Shown here in pieces: positions 1-64,000 of a stretch of DNA of 64,000 bases (positions are counted from its first letter, which is position 1; each line of letters starts with the position of its first letter). The stretch lies in the NCBI GenBank assembly GCA_023898465.1, contig CP060223.1, positions 928,001-992,000 on the forward strand, in the 5' to 3' direction. This stretch comes from Candidatus Nomurabacteria bacterium (GTDB taxonomy: Bacteria > Patescibacteriota > Patescibacteriia > HK-STAS-PATE-3). The notes beneath the pieces were generated by a model, which was not told where the DNA came from, made no database searches, and worked only from the letters and a program-made list of their open reading frames with translations. Position numbers and translations under genes: made by a program.

Positions 1-537
1 AATGGTCATGCCACCTTAATGGCTGAAGCAGCGATTGGAAACGAACCTTTTGTTTTACTCTACCCGGATGACTTAATTGTTTCCAAAAAAAATTCTATCA
101 AGGAAATGATTCAGGTCTACGAGGAATTTCAAGCGCCAGTTATGGGCCTCTTACACGTAGAGAAAAAAGATGTAACAAAGTACGGCATTGCCAAAGTCAA
201 CCACATCCGTGAACATATCTACGAAGTCTCTCAGGTTATTGAGAAGCCAACTCTCGCACAAGCACCTTCTCAGCTCGCCTCATTAAAAGGCTTTGTTTTC
301 CCTCCGATAATTTTTGAATACTTACGCAAAGTACGACGCGGCAAAGATGGAGAAATATGGCTGCCAGATGCCGTAGACCTTTATAACAAAAAACATGCCG
401 TCTTTGGTTGTGAGCTTAATGGTGAAGTATTTGATCTTGGTTCTAAGCTAGGCTGGTTAAAAGCAAATGTTTCTTTTGCGCTTAAGCGACCAGAGCTGCG
501 TAAAGAATTCCGCGCCTATCTCAAAAAATTAGTCTAA
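1..537 (+). CDS. galU: UTP--glucose-1-phosphate uridylyltransferase (GalU-like), C-terminal part; 5' end lies upstream of window
   Basis: Frame is open from base 1. Translation (…GIAKV…EKP…GEIWLPDAVDLY…) matches the C-terminal sugar-nucleotidyltransferase region of GalU-type enzymes, recognised by eye with no search. Confidence 0.5.
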   Translation, partial: NGHATLMAEAAIGNEPFVLLYPDDLIVSKKNSIKEMIQVYEEFQAPVMGLLHVEKKDVTKYGIAKVNHIREHIYEVSQVIEKPTLAQAPSQLASLKGFVFPPIIFEYLRKVRRGKDGEIWLPDAVDLYNKKHAVFGCELNGEVFDLGSKLGWLKANVSFALKRPELRKEFRAYLKKLV

Positions 538-545
538 GGGGGAAC

Positions 546-1937
546 ATGCGACGTTACGTCATTCTCATAGGTATCGTACTCATACCGGTTCTGGCCGTAT
601 TTATTATCGTGTCCGGGGTTATTAATAAACCACAGCCAAATGTACAGGACGTACCATTAACCTTTTGGACAGTACAAGATGACACAAGCGCCTTTACTGA
701 CGTGATCGCAGCATATCAGCAAGCCCACCCCTACATTACCATCGAGGTCGTACAAAAGCGTGCTCAAGATTATGGTGAGGCACTTATTCAAGCATGGGCA
801 CGTGGGGACGGGCCTGATATTTTTTCTCTCCCTAATGCAGAGGTTGGAGAATATGCTGACTTTATTGCCCCATTACCTGAGGCAACACAGGTCTATCAAT
901 ATCAGAACAAACGCGTGCTTCTCAGTAGGCAGCTTGTGATTACACCGGTCACTTCAAGCTCTATCACCCCGGCCCGCCTCAGTAATGACTATGTAGATGT
1001 TATTGCCAGCGATGTTATCCGAGATGGACAAATATATGCACTCCCATTAAGCGTAGACACCTTAGCAGTCTACGTTAATCGCAACCTTCTAAACACTGCT
1101 AATATTGTTTCACCGGCAACAACCTGGCAAGAGCTTATTTCCCAAGTACCTGATCTCACTATTTTTGATGCGCAAAATAATATTATTCAATCTGGGATCG
1201 CACTTGGAACGGCTGAAAATGTTTCCTACTCAGCTGAAATACTCTCACTGCTCATGATGCAAAACGGTACACAAATGACTGACCCAACTGGAACACGTGT
1301 GCAATTTGATCAGGGAACAAAAGAATATAACGCGGGTGAACGAGCTGTTGATTTCTACACCGACTTCTCTGACGAAACAAAAGCAGTCTACAGCTGGTCA
1401 GGGGATAGCTCACACTCAATTGATAGTTTTATCGAAGGTAAGACTGCCTACTTAATTGGCACCTTAGCTGACCAGGCAACAATTCAGGAGCAAAACCCGG
1501 CACTCCGCTATGACATCGTGCCAATGTTCCACATCAATACCGATGGAACCGACACCAGCGGCAGCACGGGAACGCGTACAAAAATTAACTACGCAAAATA
1601 CTGGGTGCAGACAGTGGCAAAAAATTCCGCTCATAGCAATGAGGCTTGGAATTTTGTGCAATACATGAGTCAGTCAGGCGTCGTCGAGGCATATCTCAAC
1701 GCCAGCGGACGTATTTCTCCTCTCCGAAAAATATTAGCACAACAAGTGAATGTGCCGGCCTTACAAGTCTTTGCCAATCAAGCGCTCACTGCGCAAAATT
1801 GGTATCATGGAAACAGCTGGACACAAACTGAAGGCTATCTCAAGCAACTCATCACCGTTGTTGCTGAAAAAACAAAGTTGCCGTTGGAGGCTTTAAGCCA
1901 AGCTGCTAAACAAGTGCAGCTCACCTTTACTGAATAA
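546..1937 (+). CDS. extracellular solute-binding protein (ABC-transporter SBP family-1-like) with N-terminal TM anchor
   Basis: 463 aa with an N-terminal hydrophobic helix (ILIGIVLIPVLAVFIIV). Length and composition (LAVYVNRNLL, TTWQEL, NWYHG) are typical of periplasmic/extracytoplasmic sugar SBPs. SD-like GGGGGAAC lies upstream of ATG 546. Confidence 0.5.
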   Translation: MRRYVILIGIVLIPVLAVFIIVSGVINKPQPNVQDVPLTFWTVQDDTSAFTDVIAAYQQAHPYITIEVVQKRAQDYGEALIQAWARGDGPDIFSLPNAEVGEYADFIAPLPEATQVYQYQNKRVLLSRQLVITPVTSSSITPARLSNDYVDVIASDVIRDGQIYALPLSVDTLAVYVNRNLLNTANIVSPATTWQELISQVPDLTIFDAQNNIIQSGIALGTAENVSYSAEILSLLMMQNGTQMTDPTGTRVQFDQGTKEYNAGERAVDFYTDFSDETKAVYSWSGDSSHSIDSFIEGKTAYLIGTLADQATIQEQNPALRYDIVPMFHINTDGTDTSGSTGTRTKINYAKYWVQTVAKNSAHSNEAWNFVQYMSQSGVVEAYLNASGRISPLRKILAQQVNVPALQVFANQALTAQNWYHGNSWTQTEGYLKQLITVVAEKTKLPLEALSQAAKQVQLTFTE

Positions 1938-1940
1938 CGC

Positions 1941-2924
1941 ATGTTACGTTTACCCTCAACTCGATTCTGGATCATCTCGGGTTTAAGCATGCTTATTGTA
2001 CTTGGCGCAGTAATACCTGCCCGAGCGGAGATCTTACCAAACTGCGAAAAAACACTTTACAAAGTTGAGCTCAATGGAGATCTCGATTGCCCAGATGGAA
2101 CAAACAATTGTATTGATCCAAATGATTACATACAAACTGTACACGGTGATATCGAACAGGTAATGGTCAACCGGAGCTGTGGTTTCAATGACTTCATTCA
2201 GCTCTTTGTGAATCTCGCAAACTGGGGCTTGGCTATTATGGGTGCCCTGGCTGTTTTCTTCTACATGTACGCGGGCTTCCAATTCTTAACTGCCGGCGGT
2301 CGGAGCGAGAATGTCGAGCAGGGTAAAAAAATTCTCTGGGGCACCACTATGGGAGTGATTATCATGCTGACTGCGTGGGCCGTTATTGGTTTCTATATTG
2401 TTGCTACAACTGGCAGTAACCAAGGCTTTGTTTTTCCTAATGATCCTAACTTCCTAGCCCCTTGGTTTGGTCAGACCGAAACTTGTCGACAGACCTATAT
2501 AAAAAATTACGACCAATCTCAGTGTGGACAAAACAATCTTCATATAAACTGTTCAGACCCGATTGATGGAAGCGATGGACCTGTTACTCGTTTGCAAAGC
2601 ATACTTACTCAGCGAGCTTGTAACCCTGGAGGAATAGACGGCTGTTTTGGTTCAAACACTGAAAGTGGGCTCCGACAATTCCAGAGAGTGAATTGGCGCA
2701 GTGGAATTATTGAAGACGGGGTAGTGAATGCCGATGATTGGAGCACCCTACTCAACACTTCTACTGCGTATGATTGTTCAGTCCCGCTAGGTTGCTGCAT
2801 CAATCCTGATGAACCGAGTCTTTGTTATGATCAAATTCCAGAGGCCTACTGTAACCAGAATGGTTGGACCTTCCTACCAGATAGCTGTGCGAGTTACGAC
2901 TTTGACTGTGAAGGACCAAGTTAA
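1941..2924 (+). CDS. VirB2/TrbC-type (T4SS-pilin-like) two-TM core fused to Cys-rich extracellular domain with peptidoglycan-binding-like segment
   Basis: It has a signal peptide. The core FNDFIQLFVNLANWGLAIMG…FQFLTAGGRSENVEQGKKILWG…IMLTAWAVIGFYIV is homologous to the four downstream small paralogs. The C-terminal ~180 aa has >15 Cys and the motif LQSILTQRACNPGGIDGCFGSNTESGLRQFQRVNW, which resembles the PG_binding_1 consensus. Confidence 0.5.
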   Translation: MLRLPSTRFWIISGLSMLIVLGAVIPARAEILPNCEKTLYKVELNGDLDCPDGTNNCIDPNDYIQTVHGDIEQVMVNRSCGFNDFIQLFVNLANWGLAIMGALAVFFYMYAGFQFLTAGGRSENVEQGKKILWGTTMGVIIMLTAWAVIGFYIVATTGSNQGFVFPNDPNFLAPWFGQTETCRQTYIKNYDQSQCGQNNLHINCSDPIDGSDGPVTRLQSILTQRACNPGGIDGCFGSNTESGLRQFQRVNWRSGIIEDGVVNADDWSTLLNTSTAYDCSVPLGCCINPDEPSLCYDQIPEAYCNQNGWTFLPDSCASYDFDCEGPS

Positions 2925-2937
2925 TTTTCTATTGCAT

Positions 2938-3300
2938 ATGAATACACTACGAAAAAAACGCTTACCACTTATTCTCATGATCGCCGGACTCGTCCTCATG
3001 CCGCTGAGCGCCTTTGCGCAAAGCGGCTCGGCTGTAGCCATACCTAACCCGATTTCGTGTGGTAACTTAATTTGTCTCTTTGTAAACCTCATGCGCCTTA
3101 TTCTGGCCGGCTTAGGTGTCTTTGGCATGGTGATGTTTATTTGGGGAGGCTTTCTCATGCTTACTTCTGCGGGTAATGCTGATCGAATTCAAAAAGGAAA
3201 AGAAACCTTAGTGTGGTCAATTCTTGGTATTTTAGTAATTCTCGGCAGTTGGATACTCCTCAAATCAGTGATTGATGCAATTAACGGGGTTACTAACTAG
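2938..3300 (+). CDS. VirB2/TrbC-type T4SS-pilin-like small membrane protein (divergent paralog)
   Basis: ATG at 2938 follows the stop of the previous gene. It has a signal peptide (…PLSAFAQSGS) then two hydrophobic helices separated by the short loop TSAGNADRIQKGKE. The architecture matches the downstream paralogs. Confidence 0.5.
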   Translation: MNTLRKKRLPLILMIAGLVLMPLSAFAQSGSAVAIPNPISCGNLICLFVNLMRLILAGLGVFGMVMFIWGGFLMLTSAGNADRIQKGKETLVWSILGILVILGSWILLKSVIDAINGVTN

Positions 3301-3385
3301 GTTTGACGAAGTAGGAAGAGAGAGGTACGCTATATTCGACATAAGGTGAAGGAACACTTCACAATTGAAAGGGGGTGAGAAACAC

Positions 3386-3751
3386 ATGAAACAACGTACA
3401 CGACTGCTCGGCACACTAGCAGCATTTGCTATACTAGCACTTCCGTTGCTTGTTTCCGCCCAATCTGCTTTCACCGTAGAAAACATCGGTGGATCAGTTG
3501 GTCTCGGTACTGCTGACCTCAAAGATACCGTCATCAACATCATTCAATGGGTGCTTGGTATCCTCGCACTCGTTGCTGTCGTTATGATCATCATTGGTGG
3601 TTTCCAGTGGATGACTGCTGGTGGAAACGACGAAAAGGTGGAAAAGGCCAAGAAGATTATCTCAGCCGCGGTAATTGGTCTTATTATCATCTTGTTGGCT
3701 TGGGCTATTGTCATCTTCGTCGCAAATACAACGGCGAATGTCACTACCTAA
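3386..3751 (+). CDS. VirB2/TrbC-type T4SS-pilin-like protein, tandem copy 1
   Basis: SD AGGGGGTGAG lies 7 nt upstream of ATG 3386. It has a signal peptide (…LLVSAQSA), two TM helices, a WMTAGGNDEKVEKAKK loop and a C-terminal tail ANTTANVTT. Confidence 0.6.
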   Translation: MKQRTRLLGTLAAFAILALPLLVSAQSAFTVENIGGSVGLGTADLKDTVINIIQWVLGILALVAVVMIIIGGFQWMTAGGNDEKVEKAKKIISAAVIGLIIILLAWAIVIFVANTTANVTT

Positions 3752-3777
3752 TCCAATCACGTATTTGGACTTTTAGA

Positions 3778-3811
3778 ACATACCCAGCTCACTGCTGGGT
3801 ATGTTTTTATT
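3778..3811 (+). terminator. rho-independent terminator after pilin copy 1
   Basis: 11-bp stem acatacccagc/gctgggtatgt followed by TTTTTATT. Confidence 0.6.
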
Positions 3812-3836
3812 CAAAAAAGCCTTACTATGCTATAGT
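3807..3836 (+). promoter_or_regulatory. sigma70-like promoter for pilin copy 2 (TTATTC -35, 18-nt spacer, extended -10 TGcTATAGT)
   Basis: Sequence read directly. It sits between the copy-1 terminator and the copy-2 SD. Confidence 0.4.
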
Positions 3837-3873
3837 AGTATATATCTTTGAGAAGAAGAGGGGGTGAATATAC

Positions 3874-4230
3874 ATGAAGAAAGCTTTAATCGCAGTCGGT
3901 ACTTTGGCGCTCGTTGCTATGCCAATGCTTGCATCAGCCCAATCTGCTTTCACCGTTGAAAACGTTGGAGGATCCGTCGGTCTCGGTACCGCTGATTTGA
4001 AGGACACCGTCATCAACATCATTCAATGGGTGCTTGGTATTGTCGCCTTAATCGCTGTCGTTATGATCATCATTGGCGGTTTCCAGTGGATGACTGCTGG
4101 TGGAAACGACGAAAAGGTGGAAAAGGCCAAGAAGATTATATCTTCAGCCGTAGTCGGTTTGATTATTGTGTTACTCGCCTGGGCAATTGTTGTATTCGTT
4201 GCAAACACAACCTCAAACGTTACCGCCTAG
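3874..4230 (+). CDS. VirB2/TrbC-type T4SS-pilin-like protein, tandem copy 2
   Basis: SD GAGGGGGTGA precedes ATG 3874. It is ~85% identical to copy 1 over the mature region, and its tail is ANTTSNVTA. Confidence 0.65.
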   Translation: MKKALIAVGTLALVAMPMLASAQSAFTVENVGGSVGLGTADLKDTVINIIQWVLGIVALIAVVMIIIGGFQWMTAGGNDEKVEKAKKIISSAVVGLIIVLLAWAIVVFVANTTSNVTA

Positions 4231-4251
4231 CGTACACTTCGCAAATTCTGC

Positions 4252-4287
4252 AAAAGCCCTACCTTATACGAGGGCTTTTGCTTTTTC
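4252..4287 (+). terminator. rho-independent terminator after pilin copy 2
   Basis: Stem aaaagccct…agggctttt followed by gcttttt. Confidence 0.5.
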
Positions 4288-4316
4288 TGCGCAACTTTTA
4301 TTTTTCATGGTATACT
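4288..4316 (+). promoter_or_regulatory. extended -10 promoter (TGgTATACT) for pilin copy 3
   Basis: tggtatact at 4308-4316, ~30 nt upstream of the SD. The -35 is weak. Confidence 0.4.
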
Positions 4317-4344
4317 GAATGCATTACATCTTTAGGTAAAGGAG

Positions 4345-4725
4345 GTGAATGTCAGAATGACCATAAAACGATTTCTTCCCTTAGCGCTACTCGGACTTAC
4401 CTTGGTATTACTGCCTTCTACTGTAGCAGCTCAATCAACCGCCTTTACGATCGAAAATATTGGTGGATCAATCGGTCTCGGTACCGCTGATTTGAAGGAC
4501 ACCGTCATCAACATCATTCAATGGGTGCTTGGTATCCTTTCATTAGTAGCCGTTGTTATGATTATTTTTGGTGGCTTTACCTGGATGACTGCCGGAGGTG
4601 CTGAAGATAAAGTTGATCAAGCCAAGCGTATTATCACCGCTGCAGTAATTGGTCTTATCATCATCTTGTTGGCTTGGGCTATTGTCATCTTCGTCGCAAA
4701 TACAACGGCGAACGTTACCACTTAG
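4345..4725 (+). CDS. VirB2/TrbC-type T4SS-pilin-like protein, tandem copy 3 (start may be ATG 4357)
   Basis: SD AAAGGAGG lies upstream. It has the same two-TM architecture, and its C-terminal 30 codons are almost identical at the DNA level to copy 1. Confidence 0.6.
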   Translation: MNVRMTIKRFLPLALLGLTLVLLPSTVAAQSTAFTIENIGGSIGLGTADLKDTVINIIQWVLGILSLVAVVMIIFGGFTWMTAGGAEDKVDQAKRIITAAVIGLIIILLAWAIVIFVANTTANVTT

Positions 4726-4748
4726 GCTACACTAGAATCAAAACACAG

Positions 4749-4781
4749 ACCTCTCCATATTTGGGGAGGTTTTGTGCTTTT
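4749..4781 (+). terminator. rho-independent terminator after pilin copy 3
   Basis: Stem acctctcc/ggggaggt (one G-U wobble) followed by TTTTGTGCTTTT. Confidence 0.5.
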
Positions 4782-4809
4782 GGCTGACTCCGCTACACTA
4801 TGAACGCAT

Positions 4810-6816
4810 ATGTCTAAAATACCGGATAGAACACAGGCCTGGCTGCTAGGAATGATGATCTGTATGATTGTTATCTCTTTTGCAGGTCAATACGTAAAAT
4901 GGCAAAGTCTGGCCTATAACGGACTCGATTTGGGTATTTACACTCAAGTAGTATCAGAAACCAGCCAAGGGAATTTCTTTGGCTTCACCATTCACCCGCA
5001 CTCCTACTTGGGTGACCATGTTGAATTTTTACTATTACTCCTTGTGCCTCTTTTTTGGATTGTGGCTCATCCACTCTGGCTCTTGGCCGCACAAAGCCTT
5101 GTGTTGGCTTTAGGCGCTATCCCTATATTTCGCCTTGCACGCAAAAAACTAAATGGTAACTGGGCTCTAGGTTTAAGTGCAGCCTACCTTTTTTCGCCTT
5201 TCCTCTGGAATGCAAACATGTATGAATTTCACATGTTAGCTTTTGCAATTCCAATCTTACTTGCGGCACTACAAACCTACATCACTAAATCACTCAAGTG
5301 GCATTGGCTTTGGCTGGCTTTGGCCTTGCTCGTACGAGAAGATGTTGCCTTTGTAGTATTTGGCATTGGTATTGTGGCTGCAATTGAGCGGAGGAATTGG
5401 AAATGGTGGCTACCCACCTTTTTGGTTAGCGCTGCCTGGTTTGGATGTAGTATTTATCTCGCTGGATCCTTGGGCACTTTGGGTGAATATAAATTTCTCA
5501 AATACTATGGATGGCTCGGCCCCGATCTTGTTTCTATTATCGGAAACTTTTTTGGACATCCCTGGCTCGTACTCCAACGCGTGCTTCATCCGCAAGCGCT
5601 TGCTTTCTTGCTAGGCCTAGGACTCCCTTTTGCCTATTTGCCAATCTTCCGACTTCGTTGGCTTATCCCGATCTTACCTATCTACTTACAACTTTCTCTC
5701 TCAGGAGTTGCGCGAGAAATCTCACTAGAAATGCACTACGTGAGTTTGTTCTTACCATTTCTCTGGATTGGCTCTATTGAGGCAATACACAAACTTCGTA
5801 GTGAAATGGGAAAAACTCGACGAGGAAAATTTATCCAAGAATACGCCGGGGTTATTGTTAGCGTACTCGCTGTTGTGGCAATATATTGCTTCATCGTAAT
5901 CGGTCCGATTCGCGGCCTGGCACAAACCTGGTATCGACCAGATACGCAACGTGAACATGAACAGTTAGCCAGAGATGTGCTCAACATTGTACCCGATACC
6001 ACACCTCTCGCAACTGGATATCGCTTTATTTCATGGACAGCCACTCGACCCGTGTTGTACTCCTTGCACTATCTTTTTATTGGCCGGCAACAATATAGCG
6101 ATGAAAGTTTCCCACTTGACCCTAGCATCCAAACGCTGCTCATAGACCAAAGTGATTTTGTTACCTATCAATCAGTCTATCCGGAAGATAATACCGACTA
6201 CAAAGGTGGTGCCCAGCGCTTCCGCGATCTCATTGAAGAAAGAAAGCTTCAGCTCAATCTCATGGTTGACGATCTCTTGCTCTATACAAACACCCATACT
6301 ACATCCCAAAAAGAATTAGTGCGTATTGGAAATGAAGATCAACTAAGACAAAGCCTCTTTCAGACAAGCAACGGACTCATCTTGCACTCCTGGGAGAATA
6401 ATGAAGGAATCAACAAACTTCAAAGTGAATATGTGCATATTAACACGCACAACTACCTCACCCTCCCGCTCTCGTTTATCTGGTCTCAGCATGAAATAAC
6501 AACGCGTCATAATACCGTACTACTCACACTGACTCGGGGAGACGGCGCAGTGTATCAAAAAGAATATCCCATCGCCCCGCTCTGGCCGCAATCAGAGTGG
6601 CCATTAGATACTCCAATGATTACGCAACACCAATTTCTCATCCCGACCGACTTCGCCCAAAGTGATACCCAGATAGCAATGGATGTGATGTCGATTCGGG
6701 GTCGATTAAGTTTGGATACCCAACGCTCTATCGTGCCTCGCTACGATGAACACGACTCCTTGGGCCACCTTAATCTCGGAAATCTTATTCTACCGGACGC
6801 AAGCGATACAGAGTAA
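4810..6816 (+). CDS. DUF2079-like polytopic membrane protein (putative GT-C-type glycosyltransferase) with large C-terminal extracytoplasmic domain
   Basis: The N-terminal ~400 aa is multi-TM. The opening (…GLDLGIYTQVV…GDHVEFLLLLLVPLFWI…LLAAQSLVLALGAIPIFRLA) resembles the DUF2079 family signature from memory, and a ~270-aa soluble tail follows. Confidence 0.5.
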   Translation: MSKIPDRTQAWLLGMMICMIVISFAGQYVKWQSLAYNGLDLGIYTQVVSETSQGNFFGFTIHPHSYLGDHVEFLLLLLVPLFWIVAHPLWLLAAQSLVLALGAIPIFRLARKKLNGNWALGLSAAYLFSPFLWNANMYEFHMLAFAIPILLAALQTYITKSLKWHWLWLALALLVREDVAFVVFGIGIVAAIERRNWKWWLPTFLVSAAWFGCSIYLAGSLGTLGEYKFLKYYGWLGPDLVSIIGNFFGHPWLVLQRVLHPQALAFLLGLGLPFAYLPIFRLRWLIPILPIYLQLSLSGVAREISLEMHYVSLFLPFLWIGSIEAIHKLRSEMGKTRRGKFIQEYAGVIVSVLAVVAIYCFIVIGPIRGLAQTWYRPDTQREHEQLARDVLNIVPDTTPLATGYRFISWTATRPVLYSLHYLFIGRQQYSDESFPLDPSIQTLLIDQSDFVTYQSVYPEDNTDYKGGAQRFRDLIEERKLQLNLMVDDLLLYTNTHTTSQKELVRIGNEDQLRQSLFQTSNGLILHSWENNEGINKLQSEYVHINTHNYLTLPLSFIWSQHEITTRHNTVLLTLTRGDGAVYQKEYPIAPLWPQSEWPLDTPMITQHQFLIPTDFAQSDTQIAMDVMSIRGRLSLDTQRSIVPRYDEHDSLGHLNLGNLILPDASDTE

Positions 6817-8422
6817 GCTCGCCTGATTGGTATACTGTCTGAAGTGCAGAAATCGCGCTTGGATCAGCCACACTATTCCGCGTATCAAATTCACCCCATA
6901 GTAAATAATCCACACTCTGCTCTCGCAACCATCTTTCAAGGGCAGTATTTCCACTTTGGCGCGCTACAATAAAACCATCTGATTTGTCATTGTAATGCAA
7001 GGTTTCAATCGGGTGTCCAAATACCACTGCCCGACCCGCCCAAGCTGGTATATAGAGATTGCCAATTTTCCCAGCTGCAAAAACTGCACGAGTATCGGTG
7101 TGTGTTTTCATCCAGTCACTCATATCTTGATAAGATTGATCGACGTAGAGGTGGTATGGCGGCTGACGAAAAGTATCATTCGTCCAAAGATGTACATCCA
7201 TGCCCACTAAAGCAATCGGCGAAAGACTAAACACTACTACGGCCAGCATTGGAGTGGCTACATAGCGAGACCAGCTTACTAATGGAAATCGCTTGAATAC
7301 TATACGAAGACCAATAAAAGCAAATAAAGCTAGGGGGAGCATCCAACCTTCAGTTAGGCGGCGACTAAAACTAATCGGCAAAAAGAAAATACATGCTTGC
7401 CCAAACAACCACGCAAGCGGCATTGCGTAGGTGCTTCGATCACGACCTAGTTGAAACAAAGCAAGAAGGGCCAGCGGAATAAGAGCGCCATAGCTAATAA
7501 GTGTGGTAAAAAAGAATGGCATAGTATTCACATTCTGAGCCGCTCGGCTATTCGCAATTGGGTCAAAAAGTATTATCCCAACTTGGTAGAAAATCATTGG
7601 CAGCGCTAGTCCTCCTACAAGAAGCGCCCCCCACAAAGCCCGTGCCGTTTTATCCCGCTGCCATAAAAAAGTGAAGAGTATAAAAAGCACAAAAACCCCT
7701 ATCACTGTTGGTAAGTGAAAGGGGTGAAAGCTCATAAGTAAAAAAAGCGACAGGCCGCTTTGCAAAAAATACTGTATTTGCTTTTGCTGCACCCCGAGGT
7801 AATACCAATGAAAAATGAGAATAAGTAATGAGGTGGCTAAAATAAAATGCGGGCTCTGATACATCGTTAAAAATGTATACGCTTCACTTACCCAGAGATC
7901 CATCGGCCAAATCGCCCACTCAATAAATCCAAAAATGTATTTAATAAAAGGATATGCAATTGCTCCAAATCCTGCAGCAAAAAGAAAAAGCAAAATAGCA
8001 AATTTACGCTCACGCCATGCCGGAAGAAAATTGCGTAAGAAAATTTCGCTCGACCATAGGAGTAAGGGGATGAGGAGGATTCGGGCTAAATGAAAACTTA
8101 CTAATGCGGAAAGGTGCAGCCACTTTGCCATATATCCAACAACAATCCAGATTGGACTGAAAATAAAAGCGTCATGCGGCTCAGCAGTAAACAAATCCCT
8201 AAGCATCACCTGTCCCTGTTTTACCTGTTCTATGTAGGAAAAATAGACCGGCAAATCACCTGGAGCCAGTGTATGTCCTCCGGTAAAAATCATCCCATCT
8301 GCCTGCATCATCCACGCGTAGAGGTAAGGGAACGTTGTGAGAATAACTAAAGCGAGGGCTATCCACCAAAACCAACGACGTGGCATTTTTTCAGCATCTG
8401 GGTGAAGAGAAAAAAACTGCAT
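6785..8422 (-). CDS. large polytopic membrane protein, probable GT-C-like glycosyltransferase
   Basis: 545 aa with ≥10 hydrophobic helices followed by a soluble C-terminal domain. It is in an operon with a Dpm1-like GT2 (4-nt overlap). Confidence 0.45.
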   Translation of the reverse strand: MQFFSLHPDAEKMPRRWFWWIALALVILTTFPYLYAWMMQADGMIFTGGHTLAPGDLPVYFSYIEQVKQGQVMLRDLFTAEPHDAFIFSPIWIVVGYMAKWLHLSALVSFHLARILLIPLLLWSSEIFLRNFLPAWRERKFAILLFLFAAGFGAIAYPFIKYIFGFIEWAIWPMDLWVSEAYTFLTMYQSPHFILATSLLILIFHWYYLGVQQKQIQYFLQSGLSLFLLMSFHPFHLPTVIGVFVLFILFTFLWQRDKTARALWGALLVGGLALPMIFYQVGIILFDPIANSRAAQNVNTMPFFFTTLISYGALIPLALLALFQLGRDRSTYAMPLAWLFGQACIFFLPISFSRRLTEGWMLPLALFAFIGLRIVFKRFPLVSWSRYVATPMLAVVVFSLSPIALVGMDVHLWTNDTFRQPPYHLYVDQSYQDMSDWMKTHTDTRAVFAAGKIGNLYIPAWAGRAVVFGHPIETLHYNDKSDGFIVARQSGNTALERWLREQSVDYLLWGEFDTRNSVADPSAISALQTVYQSGELTLYRLRPVE

Positions 8423-9120
8423 TACTTCTGAGAGCGAAACAATAATGCAAGAATCATTTGAGCGTATTCACGAGCAATCGTGAATGAAATTTTACTCTTG
8501 CCATATTGGCGATCCTGAAAAACATAGCCGATTTCTGTGGTCTGAAGTGGACGCGCTCGAACCAAAATCTCTACTAAAAGTTTATACCCGCGCGGACGTA
8601 AAGTATGTGCAATGCGTGTATACACATCTCGTCGTACGGCAAAATATCCGCTCATAGGATCACGCTCTCGAATACCGAGCATCACCTGAGCAATCCTAGT
8701 AGCAAACCAACTCATGGCTTGGCGTCGCAGAGGCCAACCTAACATACCGCCGCCACTAACAAAGCGTGAACCGATAGCCACGTCATTACCTAACTGCACC
8801 GCCCTAATCATCTGCGGAATAATTGCCGTATCATGCGAAAGATCGGCATCCATGCAAATAAAAATTTCTGATCTGGCCTCTTCCATACCAGCCATCAGTG
8901 CAGAAGCAAGGCCTAACTTACCTGTTCGCTCAATAACCCTGACTGGATAGTGAGCAGCCAGCGAACGAACAAGCTGAGCGGTCCCATCTGGCGAAGCATC
9001 GTCAACCACAATTATCTCGACAACCAGCTGCAAGCGGGCAATCTGTCGAAGGCACGCCTCAATGTTCTCCTTTTCATTATAGGTTGGCAGGATAATGCTA
9101 GCTTTTGGCAAGGCGCTCAT
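8422..9120 (-). CDS. polyprenol-phosphate sugar synthase (Dpm1/GtrB-like GT2 glycosyltransferase)
   Basis: SIILPTYNEKENI…VVDDASPDGT…DADLSH… are classic GT-A/GT2 DxD-type motifs of dolichol/polyprenol-P-mannose/glucose synthases. Confidence 0.8.
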   Translation of the reverse strand: MSALPKASIILPTYNEKENIEACLRQIARLQLVVEIIVVDDASPDGTAQLVRSLAAHYPVRVIERTGKLGLASALMAGMEEARSEIFICMDADLSHDTAIIPQMIRAVQLGNDVAIGSRFVSGGGMLGWPLRRQAMSWFATRIAQVMLGIRERDPMSGYFAVRRDVYTRIAHTLRPRGYKLLVEILVRARPLQTTEIGYVFQDRQYGKSKISFTIAREYAQMILALLFRSQK

Positions 9121-10406
9121 GAAGATACGGATTTGGACTGATCGCTCGACCCTGATGAAGTATAAGGCAGGGCTGCTAATAGGAAAACAAGCGCGAGGTA
9201 ACCCAGGTGTGTGTCATTAAAATACCGGGCAAAAAACCAAAAAACAAGCAGGGTAAATCCATAGTACCAGAAGATATTTTGCAGGGAAATGTCTAGTCGA
9301 CTCTTCCTCAATAAAAGGAGAAAACTCGGGATTCCAATGCAGAGAGAAAAAACCCAAAATGGGAAATGTCCGTAGGGATCAATAACATGAAAAGTTGCCA
9401 TCCACTGGGCAATACCTAAACCTGATGCTGGATAACTCAACTCAGCGCTGCCGTTTGCATACTTCCAAACGTCATCATAAAAAGCTCCTGGCGACCAGAG
9501 AAAGAAAAAACCCATAACCACAATAAGGAGAAGTAGCGAAGGAAATAATGGACGATATACTTGCCGCCAAGGACCTGGTTTCCGGCGCTGCCATACTGCT
9601 ACGAGGTAAAATGGCACAAAGAGCCAGGCGGACTGCTTCATCAGTAAAGCAAAAACCAGAGCAAATCCCGAGCTCGTGTATCTGCCTCGATAAAGCGCTA
9701 GGGCTGCGAGGAAGAGGAAAAGCAATACGGTGATGTCATTCAACCCAGCCACAATAAACTTCAACATAAATGGATTCAACGCAGTAAGGATAATTGCTAG
9801 ATCTCTCCAAGGAGCTTGCACGGTTTTTGCTAAGAGTAAGAGGAAGGCAATCCAAAAAAGTAAGTACAGCGCACGTACATCAAACCAACCAGTAAATCGC
9901 TCTAGGCTCCATTGCCACGGCGCCACGATAAGGAAAGAGCCTGGTAAATACACATAGTGCTCCCAGGCTGGATTGGGTCGCGTGCTATCAGAAAAACGAT
10001 CAGGGAACACACCAAAAGCTGTACCACGATAATCACTCGCATAAGGATTTTTACCCTGTAGGAGAAAATGACTCGCTTCCTCAGTCTGGATTGCACCATC
10101 GTGCACATATGCTTCTAGTGGACGATAAGGTCGTACCAGCATCTGCAAGGTACAGACGGTCACTAGGATGCCTATGCTTAAGATAAGGACGATCCTTGTT
10201 CGCATCTCATCTGCTGATGGGGCAAAGATAAGACTTAATCCATACGCAAACACCAGCAACAAAGGCAGGATGCCAAACCAGAAAAGTGGTGTGGGGGAAA
10301 AGAAATAACTAAAGGCCTGCTGACCTGAAAAAACCTCGGCCATCACATAAAGCACGAGGAGAAGAATGAGAACAAAAGTAAAACGTCGAATCGTGATTCC
10401 GTTCAT
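9117..10406 (-). CDS. polytopic membrane protein, probable GT-C-like glycosyltransferase
   Basis: 429 aa, ~10 TM helices, and it overlaps its neighbours by 4 nt (operon). Confidence 0.45.
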   Translation of the reverse strand: MNGITIRRFTFVLILLLVLYVMAEVFSGQQAFSYFFSPTPLFWFGILPLLLVFAYGLSLIFAPSADEMRTRIVLILSIGILVTVCTLQMLVRPYRPLEAYVHDGAIQTEEASHFLLQGKNPYASDYRGTAFGVFPDRFSDSTRPNPAWEHYVYLPGSFLIVAPWQWSLERFTGWFDVRALYLLFWIAFLLLLAKTVQAPWRDLAIILTALNPFMLKFIVAGLNDITVLLFLFLAALALYRGRYTSSGFALVFALLMKQSAWLFVPFYLVAVWQRRKPGPWRQVYRPLFPSLLLLIVVMGFFFLWSPGAFYDDVWKYANGSAELSYPASGLGIAQWMATFHVIDPYGHFPFWVFSLCIGIPSFLLLLRKSRLDISLQNIFWYYGFTLLVFWFFARYFNDTHLGYLALVFLLAALPYTSSGSSDQSKSVSS

Positions 10407-12041
10407 TTACGGAGCAACTGCATAAATCTTAGCCTCCTTGTCTTCGTAGACCAGTGAGACCCCCTCTGTACCATCTACTAAACGATCCATAGCTACATGA
10501 TCTTTAGTAACAACTACGTACGATGCATGAAAAGTATCACGTAGAGTGGTACTCACCGTGCTCGGATCTGACTTCCCGGTGGTTAAATCAACCCAAGCCC
10601 AATAGCGATCTTCATCGTGGGCATACAAAAAGGTTGGATCTAAACCAGCAATATAGCGATGTGATGGATCATAGTAAAAAAGGAGTGGAAACTCATCCCA
10701 GTCACTATGTACGACAATCTCGTCTGATGGGGCATTTGCTTTTAACCAAGTGCCAACACCAGACAGGGTTGAGGCATCTTGCCCACCCGCTAGGTCGCGT
10801 CGCACATTTCGCAAGTCACGTACACCCACGCCAACCACTCCTATAACAACATAGGCGAGGATTATCACTGCGACCGTTTTTGAAAGGACGCTATGACGCC
10901 ACCCGGCCACAACATCTCGCAAAAGCGCTTTACCTGCCTTACCAGAGAGTGCGTCGCTGATGGAAAAAGCTCCAAACAACATACCAATCGGCACATAGTA
11001 TTCAACGTAGCGCTTGGACTTCAGGGTAAGCAGGAAAAAGAAAATGGTTAGCAAGAAGAGGGTCCAGGAGCGGACAGACTGCTTTCGTAATTGCAGAGCC
11101 ATACCGAATATCCCTAACACCACCACAATAGAAACAAAGATGGTGGTAGGAATAAGCTCACCGATGTGATACGGATACCACTCTCCGCCTACGCCAATGC
11201 TATGTTGCGCATTAATAATGCCAATCTTAAAAAGCTGGTATTCGTAAAATCGAATGTTGTGCGGGAAGCTAGGATTAAGCAATAGACCTGCCAGCATCCC
11301 ACCCCCAACCGCCAAACCTATGGTGATGTAAAGACGCCAAGAAGCTTCATGGTGTCGCCAACGATCATACTGCTCATGCAGACGAGTAAGGAGAGAACGA
11401 GAATCACTCTGATGGAGTATCCAATAACGGACTAAGCCCACCAGGCAAAACACCGCTGTACAAACAAGCAGCAGGGAAAATCCGCCGTATACCCAAACAA
11501 AAATCCATGAGTACACAAAAGCCCACTTTGCTCGGAAGTGAAACACCAACCATAAACCAGCCAAAAGAAGTGTCACTCCCAGAACAGGCGCTTTTGGTAA
11601 ACCCATCCGAAACATGAATGGATTCACAAACAAAAGCAACAAGGTAAATACAAATGCCCATCGCACTTGGAAGGAACGAAGGAGGCCATAGAACATGCCA
11701 GCCATCACTGCAGTGAGTAAAATAGTGGCGACTTTTATCCCGACCAGTGGATCAGCTATAGAAACAAACGGGATGAGAATAACGTGATAAAGAAAATGCT
11801 GATTAATGTAATTCTCACTCAGGGATGTAAAAGGCAGCCAGGGAAACTGCGTAAAAAAACCTTTGTCAGCTACCAGGGTTGCCATCCGAGCATGATAAAA
11901 AGAATCAGGATCAGCAAAAGCATCATGCAATTGCAAATACGATGCAATGACCAGGGCAATCATCATGATAAGCAGACCGGTCAGAAAGGGCGTCCGGCAA
12001 AAGATACGATAGATTTTATACCACCAAGCCTCCTTTTCCAT
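10407..12041 (-). CDS. ArnT/PMT-family-like (GT-C) membrane glycosyltransferase
   Basis: 544 aa and multi-TM. The first extracytoplasmic loop, DAFADPDSFYHARMATLVADKGFF, resembles the DExRYAE…SGDW motif of ArnT/PMT GT39/GT83 enzymes. It has a soluble C-terminal domain. Confidence 0.5.
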   Translation of the reverse strand: MEKEAWWYKIYRIFCRTPFLTGLLIMMIALVIASYLQLHDAFADPDSFYHARMATLVADKGFFTQFPWLPFTSLSENYINQHFLYHVILIPFVSIADPLVGIKVATILLTAVMAGMFYGLLRSFQVRWAFVFTLLLLFVNPFMFRMGLPKAPVLGVTLLLAGLWLVFHFRAKWAFVYSWIFVWVYGGFSLLLVCTAVFCLVGLVRYWILHQSDSRSLLTRLHEQYDRWRHHEASWRLYITIGLAVGGGMLAGLLLNPSFPHNIRFYEYQLFKIGIINAQHSIGVGGEWYPYHIGELIPTTIFVSIVVVLGIFGMALQLRKQSVRSWTLFLLTIFFFLLTLKSKRYVEYYVPIGMLFGAFSISDALSGKAGKALLRDVVAGWRHSVLSKTVAVIILAYVVIGVVGVGVRDLRNVRRDLAGGQDASTLSGVGTWLKANAPSDEIVVHSDWDEFPLLFYYDPSHRYIAGLDPTFLYAHDEDRYWAWVDLTTGKSDPSTVSTTLRDTFHASYVVVTKDHVAMDRLVDGTEGVSLVYEDKEAKIYAVAP

Positions 12042-12094
12042 ACGCTAAAGTATAGCATTCTCATGCCTACACGGCGAACTGCTGATTAGCGAAT

Positions 12095-13147
12095 TTACTT
12101 CAGCTGCGCTTTGAAATAATCCACCCAAGGAATCGGCGATGGATCTATGTCATGCTCCATAGCGAGCCAGAAGCTGAGATAGCCACTAAAGGTGAGGTGT
12201 AAAACTATCTCTTCTAAGCGCGACTGAGCAGAAACCTTCACATCATCAACGCTAAAGTGCTGTCGTTGAAAAACCTTTTTACTAATACCGTAACGTTTTT
12301 CATTTCGAGCATGTAAAAACTTTGAACGAAGCATGAGTACATGCAGGGCTACTTTAGGATGCGCTAAGCCCTCCATGAGGTGGTGATTTAATCCTGGGAT
12401 AGGGAAATGTAGCGCAAAATGCTTACTGTTTTCATGGAAGCGATTTCGATAGGCCAGGGCTACATTTTCTAAGTGCTCGCTCCCCACAATAAGCGGGATG
12501 CGAGTGCACAACTTCTTGGCTAACTGCAGAGTAGTATTTCGTTGTTGAGGCGCCTGCACTGACCATTGTTTACCAGCTCGTCGAGCCTTCTCTATTGCGC
12601 GATGTAATTCTGGAGTAGATACACGTAGCTGCCCAGCAGCCGCAAGTAGCCCCATAATACCAAAAAGCATGTATCCAGTACCCATGCGAGGTTGCTGGGA
12701 TGGATTATACCGTGCATCAAAAATATAGGCGGGAATTTTCCATTGCGTAGCCAACTTGGCCAATGTCCCACCCGAGGAAATAACCATGAGTTTGGCGCCA
12801 CGTTGTCGAGCCTGACGAAGCGCGCTCACACTTTCTTCCGTACCGCCTGAATAACTTGAGGCGATTACGAGAGTATCAGGACCAACATAGGCTGGAATAT
12901 CGTACTGCTCTATTACCTCAAAAGTCGCTTTTGATGAGGGACGCAAAAAATCCGCTGCGATCCGAGCTGGAAATGCAGAGCCACCCATACCAGCCACCAC
13001 AATTTTTTTCACTGCACGATAACTAGCAGGCACAGCTATGCGTGAGGATTCGTCCCAGGCTTGTGCAATCTGATCAGGAAAAGCATCGAGCGAACTTAAC
13101 ATTTGTTGCTTATCAAGTCTTTGGACTTTTTGTTGTAGTGTCATCAT
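12095..13147 (-). CDS. bifunctional phosphoglucose/phosphomannose isomerase (SIS domain, archaeal-type PGI/PMI)
   Basis: VVAGMGGSAFPARIAADF…LVIASSYSGGTEE…MVISSGG are tandem SIS-domain motifs characteristic of PGI/PMI. Confidence 0.7.
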   Translation of the reverse strand: MMTLQQKVQRLDKQQMLSSLDAFPDQIAQAWDESSRIAVPASYRAVKKIVVAGMGGSAFPARIAADFLRPSSKATFEVIEQYDIPAYVGPDTLVIASSYSGGTEESVSALRQARQRGAKLMVISSGGTLAKLATQWKIPAYIFDARYNPSQQPRMGTGYMLFGIMGLLAAAGQLRVSTPELHRAIEKARRAGKQWSVQAPQQRNTTLQLAKKLCTRIPLIVGSEHLENVALAYRNRFHENSKHFALHFPIPGLNHHLMEGLAHPKVALHVLMLRSKFLHARNEKRYGISKKVFQRQHFSVDDVKVSAQSRLEEIVLHLTFSGYLSFWLAMEHDIDPSPIPWVDYFKAQLK

Positions 13148-13193
13148 GCATTAAATAGTATCAGTCTTTATGGGCAAAGAAAAGGAAAGTATA

Positions 13194-13222
13194 TTGACCG
13201 TTCGGCTTTTTTTTGGTATAGT
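13194..13222 (+). promoter_or_regulatory. sigma70-type promoter (TTGACC-17-TATAGT, with TGg extended -10) upstream of yebC
   Basis: ttgaccgttcggcttttttttggtatagt read directly. Confidence 0.55.
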
Positions 13223-13283
13223 AATAGCAAGGAACTCACGGGGAGATGGCGCTTTTAGTGATGAAGTCTCCGCTCATCAAGCT

Positions 13284-14006
13284 ATGTCCGGACATTCCAA
13301 GTGGTCACAAATTAAACGACAAAAAGGTGCGGCGGATGTAAAACGCAGCAGTCTTTTTACTAAACTCGCTAATAATATTGCGGTAGCTGCCAGAGATGGA
13401 AAAGATCCTGACATGAATTTTCGTCTCCGTTTAGCTATAGATCGTGCTCGAGCCGCCAATATGCCCAATGACAATATTGACCGAGCAGTGAAACGGGGTG
13501 CTGGTGAACTTGAAGGACAGATTATTGAGGAGATCACCTACGAAGCCTATGGCCCGGGTGGCGCTGCACTCGTTATACGCGTGCTCAGTGATAATAAGAA
13601 TCGAAGCGCAAGCGAGGTACGGACGACGCTCAATAAATACAATGGCAATTTGGGAGCAGCAGGAAGTGTGGTATGGAACTTCACGCTCAAAGGCGTCATC
13701 CGCGTCGAACAAGAGCATGTGCAGGAAAAAGATATCGACACCTTAAGCCTAGAACTCGTTGATGCAGGAGCGGAGGATATAGCTCAATCTGAAGAGGGAC
13801 TAACAATCTTCACCGCCGTGTCAGGTCTGGCTGAAGTACAAAGTGCACTTCACAAACAAAATATCGCAATTGCCGAAGCTGGACTCGAATATGTGCCAAA
13901 CACTACTGTAGCGCTAGATGAAAAAGCTTCTGGACAAATGCACACCTTAATTGACGCTCTTGAAGAGCTTGATGACGTTGACGCCGTCTTCACCAATGCC
14001 CAATAA
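13284..14006 (+). CDS. yebC: YebC/PmpR-family DNA-binding regulatory protein
   Basis: MSGHSKWSQIKRQKGAADVKRSSLFTKL… is the canonical YebC N-terminus. The track's upstream in-frame extension is unlikely. Confidence 0.85.
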   Translation: MSGHSKWSQIKRQKGAADVKRSSLFTKLANNIAVAARDGKDPDMNFRLRLAIDRARAANMPNDNIDRAVKRGAGELEGQIIEEITYEAYGPGGAALVIRVLSDNKNRSASEVRTTLNKYNGNLGAAGSVVWNFTLKGVIRVEQEHVQEKDIDTLSLELVDAGAEDIAQSEEGLTIFTAVSGLAEVQSALHKQNIAIAEAGLEYVPNTTVALDEKASGQMHTLIDALEELDDVDAVFTNAQ

Positions 14007-14487
14007 GTCACGTCGCATTCTCGGAATTGACCCTGGCTATGGACGACTCGGTTACGGAGTGCTGGAGGAAAAAGATCGGACGCTCCACTGTGAAAGCTAC
14101 GGCTGCATCGAAACACCGGCGAAAGAAGAAGCACCAGTCCGGCTAGCTAAGATTGCCCAAGAGCTACGCAGCATTTTACAACGCTATCAACCTGACCTCA
14201 TCGCAGTAGAAAAACTTTTCTTTGCAAAAAACACCAAGACAGCCCTCGGGGTAAGTGAAGCACGGGGAGTAGTACTCCTGATTGCACAAGAATACGGTGC
14301 AGAAATACAAGAATTTACACCAGTAGAAGTAAAACTAGCCTTAACCGGCTACGGACAAGCAAATAAAGATCAAGTACAGCAGATGGTAGAACGCCTCCTC
14401 AAAGTAGAGGAAAAAATCGCCAGCGATGATGCGGCAGACGCACTGGCAATCGCCATCTGTGCCGCCCACACAAAAATACCTACATGA
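13996..14487 (+). CDS. ruvC: crossover junction endodeoxyribonuclease RuvC
   Basis: ILGIDPGYGRLGYGVLE…LIAVEKLFFAKNTKTALGVSEARG… It overlaps the end of yebC by 11 nt, the classic yebC-ruvC linkage. Confidence 0.85.
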   Translation: MPNKSRRILGIDPGYGRLGYGVLEEKDRTLHCESYGCIETPAKEEAPVRLAKIAQELRSILQRYQPDLIAVEKLFFAKNTKTALGVSEARGVVLLIAQEYGAEIQEFTPVEVKLALTGYGQANKDQVQQMVERLLKVEEKIASDDAADALAIAICAAHTKIPT

Positions 14488-15539
14488 GTTCGATGAAACA
14501 ACAAAGTGAACAGCTCATTCATGCCACCGAGCGAATCTTTCGTGAATGTGTGCAGACAAATGGGGCTATCACTATCTCTCCTGATAGTAAACTGGTAATA
14601 CCTCATCACGCTGCTTTTGTTACTGTGGCAGCACCTTTTGTTGGTTTAGAGCTTGCTCCAGAATTTTTTGCTTGGGTTAAAAAAACTCTAGAGAATGAGG
14701 AGAATAACGGAGCCTTAAGTAATGCCTATGATTGGGAGGGAAAAGCAACCCATTCGCCAGCCCGATTTGCACCCGAACAAAACGGCGCCATGCTCTGGAG
14801 TATTGATGCCTATATTGAACGACATCCAGAGGAGCTGGCTCATATGAAGGAATTAGTAAGCCTGCTCGTGCAAGGAATTACTCAGCACTGGAAAAAAAAT
14901 GGATTTTCGCGTACTACTAATGAGGTATGGGGGGAACATCATCACATAGGAGCGCCTGAGATGAATCAGCGCTTTACATATGCCCTAGCCGCCTGTGCAC
15001 ATGGGCTTGAACGTGCGGCCGCTCGCTATAAGCAACGGCGATGGAAAGCTATTGCCGGGCAAATGCGTGAGCATATAAATAATGCCTGGGATGAAAACAA
15101 AAAGACTTTTCATCGCGCGCTTGGTAAACATAATGATACAAGCATTGATAGTCTAACTCTCGGACTTTGCTGGCCTTATCATATTTACGAGGCAAAAGAG
15201 AAACGCATGCAGGCAGCTGTCGAACGCATTGAAGAGGTGCTTATTGATGGTGGTGGAGTGCACCGCTTCCAATATGATTACCACGACAGCGAAGGGGATG
15301 CAGAAGATGGTGGTGGTATTTGGCCAGCTCTTAATTTTTGGATGAGCATCTATTTTGTTGAACAAGGCGATGAGGCAAAGGCGCGGGCTTACTTCCAATG
15401 GGTATTAGAACGCGTGCATGAAGAACTCCCAGAACAAATGTTTAAAGATTTTCGTATCGGCATTACTCCTTTTGCCTGGAGTCACGCACTCTTTCTCTTG
15501 GCTGCTCATAGTTTAAAACTTCTCCCAAATGAAGCGTAA
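14484..15539 (+). CDS. GH15-family (glucoamylase/glucodextranase-like) (alpha/alpha)6 glycoside hydrolase
   Basis: The composition (…NGAMLWSIDAY…, …GGIWPALNFWMSIYF…) resembles the GH15 catalytic toroid. The family is inferred by eye. Confidence 0.5.
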   Translation: MSSMKQQSEQLIHATERIFRECVQTNGAITISPDSKLVIPHHAAFVTVAAPFVGLELAPEFFAWVKKTLENEENNGALSNAYDWEGKATHSPARFAPEQNGAMLWSIDAYIERHPEELAHMKELVSLLVQGITQHWKKNGFSRTTNEVWGEHHHIGAPEMNQRFTYALAACAHGLERAAARYKQRRWKAIAGQMREHINNAWDENKKTFHRALGKHNDTSIDSLTLGLCWPYHIYEAKEKRMQAAVERIEEVLIDGGGVHRFQYDYHDSEGDAEDGGGIWPALNFWMSIYFVEQGDEAKARAYFQWVLERVHEELPEQMFKDFRIGITPFAWSHALFLLAAHSLKLLPNEA

Positions 15540-17004
15540 ACTTCGCATCATGAACGTAGCTGCAGAAGTGGCTCCCTATGCCAAAACCGGGGGCCTGGCT
15601 GACGTAGTACATGCGCTACCAAAAGAATTAGTACACCAGGGCCATAGCGTCAGTATTATCATGCCCTGCTACGGCTTCATGAAAAAGCAAAATATTCCCA
15701 TGACTGAGGTGGATCGCTTCCGCATTAGTGTGGGGAGTAAAAACTTTGGAGCGACTATCTATCAAACTGAATTTTCACCAGGCTTAACAATCTACTTTGT
15801 TGCCAATCACGAACTCTTTGGTCGTTCGCGACTCTATGGCTACCCAAACGACAACACTCGCTTCATGTTCTTTTGTAAGGCCGTTGTACGCTTTATTAAA
15901 GAAATGAATAACCGGCCTCATGTCGTTCACTGCCATGATTGGCACACCGGGTTAATACCAAACTACCTCAAGCAAAAATTTAATCACGACCCATCTCTCC
16001 GCTCAATCGCAACACTCTACACGATTCACAACCTACCTTTCCAATTCGGATCAGACTGGTGGAAGGTGCCGCCAAAGCAGCAAGATGACGGACGCGGCGT
16101 ACCCCCTGAAACACCGACGAAGAAGTTGAATCGAGTAAACTTTGCCAAACGCGCCTTACTCAACGCCGACATCATCAACACGGTAAGTGAGCGCTATGCT
16201 GAAGAAATCCTCACCCCAGAATTTGGCCAAGACCTTGATGGAATACTCCGACGTCGAGAAGAAGATGTCTACGGCATTGTAAATGGCATTGACTACACCG
16301 TATATAATCCGGTGTATGATAAAAACATCCCGGTAAACTACGACTGGAACCAGCTCGATAAAAAACAGCTCAACAAAAACGCCTTGCAGCGTAAGGTTGG
16401 CCTAGAGCAAAAAGCTGATATCCCGCTCATCGGGGTAGTGAATCGCTTAAGTGAGCAAAAGGGATTTAACCTGCTACGTGAAATTGCCTACGTGCTCGTG
16501 AAGCTGCCTCTGCAGCTCGTTATTGTGGGAAGTGGACATCCGGATTATGTGCGCTTCTTTAAGCGCTTAGCAAAAAAATATCCTAAGCGGATTGGCTTTT
16601 ACTCTCCTTTTACCGAGGAGCTCGCTTCGCTTACCTATGCTGGCTCTGACATGTTCCTCATGCCCTCGCGCTATGAGCCATGTGGAATTTCCCAAATGAT
16701 CAGTTTACGATACGGCTCTATTCCGATTGTCCGAGAAACAGGCGGGCTCTCTGACACTATTACCAATTTCAATCCAAAGACGCAAAAAGGTATTGGCTTT
16801 GTATTTTCTGGATATACCAAGGAAGATTTTCTCATCGCTATTGTCCGAGCCCTCGAAACCTATCGCTATGCACAGGTCTGGGAACACCTCACCTGGCGAG
16901 CTATGAAAACGTCATACTCATGGGAGGTGCCAGCAAAAAAATATGCGCAGTTATATCGCTTAGCTTATCGACATAAACGGGCACGAAAGAAGGGGACAAC
17001 ATAA
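15529..17004 (+). CDS. glgA: glycogen/starch synthase (GT5, GlgA-like), paralog 1
   Basis: AKTGGLADVVHALPKEL… contains the KTGGL motif, with HCHDWHTGL… and a GT-B C-terminal half. Confidence 0.85.
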   Translation: MKRKLRIMNVAAEVAPYAKTGGLADVVHALPKELVHQGHSVSIIMPCYGFMKKQNIPMTEVDRFRISVGSKNFGATIYQTEFSPGLTIYFVANHELFGRSRLYGYPNDNTRFMFFCKAVVRFIKEMNNRPHVVHCHDWHTGLIPNYLKQKFNHDPSLRSIATLYTIHNLPFQFGSDWWKVPPKQQDDGRGVPPETPTKKLNRVNFAKRALLNADIINTVSERYAEEILTPEFGQDLDGILRRREEDVYGIVNGIDYTVYNPVYDKNIPVNYDWNQLDKKQLNKNALQRKVGLEQKADIPLIGVVNRLSEQKGFNLLREIAYVLVKLPLQLVIVGSGHPDYVRFFKRLAKKYPKRIGFYSPFTEELASLTYAGSDMFLMPSRYEPCGISQMISLRYGSIPIVRETGGLSDTITNFNPKTQKGIGFVFSGYTKEDFLIAIVRALETYRYAQVWEHLTWRAMKTSYSWEVPAKKYAQLYRLAYRHKRARKKGTT

Positions 17005-18248
17005 TGCGCTGGGCCGCCCTCCTACATATTTATCAACCTCCGCACTGGGATGCTCGCGTCATTGCTAAAGTAGTGAGTGAAAGCTATCGACCTTTAGTGG
17101 ATATTTTAACGCGAAATCCCAAGATTAAGATTACGCTAAACATCAACGCCTCGTTGACTGAGCAACTTGCTCGACATGGCTACCTCGATGTTATTGATGG
17201 ATTACGCAGCTTGGCTGAACGAGGACAAATTGAATTTACTGGCAGCGCAAAATACCACCCGATTTTACCCCTCCTGCCAGCTGATGAGGTACGTCGTCAA
17301 ATCCGCCTCAACACTGAAACAAACCGAGCTCTCTTTGGTGATATTTATCGCCCACGAGGATTTTTCCCGCCTGAGATGGCAGTCGATCTCGACCTCATCC
17401 GCATCTTAGTGGAAATGGGATTTGAATGGGTAGCAGTTGACGAATTAGCCGGTGAGAAAAAACTTGGCGATCTTCCTTTAAATAAAAAATATTTAGTTGA
17501 GCCTTTTGATATCTCTCTGGTTCTACGCAATCGTTTCATGAGCGACTATCTGGCCTTTGCGGCTCCAATTGATAAGCCAGGTGAATTTTTTGCTGAGGTA
17601 GAAAAAGAAAAACGCTCAAAGGAAATTCTCATCACTGCAATGGATGGAGAAAACCTTGGCCACCACCGTCCAGGCACTGAACGACTATGGGAGGAGTTAG
17701 TAACAAATCCTTCAGTCGAAATGGTCACCTTCACTGAAGCGCTGGAAGGTTTTAGCACGCAGGAAAAACTCATGGTGCAGGAAAGCAGTTGGTCGACTCG
17801 AGCAATTGATCGAGTCCGCAATGCACCTTATCCGCTTTGGCAGCATCCGGAAAATCAACTTCATCAACTACAGTGGTCGCTCACCACGCTCATCATCGAA
17901 GCGATTAACCAAGCAGAGAAGCGAAGTGACCACACCATTGAACAAGCTCGGATTGCTTTAGACGAGGCGCTGTCTTCTGATCAATACTGGTGGGCCTCAG
18001 CCACGCCCTGGTGGAGTGTGGAGATTATTAATGAAGGAGCCGAGCGACTTGGTAAAGTGTTAGAAGCGCTCAGTGAAGTGCCGCCCGCTACGCAGAAAGA
18101 AGCGCGACAGCTCATTCGCTCAATTCGAGAAACTTCACGTCGCTGGCAGGACAAAGGAGTTGCTTCTCAGCGTATGGCTGAATACAACAAAGAAACAAAG
18201 CAAGTACATTACATGGCTGGACAACGCATTGACGGTTCTGCCAAGTGA
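17004..18248 (+). CDS. GH57-family alpha-glucan-active enzyme, paralog 1
   Basis: The five GH57 conserved regions are recognisable: HIYQPP, GQIEFTGSAKYHPILP, GFFPPEMAVD, EWVAVDE and SDQYWWAS. Confidence 0.65.
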   Translation: MRWAALLHIYQPPHWDARVIAKVVSESYRPLVDILTRNPKIKITLNINASLTEQLARHGYLDVIDGLRSLAERGQIEFTGSAKYHPILPLLPADEVRRQIRLNTETNRALFGDIYRPRGFFPPEMAVDLDLIRILVEMGFEWVAVDELAGEKKLGDLPLNKKYLVEPFDISLVLRNRFMSDYLAFAAPIDKPGEFFAEVEKEKRSKEILITAMDGENLGHHRPGTERLWEELVTNPSVEMVTFTEALEGFSTQEKLMVQESSWSTRAIDRVRNAPYPLWQHPENQLHQLQWSLTTLIIEAINQAEKRSDHTIEQARIALDEALSSDQYWWASATPWWSVEIINEGAERLGKVLEALSEVPPATQKEARQLIRSIRETSRRWQDKGVASQRMAEYNKETKQVHYMAGQRIDGSAK

Positions 18249-18304
18249 TTGTACGGTAGGTGCGCATAGAACTTTCATTAGACAATTAATTCCTTAGAAA
18301 AAAC

Positions 18305-19675
18305 ATGTATTGGGCAAATTTCCTGCATATTTATCAACCACCAACCCAAAAACCATATTGGGTGAAGCGAGTCACTGAAGAGTCGTATCGAAAAATCGTT
18401 GCTGAATTAAAGCGCGCTCCGGGTGCTAAACTCACTCTGAACATTAGCGCGGTGCTTGTTGAATTGCTGGATAAGAATGGATGTGGAGATGTTATTGATG
18501 ACATTCGTCTCTTGCTCGAGCGTGGACAAATTGAATTAACCAGCTCAGCAAAGTTTCATCCATTACTACCAAAGATTCCCAAGGATGAAGTTATTCGACA
18601 AATCCAACTGAACGACGAAACGCATCGTAAATATTTTGGTGAACTCTACAAGCCGAAGGGATTTTTCCCACCTGAGATGGCCTTCTCTACCGATGTGGCA
18701 AAGATCGTAAAAGAGCTGGGCTATGAATGGATCATTGTTGATGAATTATCCTTCTCTCGCGAAATCGGCAATATTGATTACAGCAAGCGCTACACGGTTG
18801 AGGGTCTGGATGATTTTTCCATCTACTTCCGTGAACGGCGCATGAGCTACAAAATCCTTTCCGGACAATTAGGATCCGGCTCGCTTCTTATTCAGAGCCT
18901 GGGTGATCGATTAAAGAAAAATGAATACCTCCTAACTGCAATGGATGGAGAAACTTTCGGCCACCACCGTCCAGGTATGGAGCACCTCCTTTTTGAGATT
19001 TACGAATCAAAGGAACTCGAAACTATCCTTATCTCGGATATCCCAAAACACTTCCCAGAGTCCACGCCGATTGATCCTTTGCCATCCACTTGGGCGCTGA
19101 TGGAAAAAGACCTTGAAAAGAATGCGCCGTTTTCTCGCTGGCTTGATCCAGGTAACACAATTCATGAACGACAATGGGAATTAACCAACCTGGCGATTAA
19201 GGCGGTACATGCAAGCGATCAAAGCGATCCAAAATTTCCTGAGGTGCGGACAGCGCTTGATCGAGCAATTCACTCAGATCAATACTGGTGGGCCTCGGCA
19301 AAACCATGGTGGAGTATGGAAATGATTGAGGCAGGCGCTAAGGAGCTGTCTGATGTGGTATTAAACGCGCCAGGCTCAAGTGAAGAGGAGAAGGAACGAG
19401 CGAAACAGCTCTACCAAGAAATTATCTATACCGGCTTTGACTGGCAGCGATCTGGTTTAGTGGAAAAGCTTTCCCAGCAAGAGGATGAGGAAATACGACA
19501 GCGAACTGATGAAGCTATTCCTGAATTACCTGCTGAAGAAATTGATAAAATTATTGCGAACTTGCGCAAAGATATCGATGATGTGGTGAAGCGAGAAGAA
19601 TACGAGCGAGCAGCTCAATTGCGCAATCGCATTAAAGAACTCGAGCAATATCGAGACAAAAAAAGTAAAGAATAA
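18305..19675 (+). CDS. GH57-family enzyme, paralog 2, with C-terminal UVR-like motif
   Basis: HIYQPP, GQIELTSSAKFHPLLP, GFFPPEMAFS, EWIIVDE and SDQYWWAS. The C-terminal EEYERAAQLRNRIKELEQ matches the UVR (UvrB/UvrC) helix motif. Confidence 0.65.
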   Translation: MYWANFLHIYQPPTQKPYWVKRVTEESYRKIVAELKRAPGAKLTLNISAVLVELLDKNGCGDVIDDIRLLLERGQIELTSSAKFHPLLPKIPKDEVIRQIQLNDETHRKYFGELYKPKGFFPPEMAFSTDVAKIVKELGYEWIIVDELSFSREIGNIDYSKRYTVEGLDDFSIYFRERRMSYKILSGQLGSGSLLIQSLGDRLKKNEYLLTAMDGETFGHHRPGMEHLLFEIYESKELETILISDIPKHFPESTPIDPLPSTWALMEKDLEKNAPFSRWLDPGNTIHERQWELTNLAIKAVHASDQSDPKFPEVRTALDRAIHSDQYWWASAKPWWSMEMIEAGAKELSDVVLNAPGSSEEEKERAKQLYQEIIYTGFDWQRSGLVEKLSQQEDEEIRQRTDEAIPELPAEEIDKIIANLRKDIDDVVKREEYERAAQLRNRIKELEQYRDKKSKE

Positions 19676-19699
19676 GCAGGTTCTTATATAGAATACGTG

Positions 19700-19728
19700 C
19701 AGCGCGTCCAAATGGGCGCGCTGTTTGT
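19700..19728 (+). terminator. rho-independent terminator after GH57 paralog 2
   Basis: Stem cagcgcg/cgcgctg followed by TTTGT. Confidence 0.5.
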
Positions 19729-19735
19729 AAAAAAA

Positions 19736-19744
19736 TGCTACAAT
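19736..19744 (+). promoter_or_regulatory. extended -10 element TGCTACAAT, 9 nt before ATG 19754 (leaderless-type promoter)
   Basis: Read directly. The identical motif recurs at 55280. Confidence 0.4.
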
Positions 19745-19753
19745 AAGTGAAGC

Positions 19754-20677
19754 ATGTCACGACTTTCCGCTGAAAAAGTACACTCACTACTCAAACAAAA
19801 AGCTGTTTTTAAGGCTGAGATTACCCATGTGGTACTTGAGAAACACAAAGCCTTTTCTCATTCCAGTCGACTTGCTCGCTATATCGTGTCTCTGGCAAAT
19901 GGGCAAACAAAATATATCCGAGCAAATGTTTGGCCAATCTCAGCTTTTCGTATTGCAGAAGCGCTCAGCGCACAGCAAAGCTTAAAAGCGCCTCAACCGA
20001 TATACTACGACAAGAGTAGTCACACTATTCTTTACGAGGAACTAAATGGTGACACCCTGCGCAGCGTGCCGCTCACCGCAAAAGCATGGAAGCCCATTAT
20101 TCCTAAGGTTGCTCAACTCCTAGCCGCTTTTCATCAAACGCCACTACCTAAGGGCTTAGCACCTGAGACGCAAAGCGCCGCAAAGAAGCGAAGAAAAAAC
20201 CTTGTCCAAGGAATACAAAAGGCTGATAAGGGATATGGCGCACTAGCGAAAGTTGCGTGTAGCCAGCTCGAGTCACAGATTGCTCGCCAGGCCGGAAAAG
20301 TAAAGGCACTCACCCATGGCGATTTCCAGGCAAGTAATATACTCATCGCAAAAAAGAATCTCTCGCTTATTGACTTCACGCTGAGTCGACCAAATCATCC
20401 AGCCAGCGACCTTGGTCTCTGGTTAGTACATTGGCAGGCTATGACGCGCGATCACCTTAGTCACACACAAAGGGAAGAGTTGGGCTATCTCTTTTTACAG
20501 TACTACTTCTCAGCCGTGCCAAAGGCCTGGCACGCACCTATCCGAGCAATGCTTCCAGTCTATGTGAGCGAGGCCACGCTCGAGGTCGCCGCTACCACCT
20601 TGCTTATGTACGGCGCCCACGATACCAATGTTCGCGCATTACTTGATGAATTATTTTCTAGTTTGCACTATGTCTGA
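19754..20677 (+). CDS. APH/choline-kinase-like phosphotransferase (protein-kinase-like fold); possible sugar (malto)kinase
   Basis: HGDFQASNILIAKKNLSLIDFT…ASDLG contains the Brenner HGDxxxxN motif and a DxxxxxxD-like Mg site. Confidence 0.5.
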   Translation: MSRLSAEKVHSLLKQKAVFKAEITHVVLEKHKAFSHSSRLARYIVSLANGQTKYIRANVWPISAFRIAEALSAQQSLKAPQPIYYDKSSHTILYEELNGDTLRSVPLTAKAWKPIIPKVAQLLAAFHQTPLPKGLAPETQSAAKKRRKNLVQGIQKADKGYGALAKVACSQLESQIARQAGKVKALTHGDFQASNILIAKKNLSLIDFTLSRPNHPASDLGLWLVHWQAMTRDHLSHTQREELGYLFLQYYFSAVPKAWHAPIRAMLPVYVSEATLEVAATTLLMYGAHDTNVRALLDELFSSLHYV

Positions 20678-22130
20678 ACGCATCCTCTTTATCTCAGCCG
20701 AAGTAACACCGCTCGCAAAAGTCGGGGGACTGGCCGATGTGGTTGGCGCCCTACCTCCAGCTCTACGAAAACTGGGAGCTGACGCTCGTATCCTCATGCC
20801 AAAGTATGGCGTGATTGATGAAGAAAAATATCCCATGGAAATACGTGGGCAAGGCATCCCAGTCCAGATTGGACAAGGTACGGTGTATGTCGATCTATGG
20901 GAAACAAAATTACCTAATACTGACACTCCGGTCTATCTCATTGGTAATGACAAATTTTTCGGAGGAAGCCGTATCTATTTTGATGCTTCAGCTTTTGCCA
21001 GCCAGTTTGTGGAATTCGAGCGATTCCTTTTCTTTGCCATGTCGAGCGTGGCCGTGCTTGATGCACTCGAATGGAAGCCTACGATTATTCACTGCCATGA
21101 TTGGCACACCGGATTAATTCCCGCTTTACTCAAGCAGGAGAAGCCTCGCATCGCGACAGTCTTCACCATTCATAACCTAGGCAACCAAGGTAAATGGAAC
21201 ACGCCAGATATTTTCCGCTTCCTAGGTTTGCAAGCGCAGGATCGCGCATCATTTAGCCTGACCGACTCCCAGGGTAATTTTAATTGTTTGCTCCAAGGTG
21301 TAGTGAATGCAGATGCGGTAAATACGGTTAGTCCGAGCTATGCCAAAGAGATTCTCACTGCCGAGTATGGAGAGGGTCTCGAAAAAACACTTCAGCAACA
21401 AGGTGACCGCCTAATGGGAATACTGAATGGGATTGATGTTGAACGCTTTGACCCGAGTCGTAATCCTGACCTACCTGAACATTTCAGTGCGGAGAAGCTT
21501 GAGGGAAAAATACGAGCTAAGGAAGCGCTTCAAAAAGAATGCAATCTCGAAGTAAATAAAGAGGTCCCTCTTTTCAGCTTCATCGGTCGACTCACTGATC
21601 AAAAAGGTATGGACCTGATCGGACAATCAGTTGAACATATTTTGAAGCTTGGTGGTCAGCTGGTTCTACTCGGCAGTGGAATGGATGAATTTGAAAAAAT
21701 TGCCCAGGAAGCGGCGGCAAAATATCCCGGGAAGGTGTACACAAAAATTGGCTTTGACGCAGCACTGGCCCAACGGATATACGCCGGAAGTGACTTTTTC
21801 CTCATGCCCTCAAAATATGAGCCATGCGGACTGGGGCAAATAATTGCCATGCGCTATGGCACTATCCCAGTAGTCCGAGCAACTGGAGGCTTGAAAGATA
21901 CCGTGCCAGACTATACCATGAATAGTGCAGAGGGTAGGGGGTTTGCTTTTACGCCATATGCGGCCAGCGATCTCCAAGATGCTATTACCCGAGCGCATCA
22001 GCTTTATCAAAACCAAACCGAGTTTATTCAACTGCAAAAACGCATCATGGGTATTGACCTCTCCTGGAAGCAATCAGCTCGCCAATACCTTGATCTCTAT
22101 ACCCGCGCCCGACAAGAACAACGACCATGA
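20670..22130 (+). CDS. glgA: glycogen/starch synthase (GT5, GlgA-like), paralog 2
   Basis: MSERILFISAEVTPLAKVGGLADVVGALP…HCHDWHTGL… ATG 20670 overlaps the stop of the kinase gene. Confidence 0.85.
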   Translation: MSERILFISAEVTPLAKVGGLADVVGALPPALRKLGADARILMPKYGVIDEEKYPMEIRGQGIPVQIGQGTVYVDLWETKLPNTDTPVYLIGNDKFFGGSRIYFDASAFASQFVEFERFLFFAMSSVAVLDALEWKPTIIHCHDWHTGLIPALLKQEKPRIATVFTIHNLGNQGKWNTPDIFRFLGLQAQDRASFSLTDSQGNFNCLLQGVVNADAVNTVSPSYAKEILTAEYGEGLEKTLQQQGDRLMGILNGIDVERFDPSRNPDLPEHFSAEKLEGKIRAKEALQKECNLEVNKEVPLFSFIGRLTDQKGMDLIGQSVEHILKLGGQLVLLGSGMDEFEKIAQEAAAKYPGKVYTKIGFDAALAQRIYAGSDFFLMPSKYEPCGLGQIIAMRYGTIPVVRATGGLKDTVPDYTMNSAEGRGFAFTPYAASDLQDAITRAHQLYQNQTEFIQLQKRIMGIDLSWKQSARQYLDLYTRARQEQRP

Positions 22131-23128
22131 AACAAAGTGAAATCCGCCAAGATTACGTTCATAACCGAGTAGTCATTATCTCGCCAGGTCGCTCAAAGCG
22201 CCCGCATGATTTTCATCCTACTGGCACGCCGCACCAGGTTCATCGAGCTGAGTGTCCGTTTTGTCCTGAGCAAGTAGATAAGGTGAAGGCGGTAGCGAGC
22301 TACAAAGGTCAAAAGCCTTGGAGTATTAAGGTTATCAAAAACATCTTCCCGGCGGTTCGGAAAGATAATCCTAAGGCCTACGGTGATCAAGAGGTTGTTA
22401 TTGAAACGCCTGAACATGATTTAGAGCTATCAGAACTTTCTGTCGAGCATATTGAGCAACTTTTGAAAGTATATGCTGACCGTACTTGGGCGCAATCAAA
22501 AGACAAGAAGATTCAATACATCATGATCTTCAAAAACAACGGGGGTCGAGCTGGCGCTTCTATTGACCATGCTCACTCTCAAGTGTTTGCCACAAACTTC
22601 CTCCCACCGCACATTGTCGATAAGCTTCGCCGCGCTGAGGAATATCTTATCCGCTATGGAACTTGTTACTACTGTGACTTGATTGCGAAAGAGGGTAAGG
22701 GACCGCGCATGATCGAGAATAATGAATTTGTTTTTGTGGAAGCTCCCTATGCTTCATCGTATAATTACGAAGCTTGGATCTTGCCAAAGCGCCACCTCGA
22801 TAATATTACGAATCTCAATAAGGCGGAACGTCTGGCTTTTGCAAGGGCGCTAAAAAATATACTTGGCAAGTTAAATAGCATTGGCCTCCCATATAATTAC
22901 TACCTGCACCAGGTGGTTCGCTATGGAAATGAACACCTTTACTTCCGTGTAGCACCGCGTCGTGATGTATGGGCAGGAGTGGAATTAGGATCGCGACTTA
23001 TTGTGAATACCGTACCACCGGAAGACGCCGCCGCCTTTTACCGCGGTGACGATGAGAAAAAGAAAGGTAAGAAAAAGTCCGCAACGAAAAAGCTTTCTAA
23101 TAAACGAAAGTCCGCCAAGCGCAAATAG
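22127..23128 (+). CDS. GalT-like HIT-superfamily nucleotidyltransferase/phosphorylase with Lys-rich C-terminal tail
   Basis: CPFCPEQ (Zn site), ASIDHAHSQVFA (HxHxQ nucleotidyl-His motif). The C-terminal 30 aa are KKKGKKKSATKKLSNKRKSAKRK. Confidence 0.65.
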   Translation: MKQSEIRQDYVHNRVVIISPGRSKRPHDFHPTGTPHQVHRAECPFCPEQVDKVKAVASYKGQKPWSIKVIKNIFPAVRKDNPKAYGDQEVVIETPEHDLELSELSVEHIEQLLKVYADRTWAQSKDKKIQYIMIFKNNGGRAGASIDHAHSQVFATNFLPPHIVDKLRRAEEYLIRYGTCYYCDLIAKEGKGPRMIENNEFVFVEAPYASSYNYEAWILPKRHLDNITNLNKAERLAFARALKNILGKLNSIGLPYNYYLHQVVRYGNEHLYFRVAPRRDVWAGVELGSRLIVNTVPPEDAAAFYRGDDEKKKGKKKSATKKLSNKRKSAKRK

Positions 23129-23185
23129 CTCGTACTTGCCAAATCCCATGTCGTAGCCGAAGCATTGAGCTTCGGCGGCTTCAAT

Positions 23186-23262
23186 TGATAAAAGAAAACC
23201 CCGACCACAGCGCTAGTCCTCGTGCATAGACACGTGGATAGATGTGATCGGGGAAAGTACGG
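23186..23262 (-). terminator. terminator cassette A1 (minus strand; CCCCG…CGGGG stem then UUUUCUUUUAUC), repeated at 23897-23951
   Basis: Minus-strand read: GTACTTTCCCCGATCACA…AGCGCTGTGGTCGGGGTTTTCTTTTATCAATTGAAGC. Confidence 0.55.
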
Positions 23263-23264
23263 AG

Positions 23265-23843
23265 CTACTGGTAGATTGACTTCACCTGACCCCAACTCCT
23301 GCTGAGGGTTGGCACCGGCCCGATTGTACCATAGGTCCGGAAGAGCCAATCATACGGCTTTTCTTCGCCTGCACTGTAGGCGGTGCCGCCAGGGTATTCG
23401 CATCCACCTTCTACCCGTCGTTCGGTGGCCCAACCGTTGTTTGAATGCGAAACAGGATGAAGGTAGTAGGTGGCGCCAGGCTGAATGGTCACACCACCGA
23501 AGTCGAAACTGATCCAGTTGTCCCCGCCCGACTCAACGTCTTGCGTCGCAACAGCCAGAACACTCTCGCCAGGCACCACTGAGTTCTGGAGAAAGAGCGT
23601 CACCGTACCCGCGGCTGGGTAAAAGAACAGCTCAACACCGCACAAGTAGTCCATCGTCGGCGTGAAAGACTGCAACAAACAACTTGAAAGTTCTTCCTCT
23701 GGAGTGCAGTACATACTGTGTCCAAAAGTCGGACCGATGATTGGTTCACAGCTCTGGTCGAGGTCACCGCAGGGTGCTTGCGCATTCGCGCTGCTTGCAC
23801 ACAGCACCACCAAAGCAAAAACGAGGCCACTGAAACGCGACAT
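23265..23843 (-). CDS. secreted hypothetical protein (GC-rich island 1)
   Basis: Strong SD GGGAGGTG precedes the ATG. Signal peptide MSRFSGLVFALVVLCASSANAQA. It carries 6+ Cys, and the GC content is visibly higher than the flanks. Confidence 0.5.
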   Translation of the reverse strand: MSRFSGLVFALVVLCASSANAQAPCGDLDQSCEPIIGPTFGHSMYCTPEEELSSCLLQSFTPTMDYLCGVELFFYPAAGTVTLFLQNSVVPGESVLAVATQDVESGGDNWISFDFGGVTIQPGATYYLHPVSHSNNGWATERRVEGGCEYPGGTAYSAGEEKPYDWLFRTYGTIGPVPTLSRSWGQVKSIYQ

Positions 23844-23896
23844 GAGACACCTCCCACTTTGTTTGTAAGGAGCCTTGATTAGCTTTACTGCTTCAA

Positions 23897-23951
23897 TAAT
23901 AAACCCCGACCACAGCGCTGCGCAAGCACAGCCGTGGCCGGGGAAGTACTG
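23897..23951 (-). terminator. terminator cassette A2 (paralog of A1)
   Basis: Minus-strand read: AGTACTTCCCCGGCCAC…GCAGCGCTGTGGTCGGGGTTTATTATTGAAGC. Confidence 0.55.
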
Positions 23952-24470
23952 TCACCAGCCATCCATAGTGGTTGACTGGTAATGGAAGTTGCGCTCCTCG
24001 ATCATGCCGGGATCAACGAGACGATCTCCATAGTAACGCCAGTAGTAAGCCCAGCGTCTCATATCGTCGAAGCTCAGACGCCTCCCAGTACAAGAGAGAC
24101 ATAGGTCACCGGCCTCCAAGGTGCGGCAACGCAAATCCCAGTAGAGAGAACCCTCCGTATCGAGTGGGTATTGACGCCACTGACCCCTGCACCAAGCAAG
24201 AGCGTCGCGCAGATCACGGTCATTGCGCTGATGCCACTCCTGCACCAACTCAGCTTGGAACTCGGGCTCGAGGGTCACTCCCTGGGAAAGAGTGATGAGA
24301 AGATTCTGGGCGCTCCGATCTCCGCCGGCCTGACCCTGAATCGTTCTCCAGGGCTTGGCCTTCATAAACGCGAGGTCCCAGACCTTCTCTCGGTCGCTCC
24401 GAGCATCAGCCTGAGCTAATGTGGCGAAACCGAACAGCATCAACACTAGGACGGTAACCCGAATACGCAT
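23952..24470 (-). CDS. secreted hypothetical protein (GC-rich island 1)
   Basis: SD AAGGAGGA precedes the ATG. Signal peptide MRIRVTVLVLMLFGFATLAQA. It is Trp/Arg-rich. Confidence 0.5.
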   Translation of the reverse strand: MRIRVTVLVLMLFGFATLAQADARSDREKVWDLAFMKAKPWRTIQGQAGGDRSAQNLLITLSQGVTLEPEFQAELVQEWHQRNDRDLRDALAWCRGQWRQYPLDTEGSLYWDLRCRTLEAGDLCLSCTGRRLSFDDMRRWAYYWRYYGDRLVDPGMIEERNFHYQSTTMDGW

Positions 24471-24586
24471 GCATCTCCTCCTTGTTTCATGTGCGGTTGT
24501 CGATGTACAGCTGCGTACCGTATACTACGGGTAAGCAACCTTGTCAATCCTTATCCTTCGGAATTCAAGTTTATAACATTAGCATT

Positions 24587-24961
24587 ATGGGTAGTTTCAT
24601 CGAAATCAACGACACGCTCCAACTTACTACTGAGCAAGGCTTTCCCTCGGAGCTTACTTTAGAGAAACACTTGAAAAAGGCGTTCACTGTTGAGGATTTT
24701 AAAGACCAAGTCTTTGAATTTCACCACAAGCCGGACCTGCGGATCTACCACCTTAAACCTACTCGAGTATTTCTCGTTCATAACATTGATGGTAAGTGGT
24801 TGTATTGGGGCCACGCCATGATACTTGAAGAAACGCTCCACGCAGAAACGAAAACAACTTCCGGGAAATTTATCATCACAAAAATTTATTCACCCGAGCA
24901 CCAAAGAACAATGAGCACTATCGAAGTAAGCGAAGGCAAGGAGTATCCTTTTGATGAGTAA
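24587..24961 (+). CDS. hypothetical protein (host-like GC)
   Basis: ATG 24587 (MGSFIEIND…). The upstream part of the track ORF runs into the divergent region and is unlikely. Confidence 0.4.
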   Translation: MGSFIEINDTLQLTTEQGFPSELTLEKHLKKAFTVEDFKDQVFEFHHKPDLRIYHLKPTRVFLVHNIDGKWLYWGHAMILEETLHAETKTTSGKFIITKIYSPEHQRTMSTIEVSEGKEYPFDE

Positions 24962-25724
24962 ATCTCTAGTGCTGCAATCGTGGAACATTAACGGTATTCG
25001 GGCTGCAGTGCGTAAGGGCTTTACCGATTATCTCAAAAAAGAAAAACCTGATGTAATTGGTCTGCAGGAAATAAAAATAAGCGAAGAAGCGCGCTTGGCT
25101 ACTGAGTTTGATTTTGGAGGATATGTGGAGCATTGGCACTCAGCAAAAAAACCTGGATATTCCGGCACTGCGGTGTTGGTAAAAAACGGTATCGCACATA
25201 CAGCTCTGCCGAAACTAGCCTGGGACGACGAAGGACGAATTCAAGCCATCGATATGGGGAAGTATATTTTCCTTAATATCTACTTTCCTAATGCCAGTAA
25301 TGACGGCTTGAAGCGCCTAGCCTTTAAGATGCAGTGGAATGAAAAGCTGCTTAACTACCTCAAGCAACTTGAAAAGAAAAAACCACTTGTCATCACGGGT
25401 GACTATAATGTGGCACATGAAGAAATTGACCTAGCTCGACCGAAAGAAAATACCCAGAGCCCGGGCTTCACTCCTGAGGAGCGTACCTGGATGACGAAGT
25501 TTCTCAAAACAGGTTACGTTGATACTTGGCGTGAAGCCAATCCGAAGAAAGTACAATACACCTGGTGGAGTCAGCGCGGTGGCGCTCGCAGCCGAAATGT
25601 AGGCTGGAGGATTGACTACTTTTGTGTGAGTCAAAAATTCCTCAAACAAACAACTAAACCGGCTATCCTCGACCAAGTGATGGGCTCAGATCACTGTCCG
25701 GTTAGTTTAATAGTATCCTCATAG
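24951..25724 (+). CDS. xth: exodeoxyribonuclease III (EEP family)
   Basis: LVLQSWNINGIRAA…VIGLQEIK…GDYNVAHEEIDL…SDHCPV are canonical Xth/APE motifs. Confidence 0.85.
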   Translation: MMSKSLVLQSWNINGIRAAVRKGFTDYLKKEKPDVIGLQEIKISEEARLATEFDFGGYVEHWHSAKKPGYSGTAVLVKNGIAHTALPKLAWDDEGRIQAIDMGKYIFLNIYFPNASNDGLKRLAFKMQWNEKLLNYLKQLEKKKPLVITGDYNVAHEEIDLARPKENTQSPGFTPEERTWMTKFLKTGYVDTWREANPKKVQYTWWSQRGGARSRNVGWRIDYFCVSQKFLKQTTKPAILDQVMGSDHCPVSLIVSS

Positions 25725-25937
25725 CCGCTGCCTCCGGGCTTTGGCGATGATGAAGTAACGTTTATTCATCTCATATTCCATTGACATCTGCTTTGACTCA
25801 AGGTAATTCAGCTAACCATAGAAATACTGTGGTTAGCTCCTTGAAACAAGTCGAATTTGGAGTACTGCAACGCCTGCAGACAGCCAAAATCGACGCTTCC
25901 ATTAGCGTGACACTGAGCACGTTAAGTGGAGGTTATC

Positions 25938-26894
25938 ATGTCACGGCAAGAAACCTGTCCTCGATGTGTAAAGAAAAACGTTTACGGCGCTCCTCGCCTG
26001 AGAATCACCACTGGAATCACTTGGCTTTGTTACATTGCCTTGTTTACGGCGCTCCTCTGTCTCGCCATTTTCCTGGGAGAGCCAAGCTCTTTCAAGAAGA
26101 GCATTGTGCTCATGTTCATCATCGTTAACGCGGCAACTCTGCTAGGCGCCGCTCACGACCTCCTGATACCCAAGCGGGTTTGGATATGGCGCGATAGAGG
26201 AGACAGTGTACATATTCACAAGGAAGCTCCAACGCTTCCCGACTTCGACTTCTGTGGATTCAAACATCCACTCGTTATGGCCTGGATCAACCGGCCGTGG
26301 CGTCGAGCTGACCTAAGTTGGGGTGCTGACACCTCGGGCATGTGTCTTCCTGAAGTCACTATGTCTTGGACACGCAAACGTCCATACTTCATCGTCACCT
26401 ACCACCAGCTTGGGACGATAACGCAGACTATCCGGATTCGGATAACTGAACCATCCACCATGCTCGACACCCTGAACTGGATTCGCTTCGCACCCAACCC
26501 TTTCAACTTTCAGGCGCACCTCGAGTCGCTAGATAATGAGAGGAGAGTCTCCCATACACTACACGAGCAAACAGAGTGGCTTACCTGGCTCAATGAACTC
26601 GTGTGCGCGCTGTACGTGGCTACCGAGCGACGGCGTACCTCGCTTGGCCAATCTCCTCATGGTCAGTTTGTTCACGCTTATCTCGGCCACCTGCTTGGCT
26701 TCATGCGAGTCCACAACATAACAGGAAGGGAAAGCCCAAACCATGCGGTCCGGGTAGAGGATGAGGCAACACAGATCGCCGACACCATCGCGTCAGCTAA
26801 GCAGGAGGGGGGTAAACACTGGGCAGAACGAGCTGCGGACAAGGTTTGGGAAAACCGAAATCGAGCAGCGCTTGAACCCGTCACTGAGTCGTGA
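25938..26894 (+). CDS. hypothetical two-TM membrane protein (GC-rich island 2)
   Basis: SD GTGGAGGT precedes ATG 25938. It has two N-terminal TM helices then a ~230-aa soluble domain, with no recognisable family. Confidence 0.45.
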   Translation: MSRQETCPRCVKKNVYGAPRLRITTGITWLCYIALFTALLCLAIFLGEPSSFKKSIVLMFIIVNAATLLGAAHDLLIPKRVWIWRDRGDSVHIHKEAPTLPDFDFCGFKHPLVMAWINRPWRRADLSWGADTSGMCLPEVTMSWTRKRPYFIVTYHQLGTITQTIRIRITEPSTMLDTLNWIRFAPNPFNFQAHLESLDNERRVSHTLHEQTEWLTWLNELVCALYVATERRRTSLGQSPHGQFVHAYLGHLLGFMRVHNITGRESPNHAVRVEDEATQIADTIASAKQEGGKHWAERAADKVWENRNRAALEPVTES

Positions 26895-26937
26895 CAATTC
26901 TACGCGCCCTGATCTCTAGGAGATTGGGGCGCTTTTT
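26882..26937 (+). terminator. terminator cassette B1 (13-bp stem GCGCCCTGATCTC/GAGATTGGGGCGC then UUUUU), ~54-bp repeat
   Basis: It starts at the stop codon of the upstream gene and is ≥90% identical to 27936-27988. Confidence 0.6.
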
Positions 26938-27100
26938 ACATTGACGAAATTTTCTGCGCTTGCTAGCGTGAGTCCGCATGAGGAAATGCCTCACGTAAGC
27001 TCTTTACAATAGAGCAATCCTGTAACAAGCCGACGCAAGTAAGGCAATTTGCATCCGCTTGTTTCCCGCCTTGAAAAATCAGGGCCGGTAAGGAGTAAAA

Positions 27101-27931
27101 ATGACCTGCGCGAAAGAATCTACCAAAGAGTTGGATCTCACCAACTACCTACCTCTTCCCAGGGGCGGCTTGCGATGGACGGTCTCCACGCTATGCTTTT
27201 CCCTTGCTGCTTTTCTGGGACTCTTCTTGCTCTTCAAAATGGCCGTCAATAGTGAGGGGCTATGGTGGTCACGCCTGTTCTACGGCTGCCTGATTATCGC
27301 CATCTTAGTCTCACTACTTGGATTTTTTGGCTTGAAGCTACTCCGATTCAACTATGCGTATTGGAGAAGAAATGTGAGGGGTTACTACATCTCCTATCCG
27401 CAAATGGATCGAGTGTACTATCGTGGCGAGCGGGCCAAGGAAAGCTTGGCACTCGTAGAGATGCACCTAGCTCTGGGCGGTTGGCGCCATCAACTTGGGA
27501 GCTTTCATCGAGGCTTTGTGGTTACCTCGCGAGACACTTCCGCGGACTCCATCTTTTGGTATGGAGTAAAAATCGTTCAACAATCACCACAACCTTCAGG
27601 GCTTCGCGTGATCGTCTACAGTCACCGGAAAAAGGAACAAACACCACCAATGAGCCTACGGCATGCCAGCGTGCTTATCGGTAAGTTATGCCGCAACCAG
27701 AGCTCCTTGGAACTTGAGTTTGCAACCTTTCTCACCAGTGAAGATGGGCTCGTTAACGCCTGTATTCGCTTGCTTGAACGGATAAAGACAACCTCGCGCT
27801 TATCCTCTACACAAGAAGGTAGGGCCTTTGCTCGAGATCTTGCAACTGCGGCACTCAGTCACTCCATTCGTGGAACTCGGGAACACCGAGAACTTGTGGA
27901 TCTGCAAGAATACTGGGGTCGAACCAGGTAG
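27101..27931 (+). CDS. hypothetical two-TM membrane protein (GC-rich island 2)
   Basis: SD TAAGGAG precedes ATG 27101. It has two TM helices then a soluble domain. Confidence 0.5.
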   Translation: MTCAKESTKELDLTNYLPLPRGGLRWTVSTLCFSLAAFLGLFLLFKMAVNSEGLWWSRLFYGCLIIAILVSLLGFFGLKLLRFNYAYWRRNVRGYYISYPQMDRVYYRGERAKESLALVEMHLALGGWRHQLGSFHRGFVVTSRDTSADSIFWYGVKIVQQSPQPSGLRVIVYSHRKKEQTPPMSLRHASVLIGKLCRNQSSLELEFATFLTSEDGLVNACIRLLERIKTTSRLSSTQEGRAFARDLATAALSHSIRGTREHRELVDLQEYWGRTR

Positions 27932-27935
27932 ACTC

Positions 27936-27988
27936 ACTTCTCAGTGACAATCCTACGCGCCCTGATCTCTAGGAGATTGGGGCGCTTT
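27936..27988 (+). terminator. terminator cassette B2 (paralog of B1)
   Basis: cacttctcagtgacaatcctacgcgccctgatctctaggagattggggcgcttt. Confidence 0.6.
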
Positions 27989-29180
27989 ACTTTATCTGCA
28001 CAAACCGTCGCTTCCCAACCTGAAGCAAGGGTGCCTTTTTTGCATCCAATTCCTTTGCGCCATCTTTCTCTACCTTGCCATCAATACGGACCGCTCCTTG
28101 CTCAAGCATGCGACGTCCTTCTGACTTTGATGGCACCAACTTTGCGCTGACTAAAATTTCTAACAGCGTGCTTTTTTGCTTCAGGCTGAACTCTGGCACC
28201 TCGTCTGGAGTGGCACCTTTTTGAAATACATTTTGAAATTCAGTTGCCGCCTTATCCGCATCGTTTAAGGAATGATATTGTGCAACCAGAGTATGGGCCA
28301 GCTTTGCTTTGACGTCGCGGGGATTATGGCCTGACTTCAAGCCTTGCGCCATTTCCTCGATCTCGGATAATGGTAAACGACTTAGTAAGGTAAAAAACGT
28401 AACAATCTGCTCGTCAGGAATACGCATGAGCTTGCCATACATATCTTTAGGCGTGTCAGAGAGCAATATTGCGTTGCCATAACTCTGACTCATCTTGCGC
28501 TTCCCGTCAGTACCGACGAGCAAGGGCATAATTACTAAATCTTGCGGAGACTGTTTTGCAGCCTCTTGAAGTGGGCGCGCCTGCAGCTCGTTAAATGTTT
28601 GATCACGACCAATCACTGTCACGTCAGCTTTCAACATTACCGAATCATAACCCTGCAAAAGGGGGTAGGTAATTTCGTGCAATCCAATCTCTTTGCCCTC
28701 TTTCATGCGTTGCTGAAACATGTCCCGCTCAAGCATGCGCTGGACGCTCACCTGAGAGAGTAAGTGAAGAAAATCCTCGGCTGACATTTTATCGTACCAC
28801 TCAGCATTTGAACGTACTTCAACCTTCTTAATATCAAGTATTTTACCTAACTGTGTAACATATTTCTTGGCCAGGCGATGTACTTCTGCGGCCGAACGAA
28901 GCGCTCGACGCTCAGCTCGATCAGTTGGATCACCGAAACGGGCCGTAAAACCACCGATTAGGAACTGGATAGTGTGACCTGCTTCTTGAAATTGGCGCAA
29001 CTTTTCATAAATAACTGCGTGACCCAAATGGAGGTCGGCAGTGGTCGGATCAACTCCGTGCTTAATCTTTAGCTTCTTGCCTGAGGCTAGCTTCTTCTCT
29101 AAGGATGCTCGAACTACGACCTCCGCAACGCCTCGGTCAAGTAAATCGCTTCTCATTGATTGGGCCTGTTTTTTCGCCAT
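27987..29180 (-). CDS. tyrS: tyrosine--tRNA ligase
   Basis: Class I HIGH (TADLHLGHAV), KMSQS (KMSKS variant) and a C-terminal S4-like domain. At 397 aa it fits TyrRS rather than TrpRS. Confidence 0.8.
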   Translation of the reverse strand: MAKKQAQSMRSDLLDRGVAEVVVRASLEKKLASGKKLKIKHGVDPTTADLHLGHAVIYEKLRQFQEAGHTIQFLIGGFTARFGDPTDRAERRALRSAAEVHRLAKKYVTQLGKILDIKKVEVRSNAEWYDKMSAEDFLHLLSQVSVQRMLERDMFQQRMKEGKEIGLHEITYPLLQGYDSVMLKADVTVIGRDQTFNELQARPLQEAAKQSPQDLVIMPLLVGTDGKRKMSQSYGNAILLSDTPKDMYGKLMRIPDEQIVTFFTLLSRLPLSEIEEMAQGLKSGHNPRDVKAKLAHTLVAQYHSLNDADKAATEFQNVFQKGATPDEVPEFSLKQKSTLLEILVSAKLVPSKSEGRRMLEQGAVRIDGKVEKDGAKELDAKKAPLLQVGKRRFVQIK

Positions 29181-29263
29181 AAGAACAGTTGAAAGTATAG
29201 CAAAAAAATGCTAAGATAAGAACTGCTTCGGGGCGCATACTCGGCCCCGCTTCTCTACAACGA

Positions 29264-32140
29264 ATGCCTATCCCTACTCTCACCCCACGCTCTCGTAATA
29301 GTGCGGCTACCTGGCGCAGTGCTAAAAATATGCCGGGATCTGAGCGACCTCGCAAATCTCGCCCCATATGGAAACGGCGGGAATTTTGGGTGCGTCGCGC
29401 GCTTCCTGTTGCTGCCGGACTTTTTCTGATTGGCGTGCTAGGAGTGGTGGGATTATTTGCCTGGTACTCACGCGACCTGCCTGACCCAAACGGTATAGTC
29501 GATCGTTCAGTTGCGCAAAGCACTAAAATATATGCTCGCGACGGGGAAACTCTACTCTACGAGGTGCACGGCGAAGAACGTCGCACTGTTGTTGAGTTAG
29601 AAAAAATTCCATTTAACTTACAAAAAGCCACCATTGCCATTGAGGATAAAGATTTTTACAAGCACGGCGGCATTGATTTTCGTGGACTCTTCCGGGCTGT
29701 CTTTACAAACATTATTAATCTCGACGTAACGGGTCAGGGCGGTTCAACTATCACCCAGCAGTTTGTAAAAAACGCCATCCTTACTACTGAGAAGAGCTAC
29801 GTTCGAAAAATTAAAGAGGCGGTGCTGGCCTATCAAATTGAGAAACGCTTTACAAAAGATCAGATATTAAAGCTGTACTTCAATGAAATTCCCTATGGTC
29901 GTAATGCTTATGGCGCCGAAGCTGCCGCGCAGGTATATTTTGGCAAATCAGTCAGCGAGGTGAGTCTAGATGAAGCAGCGCTCTTAGCCGCCCTCCCTCA
30001 GGCTCCGTCCTACTACTCGCCTGATGGTAATCATGTTGATCTACTTGAAGGTCGGCAAGGTCGCGTCCTGCAAAACATGGCTGACCAGGGCTACATTACT
30101 CAAGAAGAAGCTGACGCAGCAAAAGAAGAGGACACGGTGGCGAAAATAATTCCACGCCGAGAAGTGATTAAAGCGCCGCACTTTGTTATCTATGTAAAAG
30201 AGCTACTCACTGAAAAATACGGCGAGAAGCAGATAGAGCAAGGGGGATTGCGAGTCATCACCACACTCGAGCCAAATCTGCAGCAAATGGCTGAGGATGC
30301 GGTGAGTAATGGTATGGCAAAAGTGGAGCGCTACGGTGGATCAAATGCGGCCCTGGTATCCCTAAACCCACAAACCGGCCAAATACTCGCTATGGTTGGC
30401 TCGCGCGACTACTTTGATGCCGAACATGATGGGAACGTAAACGTGGCCCTTAGACCACGTCAGCCTGGTTCCTCTTTTAAACCCATAGTCTATGCTCAGG
30501 CTTTTCGGGAGGGCTACACTCCGGAAACTATTTTATTTGACCTGATTACTAACTTTGGTGGCACACCAAACTATATTCCACAAAACTACAACGGCCGAGA
30601 AAATGGTCCAGTCACTATGCGTAAGGCTTTAGCTGGTTCTCTTAATGTCCCAGCAGTAAAAACACTTTATTTGGTTGGCGTAAATGATGCAGTGAATTTA
30701 GCAAAGAGCCTCGGCTACACCACACTGAATGATCCTGACCGCTATGGACTCTCGCTCACCTTAGGGGGCGGAGAAGTGAAGCTCTTAGAGCACACGGCTG
30801 CCTTTGGTGTTTTTGCAAATGAGGGCGTACGACAATCTACTGTTGCCATACTCCGAGTCGAAGATCGAAATGGAAAGATCTTAGAAGAAACAAACGAGGG
30901 TGAAGGAGAGCGCGTCTTGGATCAAAATGTTGCTCGCGAAATTTCCAGCGTACTCTCTGATAATGGAGCCCGGGCATATATTTTTGGCACGCAAAACTCC
31001 CTTATTCTGTCTGGTCGACCAGTTGCCGCAAAAACTGGTACTACAAATGATTTCCGAGATGCCTGGACCATGGGCTACACTCCTAACCTGGTTACCGGGG
31101 TATGGACAGGGAACAATGATAACTCTGAAATGAGCACCGGCGCTGATGGGTCAGTTATTGCGGCTCCGATTTGGAAAAGCTTTATGCAAGCAGCCACGGC
31201 CGGCGCTCCAGTGGTAAATTTCACCGCACCAAAGCCCAATGATGCAGAAAAACCAATACTCCAAGGTCGTTTAAGCTCTGGGGAAACCTTAACAGTAGAT
31301 ACGATCACTGGTAAGGAAATCCCAAGTGAGTGTGTAGATGAATGGCCCGAGGAGTTTAAGAAGCAGAAAGAATTAGAGCAGGTGCACACTATCCTTTATT
31401 TTGTGAATAAAGATAATCCCCGTGGACCAGTTCCTGATAACCCAGCCAGCGACCCTCAATTCACTCGTTGGGAAGAACCGGTCCGACGCTGGGCCGAAGA
31501 AAACGACAAGTTGGTCGATCGTCCAGCCAAGGAGGATTGTGATCTTCGAACAATAGCAAACACTCCAAAGGTAACAATTACTTCACCTGCGTCTGGAAGT
31601 ACTATTACGGGGAACAGTGTCTCGGTAAGCGCTACGGTGGACGCGACGCGCGCTATTACACTTACAAAATTCGTTATTGACGGGGTGGAAATAACCGAAG
31701 ACACAACCGCGCCTTTCCAAGCCTCGCTCGATGTGAGTGATCTTGAAAATGGTTATCATAAGTTAAAGGTTATTGCCTACGATACTGTTGAACAAGCAGG
31801 GTCTCAAACAATTGACGTAATTATTCAACACGAAAGCTCTGGCACAAGCATTTACTTCACTGCCCCAGTACCCGGCAGTCGTCATGCAATAAGCGATGGG
31901 GCGATATCAATTAGCGTTGTAGCCCAAAGCGCGATTGGTATTGATTCAGTAAAAGTAAATATCACCGACGCGAATGGTGTAGTCACAAAACTTTCCACTT
32001 CATCAGCTAGTGGATCACGCTATAGCACACAATGGACCCCTTTACTCGCAGGGGACTACACTATTCAAGCCATCATGACGGATGATGATGGTGAAACAAC
32101 CAGCACAGACAATCTCAGTGTTAGTATCACTGCGGATTAA
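29264..32140 (+). CDS. class A penicillin-binding protein (PBP1A-type transglycosylase/transpeptidase) with C-terminal Ig-like repeats
   Basis: GT51 motifs (EDKDFYKHGGID, GGSTITQQ), TPase motifs (SSFKP, SLN, KTGT) and an N-terminal TM anchor. The C-terminal ~200 aa has beta-rich repeats. Confidence 0.85.
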   Translation: MPIPTLTPRSRNSAATWRSAKNMPGSERPRKSRPIWKRREFWVRRALPVAAGLFLIGVLGVVGLFAWYSRDLPDPNGIVDRSVAQSTKIYARDGETLLYEVHGEERRTVVELEKIPFNLQKATIAIEDKDFYKHGGIDFRGLFRAVFTNIINLDVTGQGGSTITQQFVKNAILTTEKSYVRKIKEAVLAYQIEKRFTKDQILKLYFNEIPYGRNAYGAEAAAQVYFGKSVSEVSLDEAALLAALPQAPSYYSPDGNHVDLLEGRQGRVLQNMADQGYITQEEADAAKEEDTVAKIIPRREVIKAPHFVIYVKELLTEKYGEKQIEQGGLRVITTLEPNLQQMAEDAVSNGMAKVERYGGSNAALVSLNPQTGQILAMVGSRDYFDAEHDGNVNVALRPRQPGSSFKPIVYAQAFREGYTPETILFDLITNFGGTPNYIPQNYNGRENGPVTMRKALAGSLNVPAVKTLYLVGVNDAVNLAKSLGYTTLNDPDRYGLSLTLGGGEVKLLEHTAAFGVFANEGVRQSTVAILRVEDRNGKILEETNEGEGERVLDQNVAREISSVLSDNGARAYIFGTQNSLILSGRPVAAKTGTTNDFRDAWTMGYTPNLVTGVWTGNNDNSEMSTGADGSVIAAPIWKSFMQAATAGAPVVNFTAPKPNDAEKPILQGRLSSGETLTVDTITGKEIPSECVDEWPEEFKKQKELEQVHTILYFVNKDNPRGPVPDNPASDPQFTRWEEPVRRWAEENDKLVDRPAKEDCDLRTIANTPKVTITSPASGSTITGNSVSVSATVDATRAITLTKFVIDGVEITEDTTAPFQASLDVSDLENGYHKLKVIAYDTVEQAGSQTIDVIIQHESSGTSIYFTAPVPGSRHAISDGAISISVVAQSAIGIDSVKVNITDANGVVTKLSTSSASGSRYSTQWTPLLAGDYTIQAIMTDDDGETTSTDNLSVSITAD

Positions 32141-32455
32141 CTACCGTAAACGATATCGTATTGCCTGCAAGCGAACGCTATGCCCATAGCGTTTTTGATA
32201 GGCCGCAGCAAAGTCCTGACGTATCCTTGCCTCATGTGCGCGTAGTTGGTTTGCCAGAGCAGCTGAAGAAACGCGCAGGGTAATTATATTGTGCTTAAAA
32301 GTATCCAAACTAATATCAGCCTGGATGTTTTGTGTTAGTATTTGCTGAATACAACCCTTCATCACGTCAAAAACTTGAGTCGCTTCTACTTGAGGGACTA
32401 TGTTTGCCTTACGCAGGGATCGACCAATGAGTGATTGAAAGCTTTGCAGCGGCAC
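32141..32455 (-). CDS. small protein in the DUF721/DciA position immediately downstream of dnaN
   Basis: 104 aa and basic. It sits 4 nt after the dnaN stop. Assignment rests on the conserved location of DUF721 near ori in many bacteria, plus size; the sequence motif was not verified. Confidence 0.35.
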   Translation of the reverse strand: MPLQSFQSLIGRSLRKANIVPQVEATQVFDVMKGCIQQILTQNIQADISLDTFKHNIITLRVSSAALANQLRAHEARIRQDFAAAYQKRYGHSVRLQAIRYRLR

Positions 32456-32458
32456 GAT

Positions 32459-33556
32459 TTATTGCCGAATCGGCATAATAAGATAGGTGTAGGACTCTTT
32501 ATTCGTCGGACGAAATACTCCCGGTCCATCACTATCGGTTAACTCAATCTGCACCTCTTCACTACTCATACTTGCTAATCCATCAAGTAAGTAGCGGTAG
32601 TTAAATAAGATGCTTGTTCCTTCTCCGTCCACCTGTCCTTCGAGGTGGGTAGAGTGCTCACCAACTTGCGTATTGGCCGCCTCGATGGTGACGCCCTTTC
32701 CTGCCACAAAGGCTAGGGTAATATCATTAATCCCAGTTTTGCAAAAAAGACTTGCTGCTCGCACCTGTCGACTCAGCGCCTCTACGGAGAAGGTGGCAGT
32801 GGTAAGATGTTCTTTTGGAATAATCTCTTGGTATTCAGGATATTGACCTTCAATGAGACGAGAAACAAGCTCTATATCGCCAATACGGAAGAGTATCTGG
32901 TTCTCGCCTAATATAATACTCATTTCATTTTCCTCGGTATCTAATATCCGCACCACCTCTTGAAGAGCTCGACTTGGCACAATAACCGCTCGCGTGTCTC
33001 CACTTGCGTTAATGTTTATCTTTCGCTCGGCTAAACGATAGCTATCCGTAGCAGCCAGCACCATGTTGTTATTCTCGATTTTTACATAGATGCCGTTTAT
33101 CTCGGGTCGTGAATTATCATTTGCTGCAGCAAATAACACTTGAGTTAGAGCTTGGCGTAAATCGTTAGTGGCCGCTTTTGTTATGCTTTTTTCTTCCACG
33201 CTTGGGATGACTGGAAATTCATCAGCGGCAATTCCCTTCATGGTTGTAGTTGTTTCACCGGTGGTGATGTGTAAACCCTCTTCACGTAATTCAATATCGA
33301 TCCGTACATTCGATAAAAGATTCACAAAGTCGTGAAGAAGTCGACCCTGTATGGTATACGCGCCTGGTGTTTCTACTTTTGCTCGGACCATGCAAGTAAC
33401 ACCAATTTCAAGATTTGTTGCTGATAGACGTATGCCGGTTGACTCCGCGGTAAGAAGAATATTTCCTAAAATTGGTAAGGCTGCGTTCTTTCCTACAGCT
33501 CGTGACACAATGGTTAATCCACGGATAAGGTTTTCTTGTGTACAGGAGAATTTCAT
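32459..33556 (-). CDS. dnaN: DNA polymerase III beta sliding clamp
   Basis: MKFSCTQENLIRGL… with three-domain length and positioned after dnaA. Confidence 0.85.
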   Translation of the reverse strand: MKFSCTQENLIRGLTIVSRAVGKNAALPILGNILLTAESTGIRLSATNLEIGVTCMVRAKVETPGAYTIQGRLLHDFVNLLSNVRIDIELREEGLHITTGETTTTMKGIAADEFPVIPSVEEKSITKAATNDLRQALTQVLFAAANDNSRPEINGIYVKIENNNMVLAATDSYRLAERKININASGDTRAVIVPSRALQEVVRILDTEENEMSIILGENQILFRIGDIELVSRLIEGQYPEYQEIIPKEHLTTATFSVEALSRQVRAASLFCKTGINDITLAFVAGKGVTIEAANTQVGEHSTHLEGQVDGEGTSILFNYRYLLDGLASMSSEEVQIELTDSDGPGVFRPTNKESYTYLIMPIRQ

Positions 33557-33808
33557 AGTAGATATTTTATATAAAACAGGAAGTAGTAATAGTAAGGGCT
33601 GGGGAAATGTGGATGAATGTGAGAGGGGTAAGTTTTAGGTAAGTAATCCGGGCTTATTTTACTTTTCATTTTTTTCTCTCATGTGTATATCATCGGCATC
33701 CTTATGTGCACGGTGTGTGAGAGGAAAGGGGATGAAAAATGTCATGTACACTTATCCAGTTTTTGTGCGGATACCATCCCCAAAGATATCCCAATACTTA
33801 TCCGCAGC
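33557..33808. promoter_or_regulatory. oriC part 1: DnaA-box cluster plus AT-rich stretch between dnaA and dnaN
   Basis: tgtggatga (33608), ttatccag (33752), tgcggata (33765) and ttatccgca (33798) are 7-8/9 matches to TTATCCACA. The AT-rich tract is ttttacttttcatttttttctctc. Confidence 0.55.
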
Positions 33809-35191
33809 TTATCCTGAGCCGTAGAGACGCTGAAGAATCAAGCGCAGGTTTTCCTGAAGGCGCTCATCCTCACGCAGCTGACCAGAAATTTTTGTTACCG
33901 CATGCATAGCAGTCGTGTGATCCCGATTACCTAACTCATAACCAATACTCGGGAAAGAGCTTTGAAGCTCCTCACGCATAAGATACATAGCAATTTGTCG
34001 GGGGACTACCAATTCTTTCTTACGGCTCACCCCAAGGAGATCAGCGATTTCAAGCTCGTAAAAATCAGCCACTACTTCAATAACCTGCCGCGGAGTAACA
34101 CCACCGCGTTTTGTTGAGCGCGTAACCGAAGAAAGTAGCTCTTTTACTGTATCCATGGTAAGTGATTTACCGCTTAACTCTTGGTAAGCCACCACACGAT
34201 TGAGGGCGCCCTCTAGTTCACGAATATTACTTTGTACATTTGTGCCGATGTAATGCAAAATTTCAGAAGAAAGTAAAAGGTTTTTTTCTCGACACTTCAC
34301 ATCCAGGATAGCAATACGCGTTTCTAGGTCTGGCTGGGCAATATCCGCAATCATTCCCCACTCAAAACGAGAGACAAGACGGTTTTCTAGTGAAGGAATT
34401 GATTTTGGTGGACGATCAGAAGTAATAATAATTTGTTTATTCGCCTGATGGAGCGCATTAAAGGTATGAAAAAACTCTTCTTGAGTTCCTTCCTTACCTG
34501 CCAAGAACTGGATATCGTCTACCAAGAGCACATCAACGCCACGGTAGCGATTTTTAAACTCCTCACCGTTTCCCTTACTAATAGCGCGAATGAATTCATT
34601 AGTAAATTTTTCTGAGGAGACGTAGAGCACACGCTTCGAAGAGTCCTGGGCAAGCACCTGATGGCCAATTGCCTGCATAAGGTGCGTTTTACCTAAGCCA
34701 GCACCCCCATAAATAAACAAAGGGTTATAAATTAACCCAGGTCGTTCTGCTACTGCTACGCAGGCCGCTTTTGCGAGTTCATTGGATTTGCCGGTAATGA
34801 AGGTGCCAAAGGTGTAGCGAGGATTTAAGGTAGCGTTTTCTGGTATCTTAGCGGTGGACGGGGCATCACTCACCACGTTCTGCGCTACGGGCGTCTCAGC
34901 CACGGCTACTTTTTGTAGGTTTTGGGCAGCTGGGGCTTTGCTTGGTGATTCTACTTTATAAGAAACCTGCACCTGAGCAGATCCAAGTGCCGATTTTACA
35001 GCTTTAAGTATTGATTCGTGGTATTTGCTCTCCAACCAGGCCTTAGTAAATGTATTAGGAACCCCGATAACCACACTATTTTCATCTTGGGACGCAACAA
35101 AAGTGTTACTAAACCAAGTAGTGAAATTTGGTCGGCTAATAAGTAGTTCTAATTCGCCTAATACGGCCTGCCAAAGCTGTTCATTGGTCAT
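33809..35191 (-). CDS. dnaA: chromosomal replication initiator DnaA
   Basis: Walker A GGAGLGKTHL, the AAA+ sensor and a C-terminal DnaA-box binding domain (…TAMHAV…). Confidence 0.9.
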   Translation of the reverse strand: MTNEQLWQAVLGELELLISRPNFTTWFSNTFVASQDENSVVIGVPNTFTKAWLESKYHESILKAVKSALGSAQVQVSYKVESPSKAPAAQNLQKVAVAETPVAQNVVSDAPSTAKIPENATLNPRYTFGTFITGKSNELAKAACVAVAERPGLIYNPLFIYGGAGLGKTHLMQAIGHQVLAQDSSKRVLYVSSEKFTNEFIRAISKGNGEEFKNRYRGVDVLLVDDIQFLAGKEGTQEEFFHTFNALHQANKQIIITSDRPPKSIPSLENRLVSRFEWGMIADIAQPDLETRIAILDVKCREKNLLLSSEILHYIGTNVQSNIRELEGALNRVVAYQELSGKSLTMDTVKELLSSVTRSTKRGGVTPRQVIEVVADFYELEIADLLGVSRKKELVVPRQIAMYLMREELQSSFPSIGYELGNRDHTTAMHAVTKISGQLREDERLQENLRLILQRLYGSG

Positions 35192-35374
35192 AAAGCATGG
35201 GGAAATACTCCCAAAAAGACCGTGGATAACTATAGCATAAGCAAAATAAATTGGCTAAAATTAGCCAAAAAAATAGAAAATGTGGATAACTTGTTCATAC
35301 CATGTGTATCAAGCGGTTGAAAAATAGGCGCATTGTACCTTTTTCAAGAAGCTGATAAAATAGCAAAGATTTCT
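35192..35374. promoter_or_regulatory. oriC part 2 / dnaA promoter region with DnaA boxes
   Basis: A perfect box tgtggataa (35281-35289, reverse complement TTATCCACA) and an 8/9 box cgtggataa (35221-35229). Confidence 0.6.
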
Positions 35375-35512
35375 ATGCCTAAGCGTACCTATCAACCAAA
35401 AAAGCGAAAAAGAGCAAAAACACACGGCTTTTTGGCGCGGAAACGAACAAAGACCGGACGACGAGTGGTGCAACGACGCCGACGTAAGGGTCGGGCTCGT
35501 TTAGCGCAATAA
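35375..35512 (+). CDS. rpmH: 50S ribosomal protein L34
   Basis: [45 protein letters not shown]. It falls below the track's length cutoff and was read manually. Confidence 0.9.
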
Positions 35513-35513
35513 A

Positions 35514-35858
35514 ATGTTGCCGGCAGCTGCTCGCCTCCGCAAGGAGCAAGACGTACAACGGGTACGGCGTTTTGGTCGTCAGGCTCGAACTACCCACCTG
35601 GCGGTAAGGGTGGCGAAAAGCTCAGTAAAAGGTCCCCGCCTCACCGTGGTTGTGGCAAAACGGGTAGATAAGCGAGCAACAGTGCGTAATAGTATAAAGC
35701 GAAAAATCAGAGCGCAGCTGCAAGAGCTCTATCCCAAACTTTTAACTCACTGTGATATCCTCATAAGTACCCAGCCCTCAACAAAGAATTGCACAAGCAG
35801 TGATTTGCGGGCTGATCTCGAATTCCTATTTCGACGCTTACGACTTTTTCACTCATGA
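35514..35858 (+). CDS. rnpA: ribonuclease P protein component
   Basis: LRKEQDVQRVRRFG… is basic, ~114 aa, and follows rpmH. Confidence 0.8.
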   Translation: MLPAAARLRKEQDVQRVRRFGRQARTTHLAVRVAKSSVKGPRLTVVVAKRVDKRATVRNSIKRKIRAQLQELYPKLLTHCDILISTQPSTKNCTSSDLRADLEFLFRRLRLFHS

Positions 35859-36100
35859 CGAGTATTAGCATCTTCCTTATACGAGCCTACCAGCGGAGTC
35901 TTTCGCCTGACCATGGATGGTTGCGCGCACGCTATCCTTATGGATACTGCCGATTTCACCCAACCTGTTCTATGTATGCCATTGAAGCTCTTCAGCGGCA
36001 TGGTTTTTTCCGTGGTACATACTTAGCAGTTCGTCGCCTGCTACGTTGTCATCCTTTTCACGAACCTAGTATTGATCCAGTTCCTAAATCACAGCAATGA
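35855..36100 (+). CDS. yidD: membrane protein insertion efficiency factor YidD
   Basis: LIRAYQRSLSP…CRFHPTCSMYAIEAL…HG. Confidence 0.85.
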   Translation: MTSISIFLIRAYQRSLSPDHGWLRARYPYGYCRFHPTCSMYAIEALQRHGFFRGTYLAVRRLLRCHPFHEPSIDPVPKSQQ

Positions 36101-36882
36101 ACATCATCGACATCCTTCTCTTTAATCCACTCTTTAACGGGCTCATTGGTACCTATCATATTTTGCCAGGGCAAGATATGGGAGTGGCGATTATTGTGTT
36201 AACCATAGTAGTGCGTGGGATTTTGGCGTATCCCTCAGCCAAGTCAATCAAAGCTCAACGCGAACTGCAGTTGATCCAGCCAAAACTTGAAGCCCTGAAA
36301 GAGCAGTACAAAGATAATAAGGAACAGATGGGTCAAAAACTCATGGAGTTTTATAAGGAGCACAAAGTAAATCCTTTTTCATCTTGTTTACCAACACTCA
36401 TTCAACTTCCCATAATCTTTGTGTTGTATCGAGTGTTTATTAATGGGCTAGCCCTGGACCCAGAAACCGGCACCTTGGTTGCTCATCAAATTGATCGTTT
36501 GTATGGCTCCTTGCATACTATTTATGCCACAACGCCAATTCACACGACAGCCTTTGGTTTTTTGGATCTCACGGCACCTCATAATATTTTATTAGCCCTA
36601 GTCACTGGCGCCTTGCAGTTTTGGCAATCGAGAATGTTAGTGGCCCGACAAGCGCCAATTAAATCAAAAGGTGCTCGAGACGAAAACATGGCTGCGAGCA
36701 TGAGCAAGCAGATGATGTATATTTTCCCGCTAATCACAGCGTACTTTGCCTATCTCTTCCCAGCCGGACTTGCGTTGTATTGGCTGACCTCTACGCTTTT
36801 CCAAGTTGTGCAGCAGTATATTCTTTTCCGTCGCGTTCATCCATCTAAGGAGCTTGATGACCTCACCGCTTCGCAAACATAG
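36097..36882 (+). CDS. yidC: membrane protein insertase YidC (short, Gram-positive/CPR type)
   Basis: 261 aa with five TM helices and a conserved Arg-containing TM1 (…VRGIL…). It lies in rpmH-rnpA-yidD-yidC synteny. Confidence 0.8.
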   Translation: MNIIDILLFNPLFNGLIGTYHILPGQDMGVAIIVLTIVVRGILAYPSAKSIKAQRELQLIQPKLEALKEQYKDNKEQMGQKLMEFYKEHKVNPFSSCLPTLIQLPIIFVLYRVFINGLALDPETGTLVAHQIDRLYGSLHTIYATTPIHTTAFGFLDLTAPHNILLALVTGALQFWQSRMLVARQAPIKSKGARDENMAASMSKQMMYIFPLITAYFAYLFPAGLALYWLTSTLFQVVQQYILFRRVHPSKELDDLTASQT

Positions 36883-37135
36883 CCTATTTCATCTACCCGT
36901 TGAAACAAAAAGTGGCCAAGCCCTGGGTCACATTGATGATATTGAACTTGATCCGATGACGCAACAAGTTCTTCGGTATTATGTGAAAAGCGGTCATCTA
37001 GTTGCCGCGCTTTTGCAAAAAGAGCTCATCGTTGCCGCTGAGCAAGTACTGAGTATTACTGAAGAAAAAATGGTGGTGGATGACCTCGTGCTACCACAAG
37101 CTGATGAAGGTATTGCCTCAGCTACGAGCGCCTGA
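36857..37135 (+). CDS. PRC-barrel-like domain protein
   Basis: SD AAGGAG lies 4 nt before ATG 36857. LFHLPVETKSGQALGHIDDIELDPMTQQVLRYYV has a PRC-barrel-like pattern. It overlaps the yidC 3' end. Confidence 0.45.
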   Translation: MTSPLRKHSLFHLPVETKSGQALGHIDDIELDPMTQQVLRYYVKSGHLVAALLQKELIVAAEQVLSITEEKMVVDDLVLPQADEGIASATSA

Positions 37136-37594
37136 TGGTTTTGTGACGCTAATTTCCCTCCCCATTTTCCCTTTCGGAGTGATGGTTATCCGATAGGTAG
37201 GCACTTGAGGCCACTCAAGCCTTTTTCCTTTTGGCCACTCAACTACAGTCACAGTATTTTTTTGCCCAAGGTATTCACTCATACCTAGGTCTTCTACTTC
37301 AGCAAAGCTACCTAGGCGATAGGCATCAATGTGCATGAGTCGTTGTATTTTCTTCCCCAGGGTTGAATACATTTTTACCAGCACAAAGGTGGGGCTACGG
37401 ACCGGCTCCTTTACCCCAAGTGATTTTGCTAGGGCCTGGGTAAAGGTGGTTTTTCCAGCCCCTACCGGGCCGTAAAGCAGGACTAATGTGCCGCCCAGGT
37501 TTTGGCGGGAGAATTTTTGGGCAAAGCGGCGGGTATCAGCCGGACTGCTGCTGTAGTAGGTTTCTGGGGTGGCCAGATGTCTTGACGTAGGCAT
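37118..37594 (-). CDS. tsaE: tRNA threonylcarbamoyladenosine biosynthesis ATPase TsaE
   Basis: LLYGPVGAGKTTFTQALAKSLGV (P-loop) and ~158 aa. Confidence 0.8.
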   Translation of the reverse strand: MPTSRHLATPETYYSSSPADTRRFAQKFSRQNLGGTLVLLYGPVGAGKTTFTQALAKSLGVKEPVRSPTFVLVKMYSTLGKKIQRLMHIDAYRLGSFAEVEDLGMSEYLGQKNTVTVVEWPKGKRLEWPQVPTYRITITPKGKMGREISVTKPSGARS

Positions 37595-37641
37595 AATCTA
37601 TAGCTATACTATCCTATTCTTTATCTACCCAGCAATTTTTC

Positions 37642-38793
37642 ATGGAACTCTCGACCAAGGAGCAAGTTGTTGATGCGCTGCGTTCGCGTGAAAGCATCCT
37701 CATCGTATTGCCAAAAAATCCCAGCCCAGATGCCATAGCTTCTGGGGCGGCCCTGTCTACTATTTTGCGGGCCATGCAAAAAGAAATCCGGATTGTTTCG
37801 AGTGATTTTCAATTTCCTTCCTCACTAGGCTTTTTGCCTGCTCGGCCTGATATCCATACCGACCTGGACGCTGACCGTAAGCTGGTTATTAGTCTCGCTC
37901 TCAAGGAGACCAAACTAGGCGAGCTATCGTATGACGTGCAAGATGACATGTTGAAAATTTTTATTACCCCAAAGGGAAAAGGTTTCCATGAAAAGGATGT
38001 GAAGGCGTCATTAGGAGAATATAACTTTTCACTCATCATCACCCTCGACACACCATCCCTGCAAAGCCTGGGTCCGCTTTTTGAACAAAACGCCGATCTC
38101 TTTTATCAGGTTCCGATTGTAAACATTGATCATCATCCGACAAACGATTCCTTTGGGCAGATTAACTATGTTGATTTAGTAGCGACGTCGACCTCAGAAA
38201 TTGTGCTTGATCTTATTCAAGAGCTAAAACCTGATGTGTTAGATGACGCTATGGCAACAAATTTACTGACTGGAATTATCACAAAGACCCGATGCTTCCG
38301 TAGTCCAAGCGTTACCCCAAAAGCGCTCTCTGTCGCCTCTCATTTAATTGAGATGGGAGCAAAGCGAGAAGATATTGTGCGACATCTTTATCAAACACAT
38401 TCACTCACCGCTCTGAAACTATGGGGACGAGCCTTAGCACGATTAAAAGAGGCGCATCACGGACAGTTTGTCTGGACTATTTTGAATCGCCAGGACTTCC
38501 AAAAATCTGGAGCGGATGCCCGAGCCTTGCACGGAGTAATTGATGAGTTGATTGTAAACATGCCTCGCGCTCGAGTGATTCTAGTAGTCTATGAGGGGGA
38601 AGATGGTCAAATTCATGGTTTGGCCCAGAGCGATAAGCAAATTCGTAATCTTGCCTTGTTTAAAGACTTTCAACCAAGCGGCACAGACGAGTACGCTGAG
38701 TTGCGTTTCCCAGATGAGAGCCTTGAAATTGTGGAAGCAAAAGTAGCAGAGCGAGTCGAAGCATATTTTCGAACGCAAGGACTTCTCTCCTAA
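37642..38793 (+). CDS. nrnA: DHH/DHHA1 phosphoesterase (NrnA-like bifunctional oligoribonuclease/pAp phosphatase)
   Basis: NIDHHPTND (DHH motif), with upstream DxD motifs and a DHHA1-like C-terminus. Confidence 0.7.
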   Translation: MELSTKEQVVDALRSRESILIVLPKNPSPDAIASGAALSTILRAMQKEIRIVSSDFQFPSSLGFLPARPDIHTDLDADRKLVISLALKETKLGELSYDVQDDMLKIFITPKGKGFHEKDVKASLGEYNFSLIITLDTPSLQSLGPLFEQNADLFYQVPIVNIDHHPTNDSFGQINYVDLVATSTSEIVLDLIQELKPDVLDDAMATNLLTGIITKTRCFRSPSVTPKALSVASHLIEMGAKREDIVRHLYQTHSLTALKLWGRALARLKEAHHGQFVWTILNRQDFQKSGADARALHGVIDELIVNMPRARVILVVYEGEDGQIHGLAQSDKQIRNLALFKDFQPSGTDEYAELRFPDESLEIVEAKVAERVEAYFRTQGLLS

Positions 38794-38851
38794 GCAGTAG
38801 CCCCCAGGTTCCGTTCTCCTCCTGAAGCGTGTATACTTGAGAGGCTGTATT

Positions 38852-40561
38852 ATGGTAGCTACATCCTCATCTTCCAACACTAGTTCATCTCACTCCATCC
38901 CGATTGCTCCAAAAGAAGTCGAGCAGCGTTTTGATAGAAAAATGGAGCAAATGAAGCAGCGAGAATTAGAGCGTCAGGTGCGCGATGAGGCCATTCGGCG
39001 AGGTTTGGGATATACCACCTTAGTAGGAGTGCCGATTGACCAAGACAGCCTCAAGGCCATACCCCGCGAAACTGCGCTGCAAAGGAAAATGATTTGCTTC
39101 AACCGTAGTCGCGAAGAAATGCGTGTAGCCGTACTTGATCCGAATCAAGAGGGTTTGGATGAGTTGCTGCAAAAATTAAGTGAGGAACAAAACCTGGCGA
39201 TCGGTCTCTACCTTGTTTCGCCAAAAAGTATTCAGGCAGCCTTAACGCAGTATGATACTTTGCCGCAAATTAAACCCCAAGTGAGTGGCGTGCAAGTAAC
39301 AGAAAAAGATTTGAATCGCTTCCGCAAAGAACCAACCCTACTCAAAGACCTGGAGGATCAACTCAATCGCATTCCAGTTACTGATGTGTTGAGTTTATTA
39401 CTCGCTAGTGCAACACAATCCCGAGCAACAGATATTCATATTGAGGCTGAGGAAAATGACGTGAAGATTCGCTTCCGTATTGATGGCATCCTACATACCG
39501 TTGCTACCTTACCAAAAGAGTCATGGAAAAAACTTATTAGCCGTATCAAGATTTTGGCCGGCCTGAAGCTAAACATTGAAGACAAGCCACAGGATGGTCG
39601 CATTACTTTACGACTCAGCGACGATGAAGTTGATATCCGTGTTTCCACCGTACCTACTGCCTATGGCGAGAGCGTGGCCCTTCGTTTACTTCTCGCTTCA
39701 GAGGCTGGACTTACCTTAGACGACCTGGGATTGCGTGGACAAGCCTTCGAGCAGTTGAAGCGAGAAATTAGTCGACCAAATGGCATGATAATTACCACTG
39801 GTCCAACCGGGTCCGGTAAAACCACGACGCTCTATGCTTTCTTAAAGCAGTTAAATCGACCAGAAACAAAAATCCTTACCCTGGAGGATCCGATTGAATA
39901 TAAGCTGGAAGGCATTAATCAGAGCCAAGTGAATCCCGAGGAAGGGTACAATTTTGTGCGCGGATTAAAGCACGCCCTCCGACAAGACCCAGACATTGTT
40001 ATGGTCGGTGAAATTCGTGATTTGGAAACTGCCGAGATTGCTATACAAGCGACACTGACTGGTCACTTAGTGATAAGCACGCTGCATACCAATAATGCGG
40101 CCGGTGCAGTGCCGCGTTTCTTATCGCTTGGCGTGAAGCCATTCTTACTCGCTCCCGCCCTGAATGCAGTTATTGGTCAGCGTCTGGTACGGCGCTTGTG
40201 TCAGGAATGTAAAAAGCCAGCTGAGTTGGATGGTGAGACAAGCCAGCGGATTAAAGAGTATTTAGAAAAAATTCCCGAGGATTCAAAGTTCCGACCAGAC
40301 ATGTCAAAACCGCTTACCTTCTACATCGGCGGCGGCTGTGAAGTCTGCGGCGGCATTGGCTATCAGGGTCGTGTTGGTATCTACGAAGTGATGACCATGA
40401 ACCAAGAGTTGGAAAAGCTAGTACTGGCCGGAAACACGTCTGAATATGATATTGAGGCTAATGCGGTAAAGCACGGCATGATTACCATGGTGCAGGACGG
40501 TTTACTAAAAGCACTCGACGGCATTACTTCAGTAGACGAAGTCTTCCGCGTCGCGGAATAA
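38852..40561 (+). CDS. pilB: type IV pilus / type II secretion assembly ATPase (PilB/GspE family)
   Basis: GPTGSGKTTTLYA (Walker A), DPIE…, a CxxC…CxxC tetracysteine and an N-terminal GSPII_E_N-like domain. SD GAGAGG precedes ATG 38852. Confidence 0.85.
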   Translation: MVATSSSSNTSSSHSIPIAPKEVEQRFDRKMEQMKQRELERQVRDEAIRRGLGYTTLVGVPIDQDSLKAIPRETALQRKMICFNRSREEMRVAVLDPNQEGLDELLQKLSEEQNLAIGLYLVSPKSIQAALTQYDTLPQIKPQVSGVQVTEKDLNRFRKEPTLLKDLEDQLNRIPVTDVLSLLLASATQSRATDIHIEAEENDVKIRFRIDGILHTVATLPKESWKKLISRIKILAGLKLNIEDKPQDGRITLRLSDDEVDIRVSTVPTAYGESVALRLLLASEAGLTLDDLGLRGQAFEQLKREISRPNGMIITTGPTGSGKTTTLYAFLKQLNRPETKILTLEDPIEYKLEGINQSQVNPEEGYNFVRGLKHALRQDPDIVMVGEIRDLETAEIAIQATLTGHLVISTLHTNNAAGAVPRFLSLGVKPFLLAPALNAVIGQRLVRRLCQECKKPAELDGETSQRIKEYLEKIPEDSKFRPDMSKPLTFYIGGGCEVCGGIGYQGRVGIYEVMTMNQELEKLVLAGNTSEYDIEANAVKHGMITMVQDGLLKALDGITSVDEVFRVAE

Positions 40562-40592
40562 GGAAAGCAGCTCCGTCAATTGACTAGAGCTG

Positions 40593-40841
40593 CTATGTGT
40601 TGAGTGCGGTGATCACTGAATGATCAACTAGCACGCCTTGACGTCCTTCCACCTCTACCGGAAGCGTGATTCCAGAAAGGCTTAACCTCTCAGTATCACT
40701 CTTCCAAAGAAGAAGAACGTAGTTGTTGAGGAGCTCGCCCGGGGGCAGTGCATACACATCGAAGTGATCGCTTGAGGCGATCGGATCGCTGCTTGCAGCC
40801 CTTTGAGCACGCTCGAGTAGCCCGTCAGAGAGTTGTATCAT
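40593..40841 (-). CDS. hypothetical small protein (downstream of kinase gene, same strand)
   Basis: SD GGGAGG lies 9 nt upstream of the ATG. No family was recognised. Confidence 0.3.
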   Translation of the reverse strand: MIQLSDGLLERAQRAASSDPIASSDHFDVYALPPGELLNNYVLLLWKSDTERLSLSGITLPVEVEGRQGVLVDHSVITALNT

Positions 40842-40918
40842 AGCTGATTTCCTCCCACATTTGGTTGTTCTCTGATGAGGGTCGTGGAATATACCATGGT
40901 TGTTTTATTTGGTCAAGA

Positions 40919-41650
40919 CTACGCGGCAATTAACTCATCCGAGTAGGCTCGTTCAGTAATTTCATTTAATATATATTCGTCACGGCGAAGGTTTGAGATG
41001 GTGACCATTTGACCATCCTTAAACATCTCTGCTTGATAAATTTCTTGATCTGACTCCGAGCTGAGAGTGACTTTTGCATCACCGAAATCGATAATATAAA
41101 AATTTCCCTCATTATCAATCATCACATTTCCGAAGTGTAAATCACGATGATAAATATTTGCTTCGTGCAGCTGTAAAATCATTTGCTTGAGCTGGTCCCT
41201 CATTTCCTTAATTTCGCTTTTCTCAAAACGACGTCCTTCCCTTTTCATATCACGAAACCATTGTTCAAGTGTGCGACCCTCGATTGCCTTCATAGCAAGT
41301 AAGGCGTGAAAATCGCCATTGCCTTCTCGACTTTCAATATATGCTAAGAGAGGAGGAACCCGTATTCCCGCCCGTTCTGCTTCTTGATGAATTTCAAATT
41401 CTCGGCGGAGGGTGTTTACTGTTGCGTGAGGGTCATGGATTGTTTTTGTGCACGTTTTATCAGAGTAGAAAGGATCTTGACCAACCCAGACTTCTCCTGA
41501 TTTTCCAATTCCGAGCTGTTCTCGTCTCTCATATTGTTCTTGAAAATGCTCCAGTAGCTCTCGAGCTGTCTCATCTATTTCAAATTCCTTAGCCTCAGCG
41601 TTTCGACCTCGGAAATATTCAGTGGTAAATTGGGCGCGTTCAATGCTCAT
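40919..41650 (-). CDS. small eukaryotic-like protein kinase-fold protein (Ser/Thr kinase-like)
   Basis: Gly-rich loop LGIGKSGEVWVG, catalytic loop YHRDLHFGNVMI and a DFG motif IIDFGDA. Confidence 0.6.
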   Translation of the reverse strand: MSIERAQFTTEYFRGRNAEAKEFEIDETARELLEHFQEQYERREQLGIGKSGEVWVGQDPFYSDKTCTKTIHDPHATVNTLRREFEIHQEAERAGIRVPPLLAYIESREGNGDFHALLAMKAIEGRTLEQWFRDMKREGRRFEKSEIKEMRDQLKQMILQLHEANIYHRDLHFGNVMIDNEGNFYIIDFGDAKVTLSSESDQEIYQAEMFKDGQMVTISNLRRDEYILNEITERAYSDELIAA

Positions 41651-41661
41651 GTATTGAGGTA

Positions 41662-44202
41662 TTAACTGCTGCTCAAACTACTTAGTTGTTCCTTCAGGTT
41701 GCTAATATCCTCCTGCGTGGAAGCGCGTAATTCCTCCGGGATACGTGGATTATTGAGCATCGCCTCTTTTTTGGCAATGAGCTGCGTTAAACGCTCTCCT
41801 TCTTTTTCTAACCATTCGGCAAAGGCGGCGACTCGCGGGCGAGGGAAGCTTAATTCCAAGGCCCCGAGCTGAAGCTTGCTCGCATCCTTAGCTGCCGGGC
41901 CAAATGAAATCTTGGTGAGTTTTTCTAAGAGCTCAGTCGCATATCCCGTCTTACTGAGTAAGTGCGCGTGTTCTTCAGTGCTAATTCCGCTATGGGCCTT
42001 AAATGCGCGCAGTGATTGTACGGTTTGTTGGAAGCGTTGGAATTCTTTTTCTGCCTCCAGGTCAATAAAGGTTTTTTGCGGCTGCGGCCAGGCGCTAACA
42101 ATGAGCATTGAGCCCTTGGGATAGAGTTCGCGCCAAATGCGTTCAGTGAAAAAGGGGAGGTAGGGATGGAGCATCTTCAAGATGTGCTCGAGCACGTGTC
42201 GGATGACCGCCGGGTTATTTTCCGTTTTGGCAACTTCTAAATACCAGTCAGCAAATTCATGCCAGGCGAAAGTATATACTTCCTCAGCAGCCGCGCTAAA
42301 ACGATAAGCGTTGAGATGTTCAGTACTTGTTTTAATGCAAGTCTGAAGTCGGGAGAGAATCCATTGGTCAGCCAGACTATGGGCTGCCAAAGTAGTTTCT
42401 TTTTCTTCCACGCCCTGCAAAAGCGCAAAGCGGCTAATATTCCAGAGCTTGTTTACAAAGTTGCGATACGCAGCAATTTTTTGCTCTGATAAACGAGTGT
42501 CATTTCCCGGCGTTGTCCCAATAATGAGGGAGAGTCGTGTGGCGTCAGCGCCATACTTATCAGCCATCTCAAGCGGGTCAATACCATTACCGAGAGACTT
42601 TGACATTTTTCGTCCATGTTCATCACGCACCAGGCCGTGGAGATAGACTGTTTGAAATGGAACCTCTTGTAGGGCATAGGTAGACATGAGAATCATGCGG
42701 GCTACCCAGAAGAAGAGTATGTCATAACCTGTTTCCATGACGCTGGTTGGATGGAAGCGTTTGAGATCCTCAGTCTGCTTTGGCCAACCCAAAGTAGAGA
42801 AGGTCCATAAGCCAGATGAGAACCAGGTATCAAGCGTATCTGATGATTGTTGCCACTCCTTTCCCTTAGGGGCTTTTTCGCCAACATGGATTTCCTTTTG
42901 CTCAGGATTTTTTTCTGATGGACGTTCCCAAACTGGCAAACGATGACCGTACCAAATTTGTCGCGAGATATTCCAATCATGCAGATTTTCCATCCAGTGC
43001 TGGTAAATCTTTTTAAAGCGAGATGGCACGAAAGCTATTTCATCTTGAGTAGCTACCTCTAAAGCTCGCTGCTTCAGGCTTTTTCCATTCAATTTCTTTG
43101 TTGGGGTATCAACACTAATAAACCATTGTTCAGACGGGAGAGGCTCTAGCGCAGTGCCGCAGCGATAACAGGTTGCCAGGTTGTGGTTGTAGTTTTCGTC
43201 AATGTGATCAACCAGTCCTTTTTCTTGAAGAATCTCTACCACCTTCTTTCTCGCTTCTTGTACATCGATGCCAGCATAGGTGCCAGCAGCTTCGGTGAGC
43301 TTGCCTTGTTCATTGATAATTTTTTCGACCGGCAGTTGATATTTTTTAGCCAACTCAAAATCAAGTAGGCTATGACCCGGTGTGATCGTCATTGCACCAC
43401 TGCCAAGTTTCGGATCAGCTGATTCGTCCGCAATCACTCGAGCAGTGATTGGGCCATTGATCCACTCCAGTGCGAATTCTTTATCGATCATATCTCGGTA
43501 GCGCGTATCATCCGGATGAACAATAATTACCTTATCGCCGAATTTCGTTTCTGGACGGGCGGTACCAATAATCACCGGACCGTATTTGAAATAGTAGAAG
43601 GGTGCTTTTTCTTCCTTATACTCGACCTCGTCATCAGCTAAAGTGGATTGACAGCGAGTGCACCAATTTACTACCCGTTGACCACGGTAAATGAGACCGT
43701 CTTCATACATTTGTATAAACATGGTTTGGACGGCCTTGCTTAGACCCTCATCAAGTGTGAAGCGTTCACGGCTCCAATCACAAGAAGCACCGAGTCGTTT
43801 CATCTGTTCGGTAATTTGACCTTGCGATTCTTTTACAAATTTTTCTACCAGCTTGAGAAATTTTTCTCGACCCAAATCGTCCTTAGTTTTTTTTTCAGCC
43901 TTAAGTTTCTTCTCCACAACATTTTGAGTTGCAATTGCAGCATGATCTGTGCCGGGTAACCAGAGCGTTCGTTCACCCTTCATCCGATGATAGCGTACGA
44001 GGGTGTCTTGAAGAGCAATCATCACAGCGTGACCCATATGAAGATTTGCTGTGGTGTTTGGTGGCGGTAAGGCAATCGAAAAAGTAGGGGCACTCTCTGG
44101 TACTTTTAATTTATCTGGATTAAAGGCGCCGGACTTTTCCCACGCTTCGTAAATACCTTTTTCTTCTTCTTTTGGATTGTAGGTTTTGGAGAGCTCTTTC
44201 AT
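41662..44202 (-). CDS. valS: valine--tRNA ligase
   Basis: PPPNTTANLHMGHAV (HIGH), KMSKSLGN, an editing CP1 domain and a C-terminal coiled coil. 846 aa. Confidence 0.85.
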   Translation of the reverse strand: MKELSKTYNPKEEEKGIYEAWEKSGAFNPDKLKVPESAPTFSIALPPPNTTANLHMGHAVMIALQDTLVRYHRMKGERTLWLPGTDHAAIATQNVVEKKLKAEKKTKDDLGREKFLKLVEKFVKESQGQITEQMKRLGASCDWSRERFTLDEGLSKAVQTMFIQMYEDGLIYRGQRVVNWCTRCQSTLADDEVEYKEEKAPFYYFKYGPVIIGTARPETKFGDKVIIVHPDDTRYRDMIDKEFALEWINGPITARVIADESADPKLGSGAMTITPGHSLLDFELAKKYQLPVEKIINEQGKLTEAAGTYAGIDVQEARKKVVEILQEKGLVDHIDENYNHNLATCYRCGTALEPLPSEQWFISVDTPTKKLNGKSLKQRALEVATQDEIAFVPSRFKKIYQHWMENLHDWNISRQIWYGHRLPVWERPSEKNPEQKEIHVGEKAPKGKEWQQSSDTLDTWFSSGLWTFSTLGWPKQTEDLKRFHPTSVMETGYDILFFWVARMILMSTYALQEVPFQTVYLHGLVRDEHGRKMSKSLGNGIDPLEMADKYGADATRLSLIIGTTPGNDTRLSEQKIAAYRNFVNKLWNISRFALLQGVEEKETTLAAHSLADQWILSRLQTCIKTSTEHLNAYRFSAAAEEVYTFAWHEFADWYLEVAKTENNPAVIRHVLEHILKMLHPYLPFFTERIWRELYPKGSMLIVSAWPQPQKTFIDLEAEKEFQRFQQTVQSLRAFKAHSGISTEEHAHLLSKTGYATELLEKLTKISFGPAAKDASKLQLGALELSFPRPRVAAFAEWLEKEGERLTQLIAKKEAMLNNPRIPEELRASTQEDISNLKEQLSSLSSS

Positions 44203-44209
44203 TGGAGAT

Positions 44210-44530
44210 TTTCTTGGATAAATAAAAACGCCTTACTGTTTGTAAGGGTCCACGATGTTGCATCGGGACGGTACCACCTTACTCGCCCTCCGTAGCCTCG
44301 TGCGAAGGAGGGCTTCCGAAGAACTCTTCATTGACGCATGCTGACGGATGCGATCCGGCCAACTTACCTCAGTACCACCTAGGGTACAGGATTCAGTTAG
44401 CAGCTTCCCCAAGGGACACAATGTCTAATACATAGCCAGACAATCTTGGGTTAAGTGCTTTTCGTGAAATGAGAAATAACTGCTTCGATAGTAGGCTTTT
44501 TTCATAAGTCAGTCAAGAACGCTTGACCAA
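44210..44530 (-). promoter_or_regulatory. putative T-box riboswitch leader of valS
   Basis: The minus-strand leader (~330 nt) contains AGUAAGGUGGUACCGUC, which resembles the T-box consensus AGGGUGGNACCGCG. A terminator follows 20 nt downstream, before ATG: ccttacaaacagtaagg then CGUUUUU. The Stem I specifier loop was not resolved. Confidence 0.4.
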
Positions 44531-44597
44531 GTTTTATTATCTACGCTAGGGTCAGAATAGATTTTGCAATGGCTGTTTGACAATGGAGGAAAAAGCG

Positions 44598-44909
44598 ATG
44601 AGCTGCAATCCACGGAATGTGCGGAATCGTCGACGGAATCTGTACGTAGCCCTTGGCCGTTTGGGGTTGCCACCGGATCAGCATCAGGAAGAGAAGCGGA
44701 AGATACGTGATGCCTGTCGTCATGGCAGGGCCTACGTGTTGCCTCCTCGCCGCGGTCGATCCATTTCCAAGCCGGTCTGTCGACCGTGTAATGGGAAGGG
44801 AAAGCGCGACTGTCATCTCTGTAATGGCAGGAGTAGTGGATGCTACTACTGCAATTACACTGGCAAGAAGACTTGCAACGTTTGCATGGGTGAGGGAGTG
44901 ACTACCTAG
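44598..44909 (+). CDS. small protein with four CxxCxGxG repeats (DnaJ-type zinc-finger-like), GC-rich island 3
   Basis: CRPCNGKG, CHLCNGRS, CYYCNYTG, CNVCMGEG. SD GGAGG lies 8 nt before ATG 44598. Confidence 0.4.
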   Translation: MSCNPRNVRNRRRNLYVALGRLGLPPDQHQEEKRKIRDACRHGRAYVLPPRRGRSISKPVCRPCNGKGKRDCHLCNGRSSGCYYCNYTGKKTCNVCMGEGVTT

Positions 44910-44924
44910 GAGTAAGGAGCTTCG

Positions 44925-45176
44925 ATGTCACAGAAGCGGCGTGGGCACTTGCTCATGCAAACGAACGTGGTAGGACTTGGACTTATCGCGATTTGGTATA
45001 CACCAGTTGGAAAAAGTCGACACGAGCTTGTTTCCTGGACAGTTACTTTTTCCTGTGGAGAAGTGTGTAGAATCAGAGGCCGCAGCCAGCACGAAATCAT
45101 AGCAACGTCTCGTCGTGAACACGGTGAATGTCGTCTGGGGTCTGCCTGTAGAGTGATTGCCTGCGACGAGCTGTGA
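44925..45176 (+). CDS. hypothetical small protein (GC-rich island 3)
   Basis: Good SD AAGGAG, then 5 nt, then the ATG. It has a hydrophobic N-terminal segment. Confidence 0.3.
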   Translation: MSQKRRGHLLMQTNVVGLGLIAIWYTPVGKSRHELVSWTVTFSCGEVCRIRGRSQHEIIATSRREHGECRLGSACRVIACDEL

Positions 45177-45458
45177 CACTTCCTTGCTCGGTTGTTGTCC
45201 GAGGCTGCTTGTCGTATACTAGATCTAGCGCCTCTCTTGCGAGGCATCAACAGAGCACCTTCACATACAGAAGGAGGATCTCATGAAGATCAGGTCTCCC
45301 GTGAGCGTTGTCGTATCTCCGACTGCCGATGTTGATCGGCTCAACGCCTCCGGGAAGGAGGTGGTCCTAATCGAGAGGTCCTAGGAGGCGTTGTGGGTTT
45401 CTGACGGCCATACTGTGTGTGGCCGTCGTTTCTTTGCCGCAGAATCCAGGGAGGGAGT

Positions 45459-45635
45459 ATGTCGAAGGAGGAATCGAATTCTGCCCTAGGGGACTTTGTC
45501 TCAACCGTGCTGGGTTTCCTCGGTGCGCTCGCAGTCATGTTTGCTGCGTTGCTCGGCGCCCTGCTTCTCGCCTTCGTGAAAACACCGGATCTCGATCCAT
45601 ATGATGATCGTGGTCCGGTCTCTCGACAGCATTGA
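45459..45635 (+). CDS. hypothetical small membrane protein (GC-rich island 3)
   Basis: GGGAGGGAG precedes ATG 45459. It has one TM helix (VLGFLGALAVMFAALLGALLLAFV). Confidence 0.3.
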   Translation: MSKEESNSALGDFVSTVLGFLGALAVMFAALLGALLLAFVKTPDLDPYDDRGPVSRQH

Positions 45636-45673
45636 CTGACATCCACCTCTCTAGGCAACTAGGGAGGTTTTGC

Positions 45674-46723
45674 TTAGGTTGTTTTTGATAGACTCCAGTT
45701 TGGGTCAGCCTTGAGTAACTTCCAATCTGTATATTTTTTTTGCTTCGCCTGGAAATACCCCGCTGCGGCAATCATTGCTGCGTTATCAGTGCAGTAAGGG
45801 AGATTAGGTTTCAAAAAAGTGACGGCTGGAAATCGACGCGCGACAGCCGCGCTAAGTTCAGCGCGGAGCCGCCCATTGGCGGCCACGCCGCCGGCCAGCA
45901 GCAAAGTGTTGACCTTATGTTCTTGCAGGGCCCGCAGCGTTTTTCCAATCAACACATCAACTACCGCCTGTTCAAAAGAGGCGGCAATATCAGGCAAGTC
46001 TTTTTTCTTTGGATGATGCTTTTCTAAATGATAGCGCACGGCAGTTTTTAATCCAGCAAAAGAGAATTCAAGGTTAGCGCTTTTCAGCATTGGTCGCGGC
46101 CAGCTGTAGGCTTTTGGATTCCCTGTGCTAGCCAGCGTACTTAAGACTGGTCCACCCGGATAACCTAAACCCATTAACTTGGCCACTTTATCAAAGGCTT
46201 CGCCGGCGGCGTCGTCGCGCGTCTCACCAAGCAGTTGGAATTTCCCATAACCACGCATGAGTACAAGTTCAGTGTGACCTCCTGACACGAGTAGTCCCAA
46301 GGCTGGGAAAGGTGCCTTAAGTATACTTGGCGTATTTCCCTCCGCATCTGGTAACCAATTTGCATAGAGGTGGCCGGCCAGATGGTTCACTCCTACTAAA
46401 GGTTTTTTTAAAGTCCAAGCCAACGTCCGCCCTACTTCAACTCCAACCATTAGGGCTGACATGAGTCCTGGGCCGGCTGTCACTGCAATGACATCAATAT
46501 CTTCAAGTGTTATTTTAGCCTCATGCAGGGCAGCATCAAGGCCGGGAATAATAACTTCAAGGTGCATGCGCGCAGCTACTTCAGGCACTACGCCACCAAA
46601 TTTTGCATGAGTCTTTACCTGTGAGGCAACAAAGTGACTACGGACAAGAAAATGATCAGCCTTTCTCTCGAGAATGGCGATTGAGGTTTCGTCACAAGAT
46701 GATTCAATGCCGAGGATGATCAT
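45674..46723 (-). CDS. tsaD: tRNA N6-adenosine threonylcarbamoyltransferase TsaD
   Basis: MIILGIESSCDETSIAIL…, the Kae1/TsaD metal-binding HxxH region and 349 aa. Confidence 0.9.
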   Translation of the reverse strand: MIILGIESSCDETSIAILERKADHFLVRSHFVASQVKTHAKFGGVVPEVAARMHLEVIIPGLDAALHEAKITLEDIDVIAVTAGPGLMSALMVGVEVGRTLAWTLKKPLVGVNHLAGHLYANWLPDAEGNTPSILKAPFPALGLLVSGGHTELVLMRGYGKFQLLGETRDDAAGEAFDKVAKLMGLGYPGGPVLSTLASTGNPKAYSWPRPMLKSANLEFSFAGLKTAVRYHLEKHHPKKKDLPDIAASFEQAVVDVLIGKTLRALQEHKVNTLLLAGGVAANGRLRAELSAAVARRFPAVTFLKPNLPYCTDNAAMIAAAGYFQAKQKKYTDWKLLKADPNWSLSKTT

Positions 46724-47298
46724 GTGAGTTGTTTCCGTCGAATGAGGAGTAAGACGCTGAGTGAACCATCAAGCAAGACAATTGCAGCCGGGTAGAGCCA
46801 GGTACTTGGTACTATAGTGTCCAGAGCCAGAAGTGCAAAGACGTGGGCAATTGCGGCAAAAGCGTAGGATAGCACCTTTTCCTCATGCGGATAATGGTAA
46901 CCTTTTCGAAAAGTAGGAAGTGAGCCAAAAAAATCAACCAAGACAATAAGTACGATGGATGCTAGAGGCTCTTTTGTGAGTATCCAAAGGAGTAAAGAAA
47001 AAGCTGCGGCACTCAAGGCAATCCAATCAAAGCGTAAGAAGCGGCGATCTCCCCATTTCAGCGCGCCAATAAATATAAGCAGGCAAGATATGGAGTTAAT
47101 CCCAGTGACCCAGGCGCCTGGCCCGGCATCTTTCGCAATCTGAGCAGCAAAGGCGATAATGTTGAGCGTACCCCAGACTAACCAGGAAAAGGCATGTGGT
47201 TTGAGCTCTTTGCGTAGAACGCCGCGGACATATAAAAGGTCTCCAGATATGAGCAGTAGCGAGCCGATAATGCCAAAAAGTGTGGTCATACTTTGCAT
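46720..47298 (-). CDS. hypothetical integral membrane protein (~6 TM), co-transcribed upstream of tsaD
   Basis: Its stop overlaps the tsaD start by 4 nt and the whole protein is hydrophobic. Confidence 0.5.
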   Translation of the reverse strand: MQSMTTLFGIIGSLLLISGDLLYVRGVLRKELKPHAFSWLVWGTLNIIAFAAQIAKDAGPGAWVTGINSISCLLIFIGALKWGDRRFLRFDWIALSAAAFSLLLWILTKEPLASIVLIVLVDFFGSLPTFRKGYHYPHEEKVLSYAFAAIAHVFALLALDTIVPSTWLYPAAIVLLDGSLSVLLLIRRKQLT

Positions 47299-47396
47299 GC
47301 TGATATTGTAGCACGCGCATTGACATTTTCATGTTTTTTGCTACAGTAGCCTGTCGTTCATTACACTTGAATAGTCAGGAAAGGGAGGGCTATCAC

Positions 47397-47726
47397 ATGT
47401 TTTCGGTCTGGAATCTCGTCTGGGTGATACTCCTTGGATGCGTCTTTCTCTACTTCGGTCCTGTGCGGTTGCGGCGGCGTCGCAATAAGGTACGGCGAGA
47501 CGTGCTTGGGATGTTGTCGAAAAGGACCGTGCGAACGACAAGGCCTGAGCTGGTGTCGATGGTACGAGAAAGGCACAAGCATCCAACAGCTTTGATCGAA
47601 GAAGCGATTCGGGATCTCGTTAATCAGGGCAAGATTCTCAAACTCTCCTTCTCTGAGGGTTCGCGCAGCTACACGAACTACGTGATAGCTCAGCGAGACA
47701 GCTCGGAAGAAGGTCGTTCCCCTTAG
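47397..47726 (+). CDS. hypothetical N-terminally anchored small protein (GC-rich island 4)
   Basis: TM helix VWNLVWVILLGCVFLYF followed by an Arg-rich soluble part. Confidence 0.35.
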   Translation: MFSVWNLVWVILLGCVFLYFGPVRLRRRRNKVRRDVLGMLSKRTVRTTRPELVSMVRERHKHPTALIEEAIRDLVNQGKILKLSFSEGSRSYTNYVIAQRDSSEEGRSP

Positions 47727-47734
47727 GTTTCGAC

Positions 47735-48034
47735 GTGAGAGGAGACGAAGTGCACGAGGCGCATATTCATGTGACTTGCTCCACAGATGAGCATGATCGC
47801 ACGAAGGACTTTTTTGAAGATCACATCGCTGATGTGGTCGATGGCTACCGAGGCGCGGGAGCAGATACCCAGATTGAAGCTGAAGGAATGATTCGGGTGA
47901 GTTTCAACTTTCCTTCAGTGGAGATGCGGGAACGTTTTTGTCGGATGGAACAACGAGCATTGAGCTTGATGCTTCGGCATGCAGGAATCAATGCGAGTTG
48001 CAGATTGTGTGCAGACGAATGCACGCAAGGATAG
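47735..48034 (+). CDS. hypothetical protein (GC-rich island 4); GTG start, alternatively GTG 47750
   Basis: The ORF has GAGAGGAG upstream of the second GTG. No family was recognised. Confidence 0.3.
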   Translation: MRGDEVHEAHIHVTCSTDEHDRTKDFFEDHIADVVDGYRGAGADTQIEAEGMIRVSFNFPSVEMRERFCRMEQRALSLMLRHAGINASCRLCADECTQG

Positions 48035-48046
48035 AGAGGGGGCACC

Positions 48047-48673
48047 GTGCGTTTCTGGACTCTGTTTTTGATCCTGTGTTGTCTCTGTGCAAATACCGCC
48101 TTTGCGCGTTCACTGACCTTCACGGCCGGTGAGACTGCGGTGGCCAAGGGTGGCGGCATCGAGTACGCACAGCGTTCTGGTCAGGTTGAGTGGGCAGCCT
48201 TTGCTTATCTCAACGGCAACGTCAACGAGGGCAAAGCGCTCTTGAGCGCTGACCCCACATCGTGGTGTCGGGTTATGGCTGGTCCGATTGTGGGCCTGCA
48301 ATACCAGGACACCCTGGGCGCGCGTCTCTATGGCGGGGCTGAAGCCAAGGTGTTACCGCACTTTGGTAAAGAGCACCTCACCATCAAGGCGGCAACTCGA
48401 CACCGAGGAAGCACACGCTTCCATCATCTGGTGGTAGTGAATTGGATGCATGACTGGTCGCCGAGTATTTCGGCTGGTCCGGTCTACCAACCAATTCTGC
48501 GATCTGATCATTCCCTACCCTGGGATCACCGATTTGGCGTGCAAGTGAACTATAGTCAGAATAGTCACTTCACGTTGATGAGCGAGGTGCGAATGTCGAC
48601 CGGGTCGGCTGACGCGTCCTATGGTGTGTACCATCGGGTGAGTGGCCACATCGAACTGGCCTTCAAGTTCTGA
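48047..48673 (+). CDS. secreted hypothetical protein with signal peptide and C-terminal aromatic residue (beta-barrel-like)
   Basis: SD GAGGGGG, then 4 nt, then GTG. Signal peptide MRFWTLFLILCCLCANTAFA. It has alternating hydrophobic patterns and ends …HIELAFKF. Confidence 0.4.
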   Translation: MRFWTLFLILCCLCANTAFARSLTFTAGETAVAKGGGIEYAQRSGQVEWAAFAYLNGNVNEGKALLSADPTSWCRVMAGPIVGLQYQDTLGARLYGGAEAKVLPHFGKEHLTIKAATRHRGSTRFHHLVVVNWMHDWSPSISAGPVYQPILRSDHSLPWDHRFGVQVNYSQNSHFTLMSEVRMSTGSADASYGVYHRVSGHIELAFKF

Positions 48674-48679
48674 CTCCGA

Positions 48680-48737
48680 CCCCGTCTCTCGTAATCCGAT
48701 ACTGTCGGAGAAACGAGAGGCGGGGTTTTCTTTTATC
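48680..48737 (+). terminator. rho-independent terminator (CCCCGTCTCTCG/CGAGAGGCGGGG then UUUUCUUUUAUC); tail identical to cassette A1
   Basis: CGGGGTTTTCTTTTATCAA is shared with the 23186-23262 element. Confidence 0.6.
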
Positions 48738-48745
48738 AAAAGGAA

Positions 48746-48774
48746 AAAGCGCTGATGCAATGCACCAGCGCTTT
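48746..48774 (-). terminator. terminator hairpin for convergent DUF218 gene (AAAGCGCTG/CAGCGCTTT then U-tract on minus strand)
   Basis: 9-bp perfect stem. The minus-strand downstream sequence is TTTTTCCTTTTGAT. Confidence 0.5.
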
Positions 48775-48778
48775 GTAG

Positions 48779-49336
48779 CTAGCTAAATCGTCGAACCAAG
48801 AAGGCCGACCAACCAAGCAGATCCCACACTAGGAAGGAAAGGAAATGCCGGAAGCGTTTCTGGCAGTTACCTCCATAAGACGAGCGGGCCTTTATGACTA
48901 TGATCTCGATGCCGGAGCCATGCCACACATAGCGGAAAATCGCTCGAGCTCGCCGGGCGTGCCAAGGGTGAGTGACTAGCGCCACGCTACGCCATTCGGG
49001 GTGCTGACGCGTGATGCGCAGGACCTCGATCGCGTTATTGATAGTGCCGATTGAGCCGTTCTCCAGTATCATGTATACATTGCGTGCTCGCGCCTCGATC
49101 AAACGCTTCATCGCGATGGCTTCAGTCATGTGACCATCGTTGCCGTTGCCACCGCTCAGGACAATGCACCGAGCTAGTTCAGCTTGGTAGAGATTGAGAC
49201 CCTTGCGAGCGATTGATGCACTTTGGCGACTGGCTTGCGTGCCATCTGGCGAGAGGCCACAGCCGAGACAGATCACTGCATCGACGGGTTGTTCCGGGTT
49301 GATTCGTTCGTCTGGTATTTCCAGTCGGTGAACCAT
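48779..49336 (-). CDS. DUF218 (YdcF/SanA/ElyC-like) domain protein
   Basis: AVICLGCGLS… and …VLSGGNGNDGHMTEAIAMKRLI… match the DUF218 signature (vLGgg…G.tEA). Confidence 0.55.
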   Translation of the reverse strand: MVHRLEIPDERINPEQPVDAVICLGCGLSPDGTQASRQSASIARKGLNLYQAELARCIVLSGGNGNDGHMTEAIAMKRLIEARARNVYMILENGSIGTINNAIEVLRITRQHPEWRSVALVTHPWHARRARAIFRYVWHGSGIEIIVIKARSSYGGNCQKRFRHFLSFLVWDLLGWSAFLVRRFS

Positions 49337-49528
49337 CCGCCGGATCCGTTTTTTAAGCCTGTTCGTATATCACCCCCATGGTTGCGATCTGTGAAAGAAC
49401 GTCCTGTTTGGTCGATAAAGTAGCACAGCGCCAGCTAGAGTCAAGTTGTCCTTCACTTGACGGAGAAAGACGTTTTTAGATATAGTGCACGTAGACAGAT
49501 TTTGGTGGCTCTCAAACGGGAGTCACCT

Positions 49529-51655
49529 ATGTTTTTACGCGCATGTATAGTATTGCTCTTTGTCTTTACGCAAAGCGTTCCCTTCTTTCCTGTGACACAG
49601 GCAATTGAAATCCCAACTGTTGTGATAAATGAGCTTATGTGGATGGGTTCATCCGCTTCCTCGGCTGACGAATGGATAGAGCTGCGTAATACTAGCGATC
49701 AACAGATAGATATTTCTGGATGGAAAATGACCAAGAAGAGCGGTGAAGACAACGCGCTCATGTTAACTATTCCAGAAAATCAATTCATTGCCCCACGGGC
49801 ATATTACCTCATTGCGAACTATGCTGATGATGCGACAAATTCACATTTAGCCATAGCACCTGATTTGGTTGAGACCGACGTCGCATTAGTAAACTCGGCC
49901 TTGCAGATTGGGCTTTATACTTCCCAAGATGAACTTATTGACAGTGCGGATGACGGAGTGGGCAAGCCCTTGGCAGGTGAGTACACATCAGGTGAAATAT
50001 GGAAATCAATGGAGCGAGTACGTGAGCCAAGTGATGGAACTAGGCCGGAGGATTGGAAGACCTCAAGCGCTCAAGTGAATTTTGATGCCGCTTCCCCAGA
50101 GTATGGTACGCCAGGGGCAGAGAATAGTAATACTGCGCCAGCGGCAAATGCTGGAGAAGATTTCTCTATCCAGGTCGGTGAAACAGCGACATTTGACGCT
50201 TCACTTTCTGAAGATGCTGACCATGACACACTTAGTTACTCATGGGATTTTGACGACGGCGGAGTTGCGAGTGGGATAACTCCTACGCACGTGTATCAAC
50301 ATGAAGGGGAATACCACGTAGTTCTGATTGTTTCCGATGGGATGCTTACATCGAGTGATGAGGTGCTGGTGAGTGTAAGCTTAGAATCAGTCTTACCAAC
50401 ACCAGAGACTCAAGAGGATAATCCAGGGGAAGAGGAGTCTAGCGATCCTGAATATATGCGGGGTAATGTGCTGCTCAATGAAGTCTTCCCTAATCCAAGT
50501 GGGCGAGATCAAGAAGCAGAGTTTATCGAGCTCTATAATGCGGATGACAAAGCGGTTTCGCTGAGCGGCTGGAAAGTAACCAATGATAAAAGCTCATATC
50601 ACTTTGATGATCAAGTAATTGCACCTGGAGCCTTTCTCTCCATATCATATTCGACGAGTAAAGTCTTGCTGCGCAATAGCGGCGGTGTAGTTCGACTAGT
50701 AAACCCCTTCAATGAAATAGTGAGCGGGTTAGAGTACGGCGTGGCCGAAGAAGCAATGAGCTTTGCTCGAGTGAATGATACGACACATTGGGAATGGACA
50801 AGCCTGCCCACCCCCGGGAGTGAAAATGAGATTGAGCAAGATATTTCTTCTTCAAACACGGAAGTAGAAGGAGATAGCAACGCAATAATTTTAGAAAAGA
50901 CAAACGAGACTAATACAAGCCTTCCAAAAAATATTAAGGTGGCTGAAATTGCCGGACTTGATCCAAAAACCCTTGTGCAAGTTGAAGGTGTGGTGACCGC
51001 CGCGCCAGGCATGTTCTCCGTTTCGTCATTTTGGCTGCAGGATGAGAGTGGGGCAGCCGAGGTTTCATCAACAAATAAACTATTCCCAGAGCTAGAGCTT
51101 GGCAATCTCGTGCGCGTGATTGGTACGGTGTCGAGTGCTGGAGAGGGCTTACGCATAAACCAGCGCAAAGATGAAATTGAAGTAATTGGTGTGAGCGTTG
51201 TAGCTCCTGAGGAATTGCAAAGCGATGATCTTAATGAGGCACTCATTGGTCATCTCGTGAGCGTCCAGGGACAGATAACAAAATCAGCCAAGACAAAACT
51301 CACCTTGCGTGATGAGCAGGGTGAATTGGCCGTCGTCGCCAAGAAAGGCACTGAGCTTGATCTCAGTAGTTTCAGCGTTGATGAGCCCGTGCAGATTCTC
51401 GGCATACTTGGATGGACAAGCGCTGGGCCACAAATTTGGCCAAGGACTATTGAAGATATTCAAATTGCCGGAGAGGTTTTAGGCGAAGCAACAAGCTTAG
51501 AAGCTCAAACTCCACTTACTGACTCGACAGCCATCGTGAATGATGATCGAAAAGTATTTCCCACCTGGTTAGTTATGGTAATCATCGGTGTCATGTTAAG
51601 TCTGGGAGCGTGGTGGTACTGGAAACATCGCGTCGATACCACTTCCCATGTCTAA
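49529..51655 (+). CDS. membrane-anchored surface protein: LTD - PKD - LTD - tandem OB-fold (ExeM/NucH-like DNA-binding) - C-terminal TM
   Basis: - LTD motifs: VVINELMWMGSS…DEWIELRNTSDQQIDISGWKM and VLLNEVFPNPSGRDQEAEFIELYNADDKAVSLSGWKV.
- PKD: YSWDFDDGG…THVYQHEGEYHVVLIVSDG.
- OB-like: VQVEGVVTAAPGMFSVSSFWLQDESG and GHLVSVQGQITKSAK…LRDEQGELAVV.
- C-terminal anchor: WLVMVIIGVMLSLGAWWYW.
- No nuclease (EEP) domain was recognised. Confidence 0.55.
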   Translation: MFLRACIVLLFVFTQSVPFFPVTQAIEIPTVVINELMWMGSSASSADEWIELRNTSDQQIDISGWKMTKKSGEDNALMLTIPENQFIAPRAYYLIANYADDATNSHLAIAPDLVETDVALVNSALQIGLYTSQDELIDSADDGVGKPLAGEYTSGEIWKSMERVREPSDGTRPEDWKTSSAQVNFDAASPEYGTPGAENSNTAPAANAGEDFSIQVGETATFDASLSEDADHDTLSYSWDFDDGGVASGITPTHVYQHEGEYHVVLIVSDGMLTSSDEVLVSVSLESVLPTPETQEDNPGEEESSDPEYMRGNVLLNEVFPNPSGRDQEAEFIELYNADDKAVSLSGWKVTNDKSSYHFDDQVIAPGAFLSISYSTSKVLLRNSGGVVRLVNPFNEIVSGLEYGVAEEAMSFARVNDTTHWEWTSLPTPGSENEIEQDISSSNTEVEGDSNAIILEKTNETNTSLPKNIKVAEIAGLDPKTLVQVEGVVTAAPGMFSVSSFWLQDESGAAEVSSTNKLFPELELGNLVRVIGTVSSAGEGLRINQRKDEIEVIGVSVVAPEELQSDDLNEALIGHLVSVQGQITKSAKTKLTLRDEQGELAVVAKKGTELDLSSFSVDEPVQILGILGWTSAGPQIWPRTIEDIQIAGEVLGEATSLEAQTPLTDSTAIVNDDRKVFPTWLVMVIIGVMLSLGAWWYWKHRVDTTSHV

Positions 51656-51661
51656 AAATAC

Positions 51662-51690
51662 TTGCCGTAAAGGAAAAAATATGCTATACT
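51662..51690 (+). promoter_or_regulatory. sigma70-type promoter TTGCCG-17-TATACT upstream of beta-helix protein gene
   Basis: cttgccgtaaaggaaaaaatatgctatact read directly. Confidence 0.45.
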
Positions 51691-51702
51691 TCCCTTACAA
51701 AA

Positions 51703-53529
51703 ATGCAAAAGAAAAAAATAGACAAGCGATCATTGTCATGGCAGCTTCTGACACTACTAGGCGTTTTTCTTTTTGTTGTTGTAGCGCAAAAGAGCTTAGC
51801 TGATACGGCGTACTATGTTGATCAAAACAATGTAAGTTGTTCAGATGCGGGACCTGGCTCACCTTCTGTTCCTTTCTGTAGTTTAGTGCCCACACAGGGA
51901 GTAGTGGCTCCAGGAGATACGGTATATATAGCTGACGGGCGCTATGGTGATCCCCTCAGCTTTACTGTTTCAGGGACTGAGGGTAATCCTATTCGCTACA
52001 TCGCTCAAGGCGAGAACGTTGTCCTTGGTGTTTTTGAAGACTTGGTAGATGAAAATTTTACCAAAACTCCCGGGTACACCAATGTGTATGAAATAGCTTT
52101 ACCCATAAGCGATCCTGACCATCGTTTGTTCCAAACCTATTTCCCCGACATCCTGGTAGACGATCCGGACAATGATTCATACTTTACCATGAAAGATGCG
52201 GATGGTCCTTTAGGACTCACTGAGACGGATGATTTGACCCTTGTCGATGAAAACGAGGGGTCCTGGATGATTAGTGGTGAGACTATTTATGCGCATGCTT
52301 ATGGCAGCCGTGTTCCAAGCACTGCATCAACAGATTTTGTGTATACCTACGATAAATGGCAATTAGGAATTGGGGCATCAATTTCCTATCTTGTGTTTGA
52401 CGGTTTCCAATTTCACTACAACGGAGAGTATAACTTTGTCGTAAACGGCACGCACAATACATTTTATAATATTAAAAAAACAAGTGGCTTTGAAATACGA
52501 GGAAGTGATAACTACGCTGAAGGGATAACCGCGAGCCACGAAATAACTCGGAATGCTCCTAGTGGGAGCTTTTACAGTGGCGCAAGTGGTTACGGTTTGT
52601 TTATCCGAGGTACAAATAACACCTTAAAAGATATTCACGTATTTCATAATTGGAATAATATTGGAGTGAATGGAAGCAACATCACTATTCAAAGCGGCGA
52701 GATTCATGGCTCACCAAATCATTGTTTTCAACCTCAACACAATGATGGATTGACCATACAAAATCTAAAATCTTGGAATTGCCAAGATGGCTATGGATAT
52801 ATCTCGGGTGATGTTACTAATGCAGTTTTTGAGAATGGGACCGTGCAGTCGAGTATTCTTTTTCAAGACCTAATTGTTGCTGCACATTATCCAAATAGCA
52901 ATCTTACTTTTCGGAATATGCTATTTAATGACTGTAAGATTATTACCGGAGGATATGGCGTTAACGAGTGTAGCTATGAAAGCACAGTCACAATAGAAAA
53001 CTCGATTTTTTTCTGTGATAATATTTCGAATTTTGAGATTCAGCATTGCGTTGCACCAGGAAATCTTGAGACCTATTCCTCGATCGCTGCATATCAGGCA
53101 AATTGTGGAGACAACTGTATGACCTTAAATAACGTTCAGTTGATCGATACAAACCATACTAACGTTATTCAGGGTGGTAAGTGGCCAGGTGAAACACCGC
53201 TCTGGGATATTCATATTCCAAATGAAAGTAGTGTAGCCTTTGATGCCGGATCTTCATTAGCTAGCTCAAGTATTGACTACGAAGGCGACACTCGACCACA
53301 AGGGCTTAGATACGACATTGGCGCTGACGAATTACCAGTTGTAGATTCAGGAGGAGAAGAATGTACACCTGATTGGCAATGTGACGCTTGGGCATCGTGC
53401 AGCAATGGCAATCAAACGCGAACTTGCCATGATAGTAATAGCTGTGGCACTGAGAGTGGACGACCGAGTCAGAGCAGATCCTGCGACTCCTATGTACCGG
53501 GCAGAATAACTAACTTACGCGTCGAGTAA
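51703..53529 (+). CDS. secreted right-handed parallel beta-helix (pectate-lyase-fold) protein with C-terminal Cys-rich module
   Basis: - Signal/TM: LLTLLGVFLFVVVA.
- VPFCSLVPTQGVVAPGDTVYIADGRYGD is a beta-helix N-terminal cap-like segment, followed by Asn/Gly-rich repeats.
- C-terminal module: CTPDWQCDAWASCSNGNQTRTCHDSNSCGTESGRPSQSRSCD. Confidence 0.5.
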   Translation: MQKKKIDKRSLSWQLLTLLGVFLFVVVAQKSLADTAYYVDQNNVSCSDAGPGSPSVPFCSLVPTQGVVAPGDTVYIADGRYGDPLSFTVSGTEGNPIRYIAQGENVVLGVFEDLVDENFTKTPGYTNVYEIALPISDPDHRLFQTYFPDILVDDPDNDSYFTMKDADGPLGLTETDDLTLVDENEGSWMISGETIYAHAYGSRVPSTASTDFVYTYDKWQLGIGASISYLVFDGFQFHYNGEYNFVVNGTHNTFYNIKKTSGFEIRGSDNYAEGITASHEITRNAPSGSFYSGASGYGLFIRGTNNTLKDIHVFHNWNNIGVNGSNITIQSGEIHGSPNHCFQPQHNDGLTIQNLKSWNCQDGYGYISGDVTNAVFENGTVQSSILFQDLIVAAHYPNSNLTFRNMLFNDCKIITGGYGVNECSYESTVTIENSIFFCDNISNFEIQHCVAPGNLETYSSIAAYQANCGDNCMTLNNVQLIDTNHTNVIQGGKWPGETPLWDIHIPNESSVAFDAGSSLASSSIDYEGDTRPQGLRYDIGADELPVVDSGGEECTPDWQCDAWASCSNGNQTRTCHDSNSCGTESGRPSQSRSCDSYVPGRITNLRVE

Positions 53530-53530
53530 T

Positions 53531-55024
53531 ATGCCCCAAACCGAACAAATCGTTGCGACAAAGACATGGTTGCAAGTGTCTATCAGTAGCACTCTAGCCT
53601 CTTTTATACTCATTTCTTTAACCGGTTTGAGTATGGGGCTTATTTCTTTTCAATCAGATATTTTTCCCATTTTCCAACAGCAAGAAGCGACGAGTCAATA
53701 CGATAATAGCAATTCAGCAAAATTAATATGGACGGCGCCAGGTGATGATGGATATACCGGACAAGCGAGCGGCTATGATATTCGCTATGCTCAGACTCCC
53801 ATTACATCCGCAAGCTGGAGTTCAGCCACTCAGGTAGCCAACACACTGCAACCAAAAGTTGCTGGGGCATCTGAATCGTTTCGAGTGACCGGCCTCCTGT
53901 CCGCCAAAACCTACTATTTTGCAGTGAGGGCGTATGATGAGGTGGGTAACTACGGAGAGATTTCGAATGTACCAAGTATAACGACAGCCTGCTATGTTTC
54001 GTGGTCCTGCGATGAGTGGTCAGCTTGTGTGGACGGTCAGCAGGTGAGGACTTGTAGTGATACAAATAGCTGTGCTTCAGATGAGGGTAGACCAGAGGAA
54101 AGCCGAGCGTGCGGAGCGGGGGGTCCATCACCTGAGCCGATTATTGTGGGTACACATACTGGATATCCGCCACACCTACGGGTGCTAGATAGCAACGGCG
54201 GTCTCATGAGTCAGTTTTATGCCTACGCAGAAAATTTCCGTAACGGGGTAAACTTTTCTTTTGGTGATGTTGATGGTGATGGCAAAAAAGATATCGTCGT
54301 AGGAACCATTGGAAAATCAGCCGCGCATATCCGAATCTTTCGCCAGGATGGAAGCCTCCTTTCGCAATTTTTTGCCTACCCAGCGCAGTGGCGCATAGGA
54401 GTGAGTGTGAGTACCGGTGATCTCGATGGCGACGGAAAGGATGAGATTATTGTTTTACCGAATACTCGCTCGCCTGCCCATGTGCGAATTTTTTCTTACA
54501 CCGGACAATTACAAAATCAATTTTATGTTTTCCCTTCCCAGTGGAGACTGGAATTAAATCTAGAGAGTGGAGATGTAAACGGAGATGGGAAAGACGAGAT
54601 TGTTGTTTCTACTACTGAGGGTTATACGCCGCATGTCCGTATTTTTTCTGGTACTGGTAATTTAGTCGGACAATTTTTTGCCTATGATTTAGGATATCGT
54701 GGTGGGGTCCCGATCGCCACCGGTGACACAAATGGGGACGGGAAGGATGAAATAATTACTGGCACAGGGCCAGGCTATCGACCGCATGTCCGTATACTGG
54801 ATTTAGATGGATCAGTCGTTGGTCAGTTTAATGCCTATGATCCAAATTATCGTGGCGGACTAACACTCTCCTCGACTGATGTGGATGGTGATGGGGTTGA
54901 TGAGGTTATCGTCGGTACTATGCCAGGCTATCCTGCTCATGTGCGAGCGCTTACCAATACCGGCGACCTCGTTAGCCAGTTTTATGCCTATCCGCCTGAA
55001 TGGAAGATTGGAGTGAAGTTGTAA
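53531..55024 (+). CDS. membrane-anchored protein: FN3 domain - Cys-rich module - seven FG-GAP/VCBS repeats (integrin-alpha-type beta-propeller)
   Basis: - FN3: AKLIWTAPGDDGYTGQASGYDIRY…YYFAVRAYDEVGN.
- Cys module: CYVSWSCDEWSACVDGQQVRTCSDTNSCASDEGRPEESRAC.
- Seven repeats of the form GDVDGDGKKDIVVGT…HVRIF. Confidence 0.6.
   Translation: MPQTEQIVATKTWLQVSISSTLASFILISLTGLSMGLISFQSDIFPIFQQQEATSQYDNSNSAKLIWTAPGDDGYTGQASGYDIRYAQTPITSASWSSATQVANTLQPKVAGASESFRVTGLLSAKTYYFAVRAYDEVGNYGEISNVPSITTACYVSWSCDEWSACVDGQQVRTCSDTNSCASDEGRPEESRACGAGGPSPEPIIVGTHTGYPPHLRVLDSNGGLMSQFYAYAENFRNGVNFSFGDVDGDGKKDIVVGTIGKSAAHIRIFRQDGSLLSQFFAYPAQWRIGVSVSTGDLDGDGKDEIIVLPNTRSPAHVRIFSYTGQLQNQFYVFPSQWRLELNLESGDVNGDGKDEIVVSTTEGYTPHVRIFSGTGNLVGQFFAYDLGYRGGVPIATGDTNGDGKDEIITGTGPGYRPHVRILDLDGSVVGQFNAYDPNYRGGLTLSSTDVDGDGVDEVIVGTMPGYPAHVRALTNTGDLVSQFYAYPPEWKIGVKL
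54130..55021 (+). repeat. seven tandem ~130-bp coding repeats (FG-GAP blades)
   Basis: Recurring …GY(P/T)PH(L/V)R(V/I)…G…QF(Y/F)AY…GD(V/L)(D/N)GDGKDEI(V/I)V… units. Confidence 0.7.
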
Positions 55025-55055
55025 TCTAGTTGCAAAGAAAAGCCAGTCTGTATAG

Positions 55056-55211
55056 CTACAGACCGGCTCGGTGGGCGCGCCTTTGCAGGAGGAGATAAGG
55101 AACCAGGAAGAAAAGCGTGCCAAAGGTGAGACCAATGAGCATGCCCACACCAGTGAGCAAGAGGCCACAAAGGCCAAAAACGGCACAGGTCAACAATTTC
55201 AGAATTTTCAT
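55056..55211 (-). CDS. small hydrophobic peptide (51 aa, two TM-like segments); below track cutoff
   Basis: Minus-strand SD GGGAGGG, then 4 nt, then ATG. Translation: MKILKLLTCAVFGLCGLLLTGVGMLIGLTFGTLFFLVPYLLLQRRAHRAGL. Confidence 0.25.
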   Translation of the reverse strand: MKILKLLTCAVFGLCGLLLTGVGMLIGLTFGTLFFLVPYLLLQRRAHRAGL

Positions 55212-55279
55212 GTTTCCCTCCCAGGAGCGCCGCTAGTATAGTACGGCTTATTTGGTATGTAAAATCCCGCACAAGAGCG

Positions 55280-55288
55280 TGCTACAAT
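55280..55288 (+). promoter_or_regulatory. extended -10 element TGCTACAAT, 6 nt before ATG 55295 (leaderless-type)
   Basis: It is identical to the motif at 19736. Confidence 0.4.
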
Positions 55289-55294
55289 ATACTT

Positions 55295-56314
55295 ATGCGC
55301 GCAAAATACTTCTTAGGAGCCCTTATTCTCACCTTCGGGATTGTTGCTTTAGCGTGGTACGTGGGTGATCCTGTCCAATCGGTTGGAGCGGAGGATAAAC
55401 AGACCAAGGAAGCTATTTCACGAGGCTTGGATTTTTTAGCACAAAGCCATCATCCTTATACTTTTGATGATGCGTATTTGCAGTATCTCTACCCAGACGA
55501 GAATCTCTCGTGTCCTTTACCTAATTGTCAGCTTAGTTATCGTCTGCTTGATGCATACTTCGCCGTTGCCATGCTTCGTGATCGATTAAGTGCAAAAGAA
55601 AAGCAGAGCATCCAAGACGTGCTTGAGGAACAAGAGGCAGTTTTTGAAATCCTCTTGCCTACATGGCGCACTGCACCGATCGAAGGCACCTTACGAAGTG
55701 AAGCGGCAAGTAGCGAGAGTGTAGCCTTGGATACCTATTGTCTTCTCGGCTATCTCACTAAAGATAAAGCAATGGCAGAGCACGCATTGGAATATCTCTC
55801 ACCATCAGGCGAGTGGTTTGCAGCTGATCATTTTACTAGTGATCAGTGGCGGAATATTGCTGATGAAACATGGTGCATTCGTTTGCTTGCTGTAACCGAA
55901 ACCTATCCGGAGCAGTTTGCCAACATGGTTGAAACAAAAACTATTGAGGTTCGCGGTTTTCTCCAATCGCAAAAACCGGTCGCTGAAAAAATAGCCGCAG
56001 TCTATCATGTATTGCTTATGATACAAGAGCCGGGAATTACCCAATCAGCCGAACAAATTCCCGTTTTACAAGAGACAGCTGCCGCACTTATTGCGAGCGC
56101 GAGCACACAACTTGATGCGGTGACAATGGCAAACAGTCTTGAAATGTTAACCCTAAGTCACTTTTCCACTGACTCGTATGTGAGTGGCTTACGCGAAGGT
56201 CTCTTGCGATCGCAAAGCACGGACGGTGCGTGGCGTTACGGCGATGACAATCAGTATGCCGTGTTTGCTACCCTTCGCAGTTTATTAGGATTAACCAGTG
56301 ATCGAGTGGAATGA
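55295..56314 (+). CDS. secreted/anchored prenyltransferase-squalene-oxidase-repeat (alpha/alpha-toroid) protein
   Basis: N-terminal TM helix ALILTFGIVALAWYV. The C-terminal repeat DGAWRYGDDNQYAVFATLRSLLGL matches the terpenoid-cyclase/prenyltransferase repeat signature. Confidence 0.45.
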   Translation: MRAKYFLGALILTFGIVALAWYVGDPVQSVGAEDKQTKEAISRGLDFLAQSHHPYTFDDAYLQYLYPDENLSCPLPNCQLSYRLLDAYFAVAMLRDRLSAKEKQSIQDVLEEQEAVFEILLPTWRTAPIEGTLRSEAASSESVALDTYCLLGYLTKDKAMAEHALEYLSPSGEWFAADHFTSDQWRNIADETWCIRLLAVTETYPEQFANMVETKTIEVRGFLQSQKPVAEKIAAVYHVLLMIQEPGITQSAEQIPVLQETAAALIASASTQLDAVTMANSLEMLTLSHFSTDSYVSGLREGLLRSQSTDGAWRYGDDNQYAVFATLRSLLGLTSDRVE

Positions 56315-57180
56315 ATATGAAAAAGATATTTTTACTCGATGTATTTTTTCTCCTAGCACTGCAGTATATTTTTTTTCATGGCCTAGGGGCAACGTATCGC
56401 TGGGTAAACTCCAGCCTCGTACATATTCCCATCTTCCTGGCTTGGTTTAATATACAAATGCTCTTTCTCTGTCTTGCTACACTGGTTTTGGTAATGGTGG
56501 GACTTGCTCTACGCGGAAAATCTTTTGTTTGGTTAGGATTCGAGGCACTTCCTAAAAATACAGTATCAAGTATAGGGTTGTTTATTGCATTGAGTTTTCC
56601 CATTGCGCTCCTTGGTCGATTAATCGTATCTGATTTTGATGCATGGTATGCCAATGGAGCTGGCCTGCTGAGCTGGGCAGGTGTTGGCGCCTTTGTCGTA
56701 ACCTTAGTTTTTTCAGTGTTGAAAGAGGAATTATTGCAACGCTTCATGCAAAGGATGCTCATGGAGCACTTGAGCAACTTGAGTATTGCGATTGTTATGG
56801 CAAGCAGCTTTGCCTTGGCGCACTATTTTACTCCCGTGGCCTATGGCGTCAGCTCAGTGGTGAGTGTAGCGTTTATTGCTTTCCTTCTGGCTGTGCTTTA
56901 TCTCCGTACGAAAAATATACTTGTCACATTCTTTTTTCATTTTTGCTTTAATCTCATTATCACTATTCAGATTAGTTTGCACGCCCGGGGCGATGGCGTA
57001 GGAGAATTCCTGCTTTGGAGTCTTTGGGGATTAGCCTTTCTCTGGACCCTTAAGCCAGCCTGGAAAGCATTACGTGAAAGTTTATCTTTTTCCTCAAGCG
57101 ATCTCCAGCCAAAAACACTTGTATTTCTTACACTCTTTGGATTTCTCCTCCCTCTGCTCTACACCTTTCTGCTGAACTAA
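56311..57180 (+). CDS. CPBP-family intramembrane glutamic endopeptidase (CAAX protease/Abi-like)
   Basis: Motif 1 EELLQR, motif 2 FALAH, motif 3 HFCFN. Eight TM helices. Confidence 0.7.
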   Translation: MNMKKIFLLDVFFLLALQYIFFHGLGATYRWVNSSLVHIPIFLAWFNIQMLFLCLATLVLVMVGLALRGKSFVWLGFEALPKNTVSSIGLFIALSFPIALLGRLIVSDFDAWYANGAGLLSWAGVGAFVVTLVFSVLKEELLQRFMQRMLMEHLSNLSIAIVMASSFALAHYFTPVAYGVSSVVSVAFIAFLLAVLYLRTKNILVTFFFHFCFNLIITIQISLHARGDGVGEFLLWSLWGLAFLWTLKPAWKALRESLSFSSSDLQPKTLVFLTLFGFLLPLLYTFLLN

Positions 57181-57194
57181 GGTACTCTGCAAAT

Positions 57195-59981
57195 ATGGCA
57201 AAAAAGGAAAAAACATTTGTTATCTTTGACGGCAATGCGTTAATTCACCGTTCTTTTCACGCACTTCCGCCCTTAACAATCAAAGATGGACGCATGGTAA
57301 ATGCGGTCTATGGATTTACTGCTGTGCTTTTAAAAGTGGTGAAGGAGTTAAAGCCTGAATACTGGGCAGTAGCCTTTGATGTGTCTGGCCCGACTTTTCG
57401 TCATAAGATGTATAAGGAGTATAAGGCTACTCGGCAAAAAGCACCGCAGGAATTGTATGATCAAATTCCCATGGTGAAACAGGTGGTGGAGAGTTTTCAT
57501 ATCCCTGTTTTAGAAAAAGCCGGCTACGAAGCTGATGATGTGATTGGTACAGCCGTGCATCAAGTAAAAAATGTCAGGAGCATTATTGTGACAGGTGATG
57601 GCGATAGTCTGCAGCTAGTAAGTCCACAGACGCAGGTTTATAAAATCCAAAAGGGTATCACTGACACAAAGCTTTTTGGAGTCGCGGATGTAAAAGAAAA
57701 GTACGGACTCACGCCGGAGCAAATTATTGACTATAAAGCATTGCGCGGTGATCCGTCTGATAATATCCCAGGTGTTCGTGGTATTGGTGAAAAAACCGCA
57801 ACGCAGCTTTTGCAAGACTTCGACACTCTAGAAAAAATATACGCCGCTCTTGATGCAGGAGGGAAGAAAGCAGAGAAAATTTCAGAGCGCATCCAAAAAT
57901 TATTACACGAGCATAAGAAAGAAGCGGAGCTTTCTAAAAAACTAGCCACCATTGATATTGCCATGCCGCTGGAACTTCAACTAGAGGATTGCGCAGTGCA
58001 GCACTATGATCGCAGCGAAGTAGCAAAGCTTTTTCAGGAGTTTGAATTTAAGAGTTTATTAAACCGTTTGCCAGATATCGCGACAAGCGAAAAAAGTTCT
58101 CTAGAGCCTACTAGCACGCAGGCGAGTTTACAGTTTACCACCGAGGCAAGTCCGAAGAAGAAAGTAAAAGATAATGGCGCAACATATCAGTGCATTACCA
58201 CCGAAGCTGGTCTCAAAAAAGTGCTTGAAGAAATAGAAAAGGCGCCTGAGTTAGCGGTTGATACCGAAACCACAGGCGTAGATCCTTTCCGAGATCGCCT
58301 CATTGGTATCAGCCTTTCGTGGAAGCCCGGCCTAGCAGCCTATGTCCCGGTTGATGCTCATCCAGATCTAGTGAAGACTGCTACTTTCAATAAACTGAAA
58401 GGGCTACTGGTCGATACAAATCTTCCGAAGATCGGTCATAATATCAAGTTTGATCTCGAGGTGTTATGCCAAGCCGGTTTAAGCATTGCGCCATTGAGCT
58501 TTGATAGCATGATTGCTGCGTATCTCATTAACTCGGGCACGCGACGCTACGGGCTCGATGATCTGGTGTTCACTGAGTTGGGTTACGAGATGCAGCCAAT
58601 TGAAGAGCTGATCGGCCCGAAAGGCAAAAAGCAAAAAACCATGGATCAGGTGCCGGTAGAAGAAGTATCATGGTATGCCTGTGAAGATGCTGACTACACC
58701 TTACGTCTGGCCCAACATTTGCGAGCAAAGTTAAAGGAGCAAAATATTCTCGGTCTTTTTAGTAAAATTGATATGCCCCTAGTTGGCGTGTTAGCTGAGA
58801 TGGAGCAAAGCGGGATAAAAATTGACGCAGAGTTTTTAGAAAAAATGGGCAAGCAGGTTGGTAAAGATATTGGAAAGTTAGAAAAGAAGATTCATGAGGT
58901 GGCTGGAAGTGAGTTTAATATCCAATCTCCTCTCCAGTTGAAAAAAGTTTTGTTTGAGCAACTTGAGCTTGATACCAGAGGTATCGGCAAAACGAAAACC
59001 GGACTTTCAACTGCGGCAAGTGAATTAGAAAAATTGAAGGACCTGCATCCTATCATTCCACTCATCTTAGAATTTCGTGAATTAGCCAAGTTAAAAAATA
59101 CTTACTTGGATGCCTTACCTGAATTGGTTAATCCAAAAACCGGCCGGGTACACACCGACTTTAATCAGACCATTGCTGCCACCGGGCGTCTCTCCTCGGT
59201 AAATCCTAATTTGCAAAACATTCCTATCCGCACGGAATTAGGCAATGAGATTCGTAAGGCCTTTGTTACCGAGCGTGGCTACCGACTCATTTCCGTTGAC
59301 TACTCGCAGATCGAATTGCGAGTTATTGCATCAATTGCGAATGATCCAAAGATGATTGCTACTTTCCAGCGCGGAGAAGATATTCATACCATGACCGCCA
59401 GTGCTATTCATGATGTGCCGCCAGAAAAGGTGAGCAAAGAGCTGCGTCGTACAGCAAAAGAAGTGAACTTTGGCGTGATCTACGGCCTAGGATATGTAGG
59501 CCTGGCCCAGCGGCAAGGTATTAGCCGAGATGAAGCGCGCGCTTTTATTGAAAAGTATTTTTTCACCTATACCAAAGTGAAAGAGTGGATTGAGCAGACG
59601 AAACTCCTGGCTGCTGAGCAGGGTTATGTTGAGACGCTGTATGGACGACGACGCTACTTACCAGAAATCGTTTCCTCCAATCATATGATCCGAGCGCAGG
59701 CTGAGCGTATTGCGGTCAACATGCCGATCCAGGGCACAGCAGCGGACCTGATGAAACTAGCTATGTTAAAAGTAGCTGAAGAGCTGCCAAAGGAGTTTCC
59801 AAAGGCGCGCATGTTACTCCAAGTACATGACGAGTTGGTATTTGAAGCGCCGGCTGATGAAGCAGAAGCGGTCGCTCGCTTGGTGAAGAAGCTTATGGAA
59901 GAAGTAGCTGAGCTACGTGTGCCAGTCTTAGCCGAAGCAGAAATCGGCTTGAACTGGGGTGAGATGAAGGCATTGGAGTAA
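57195..59981 (+). CDS. polA: DNA polymerase I (5'-3' exonuclease, 3'-5' exo-like and polymerase domains)
   Basis: The N-terminal 5' nuclease has LVIFDGNALIHRSFHA. Polymerase motif A is ISVDYSQIELR, motif B is RRTAKEVNFGVIYG and motif C is VHDELVFE. Confidence 0.9.
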   Translation: MAKKEKTFVIFDGNALIHRSFHALPPLTIKDGRMVNAVYGFTAVLLKVVKELKPEYWAVAFDVSGPTFRHKMYKEYKATRQKAPQELYDQIPMVKQVVESFHIPVLEKAGYEADDVIGTAVHQVKNVRSIIVTGDGDSLQLVSPQTQVYKIQKGITDTKLFGVADVKEKYGLTPEQIIDYKALRGDPSDNIPGVRGIGEKTATQLLQDFDTLEKIYAALDAGGKKAEKISERIQKLLHEHKKEAELSKKLATIDIAMPLELQLEDCAVQHYDRSEVAKLFQEFEFKSLLNRLPDIATSEKSSLEPTSTQASLQFTTEASPKKKVKDNGATYQCITTEAGLKKVLEEIEKAPELAVDTETTGVDPFRDRLIGISLSWKPGLAAYVPVDAHPDLVKTATFNKLKGLLVDTNLPKIGHNIKFDLEVLCQAGLSIAPLSFDSMIAAYLINSGTRRYGLDDLVFTELGYEMQPIEELIGPKGKKQKTMDQVPVEEVSWYACEDADYTLRLAQHLRAKLKEQNILGLFSKIDMPLVGVLAEMEQSGIKIDAEFLEKMGKQVGKDIGKLEKKIHEVAGSEFNIQSPLQLKKVLFEQLELDTRGIGKTKTGLSTAASELEKLKDLHPIIPLILEFRELAKLKNTYLDALPELVNPKTGRVHTDFNQTIAATGRLSSVNPNLQNIPIRTELGNEIRKAFVTERGYRLISVDYSQIELRVIASIANDPKMIATFQRGEDIHTMTASAIHDVPPEKVSKELRRTAKEVNFGVIYGLGYVGLAQRQGISRDEARAFIEKYFFTYTKVKEWIEQTKLLAAEQGYVETLYGRRRYLPEIVSSNHMIRAQAERIAVNMPIQGTAADLMKLAMLKVAEELPKEFPKARMLLQVHDELVFEAPADEAEAVARLVKKLMEEVAELRVPVLAEAEIGLNWGEMKALE

Positions 59982-60022
59982 AGGAAGGAGCCCGAGAAAT
60001 TTCTCAGGCTCCATAGTCGAGT

Positions 60023-60229
60023 TCAGCTCGCATGAGCGAATCGGCGTGCGGCGAGGTCATAGTCAACTTCTTTGGCACAGGTCCGCACCGTCTCGGCGCT
60101 TGCCTGGACAAAAGGCGAGCGGCAACCGGGCTCAGAGCAAGCCTGCACCGTACGGCCAGGTACATCGTGCCGCATGACCGTTCCCTTGCAGCCCTGCACT
60201 ACGCAAGGTCCAACCGTTGTACCCGACAT
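60023..60229 (-). CDS. small Cys-rich hypothetical protein in a GC-rich patch
   Basis: Minus-strand AAGGAGTGAG, then 3 nt, then ATG 60229. 68 aa with GPCVVQGCKG…ACSEPGC…RTC. Confidence 0.25.
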   Translation of the reverse strand: MSGTTVGPCVVQGCKGTVMRHDVPGRTVQACSEPGCRSPFVQASAETVRTCAKEVDYDLAARRFAHAS

Positions 60230-60385
60230 CAACTCACTCCTTTCAGGTCTCACTGTTTCTTGGATATCCGCGAAGCACATGACTCCTCCTCTGCTGCAAG
60301 TCAAAAATGCGCCCCATGAGCTAAAGAGCGTAACATACGACGTCAGATTTACTCATTAGCCTACTTGTGTCAAGATAGCTGAGCT

Positions 60386-61363
60386 ATGATTATCTTCTTG
60401 CACGGTCCAGACACGTATCGTTCAAAGCAGCGCTTACAGGCTTTGCGGACGGCTTTTCAGGAGAAGTATGACAAAGACGGACAGAGTATTGTTCGTCTAC
60501 ACGGGGCTGAATTAAGTGTGGAACAGTTTCGTCAGGCAGTCCATACAGTCGGTCTCTTTAGCCAACGTCGCTGCATTCTTATTGAGGAGCTGCTCGGACA
60601 GGGTAAAGCAGCTGTCCAAGATGGAGTCTTGCAGGCGCTTGAGCAAGATATCGTGCCAAAAGATTTTGTGCTTATTTTTTGGGAAGCTGATTTACCAGTT
60701 GCAAAAGGAAAGGCAGCGCGCGGCGAGAGCGCTTTGCACACATATCTCCTGAAACAAAAAACTGAGACTTTTCCCTTACTCGATATTGCACATGTACATG
60801 GGTGGATTACCCAATATGTGCAAAGCGCTCAGGCAAAGATTGCTCCGGCAGCCGTGCAGCAACTTATTGATCGCATCGGATCTGATTTGTGGCGCATGCA
60901 AAGTGAGCTAGAAAAACTGATTGCCTTAGCCGGAGAAGGAGCGATTAGCGTCGAGCTTACCAAGCAAATAGCTCAACAATCAGCTGAGGTAAAAATCTTT
61001 GCCTTCAGCGATGCGCTGGCCGCGCGCAATCCCAGTCGGGCAATTATTGAGTTACAACGCTTATTACATGATGGCATGCATCCCTTAGCCTTGGTGCAGA
61101 TGATTGCTCGTCAGTTGCAAACGCTACTTCTCGTAGATGAGGCAGCTCAGGACACTCAAAACTCGGCCACGATCGCTAAGCGACTCGGCGTCCACCCTTT
61201 TGTAGCAAAAAAATCGCTCGAGCAGGTTCGTCGCTTCACTCGAGCCGAGCTTCTCACCTTACATGAGCGTTTAGTTGAGCTTGATCACAAACTCAAATCC
61301 AGCCGAGTCGATCCGACCGTGCTGGTTGAGGAATATATACTAGGTTTTTCGACTAAGCGATAG
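60386..61363 (+). CDS. holA: DNA polymerase III delta subunit (HolA-like)
   Basis: MIIFLHGPDTYRSKQRL…, 325 aa, of the AAA+ clamp-loader delta type. Confidence 0.65.
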   Translation: MIIFLHGPDTYRSKQRLQALRTAFQEKYDKDGQSIVRLHGAELSVEQFRQAVHTVGLFSQRRCILIEELLGQGKAAVQDGVLQALEQDIVPKDFVLIFWEADLPVAKGKAARGESALHTYLLKQKTETFPLLDIAHVHGWITQYVQSAQAKIAPAAVQQLIDRIGSDLWRMQSELEKLIALAGEGAISVELTKQIAQQSAEVKIFAFSDALAARNPSRAIIELQRLLHDGMHPLALVQMIARQLQTLLLVDEAAQDTQNSATIAKRLGVHPFVAKKSLEQVRRFTRAELLTLHERLVELDHKLKSSRVDPTVLVEEYILGFSTKR

Positions 61364-61616
61364 TCTTGACCAACTTGCTCAAGCGGGACTTCATTCGACT
61401 GCCGGTGTTTGGTTTGATGACCTTATTTTGGACAGCCTTGTCATAGGCCTTGAGAGCCTTTTTCAAAAAGTCTTGTGCCTGATCTTTTGCTTTGTTGGTA
61501 ACTGCTCGGCGAGTGTGCTTCACAAGATAGCGCAATTCGGTTTTCACCTTATCGTTGCGATCTTTCTTACGAGCATCTTGTCGGAGTGCCTTAGCGGCTG
61601 CTTTAGAGTTTGGCAT
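61353..61616 (-). CDS. rpsT: 30S ribosomal protein S20
   Basis: MPNSKAAAKALRQDARKKDRNDKVKTELRYLVK…. Confidence 0.8.
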   Translation of the reverse strand: MPNSKAAAKALRQDARKKDRNDKVKTELRYLVKHTRRAVTNKAKDQAQDFLKKALKAYDKAVQNKVIKPNTGSRMKSRLSKLVKTIA

Positions 61617-61658
61617 AGCAATAGGTATGAATACGCGGGCCAGTGTACCAGTCAATCC

Positions 61659-62180
61659 TTATTTTGGCAAGTCCTGGGCCGCTGGCGCCTTTCCTTTACC
61701 ATTTTGGAACTGTTTTTTGAGGATAGATGATTTAAACTCCTCAGGTCGATACGCATCAATCCGGACAATCGAGCAGCGGAGGCGACGGCGTTTTAATTCG
61801 CGTTTTAGGTTTCGGGTAAAGGCTTTTTGATCATAGCCAAGCGCAATAACATCTGGTCGATAGTCATCAAGGACGCGATAGACATGGCGTTCATTGCCCA
61901 GGACAGCCTTAGTGACCGGCTTCAAGCGCTCGACTGAAATCCGACGCGTTTCTTCATCCCGGAGCGGCCAGGCCTTTTTCACGGTCAGCACAGTGCGATC
62001 ACGACCAACTACCACGATGAGCTCTTCACCATGCTTGCGGGCCTGCTCTAGGTAGTACTTGTGTCCAGGGTGGAGTAAATCAAAAGTGCCAAATGCTAAG
62101 ACCCGTCGTTTCCGACTCTGATTTCGGGGCATTGTACGCGGCATTTGAGTTGTAGTATTTGGGGTAGGCATTGCGTGCAC
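61659..62180 (-). CDS. cytidylyltransferase-like nucleotidyltransferase (HxGH; RibL/FMN-adenylyltransferase- or TagD-like); true start probably internal Met (~62132)
   Basis: RVLAFGTFDLLHPGH contains the (T/H)xGH motif of the nucleotidyltransferase alpha/beta phosphodiesterase superfamily. Confidence 0.5.
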   Translation of the reverse strand: MHAMPTPNTTTQMPRTMPRNQSRKRRVLAFGTFDLLHPGHKYYLEQARKHGEELIVVVGRDRTVLTVKKAWPLRDEETRRISVERLKPVTKAVLGNERHVYRVLDDYRPDVIALGYDQKAFTRNLKRELKRRRLRCSIVRIDAYRPEEFKSSILKKQFQNGKGKAPAAQDLPK

Positions 62181-62267
62181 GAGTGTAGCATAAAAAGGAA
62201 AAGTGGCAAGCTGTAGGGACTGATAAGAGTCTATCCTAAGTCCCGACTTGAATCACTTCCTATTTTG

Positions 62268-64000
62268 TTATTTCTTTCCCCACCTACCCCGACCGGGTAG
62301 ATTGGCGTGACTTCGTTTGCCGCGCCGCGCGCGTAGGCTGCTTGTCCGCTTGGTCGGTTTCATTTGCGCGCGCAGTTCACTAATCTGATCGCGCAGCCGG
62401 GCAGCTTTTTCAAATTCCAAATTCCGAGCGGCTAAGTCCATGTGCCCTTCTAGCTCTCGAATAAGTTTAGGCAGCTCCTCGGCCGGGATGTCACCCATGC
62501 TTGGTTCGGGTGTTTCTTCTTCTACGCGTTTTTGGCCCGAGAGGCGATCCTCTTTGATAGCCTTTTTGATTCCTTTTGGAGTGATGCCGTGAGTTGTGTT
62601 GTAGTCCTGCTGGATTTTTCTGCGTCGTTCAGTTTCTTTTATAGCCCGGCGCATCGAGCCAGTCATTTTATCAGCGTACATAATAACGGTGCCATTGATA
62701 TGGCGCGCGGCGCGGCCCATAGTTTGGATGAGGGAGGTTTCAGAACGAAGATAGCCTTCTTTGTCAGCATCCAGAATAGCTACCAGAGAAACTTCTGGCA
62801 GATCGAGCCCTTCCCGCAGCAGGTTAATACCCACCACCACGTCATAGGTGCCAAGCCGTAAGTCACGGAGGATTTCCAATCGCTCCATTGTGTCCACATC
62901 GGCGTGAAGGTAGTGCACCTTAATACGCAGCTCGCGTAAATACTCAGCCAGGTCCTCAGCCATTCGTTTCGTAAGCGTCGTGATGAGGACGCGTTCCTTT
63001 GCGTGAATACGCTTTTCCACCTCTTCAACCAGGTTATCGATCTGATGCTTGGTTGGTCGGATCTCTATCACCGGATCGAGTAAGCCGGTCGGGCGGATAA
63101 CCTGCTCTACCACTTGACTACTGCGCTGTATCTCTAGATCGGTTGGCGTGGCTGAGACGTAAACAGTCTGCCCGGTGCGTTGTTCGAATTCATCTACTCG
63201 CAGCGGTCGGTTATCCAGTGCAGCTGGCAGGCGGAATCCAAAGTTCACCAGGTTTTGTTTGCGTGCTCGATCGCCCTCGTACATCCCGCGGATTTGCGGT
63301 AGGGTAATATGCGACTCATCAATGAAGAGGAGGAAGTCTTTTGGGAAGAAGTCGAGCAAGGTGTAGGGTGGCATGCCAGGTTTGCGGAAGGAGAAAAAGC
63401 GAGAATAATTTTCCACTCCATTGCAATAACCAGTAGCGGCAATCATTTCCATATCAAAGCGAGTGCGCTCTTCTATACGCTGCGCTTCAATCAGCTTATC
63501 GTGCTGTTTAAACCACTGCACGCGCTCGACCATTTCAGCTTCAATAGCCTGGAGAATCTCTTTTATTTTGTCTTTAGGAGTGACAAAGAGGCGAGCCGGA
63601 TAAATAGTGGTGGACTGCATAGTTTCGAGCGCATCACCGCTCAGAGGGTCGAGCTCAACAATGCGGTCAATCTCATTTCCAAAGAAGCTCACTCGCAAAC
63701 CGGTTTCTGCGTAGGCTGGATACACATCCACTGTATCGCCACGCACCCGGAAAGTACCGCGCCGGAAATCCTGCTCATTTCGCTGGTACAGGTTTTCTAC
63801 CAGCTGCTTCTGAAAATCATAGGGCGCTAATTGTTTTCCAAGCTTTAGGTCAATCGCAACACCTTGATATTCCTCTGGTGAACCAATACCGTAGATGCAA
63901 GAAACAGAGGCGACGATGATAACATCTTTGCGAGTGAGTAAGTCACGCGTGGCTGCATTGCGCAATCGTTCAATCTCCTCGTTAATTTGTGTTTCCTTTT
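62268..64000 (-). CDS. uvrB: excinuclease ABC subunit B, C-terminal ~575 aa (N-terminus beyond window end)
   Basis: Helicase motifs (DESHIT…, …[10 protein letters not shown]…), and a C-terminal UVR motif [16 protein letters not shown]. The frame continues open to base 64000. Confidence 0.85.

Follow-up and report, generated by a model that had tools for sequence, protein, structure and literature searches.

The single-chain transmembrane beta-barrel counts as a hallmark of outer membranes and of organelles that descend from them, and lineages that have none are called monoderm on this ground. The KdgM/NanC channels (PDB 4pr7, 2wjr, 8xua) are small monomeric outer-membrane proteins of about 190-210 mature residues, in which 12 antiparallel strands, joined by very short turns and loops, enclose a lumen with charged residues. 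Other 12-stranded outer-membrane barrels include FapF, the COG4313 channels, the beta-domains of autotransporters and intimins, LpxR and PcoB. The alpha-haemolysin-type toxins of Gram-positive bacteria are also exported by a single-membrane cell and form a barrel in a membrane that is not a native outer membrane; they build it from hairpins of several subunits and carry large soluble domains.

Patescibacteria are regarded as monoderm, lacking an outer membrane (PMC11665869, PMC12102498) and the machinery that inserts barrels into one (PMC11665869, PMC12102498, 10.1101/2021.05.31.446380). The phylum has been placed in a monoderm clade in which porins and outer-membrane tethering systems were lost (10.1101/2021.05.31.446380), and its type IV secretion system (T4SS) is of the monoderm class (PMC12102498). 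The architecture of the cell wall is on record for very few CPR organisms (PMC8871954). Most Patescibacteria live as obligate epibionts, and their nutrient-acquisition mechanisms are unknown (PMC11665869).

Here we describe a locus in a stretch of 64,000 nucleotides (the window) from a Candidatus Nomurabacteria genome. The explanation that we favor, and that we regard as probable though far from certain, is that an operon exports a 12-stranded barrel, C208, which acts as a membrane-inserting channel or anchor, with two further products, A109 and B94, as accessory or regulatory partners.

A Three-Gene Operon in a Patescibacterial Genome

An earlier note, made from the DNA letters by themselves, had presumed a monoderm host. 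The window does come from a Candidatus Nomurabacteria MAG, whose phylum is regarded as monoderm (PMC11665869, PMC12102498), and three of its proteins match exactly the database entries USN53456.1, USN53458.1 and USN53461.1, labeled "[Candidatus Nomurabacteria bacterium]" and encoded on one contig of 1,082,586 bp. Its YidC is of the short monoderm type (261 aa, with a 60KD_IMP domain from residue 28) and it carries two T4SS_pilin (PF18895) genes, as is typical of Patescibacteria (10.1101/2025.04.23.650224; PMC12102498). No outer-membrane biogenesis domain was present among the approximately 50 window ORFs scanned. Misbinning or a chimeric assembly was rejected as a source of the locus: besides the 1.08-Mb NCBI contig, an independent Logan contig of 39 kb and two related assemblies show this gene arrangement.

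The block at 47300-49440 consists of three genes in a row, A109-B94-C208, and a convergent gene of the DUF218/YdcF family. The features of the block and its left flank are as follows.

45674-46723: tsaD, flanking the block on one side
46720-47298, minus strand: mem192, gene for a 192-aa polytopic membrane protein, overlapping the start of tsaD and co-oriented with it
47320-47347, plus strand: predicted sigma-70-like promoter, TTGACA-16-TACAGT with TG (10 of 12 matches in a consensus scan)
47397-47726, plus strand: A109, 109 aa, an ORF with the Shine-Dalgarno sequence GGAAAGGGAGGG and no feature in the GenBank record
47750-48034, plus strand: B94, 94 aa, GTG start with GGAGA 6 nt upstream
48047-48673, plus strand: C208, 208 aa, GenBank USN53461.1 (H6760_04880, "hypothetical protein")
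48678-48735, plus strand: intrinsic terminator of the A109-B94-C208 operon, a long hairpin (48678-48727) followed by the U-tract UUUUCUUUU
48736-48774, minus strand: intrinsic terminator of the DUF218 gene from a terminator scan, a 13-bp stem (48774-48746) followed by the U-tract UUUUUCCUUUU
48779-49336, minus strand: DUF218/YdcF-family gene, convergent with the operon, GenBank USN53462.1 (called there as 165 aa)

The short intergenic gaps (23 nt between A109 and B94, 12 nt between B94 and C208), the Shine-Dalgarno sequence before each gene, the one promoter-like site and the one strong terminator together lead us to read A109-B94-C208 as an operon. The promoter-like site lies upstream of A109, within the divergent intergenic region shared with mem192, and its sequence suggests that it would drive the operon. 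The two back-to-back terminators that had been reported between the convergent genes are real: each is a hairpin with a U-tract and each folds more stably than its shuffles. The plus-strand terminator has an RNA folding energy of -36.6 kcal/mol (z -7.0, none of 200 shuffles being equally stable), and the minus-strand one of -20.4 kcal/mol (z -3.1).

All of the sequence features that the earlier note had listed are present and all four ORFs exist, the start of B94 being the one refinement. The note had called this gene product a 99-aa protein. That ORF exists, from a GTG at 47735 (47735-48034), but the GTG at 47750 is the likelier start, because it has the GGAGA Shine-Dalgarno sequence 6 nt upstream and because other assemblies use the same start. 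The protein is accordingly 94 aa in the Logan/ENA assemblies; the NCBI version has 87 aa (USN53460.1). The flanks are also as claimed, with the tsaD operon on one side and a cluster of LTD/PKD surface proteins on the other. The mem192 gene is co-transcribed with tsaD and forms the conserved left border of a variable slot, to which we return below.

C208 Is Predicted to Fold as a 12-Stranded Barrel

As the note had stated, the 208-aa protein has a signal peptide and ends in ELAFKF (in full, ...HIELAFKF). The signal peptide spans residues 1-20 (MRFWTLFLILCCLCANTAFA, followed by RS), with n-, h- and c-regions recognizable by inspection and a cleavage site between AFA and R; AxA-type sites are conserved across the alignment of the C208 family. 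There was no Pfam or NCBIfam match to C208 at E<=1, and a profile of the family matched no PDB sequence at E<=10.

When only three close homologs were supplied, AlphaFold2 (AF2) returned an unusable model of C208, with a pLDDT of 30. With 16 sequences it returned 12 antiparallel strands at a pLDDT of 89 and a pTM of 0.78. The rise from 30 to 89 implies that the model rests on alignment information. Foldseek searches with this model against PDB and against viral proteins gave significant matches that were mostly outer-membrane barrels. In the model the number of strands is even, the longer loops all lie on one side, and the predicted strands begin directly past the cleavage site and run to the C-terminus. 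We conclude that, once distant relatives are aligned, C208 is confidently predicted to be an outer-membrane-type 12-stranded beta-barrel.

The earlier note had also pointed to alternating hydrophobicity, and this is borne out on the predicted strands: one face is 80% apolar and the other 39%, a dyad pattern with a z of 3.7 against within-strand shuffles. As in outer-membrane barrels generally, this pattern is combined with a Sec signal peptide directly before the barrel. Strand parity is kept across the family in 10 of the 12 strands, and the polar face carries the invariant residues R118, R162, E180 and R182; which face points outward was assigned from geometry and conservation. The first four strands are weakly amphipathic, and one family member has no dyad signal (z 0.0).

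Like the KdgM/NanC channels, the model is a monomeric antiparallel barrel with very short turns and loops and a lumen with charged residues, and the mature protein belongs to the same size class. There are also clear differences. The two share no detectable sequence similarity, with only 9-10% identity in structural alignment, and the host of C208 comes from a phylum regarded as having no outer membrane. The other 12-stranded barrels are set apart from C208 by a plug helix, a passenger domain or an N-terminal extension, none of which it has. Lipid A deacylases have an invariant Ser/His catalytic set, which the C208 family lacks; since there are no invariant Ser or His residues, we dropped the idea that C208 is a hydrolase of the PagL, LpxR or OMPLA type. 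A lipoprotein reading was dropped as well: no Cys stands in a proper lipobox, and the Cys residues of C208 are missing from the wider family.

Without a plug, a barrel of 12 strands is too wide to be filled by a packed hydrophobic core. This general structural point bears on a rather unlikely alternative, in which C208 is a soluble, beta-rich protein that is secreted or associated with the wall, such as a ligand- or lipid-binding barrel or sandwich, and never enters a membrane, so that the porin-like model is over-interpreted. Such a protein would suit a phylum with no known outer membrane (PMC11665869). The weak amphipathicity of strands 1-4, the shallowness of a 16-sequence alignment and the non-membrane N-terminal extension that precedes the barrel in one family member (P0014) also point that way, and the apolar face might in principle enclose a cavity that binds lipid. 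It is opposed, besides the width of the barrel, by the quality of the model (pLDDT 89, pTM 0.78) and by the invariant charges of the polar face, which fit a lumen rather than a solvent-exposed surface.

C208 Founds a Small Family in Patescibacteria

The C208 family has three close and about 13 distant members. Twelve of the distant relatives were found among 1.84 billion representative proteins, and a second, word-indexed homolog search with a 15-sequence profile added only one more. All family members with a named organism are Patescibacteria, among them MFC1662578.1 "[Patescibacteria group bacterium]", and no homolog was found in named genomes outside this phylum. Scans of GTDB representative genomes, JGI metagenome contigs and viral contigs yielded no relatives with patterns made from the close homologs, the wider alignment being too divergent for pattern scans; a plasmid collection contained no match to the block. 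We found no description of such a family in the literature on beta-barrels and porins in Patescibacteria or monoderms. C208 thus founds a small, undescribed family that lies outside any Pfam or NCBIfam family.

Its invariant residues are Gly, Arg, Glu, Tyr and Pro. A C-terminal Phe is not among them, and this affects the argument by which the earlier note had arrived at an outer-membrane barrel: the barrel itself is upheld by the predicted fold, but the terminal Phe is a trait of the window's narrow clade, found in 4 of the 16 members, and most of the family end in ...V.V.VPLK. As a clue to a barrel, the terminal Phe is thereby weakened.

In other lineages the barrel is either fused to, or translationally coupled or overlapping with, a polytopic membrane protein that ends in "SRAPP". 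KdgM/NanC proteins, in contrast, are never fused to a polytopic inner-membrane protein. Comparison by hhalign gave no sign that A109 or B94 is a shortened form of the "SRAPP" partner (probability <=1%), and mem192 showed no BLASTP similarity to the ECF-transporter-like gene that lies 3' of the barrel in two other lineages (L084, L089).

The Block Occupies a Variable Slot

The claim that the block is GC-rich was correct. Its GC content is 0.537, that of the window averages 0.470, and no 2.1-kb stretch of the window is richer: among all sliding windows of 2141 nt the block stands essentially at the top, with a fraction of 0.002 attaining its value. GC3 is 0.61-0.62 in A109, C208 and the DUF218 gene, the average over genes being 0.46 (z about 2.1-2.3), and is not unusual in B94. 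The comparison with the surroundings therefore came out as anticipated, but its meaning did not: in all five other lineages checked, the barrel genes also exceed the GC and GC3 of their surroundings, so that the excess seems to belong to the gene family and not to signal a recent import. Other orphan genes of the window (23265-24470 and 25926-27931) are equally GC3-rich, and the offset is thus not specific evidence of import.

The presence of the block among relatives is mixed. Two relatives (L002 and L003, with C208 87% and 65% identical) keep the block in synteny. Two others, with TsaD 70-71% identical (L004 and L005), have the same flanking genes and different genes in between: lipoprotein-like orphans in L004 and an IS200-like transposase gene in L005, where a mem192 homolog (61% identical) adjoins tsaD and the A-B-C-DUF218 block is missing. 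The block therefore occupies a variable slot, in which different relatives carry different lineage-specific exported proteins. Purifying selection acts on each of the four genes (dN/dS 0.09-0.45). For C208 the range is 0.14-0.26, above that of the housekeeping neighbors (0.05-0.07). Near the block we found no mobility genes or integrase, no convincing flanking repeats and no tRNA. Phage, defense-system and plasmid readings were dropped because the PHROGs, PADLOC and plasmid searches were all negative.

These data do not sustain the suggestion that the envelope genes were horizontally acquired: the block is syntenic in two relatives, under purifying selection, free of mobility genes and repeats, and without a named homolog outside Patescibacteria. 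The case for horizontal transfer is weak. In its strongest form it would make the block a recent genomic island from a GC-richer diderm donor, and the barrel gene an imported outer-membrane protein gene that lacks an adapted function. We consider this very improbable. The high GC and GC3 (z about 2.2), the absence of the block from the syntenic slots of L004 and L005 and the transposase in the latter are what such an island would predict; set against them are the synteny that remains intact down to 65% C208 identity, the same compositional offset in all five other lineages, the missing repeats, integrase and tRNA, and the lack of homologs in named non-Patescibacterial genomes and in the GTDB representatives, metagenome contigs, viral contigs and plasmids searched.

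A Model for C208 and Its Target Membrane

The favored explanation can be set out in steps. C208 would be exported by the Sec pathway, with removal of the signal peptide at the AFA-R junction. The mature protein of about 188 residues would fold into a compact antiparallel barrel with the architecture of the KdgM/NanC channels, apolar on the outside, with short turns and with the conserved Arg, Glu and Tyr residues lining its lumen. The exported barrel would then insert into a lipid bilayer and work as a small channel or a membrane anchor. A109, which is membrane-tethered and possibly DNA-binding, and B94 would be clade-specific accessory or regulatory partners. For C208, membrane insertion, channel function and target membrane are all things that we infer. 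Because the phylum is regarded as lacking an outer membrane and the insertion machinery, there is no obvious home membrane for the protein.

One answer, which we think unlikely, is that C208 is an effector, exported by epibiotic Nomurabacteria, that inserts itself into the basibiont's (host's) membrane and there opens a conduit for nutrients or does damage. Here the alpha-haemolysin-type toxins offer a functional analogy, but C208 would be a complete single-chain barrel with no soluble domain. An effector role would suit an epibiont whose nutrient uptake mechanisms are unknown (PMC11665869), and a protein that is exported yet has no home outer membrane. The predicted barrel, compact and short-looped, has numerous small apolar residues pointing outward, as in barrels that fold spontaneously; its gene adjoins the surface-protein cluster, evolves faster than the housekeeping neighbors and belongs to a family that is patchily distributed among lineages. 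Its fusion elsewhere to a polytopic membrane protein suggests, in contrast, that the barrel stays near the producer's own membrane, and so rare a family fits poorly with a core part of the epibiotic lifestyle.

The other answer is that this lineage has an undescribed outer lipid layer in which C208 is a genuine resident porin. Few CPR cell walls have been documented (PMC8871954), and the C-terminus in the window's clade looks canonical, with hydrophobic residues at positions 0, -2, -4 and -6 and the terminal Phe. Against it stand the placement of the phylum in a clade that lost porins and outer-membrane tethering (10.1101/2021.05.31.446380), the monoderm class of its T4SS (PMC12102498), the short monoderm-type YidC, the lack of outer-membrane biogenesis domains in the ORFs scanned, and the presence of only a single such barrel gene, of a rare family, in 64 kb. 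There is very little chance, in our view, that this is correct.

A broader conjecture, to which we assign a low but not negligible probability, joins C208 to the rest of its family. Some Patescibacteria would export genuine single-chain barrels that insert without BAM, either into the host-cell membrane, as a nutrient conduit or weapon, or into their own, as yet undescribed, outer lipid layer, and the "SRAPP" protein would be a dedicated partner for this BAM-independent export or insertion. If true, conserved, selected and Sec-exported Patescibacterial barrels would reveal something missing from present knowledge of the envelopes of ultra-small epibionts; alternatively, they would represent a new way to breach or tap host membranes, the central open question of Patescibacteria biology. 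The C208 family would also provide a naturally occurring example of barrels that insert without BAM, together with a protein that is a candidate for the dedicated partner.

A109, B94 and the DUF218 Gene

The N-terminal membrane anchor that had been proposed for the first, approximately 110-aa protein is present: A109 has a hydrophobic, transmembrane helix at about residues 5-21, followed by an Arg-rich stretch. Its residues 45-95 or so may form a cytoplasmic winged-helix domain. This possibility comes from weak profile matches, namely SAMD1_WH (23.7 bits against a cut-off of 24.5), eS25 and RPA32 WH (E 0.2-1) and MCM4_WHD. Homologs of A109 occur in the same three lineages only, among 5.8 billion proteins, and its dN/dS is 0.17-0.36. 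B94 is probably a small cytoplasmic protein with conserved His and Cys residues; it matched no family and no PDB entry, and its dN/dS is 0.25-0.45. Both proteins are orphans, and the roles that we give them are guesses.

The convergent gene is indeed a DUF218 gene. It matches Pfam PF02698 over residues 19-142, well above the gathering score (E 9.5e-19, 68.1 bits, cut-off 27.6), NCBI names its product a "YdcF family protein", and the match places it in the same family as the envelope-associated proteins YdcF, ElyC and SanA. Its adjacency to a barrel gene is confined to the window's narrow clade and absent at all other barrel loci; within this clade, the gene may be functionally linked to the barrel operon. 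It is syntenic in both relatives that keep the block (L002 and L003), with a dN/dS of 0.09-0.14.

A Four-Gene Block Encoding Exported and Membrane Proteins

Open reading frame analysis places four genes in window positions 47300-49440, and the anatomy of the block was found just as the earlier note had described it.

Features of the block
47320-47347, plus strand: promoter-like site (TTGACA-16-TACAGT) upstream of A109-B-C208
47397-47726, plus strand: A109, a 109-aa membrane-anchored protein; N-terminal hydrophobic helix, then RLRRRRNKVRR
47735-48034, plus strand: gene B, 99 aa counted from the first GTG
48047-48673, plus strand: C208 (208 aa); typical signal peptide (MRFWTLFLILCCLCANTAFA/RS), C-terminus HIELAFKF; USN53461.1 / H6760_04880, annotated "hypothetical protein"
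48678-48735, plus strand: terminator of A109-B-C208, a very stable hairpin with a U-tract (-36.6 kcal/mol, z -7.0)
48774-48736, minus strand: terminator of the DUF218 gene (z -3.1)
48779-49336, minus strand: DUF218 gene, 185 aa (Pfam PF02698, E 9.5e-19, over the gathering score); USN53462.1, annotated "YdcF family protein"

Intergenic gaps on the plus strand measure 23 and 12 nt, and a Shine-Dalgarno sequence precedes every one of the three genes. Because a GTG at 47750 lies 6 nt downstream of a GGAGA box and is the start called in other assemblies, the sequence makes a 94-aa product of gene B (B94) more likely than one of 99 aa. B94 matched no family, and A109 gave only weak winged-helix matches.

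Two independent assemblies, L002 and L003, show the complete block in synteny; among 5.8 billion proteins, A109 was detected only in these two lineages and that of the window. Purifying selection acts on all four genes (dN/dS 0.09-0.45), and they evolve faster than tsaD and the adjacent gene for a 192-aa polytopic membrane protein, mem192 (dN/dS 0.05-0.07). A109 is missing from the GenBank annotation; its Shine-Dalgarno sequence, its conserved homologs in two relatives and its dN/dS of 0.17-0.36 make it look like a missed gene.

C208 Is Predicted to Be a Transmembrane-Type Beta-Barrel

C208 matched nothing in Pfam, NCBIfam, PHROGs or PADLOC, nor did its family profile match any PDB sequence. 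AlphaFold2 failed when given three close sequences only (pLDDT 30); with 16 sequences it returned a model with pLDDT 89 and pTM 0.78. In this model, a signal helix is followed by 12 antiparallel strands, with turns of 2-4 residues on one side and the two longest loops (7 and 13 residues) on the opposite side. The barrel begins directly after the cleavage site and reaches the C-terminus. Foldseek searches of the model against the PDB and against viral proteins agree with a barrel fold, and the predicted fold is like that of KdgM/NanC, with which C208 has no sequence relationship.

The strand faces are strongly asymmetric, one being 80% apolar against 39% for the other (z 3.7), and the apolar parity is identical across the barrel family in 10 of the 12 strands. 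The polar face carries the invariant residues R118, R162, E180 and R182, along with conserved E99 and R124, a placement to be expected of a lumen. Since a packed core could hardly fill a barrel of 12 strands that has no plug, the apolar face would point outward. The main rival explanation is that the model is over-read and that C208 is a soluble secreted barrel. The best-supported reading of the model and its surface pattern is that C208 is exported by Sec and forms, as a single chain, a transmembrane-type beta-barrel of 12 strands, which would insert into a bilayer and act as a small channel or anchor.

On AlphaFold2, Foldseek and strand-face statistics, the earlier suggestion of a beta-barrel thus appears right as a prediction. 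The C-terminal Phe on which it had drawn is not a family signature. C208 of the window clade does end in Phe, preceded at -2, -4 and -6 by hydrophobic residues, but only four of the 16 family members share this terminus; most end in ...V.V.VPLK.

A Small Family of Predicted Barrels, Often Linked to a Membrane Protein

A search of 5.8 billion proteins returned a single identical copy of C208 and two homologs close to it (87% and 65% identity). An exhaustive search with a profile across 1.84 billion cluster representatives turned up 12 distant but genuine relatives (E 7e-11 to 4e-4), along with a repeat protein that was judged spurious. A second homolog search contributed one further relative. 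These relatives either carry a signal peptide and are about 196 aa long, or have the barrel as the C-terminal domain of a protein of 313-489 aa; they have in common the motifs GEW, LDG..E, GP.VG, Y.G.E, RH...R, YQPI.R..W(D/E)HR and E.R.S. One is annotated "[Patescibacteria group bacterium]" and another sits near a T4SS_pilin gene. C208 is best regarded as founding a small and as yet undescribed family; all members with an organism name are Patescibacteria.

In six distant members (P0005, P0006, P0009, P0010, P0011 and P0013), a polytopic membrane protein some 270 aa long precedes the barrel in one fused chain. It contains a conserved KPW motif, and an invariant SRAPP motif forms its C-terminus, immediately ahead of the signal-like helix. 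At three loci this protein is a separate gene whose stop codon overlaps the start of the barrel gene (L086:9177-10004; L089:5207-6022; L084:1-576). It has no Pfam match and may be a dedicated partner of the barrel; comparison of A109 and B94 with it found no relation. One 6-kb contig carries two barrel paralogs, one standalone and one partner-fused (L084:564-1157 and L084:4313-5752). In P0014 (L093:2940-3881), the N-terminal extension is of another kind: about 120 aa long and non-transmembrane.

Genes for TrmB-type winged-helix regulators adjoin or lie near the barrel gene at two loci (L093:1980-2786; L086:6018-6767), recalling the possible winged-helix domain of A109. No DUF218 gene lies near the other barrel loci, implying that this adjacency is clade-specific; a functional link between the DUF218 gene and the barrel operon is unproven.

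A Predicted Barrel in a Monoderm Host

By exact-sequence look-up, the window proteins match a 1,082,586-bp contig of the MAG "Candidatus Nomurabacteria bacterium" (valS, USN53456.1; tsaD, USN53458.1), and the gene content is consistent with a Patescibacteria genome. The phylum has been placed in a monoderm clade that lost porins (10.1101/2021.05.31.446380), bearing out the monoderm host that had been presumed. No outer-membrane biogenesis domain was found among about 50 window ORFs scanned, and the yidC product is short (261 aa), lacking the large periplasmic domain that YidC has in diderms. Two adjacent T4SS_pilin (PF18895) genes at 1941-3300, one with a peptidoglycan-binding domain, are a Patescibacteria-typical component of monoderm-type type IV secretion; the domain is characteristic of the phylum (10.1101/2025.04.23.650224; PMC12102498). 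The window also encodes a type IV pilus ATPase, and surface proteins of LTD/PKD and FG-GAP type that are anchored at the C-terminus.

Candidate target bilayers of C208 would be the producer's own membrane, that of a host cell or an undescribed outer layer. In the literature library searched, no description of such barrels in Patescibacteria was found. The predicted barrel would belong to a known fold class but occur in an unexpected cellular setting and, within its family, in unusual fusions.

Across the whole window, Rfam at gathering thresholds recognized no RNA family; the tRNA-Met called by ARAGORN at 38578-38662, inside a DHH-family ORF (37642-38793), is therefore probably a false positive. 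The presence of dnaN and dnaA (32459-35191), then yidC (36097-36882), together with a cumulative GC-skew minimum near 36-40 kb, shows that the region of the chromosomal replication origin lies within the window.

Composition and Gene Turnover

The earlier note had read the block as a GC-rich, horizontally acquired island. The GC richness stands: 47300-49440 has a GC content of 0.537, while that of the window is 0.470, and this is virtually the highest value that any 2141-nt sliding window reaches. GC3 is 0.61-0.62 in A109, C208 and the DUF218 gene, against a gene mean of 0.46 (sd 0.07), and ordinary in B94. Other orphan exported or membrane genes of the window are equally GC3-rich (23265-24470 and 25926-27931; GC3 0.54-0.64). 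Their products are two proteins with signal peptides and two membrane proteins of two helices each; none matches Pfam, and profile search showed no relation to the barrel family.

Acquisition is unproven. In all five other lineages compared (L084, L085, L086, L089 and L091; locus GC 0.41-0.60), the barrel gene exceeds its surroundings in GC and GC3, for example 0.53 against 0.41 and 0.66 against 0.59, in lineages of very different GC. The excess is thus tied to the gene family and gives no evidence of recent import into this genome. Searches turned up barrel homologs in no named genome outside Patescibacteria, and none in the GTDB representative genomes, JGI metagenome contigs, viral contigs and plasmids that were covered. 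In the window, the block is bordered by neither repeats nor a tRNA nor mobility genes, and synteny is kept in L002 and L003. A diderm donor is not supported.

Gain and loss of genes at a variable slot is supported. Two GTDB genomes, L004 and L005, encode TsaD 70-71% identical to that of the window and have the flanking LTD/PKD gene in common with it, as L005 also does mem192, valS and a zinc-finger gene; the block is absent from both. At the syntenic slot L005 has an IS200-like transposase gene (Y1_Tnp, E 1e-10; L005:8738-9256) and L004 several lipoprotein-like and signal-peptide orphans (L004:6200-9800), which marks this site as a hot spot of lineage-specific exported proteins. Between valS and tsaD, the window encodes a small Cys-rich protein with CxxCxGxG-type zinc-finger repeats (44577-44909), which is kept in L005 (L005:11540-11773) with 43% identity over 49 residues.

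Follow-up and report, generated by a model that had tools for sequence, protein, structure and literature searches.

Predicted terminator hairpins with a common 19-nucleotide 3' end at two distant loci of a CPR genome

What does it mean that the predicted terminators of two unrelated genes, 25 kb apart and on opposite strands, end in the same 19 nucleotides? The question arises from a 64-kb stretch of DNA (hereafter the window) out of a Candidatus Nomurabacteria (Patescibacteria/CPR) genome of ~1.08 Mb, and it is to this window that the copy counts refer. The 19-mer CGGGGTTTTCTTTTATCAA occurs in it exactly twice, at 48721-48739 on the plus strand (copy 1) and at 23185-23203 on the minus strand (copy 2, at the terminator of gene A1), the two forming inverted-repeat pair I17. 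An earlier note had described this tail downstream of CCCCG-initiated stems at both loci, a description that proved exact to the last base, and had gone on to suggest either a dispersed terminator family of REP/BIME- or MITE-like character or the signature of a common donor genome or vector. The evidence assembled here points elsewhere: the elements are probably intrinsic terminators, of which those of A1 and A2 are local duplicates and that at 48.7 kb is separate and vertically inherited, with no dispersed mobile repeat involved.

The pattern CCCCG-N(15-45)-CGGGGYTT is matched three times in the window, where 0.04 matches would be expected, at 48680-48728 (+), 23196-23253 (-) and 23901-23943 (-), the last of which is cassette A2. 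The hairpin of copy 1, CCCCGTCTCTCG…CGAGAGGCGGGG (48680-48725, +), is predicted to form 19 pairs, an inner CCGA/TCGG helix among them, and begins 6 nt past the TGA stop (48671-48673) of a 208-aa gene; it folds at -33 kcal/mol alone and at -36.6 kcal/mol with its flanks (z-score -6.3), contains two G·U pairs, and is more stable by 6.4 kcal/mol on the sense than on the antisense strand. The A1 hairpin, CCCCGATCACA…TGTGGTCGGGG (23199-23253, -), spans 55 nt with 22 predicted pairs, includes two G·U pairs, starts 11 nt past the TAG stop (23265-23267) of a 192-aa gene and reaches -30.1 kcal/mol (z-score -5.0). The A2 hairpin, CCCCGGCCACGGC…GCTGTGGTCGGGG (23904-23943, -; -31.8 kcal/mol), is of the CCCCG…CGGGGTTT type and lies 8 nt past the stop of the 172-aa gene A2, followed by a weak U-tract, TTTATTATT. 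All three lie on the strand that encodes the ORF before them. Their folding energies as isolated hairpins are -30 to -33 kcal/mol, their z-scores with flanks against dinucleotide shuffles are -5 to -6.3, and they are the strongest three among 69 hairpin-plus-T-tract candidates in the window. Five of the seven hairpins of the family contain 2-4 G·U pairs, which favour the sense RNA, and in these five the sense RNA is 4-9 kcal/mol more stable than the antisense, as would suit a structure under selection in the RNA.

Both copies of the 19-mer are positioned between convergent genes, the 208-aa gene facing a DUF218 gene (48779-49336, -) and A1 facing a gene with GalT-like domains (22127-23128). 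The A-run after the tail of copy 1 is the U-tract of the DUF218 gene's own predicted terminator (48746-48774, -), and the tail of copy 2 abuts a small hairpin read from the sequence, GCCGAAGC-ATTGA-GCTTCGGC (23156-23176, +), which sits downstream of the GalT-like gene.

The 19-mer itself takes in the final 5 nt of the stem, then the U-tract TTTTCTTTT, which directly follows CGGGG in both copies, and lastly ATCAA; each copy supplies the 3' end and the tail of a hairpin that opens with CCCCG shortly 3' of a stop codon. With up to three mismatches allowed there are still two matches in the window, where shuffles lead one to expect none. A pairwise longest-common-substring test on 71 hairpin-plus-T-tract candidates of the window (2483 pairs) gives 74, 21, 8, 2 and 1 pairs whose longest shared substring is 9, 10, 11, 12 and 13 nt, respectively, and three outliers at 18, 18 and 19 nt, namely A1/A2, B1/B2 and A1/copy 1. 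The next unrelated terminator-like pair shares 13 nt, and the expectation extrapolated to 19 nt is ~2e-3. The identity partly exceeds in-window chance, at a level of roughly 1e-3, and pure coincidence is an uncomfortable source for it. Both loci are recovered at 99.97-100% identity in independent short-read assemblies from other runs and are therefore no assembly artefact.

Similarity between A1 and copy 1 ends with the 19-mer. The adjoining stems differ (TCTCTCG/CGAGAGG versus ATCACA/TGTGGT), no stem sequence is held in common beyond CCCCG/CGGGG, and local alignment scores 39, only one more than the 38 of the 19-mer alone. What is conserved in the 48.7 kb copy amounts to CGGGG, the U-tract and five further bases, which is essentially the outcome that the earlier note had named as speaking against its reading; extensive similarity is confined to the locally duplicated pair A1/A2. 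The third member named there, A2, is a CCCCG hairpin with both arms in common with A1; its tail, TTTATTATTGAAG, is not the 19-nt tail, and its U-tract is degraded (UUUAUUAUU).

The two 19-mers make up a perfect inverted repeat that is roughly symmetrical about the likely oriC (midpoint 35,962), the DnaA boxes (35221-35289) upstream of dnaA lying ~12.0 kb from one and ~13.4 kb from the other. This symmetry is probably a coincidence, because synteny in relatives shows no inversion: an origin-centred inversion between the 19-mers was considered and rejected, both junctions being conserved in the relatives.

The genes that precede the hairpins are alike in general character and unrelated in BLASTP. 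The 208-aa ORFan gene (48047-48673, +; 56% GC), the last of three in island 2 (109, 94 and 208 aa), the 192-aa ORFan A1 (23265-23843, -; 55% GC) and the 172-aa A2 (23952-24470, -; 57% GC) each encode a signal-peptide-like N-terminus, and island genes in general have 50-57% GC against 47% for the window. BLASTP detects no mutual similarity among the three proteins, in agreement with the earlier description of terminator-like hairpins at the 3' ends of unrelated accessory genes. None of the three has a Pfam, NCBIfam or PHROGs family match, and the same searches on all island proteins return only a below-cutoff GH115_C match to the product of B1. The sole database match of the A1 protein is itself. 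Homologues of A2 are found in the same genomic interval of relatives, at about 28-30% identity in L037/L038 and at 42% in L040. The 208-aa protein has just two homologues in 5.8 billion sequences (87% and 65% identity), and a profile search adds 14 remote homologues (E about 1e-10), all lacking Pfam domains and some of them C-terminal domains of proteins 460-490 aa long. Its AlphaFold model is unusable (pLDDT 30). In this poor model the protein is β-strand-rich, and its C-terminus, …ELAFKF, resembles the C-terminal signature of outer-membrane β-barrels, which would be odd for a Patescibacterium.

The history of copy 1 can be followed in two relatives, L035 and L036, whose orthologous loci have 89% and ~72% nucleotide identity to the window. 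The gene order is the same in all three: TsaD, a 192-aa membrane protein, the genes of 109, 94 and 208 aa, and DUF218. A hairpin is kept at the position of copy 1 in both relatives (CCCCGCCTCTTG…CGAGAGGCGGGGTTTCTTTTATCAAAAGG in L035 and CCCCGTCTGCA…TGCAGGCGGGGCTTTCTTTATAGTAAAAGG in L036), and the inner stem is exchanged in a compensatory manner, CTCG/CGAG in the window versus GCA/TGC in L036. The tail has meanwhile drifted to GGGGTTTCTTTTATCAAAAGG in L035 and to GGGGCTTTCTTTATAGTAAAAGG in L036, at about the rate of the surrounding sequence. Copy 1 is in this way fixed and orthologous in three lineages. Judged from 3-4 sequences per locus, structure is conserved over sequence: both sides of the stem have changed in L035 and L036, and L037 keeps an A2-type hairpin at the other locus. 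Because of the syntenic orthologues, the compensatory stem changes and the drifting tail, island 2 and its terminator are old and vertically inherited, with no recent arrival from a shared vector.

Searches for further members of a family brought up none. With blastn-short, all four terminator types find no member in the window beyond the links described here, and a profile of the 3' arm and tail, run with nhmmer over 147 kb (the window and 83 kb from relatives), recovers the training loci only, the next match having E > 2. Profiles built from one locus do rank the terminators of the other first among non-self matches in the same 147 kb, at non-significant values (E = 0.02-5), a ranking that is suggestive of a shared type without being significant. 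Pattern searches yield the three CCCCG hairpins in the window and no other member, there or in the 83 kb of relatives. The extension to other genomes and phages, proposed in the earlier note, turned up either nothing or generic terminators of no relation to these. Of 185,579 species genomes, 29 unrelated ones contain the exact 19-mer, as do 37 metagenome stretches and a single viral contig, and none of the matches in the genome, metagenome and viral collections comes from this lineage. About a third of them close short, unrelated CCCCG-stem terminators, and all are single-copy in their stretch except for one 74-nt tandem on a metagenome contig with 44% GC and a flank that matches a Bacteroidales MAG which is itself among the matches (L008). 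On this evidence, the 19-mer reads as a generic terminator 3' end. In viral contigs the A-type arm has one match, apparently within coding sequence, and the B-type stem has none.

No sign of a mobile carrier emerged either. A blastn comparison of both islands with phages and plasmids gives no match, and no transposase, integrase, recombinase or RAYT domain is present among the scanned ORFs of the window or in the precomputed Pfam annotation. Neither target-site duplications nor terminal inverted repeats were found around the hairpins. Rfam returns nothing for the whole window at gathering thresholds and, in E-value mode on both islands and the 44.2-45.7 kb island, only a sub-threshold chance match to ncS01 (E = 0.9). 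In the literature, nothing relevant was found on terminators or islands in CPR/Nomurabacteria.

A1 and A2 belong to island 1, which fills the interval from the GalT-like gene to TyrRS (23130-27990 in the window), a few kb from dnaN/dnaA, and the genes of this interval differ from one genome to the next. In the window they are A1, A2, a 124-aa gene, xth, B1 and B2; L037 and L038 have an A2 homologue only; in L039 there are DUF5667 and a sigma factor; in L040 there are xth and genes of 153 and 123 aa, with its A2 homologue elsewhere in the interval; and in L082 the interval is empty, 490 nt long and without a CCCCG hairpin. The gene sets compared (these genomes and L083) consist mostly of ORFans, and the interval looks like a gene-flux hot spot beside the replication origin. 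In L039 and L040, GalT is 72-73% identical to that of the window and the contigs have ~58% GC, against 47% in the window and 45% in L037.

Within this interval, A1 is bracketed by direct terminator repeats (23185-23960). The A1 and A2 hairpins have both arms in common, GTACTT(T)CCCCGRYCAC on the 5' side and the 19-nt 3' arm AGCGCTGTGGTCGGGGTTT, and the repeats further include ATTGAAGC; their loops, of 14 and 29 nt, are unrelated. In L037 and L038 the A2 homologue lies directly beside GalT and ends in the terminator CCCCGGCCACACCTGCATTCGTGCAGCTCTGTGCCCGGGGTTTTTCTTTTAT, which in L037 faces GalT. The L037 terminator, CCCCGGCCACACCTGCATTCGTGCAGCTCTGTGCCCGGGGTTTTTCTTTTATTCC, matches the window's A2 hairpin at 33/43 ungapped positions, and the 3' arm and tail of A1 at 24/28 aligned positions. 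A1/A2 is a local duplication, and the older terminator from which it derives is found in a relative as well. On the simplest reading, the ancestral A2 terminator would already have borne a T4-5CT4AT tail, TTTT(T)CTTTTAT, which a relative keeps beside its A2 homologue; in the lineage of the window the terminator would have been duplicated upon the gain of A1, and the GalT-proximal copy would have retained the old tail. With the old tail kept at the GalT-proximal copy, the tail of A1 needs no donor at 48.7 kb. The upstream copy, that of A2, has lost most of its U-tract, which could permit read-through from A2 into A1.

The same interval holds a second pair, a 45-nt terminator repeat of B type (family D8), with one copy at 26891-26935 (+) after gene B1 (25926-26894) and another, 44/45 identical, at 27944-27988 (+) after gene B2 (27101-27931). 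These copies bracket B2, and the B1 and B2 proteins show no similarity in BLASTP. Both proteins apparently start with hydrophobic, membrane-helix-like segments. Logan contigs assembled at k=31 terminate inside the B-type repeats. The terminators of A1/A2 and B1/B2 are undoubted cases of copying, and some copying process operates in the window.

It is very improbable that the hairpins are a mobile repeat of REP/BIME or MITE type with a second role as terminator: although they are imperfect palindromes at gene 3' ends, three within 64 kb, and their sharing is above chance, the distant copies have no stem consensus and neither terminal inverted repeats nor target-site duplications, every copy is sense-oriented directly past a stop codon, and the copy at 48.7 kb is orthologously conserved and evolves by compensatory substitution. 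Nor are there extra copies in the 147 kb of this lineage, related copies in public genomes, metagenomes or viral contigs, or a RAYT or transposase gene in the window, and the dispersed element that the earlier note had envisaged is therefore left without a shared stem, further members or a mobilizing enzyme there. Somewhat better placed, and still improbable, is the idea that the two loci owe their shared 3' end to one donor lineage or vector, from which the GC-rich island genes would have arrived with their own terminators. It is the composition of these genes that speaks for it, since the wide range of GC across the clade makes GC-rich relatives plausible sources of the 50-57% GC island genes: the Patescibacteria contigs L039 and L040 stand at 58% GC, the A2 homologue of L040 (42% identity) reaches 61% GC, L040 carries a CCCCCG…CGGGGCTTCTTTCGTATCC terminator at the GalT-adjacent site, and in the window CCCCG-type hairpins follow GC-rich ORFan genes only. 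Such an origin is hard to reconcile with island 2, which keeps its synteny in relatives whose proteins are 87% and 65% identical, with a terminator that evolves in place, and which must on that account be old and vertical; this weakens the donor or vector proposed in the earlier note, as far as island 2 is concerned. The tail drifts about as its surroundings do, and a perfectly kept donor signature would be unexpected; neither island has a phage, plasmid or viral match, and the island proteins have no PHROGs family match.

A further possibility, unlikely though the least so of these, is that the terminator hairpins act as crossover points for the cassette-like gain of ORFan genes, with the 19-mer a remnant of the module at the second locus. 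An inserted gene would carry a conserved-arm hairpin, or recombine at one, and would come to be bracketed by two terminator copies, as A1 is by arm-sharing direct repeats with completely different loops and B2 by the near-identical B-type copies, even though B1 and B2 are unrelated. The gene set of the interval differs in each relative, the CCCCG hairpin is absent from the empty L082 and travels with accessory genes, and the ancestral tail is GalT-proximal, as a crossover inside the site predicts. Against this, the bracketed genes number only two, the window is without a recombinase gene, no attC-type core (GTTRRRY) is seen on reading the sites, and the G·U pairs suggest selection at the RNA and not the DNA level; no strain without A1 or B2 was found, strain-level contigs being identical, and the stem sequence of copy 1 is common to neither A1 nor A2. 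In its fuller form, in which hairpin terminators would be insertion or exchange sites for new ORFan secreted-protein genes at a near-origin slot and the 48.7 kb 19-mer a relic, the proposal is slightly less likely again, and it may imply a cassette system that is either recombinase-independent or served by an unknown recombinase.

The preferred reading is that of intrinsic terminators with one local duplication. The three elements would be Rho-independent (intrinsic) terminators of lineage-specific, GC-rich secreted-protein genes, each made up of a long GC-clamped RNA hairpin and a U-tract at a gene convergence. Their position, orientation and fold, their conservation with compensatory change and the lack of further copies in the sequence covered are matters of direct observation; that they terminate transcription, and why the 19 nt are identical, we infer. 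The terminator at 48.7 kb matches that of A1 only in the most generic portion of such a signal, with CGGGG at the base of the stem, then the UUUUCUUUU tract and a further five bases, and this 19-nt match may have arisen by convergence on a favoured terminator 3' end or may descend from an old common origin that is now unrecognisable.

As a result on terminators this is minor: three well-formed predicted intrinsic terminators are added to a CPR genome, together with the reminder that a 19-nt identity between terminators need not imply a mobile element. The flux between GalT and TyrRS and the two bracketed genes could be modestly useful for understanding how small Patescibacteria genomes gain lineage-specific secreted proteins.

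Several other features of the window deserve mention. ARAGORN places an 85-nt tRNA-Met at 38578-38662, inside the 3' part of a DHH-family ORF (37642-38793); Rfam finds no tRNA there, and the call is therefore probably a false positive. Between 3365 and 4725 there are three tandem repeats of ~300 nt, 77-83% identical and spaced by 479 and 495 nt, which correspond to tandem small genes with T4SS_pilin (PF18895) matches in the corresponding Logan contig (L044). Upstream of a class I aminoacyl-tRNA synthetase gene (41662-44202, -) lies an apparently non-coding segment of ~370 nt (44203-44576), which has no Rfam match even at E <= 1 and could be an unmodelled leader RNA. Upstream of GalT, tandem GH57 paralogues (17004-19675) and two GT5 glycogen-synthase-like paralogues (15529-17004 and 20628-22130), with patches of 74-84% identical DNA at a spacing of 1301 nt, form a duplicated glycogen-metabolism cluster.

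Comparison with known systems sets the hairpins apart from several classes of repeat and brings them closest to terminators. The uptake sequences (DUS/USS) of Neisseria and Pasteurellaceae similarly include short sequences that recur in the terminator hairpins of unrelated genes; they number hundreds to thousands per genome, whereas the sequence shared here occurs twice in 64 kb and is absent from 83 kb of relatives. REP/BIME elements of Enterobacteria and Pseudomonas are likewise imperfect palindromes outside genes, on their 3' side, and they can terminate transcripts or make them more stable. A REP family has a consensus throughout, numbers tens to hundreds of copies, forms clusters in which the orientation alternates, and is associated with a RAYT transposase; by contrast, the window has three copies in one orientation, with no stem consensus across loci and no RAYT found. 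A1 and A2, though not copy 1, recall the attC sites of integrons, with a hairpin 3' of each promoter-proximal ORF, conserved outer arms around a variable centre and a gene bracketed by two hairpin sites. However, the window has no integrase and no attI, there are only two units, the U-tract and G·U pairs point to a function in RNA, and direct reading of the arm ends of A1, A2 and copy 1 reveals no RYYYAAC/GTTRRRY cores. The closest correspondence is with Rho-independent terminators. Typical terminator stems have 5-14 bp, and the predicted hairpins described here are unusually long and stable by comparison (40-55 nt, 16-22 pairs, -30 to -33 kcal/mol); the degraded U-tract of A2 is a further difference. 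In other respects they agree: the stem is GC-rich, with a G/C clamp beside the U-tract, it lies in the sense orientation a few nucleotides past the stop codon, the hairpin is kept through compensatory change, and at both loci of the 19-mer the U-tract leads into the convergent gene's own terminator hairpin, as in back-to-back terminators.

Follow-up and report, generated by a model that had tools for sequence, protein, structure and literature searches.

A conserved toroid-CPBP protease gene pair in a putatively mosaic cell-surface locus of a Candidatus Nomurabacteria bacterium

Results

The window analyzed here is a 64,000-nt stretch of the genome of a Candidatus Nomurabacteria (CPR) bacterium, a tiny, symbiotic organism. 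Five plus-strand open reading frames, g1 to g5 (Table 1), lie where an earlier note on this DNA had placed them and agree with independent gene calls. That note had described five consecutive genes, but a minus-strand ORF sits between g3 and g4; this ORF has its own terminator-like hairpin, is also called as a gene in an independent assembly, and has positional counterparts in two related loci (L007 and L008), and one NCBI locus-tag number has been left unused between g3 and g4. The GC content over g2-g3 falls to 0.428, compared with 0.47 to 0.52 in the flanks. Pfam searches and transmembrane (TM) scanning bore out an extracytoplasmic or membrane location for all five products, and no nuclease or DNA uptake gene was found in the g1-g5 cluster.

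Table 1. Genes, domains and motifs of the locus, numbered from the first nucleotide of the window
Feature	Position (nt)	Strand	Length or residues	Remarks
g1	49529-51655	+	708 aa	NCBI USN53463.1, "lamin tail domain-containing protein"
g1 LTD no. 1	49613-49948	+		Pfam
g1 PKD	50129-50377	+		Pfam
g1 LTD no. 2	about 50504-50830	+		Pfam
g1 two OB folds	50933-51466	+		Pfam
g1 C-terminal TM	51554-51610	+	residues 676-694	TM scan; followed by basic tail KHR
g2	51703-53529	+	608 aa	right-handed beta-helix protein
g2 choice-of-anchor Q domain	53212-53331	+		
g2 six-Cys module	53362-53484	+	41 aa	
g3	53531-55024	+	497 aa	NCBI USN53465.1
g3 FN3	53705-53968	+		Pfam fn3, 8.8e-7
g3 six-Cys module	53990-54112	+		same module as in g2
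g3 FG-GAP/VCBS repeats	about 54155-55021	+		Pfam FG-GAP, 3.4e-23
Hairpin of small ORF	55040-55069			terminator-like
Small ORF	55056-55211	-	51 aa	hydrophobic; splits g1-g3 from g4-g5
g4	55295-56314	+	339 aa	TM-anchored toroid
g4 motif YRLLDAYF	55538-55561	+		
g4 motif ALDTYC	55724-55741	+		
g4 motif WRNIADETWC	55847-55876	+		
g4 motif QSTDGAW	56213-56233	+		
g5	56311-57180	+	289 aa	CPBP (Rce1-like) protease; NCBI USN53468.1
g5 motif EELLQR	56725-56742	+	residues 139-144	
g5 motif FALAH	56809-56823	+	residues 167-171	
g5 motif HFCFN	56938-56952	+	residues 210-214	

The domain composition proposed for g1 was confirmed by Pfam: behind a signal peptide detected by TM scanning, the protein carries two LTDs (7.5e-32), a PKD domain (9.5e-23) and, ahead of its C-terminal anchor, OB folds of the tRNA_anti-codon family (8.8e-9; 6.6e-11, in two stretches, when the excised region was searched alone), and neither Pfam nor NCBIfam placed a nuclease domain in it. 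The proposed likeness to nuclease-type proteins lacking their nuclease also held, as g1 shares with the extracellular nucleases ExeM, NucH and Xds a signal peptide, an LTD, a YhcR-like double OB region and a membrane-targeting C-terminal end (PMC6085458, PMC6746945), whereas it lacks their EEP (endonuclease/exonuclease/phosphatase) domain, adds a second LTD and a PKD domain, is strongly acidic, and scores 20 against the ExeM NCBIfam model, for which the cutoff is 1300. The net charge is about -72 for the ectodomain and about -12 for the OB pair, and this acidity, which is kept in orthologs, weakens the suggestion that g1 captures DNA. It is a lineage-conserved, highly acidic, tail-anchored protein that, as judged from its sequence, resembles the noncatalytic front end of ExeM/Xds nucleases. 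In L003, L005 and L008, g1 immediately precedes g4-g5, but this adjacency is confined to one lineage in which the flanking TsaD and PolA genes also stay put and therefore has no functional weight; in other CPR and archaeal loci, the g4-g5 pair occurs without g1. Comparison of orthologs revealed no conserved Cys in the g1 tail, whereas an invariant Cys is a feature of known CPBP sorting signals (10.1101/2023.06.07.544157).

The right-handed beta-helix call for g2 was upheld; the protein has a pectin-lyase fold, is secreted or N-terminally anchored, and ends in a conserved tail, PGRITNLRVE. For g3, the N-terminal TM anchor, FN3 domain and FG-GAP region were recovered, but not the seven propeller blades, as there are only five full repeats and one partial repeat (about 5.6 units) of 51 aa (153 nt). 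No homolog of g2 or g3 was present in any of roughly 30 related loci, and homologs of g2 elsewhere occupy unrelated neighborhoods. The slot between g1 and g4 contains an IS200-like Y1 transposase gene and a membrane ORF in L007 and is almost empty in L008, L003 and L005. The expectation that the five genes would be syntenic in relatives thus failed for g2 and g3. Together, g2 and g3 are probably a genome-specific insert encoding a beta-helix protein and a membrane-anchored FN3/FG-GAP propeller with a Cys-rich module common to both.

The g4 product combines an N-terminal TM anchor with an extracytoplasmic (alpha/alpha)6 toroid, and an N-terminal hydrophobic segment is found in 69 of 80 full-length members of the toroid family. 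Eleven polar or aromatic residues (D59, Y61, R83, D86, D146, R186, D190, E191, W193, H238 and W313) are invariant among 28 family sequences. The prenyltransferase/squalene-oxidase-like assignment made previously stands at the level of the fold but not at that of Pfam and NCBIfam, neither of which returned a match, and similarity of the family profile to squalene-hopene cyclase (SHC) is limited to the last QxxDGxW repeat. The nearest structural relatives are terpene cyclases, class II being closest, and glycoside hydrolases, not peptide-binding proteins. Compared with monodomain class II terpene cyclases and SQHop_cyclase/Prenyltrans-repeat toroids (MstE 6sbb, 8paj, 6ij1 and 8zg0), g4 shows 10 to 14% identity; no DxDD motif was identified in it, its pocket is composed of charged or polar residues instead of mainly aromatic ones, and its domain is extracytoplasmic and membrane tethered. 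In the branch of fusion proteins, C149 and C194 are both missing, a joint loss more suggestive of a disulfide than of a role in catalysis.

The identification of g5 as a CPBP protease with all three catalytic motifs was supported by a Pfam Rce1-like match (37.8 bits; cutoff, 22.4), and EExxxR, FxxxH and HxxxN/D are kept in each of 22 partner CPBPs. The catalytic site appears to be intact and g5 is a predicted protease, with the proviso that residue conservation does not prove proteolysis: the activity of SpdC is known to be noncatalytic although one such catalytic residue is retained (bioRxiv 10.1101/2020.05.21.109470).

The g4 stop and g5 start overlap by 4 bp (ATGA), an arrangement present in the window and in L003 to L006 and L010. 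A CPBP gene lies directly 3' of the toroid gene in 21 of the 23 informative loci, i.e., those with room downstream of the toroid gene; in L020, an insertion of three genes has displaced it, and in L019 it is absent. The divergent toroid of L034 also has no CPBP downstream. The pair occurs in CPR bacteria and in tiny archaea, whose loci were recognized by the markers SBDS/Rrp4/Rrp41/Rrp42, PTH2, Rpr2, diphthamide synthase and L15e, and its neighbors vary, including GroEL, ComM, cytidylate kinase and the archaeal exosome operon. The g4-g5 pair is a conserved unit and the sole widely conserved part of the locus.

In distant members of the toroid family (P0109, P0111 and P0114), a HEMGHxFGFADEY (HExxH) domain is fused to the toroid C-terminally; the M6 metalloprotease match of this domain is weak (E, 0.002) and at the level of the motif only. 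Neighbors of the toroid gene in archaea (L018, L021 and L023) and high-GC bacteria (L030/L031 and L034) encode secreted proteins whose C-terminal ends bear a PF11617 Cys-rich motif and G[SG]SP[IV]F, 5 to 17 residues before the stop, which points to a protein client. In L011, a protein encoded 8.5 kb from the toroid gene ends in GGSPVF without the PF11617 motif. The archaeal tags have a Cys 2 to 3 residues from the end (RCGIG, RCGI and YCGG); those of L030 and L034 lack a terminal Cys. No GSSP(I/V)F tag occurs in the window or in any CPR locus, and no client of g4-g5 was identified in the window. The earlier proposal that the CPBP protease sits beside its client gains indirect support from archaeal relatives, in which tagged protein, toroid and CPBP are encoded in a row. 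No result pointed to g1, g2 or g3 as a substrate of g5, and the g1 tail lacks the sorting Cys.

Discussion

On balance, we favor a mosaic reading, in which g1, g2-g3 and g4-g5 are three units independent of one another, with g4-g5 acting as an envelope-protein processing module. The module is suggested by the conservation of the pair and of the CPBP motifs, the invariant toroid residues, the HExxH fusions and the tagged neighbors of the toroid; against it weigh the lack of a client or tag in the window, the kinship of the toroid to terpene cyclases and glycoside hydrolases, and the L034 toroid with no CPBP downstream. The mosaic structure is based on the lack of g2 and g3 in related loci and the variable slot between g1 and g4, on the GC dip over g2-g3 together with the minus-strand ORF and its terminator ahead of g4, and on the unrelated neighborhoods of g2 homologs. 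The g4 and g5 genes are presumably translationally coupled, and their products may form a membrane complex. In such a complex, the toroid would use the polar pocket at its center, which contains the invariant Asp, Glu, Arg, His, Tyr and Trp, to recognize or modify some tag or moiety of an envelope protein that is secreted or tethered to the membrane, and this putative client would then be cleaved by the CPBP partner.

Such a two-component module would be built like the CPBP-plus-partner systems SagB-SpdC, the peptidoglycan release complex of Staphylococcus aureus, and LnsA-LnsB, the lipoprotein N-acylation pair (bioRxiv 10.1101/2020.05.21.109470; PMC7387801). SagB-SpdC shares with g4-g5 a single-pass, N-terminally anchored extracytoplasmic protein and a polytopic CPBP/Rce1-fold protein; LnsA-LnsB is a looser parallel. 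In g4-g5, an (alpha/alpha)6 toroid takes the place of the GH73 glucosaminidase or NlpC/P60-type protein, the two genes adjoin and overlap, and the complex is a predicted one. Unlike SagB-SpdC, the pair is also found in archaea, which rules out peptidoglycan as the target. Myxosortase-type enzymes (MrtX, MrtC, MrtJ, MrtS and MrtA) are likewise Rce1-family glutamic intramembrane proteases and, like the archaeal and high-GC relatives of g4-g5, are encoded near secreted proteins with a short conserved C-terminal tag, but g5 scores 19.6 against MrtJ (cutoff, 75), the Cys-rich plus GSSP(I/V)F tag has no TM segment, Arg cluster or invariant Cys, and myxosortase systems have no dedicated toroid partner.

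A distinctly less probable alternative is that the toroid is a glycoside hydrolase- or lyase-like enzyme whose substrate is the head group of an envelope precursor linked to polyprenyl-(pyro)phosphate, with the CPBP protein positioning it and holding the lipid tail and no protein being cleaved. Polyprenyl-linked carriers are present in both bacteria and archaea, which fits the cross-domain distribution of the pair; the architecture is that of SagB-SpdC, and the invariant residues resemble a sugar or phosphate pocket. Peptidoglycan, however, is an impossible substrate, and the strict conservation of the protease motifs, the HExxH fusions and the tagged neighbors of the toroid, which point to a protein client, all argue against this alternative.

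It is improbable that g1 to g5 form one surface apparatus for the capture of extracellular DNA or nucleotides or for host attachment, with the CPBP protease maturing g1 to g3, as the earlier note had proposed. The extracytoplasmic or membrane location of all five products, the ExeM/Xds-like LTD and double OB region of g1 (PMC6085458), its sorting-signal-like TM segment and basic tail, and its position upstream of g4-g5 in three loci are compatible with that proposal, but the synteny check is not: g2 and g3 are missing in relatives, g1 adjacency is limited to the lineage that keeps TsaD and PolA in place, and the pair persists without g1 elsewhere. The acidity of g1 and its OB region, the lack of a conserved Cys in its tail, the lack of a nuclease or DNA uptake gene and the interruption by an opposite-strand gene weigh against it further.

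Equally doubtful is a CAAX-like sorting scheme in which the toroid attaches a lipid or other group near the client C terminus on the extracellular side of the membrane and the Rce1-like CPBP removes the C-terminal tail. The coupling of a toroid from the prenyltransferase/terpene-cyclase fold group to an Rce1-family protease would suit such a scheme, as would the near-terminal Cys of the archaeal tags, and a modifying enzyme, as yet unidentified, that acts ahead of the protease is predicted in Haft's study of CPBP sorting systems. The toroid, however, has no demonstrated DxDD motif or prenyltransferase Zn site and is located extracellularly, far from the pools of prenyl diphosphates; C149 and C194 look like a disulfide, the bacterial tags of L030 and L034 have no terminal Cys, and g1, g2 and g3 carry no such tag. 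CPBP/Abi proteins do act as bacteriocin immunity factors, but an Abi-type immunity or processing role for g5 beside a LanC-like peptide-modifying g4 is very improbable, given that precursor peptide, transporter and LanB/LanM genes are all absent nearby, a PADLOC search gave no match, the toroid is extracytoplasmic and has no conserved Cys-Cys-His zinc site, and the pair lies among housekeeping genes in many lineages.

Within the mosaic that we favor, g2 is probably a polysaccharide depolymerase or adhesin. Set against polysaccharide lyases, hydrolases and phage depolymerases of the pectin-lyase fold, g2 has an additional C-terminal six-Cys module and tail, and its structure model is of moderate confidence (pLDDT 64).

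The five genes as a unit

The earlier note had suggested that five consecutive plus-strand genes, g1 to g5, could be one surface organelle for the scavenging of DNA or nucleotides or for attachment to a host. Its description of the observed genes is largely right, but the organelle interpretation is not supported. All five ORFs exist, although they are not strictly consecutive: a minus-strand ORF of 51 residues, hydrophobic, with a terminator-like hairpin of its own and a weak ATP-synt_I-like match (E 0.0019), splits g3 from g4, and two of the related loci (L007 and L008) likewise have a small hydrophobic ORF on the minus strand at this position before g4. About 30 loci carrying a g4 relative were collected, and all of their ORFs were searched with iterated profiles of g1 to g5; homologs of g2 and g3 were absent from these loci, and g1 lay upstream of g4 only in L003, L005, L007, and L008. 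Homologs of g2 occur in unrelated gene contexts. TsaD upstream and PolA downstream are also kept in L003, L007, and L008, with PolA being 63 to 68% identical, while L005 is a 4.1-kb contig on which only the start of PolA is visible. Since the same two housekeeping genes are conserved around g1, g4, and g5, the adjacency of g1 and g4 is, judged from this gene order, ordinary lineage synteny. Thus, with g2 and g3 missing from the related loci and g1 tied to one lineage, the five genes do not constitute one conserved unit.

The interval between g1 and g4 is variable; it contains g2 and g3 in the window, nearly nothing in L008, and, in L007, a gene for an IS200-like Y1 transposase of the REP-associated type together with a membrane ORF. 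An ORF resembling this transposase sits upstream of g1 in L008, and, given these two genes, the slot looks like an insertion hot spot. The GC minimum of the region falls over g2 and g3, and no DNA repeats were found flanking this insert.

Coordinates of features in the window and in related loci (L0xx)
Feature	Sequence	Position	Strand	Remark
g1	window	49529-51655	+	ORF agrees with independent gene call
g2	window	51703-53529	+	ORF agrees with independent gene call
g3	window	53531-55024	+	ORF agrees with independent gene call
g4	window	55295-56314	+	ORF agrees with independent gene call; NCBI 'hypothetical protein H6760_04910'
g5	window	56311-57180	+	ORF agrees with independent gene call
51-aa hydrophobic ORF	window	55056-55211	-	between g3 and g4
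Terminator-like hairpin	window	55040-55069
Small hydrophobic ORF before g4	L007	9570-9788	-
Small hydrophobic ORF before g4	L008	9664-9915	-
Y1 transposase gene	L007	8451-8948
Y1 transposase-like ORF	L008	6886-7404
Six-Cys module, 41 aa	window, g2	53362-53484		~48% identity, g2 vs g3
Six-Cys module	window, g3	53990-54112
Six-Cys module	L028	3878-3949
g2 C-terminal tail	window	53485-53529
g3 N-terminus and FN3	window	53531-53968
Gene run with P0147	L029	1-18689
G[SG]SP[IV]F site, archaeal	L018	1138-1149
G[SG]SP[IV]F site, archaeal	L021	1985-1996
G[SG]SP[IV]F site, archaeal	L023	5846-5857
G[SG]SP[IV]F site, archaeal	L011	12101-12112	-
G[SG]SP[IV]F site, high-GC bacterial	L030	3757-3768
G[SG]SP[IV]F site, high-GC bacterial	L031	3577-3588
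G[SG]SP[IV]F site, high-GC bacterial	L034	1138-1149	-
P0111	L033	211-2184
RHS-type cassette	L019	7138-12858
Gene convergent with CPBP gene	L004	2277-3548	-
Gene convergent with CPBP gene	L009	11913-13259	-
Gene convergent with CPBP gene	L014	2972-3736	-
DnaA/DnaN	window	32459-35191
DHH-family ORF	window	37642-38793
tRNA-Met (ARAGORN)	window	38578-38662
PilB-like ATPase	window	38837-40561

The toroid-CPBP pair

The part of the locus worth pursuing is the pair formed by g4, a membrane-anchored toroid protein, and g5, a CPBP protein, whose stop and start codons overlap (ATGA). A CPBP gene lies directly 3' of the toroid gene in 21 of the 23 loci with enough downstream sequence; three inserted genes separate the two in L020, and L019 has no CPBP partner, an RHS-type cassette taking its place. 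The neighbors of the pair are varied (GroES/GroEL, ComM, cytidylate kinase, or an archaeal exosome operon), and the archaeal markers that lie beside several of the loci (SBDS-Rrp4-Rrp41-Rrp42 in L020, PTH2 and Rpr2 in L021, diphthamide synthase in L011, and L15e/DUF655 in L032) show that the pair is common to archaea and CPR bacteria; Nanoarchaeota is the label of at least one of the archaeal loci. Fusions of a toroid to a CPBP protein were not found; where members of the toroid family are long, they have either an HExxH domain or a second toroid.

Two further observations concern the surroundings of these loci. The cassette of L019, on an archaeal contig, is a toxin cassette encoding an RHS/YD-type protein with a DUF2380 C terminus and an SpvB/TcdB/FG-GAP protein. 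In the subgroup of CPR loci flanked by ComM, the CPBP gene has just downstream of it a gene that runs toward it; in L004 the latter encodes a LysM-M23 peptidase, according to precomputed Pfam, and the products in L009 and L014 have a near-identical C-terminal end.

The assignment of g5 as a CPBP protein with all three catalytic motifs was borne out by a match to PF02517 above the cutoff (37.8 bits versus 22.4; E 2.3e-9) and by the motifs EELLQR (139-144), FALAH (167-171), and HFCFN (210-214). These motifs (EExxxR, FxxxH, and HxxxN/D) and a subfamily loop, GRLxxPxFDxWY, are kept in 22/22 partner CPBPs. There are about eight to nine hydrophobic segments in g5 and a single N-terminal TM in g4. 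The description of g4 as a toroid with prenyltransferase/squalene-oxidase repeats stands as regards the (alpha/alpha)6 fold but not as regards the repeats: there was no family match in Pfam or NCBIfam, the SQHop_cyclase/Prenyltrans threshold was not reached, and the family profile connects to SHC solely through the last QxxDGxW (QW-type) repeat. The DxDD acid motif of class II terpene cyclases is absent from g4.

The toroid family comprises approximately 115 clusters among 1.84 billion representative proteins, and its members are nearly always N-terminally anchored or lipobox bearing. Eleven residues (D59, Y61, R83, D86, D146, R186, D190, E191, W193, H238, and W313), all polar or aromatic, are invariant even in the farthest members, and conservation of this degree points to an active site or to a pocket for specific binding; the D190-E191 pair lies on helix 181-201, and C149 and C194, considered with regard to an Asp/Cys/His zinc site of the prenyltransferase kind, are lost in the fusion branch. 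Lipoprotein-type signals are present in three distant members, P0109, P0111, and P0114, which also have a C-terminal HEMGHxFGFADEY domain that gave a weak M6 metalloprotease match in NCBIfam (E 0.002 to 0.003) and nothing in Pfam or PDB sequence searches.

A second feature of the toroid loci is a recurrent C-terminal motif in neighboring genes. Directly upstream of the toroid gene, archaeal loci L018, L021, and L023 have a gene for a large protein that is rich in Cys and bears a type-IV-pilin-like signal; in L030/L031 and L034, from high-GC bacteria, the neighbor encodes a large secreted protein, its gene overlapping that of the toroid in L030/L031. Each of these proteins ends in a Cys-rich PF11617 motif and then G[SG]SP[IV]F, a tag that lies 5 to 17 residues from the stop. 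A beta-helix protein encoded 8.5 kb from the toroid in L011 ends in GGSPVF, without the Cys-rich motif. Among the ORFs of 100 aa or more in all the DNA fetched, SP[IV]F was seen just nine times, and seven of the nine occurrences are these C-terminal sites; the window and the CPR loci lack the tag. It may be a C-terminal processing tag that has so far escaped description, and our literature search returned no paper on either the tag or the toroid-CPBP pair.

Possible function of the pair

To our knowledge, most CPBP (CAAX-protease-like) proteins of bacteria and archaea lack an assigned function, and each of the few that have been solved acts with a partner dedicated to it. Strict coupling of a toroid with a CPBP protein, across domains and in two groups of episymbionts with reduced genomes, would define a new class of partner. 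On the model of the CPBP-plus-partner logic of SagB-SpdC (10.1101/2020.05.21.109470) and LnsA-LnsB (PMC7387801), g4 and g5 would form a two-component module that processes envelope proteins, with the toroid as the recognition or modification subunit and the CPBP protein as the protease subunit. The likeness to SagB-SpdC lies in the placing of a bitopic extracytoplasmic protein beside a polytopic CPBP, a pairing kept in the 21 loci; the partner here, however, is a toroid rather than a GH73 protein (peptidoglycan glucosaminidase), and the pair also occurs in archaea. Candidate clients in the window, by position only, are g1 and g2, the latter with its conserved C-terminal module. The toroid-metalloprotease fusions and the tagged neighbors are independent links from the toroid, to proteases in the one case and secreted clients in the other, and thereby offer concrete candidates for the maturation of surface proteins in these organisms.

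Two alternatives to the processing module remain in contention: a CAAX-like route of modification and then cleavage, and an arrangement in which the CPBP protein is a scaffold only and the toroid is an enzyme directed at glycan or lipid. In a more far-reaching reading, which we regard as improbable, the pair would be the core of an undescribed sorting or maturation system for proteins, common to ultra-small CPR bacteria and DPANN-type archaea. The prenyltransferase/cyclase-like toroid, outside the cytoplasm, would recognize and chemically modify a short C-terminal tag of secreted proteins, in some lineages the Cys-rich motif plus GSSP(I/V)F, and the Rce1-like protease would cut off the tail after modification. 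Such a system, if real, would be a prokaryotic counterpart of CAAX processing, turned to the outside of the cell, and would provide the "missing modifying enzyme" postulated for CPBP-type sorting. An Abi/LanC-type immunity pair is disfavored; PADLOC found no defense family, and an Abi-type defense role was dropped for this reason.

Myxosortase-like systems were also compared. The client signal of Mrt-type enzymes is C-terminal and combines a motif in which one Cys is invariant with a TM segment and an Arg cluster (10.1101/2023.06.07.544157); g1 orthologs have a TM and a basic tail but lack the conserved Cys of this tripartite signal, and g2 and g3, unlike known clients, have no C-terminal TM. 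The MrtJ model NF033192 scored 19.6 bits against g5, under its cutoff of 75. An analogy of g1-g4-g5 with lamin (LTD), farnesyltransferase (toroid), and Rce1 was rejected: g1 lacks a Cys at its C terminus, the toroid is outside the cell, and the adjacency of g1 is lineage limited.

g1 and DNA capture

The architecture proposed for g1, LTD-PKD-LTD and OB folds without a nuclease, proved correct. Pfam placed two LTDs (7.5e-32), a PKD domain, and an OB region matched in two stretches by tRNA_anti-codon, a family of nucleic-acid OB folds (6.6e-11); a signal peptide precedes them at the N terminus, and a TM followed by a basic tail closes the protein. Neither an EEP family nor any other nuclease family was found in g1 with Pfam or NCBIfam, and the ExeM model reached 20 bits against a cutoff of 1,300. 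ExeM and Xds are laid out as a signal peptide, LTD, double OB, and EEP nuclease domain (PMC6085458, PMC6746945); g1 thus resembles the front end of ExeM/NucH/Xds, including the LTD and the YhcR-like OB region, but is missing their EEP catalytic domain. In comparisons that drew on five orthologs from the fetched related loci, DUF5689 covered the OB region in four, and the charge of the OB pair ranged from -5 to -12; a homologue search with the OB region of g1 returned only a fragment of g1 itself. The net charge of g1 is approximately -72 for the ectodomain and -12 for the OB pair, and this acidity argues against unspecific DNA binding. Capture of DNA by g1 is compatible with its architecture but is made less likely by its strongly negative charge, and the cluster contains no DNA-uptake or nuclease gene; the reading of the locus as a DNA-scavenging organelle, however attractive, is unsupported and is hereby corrected.

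g2, g3, and a shared six-Cys module

The right-handed parallel beta-helix (pectin lyase fold) attributed to g2 was confirmed, and a Pel9A-like beta-helix family recurs among its homologs. For g3, the TM anchor, FN3, and FG-GAP repeats (3.4e-23, a strong Pfam match) were found as described, but the seven blades were not: there are five complete 51-aa units and one partial unit, with five DxDGDG motifs. Both proteins contain a six-Cys module with the pattern C..W.C..WS.C..G.Q.R.C.D.N.C....GRP....R.C, present also in L028 and in two further proteins, P0143 and P0148; it has no Pfam match and, judged by eye, resembles a thrombospondin type 1 repeat. In g2, P0143, and P0148, the module is directly followed by the same terminal sequence, P..[IV]T[ND]L.[VA].-COOH, which resembles the opening strand of an FN3 domain. 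The FN3 of g3 aligned to its Pfam profile only from position 12 on, and, given the strand-like tail, g2 might complete this domain by strand complementation; the tail might otherwise serve as a sorting tag. The possibility that g2 and g3 are a single gene recently split was rejected because P0143 and P0148 terminate where g2 does and share its tail. A g2 homolog, P0147 (979 aa), lies in a long run of codirectional genes without Pfam matches, which may be a phage or prophage structural module; if so, this would fit a depolymerase or tailspike role for the g2-type beta-helix family.

Genomic setting

The source genome is a metagenome-assembled Candidatus Nomurabacteria (CPR/Patescibacteria) with a contig of 1,082,586 bp. 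TsaD and a DUF218 gene lie upstream of the five genes, and PolA starts 14 bp downstream of g5, with holA next. Rfam detected no RNA families in the window, and promoter and terminator counts for the region were not above those of shuffled sequence. The presence of DnaA/DnaN places the window near the replication origin, and a PilB-like ATPase is also encoded there. The tRNA-Met called by ARAGORN falls within the 3' part of a DHH-family ORF; either the true end of this gene is probably earlier than that of the ORF or the tRNA call may be wrong.
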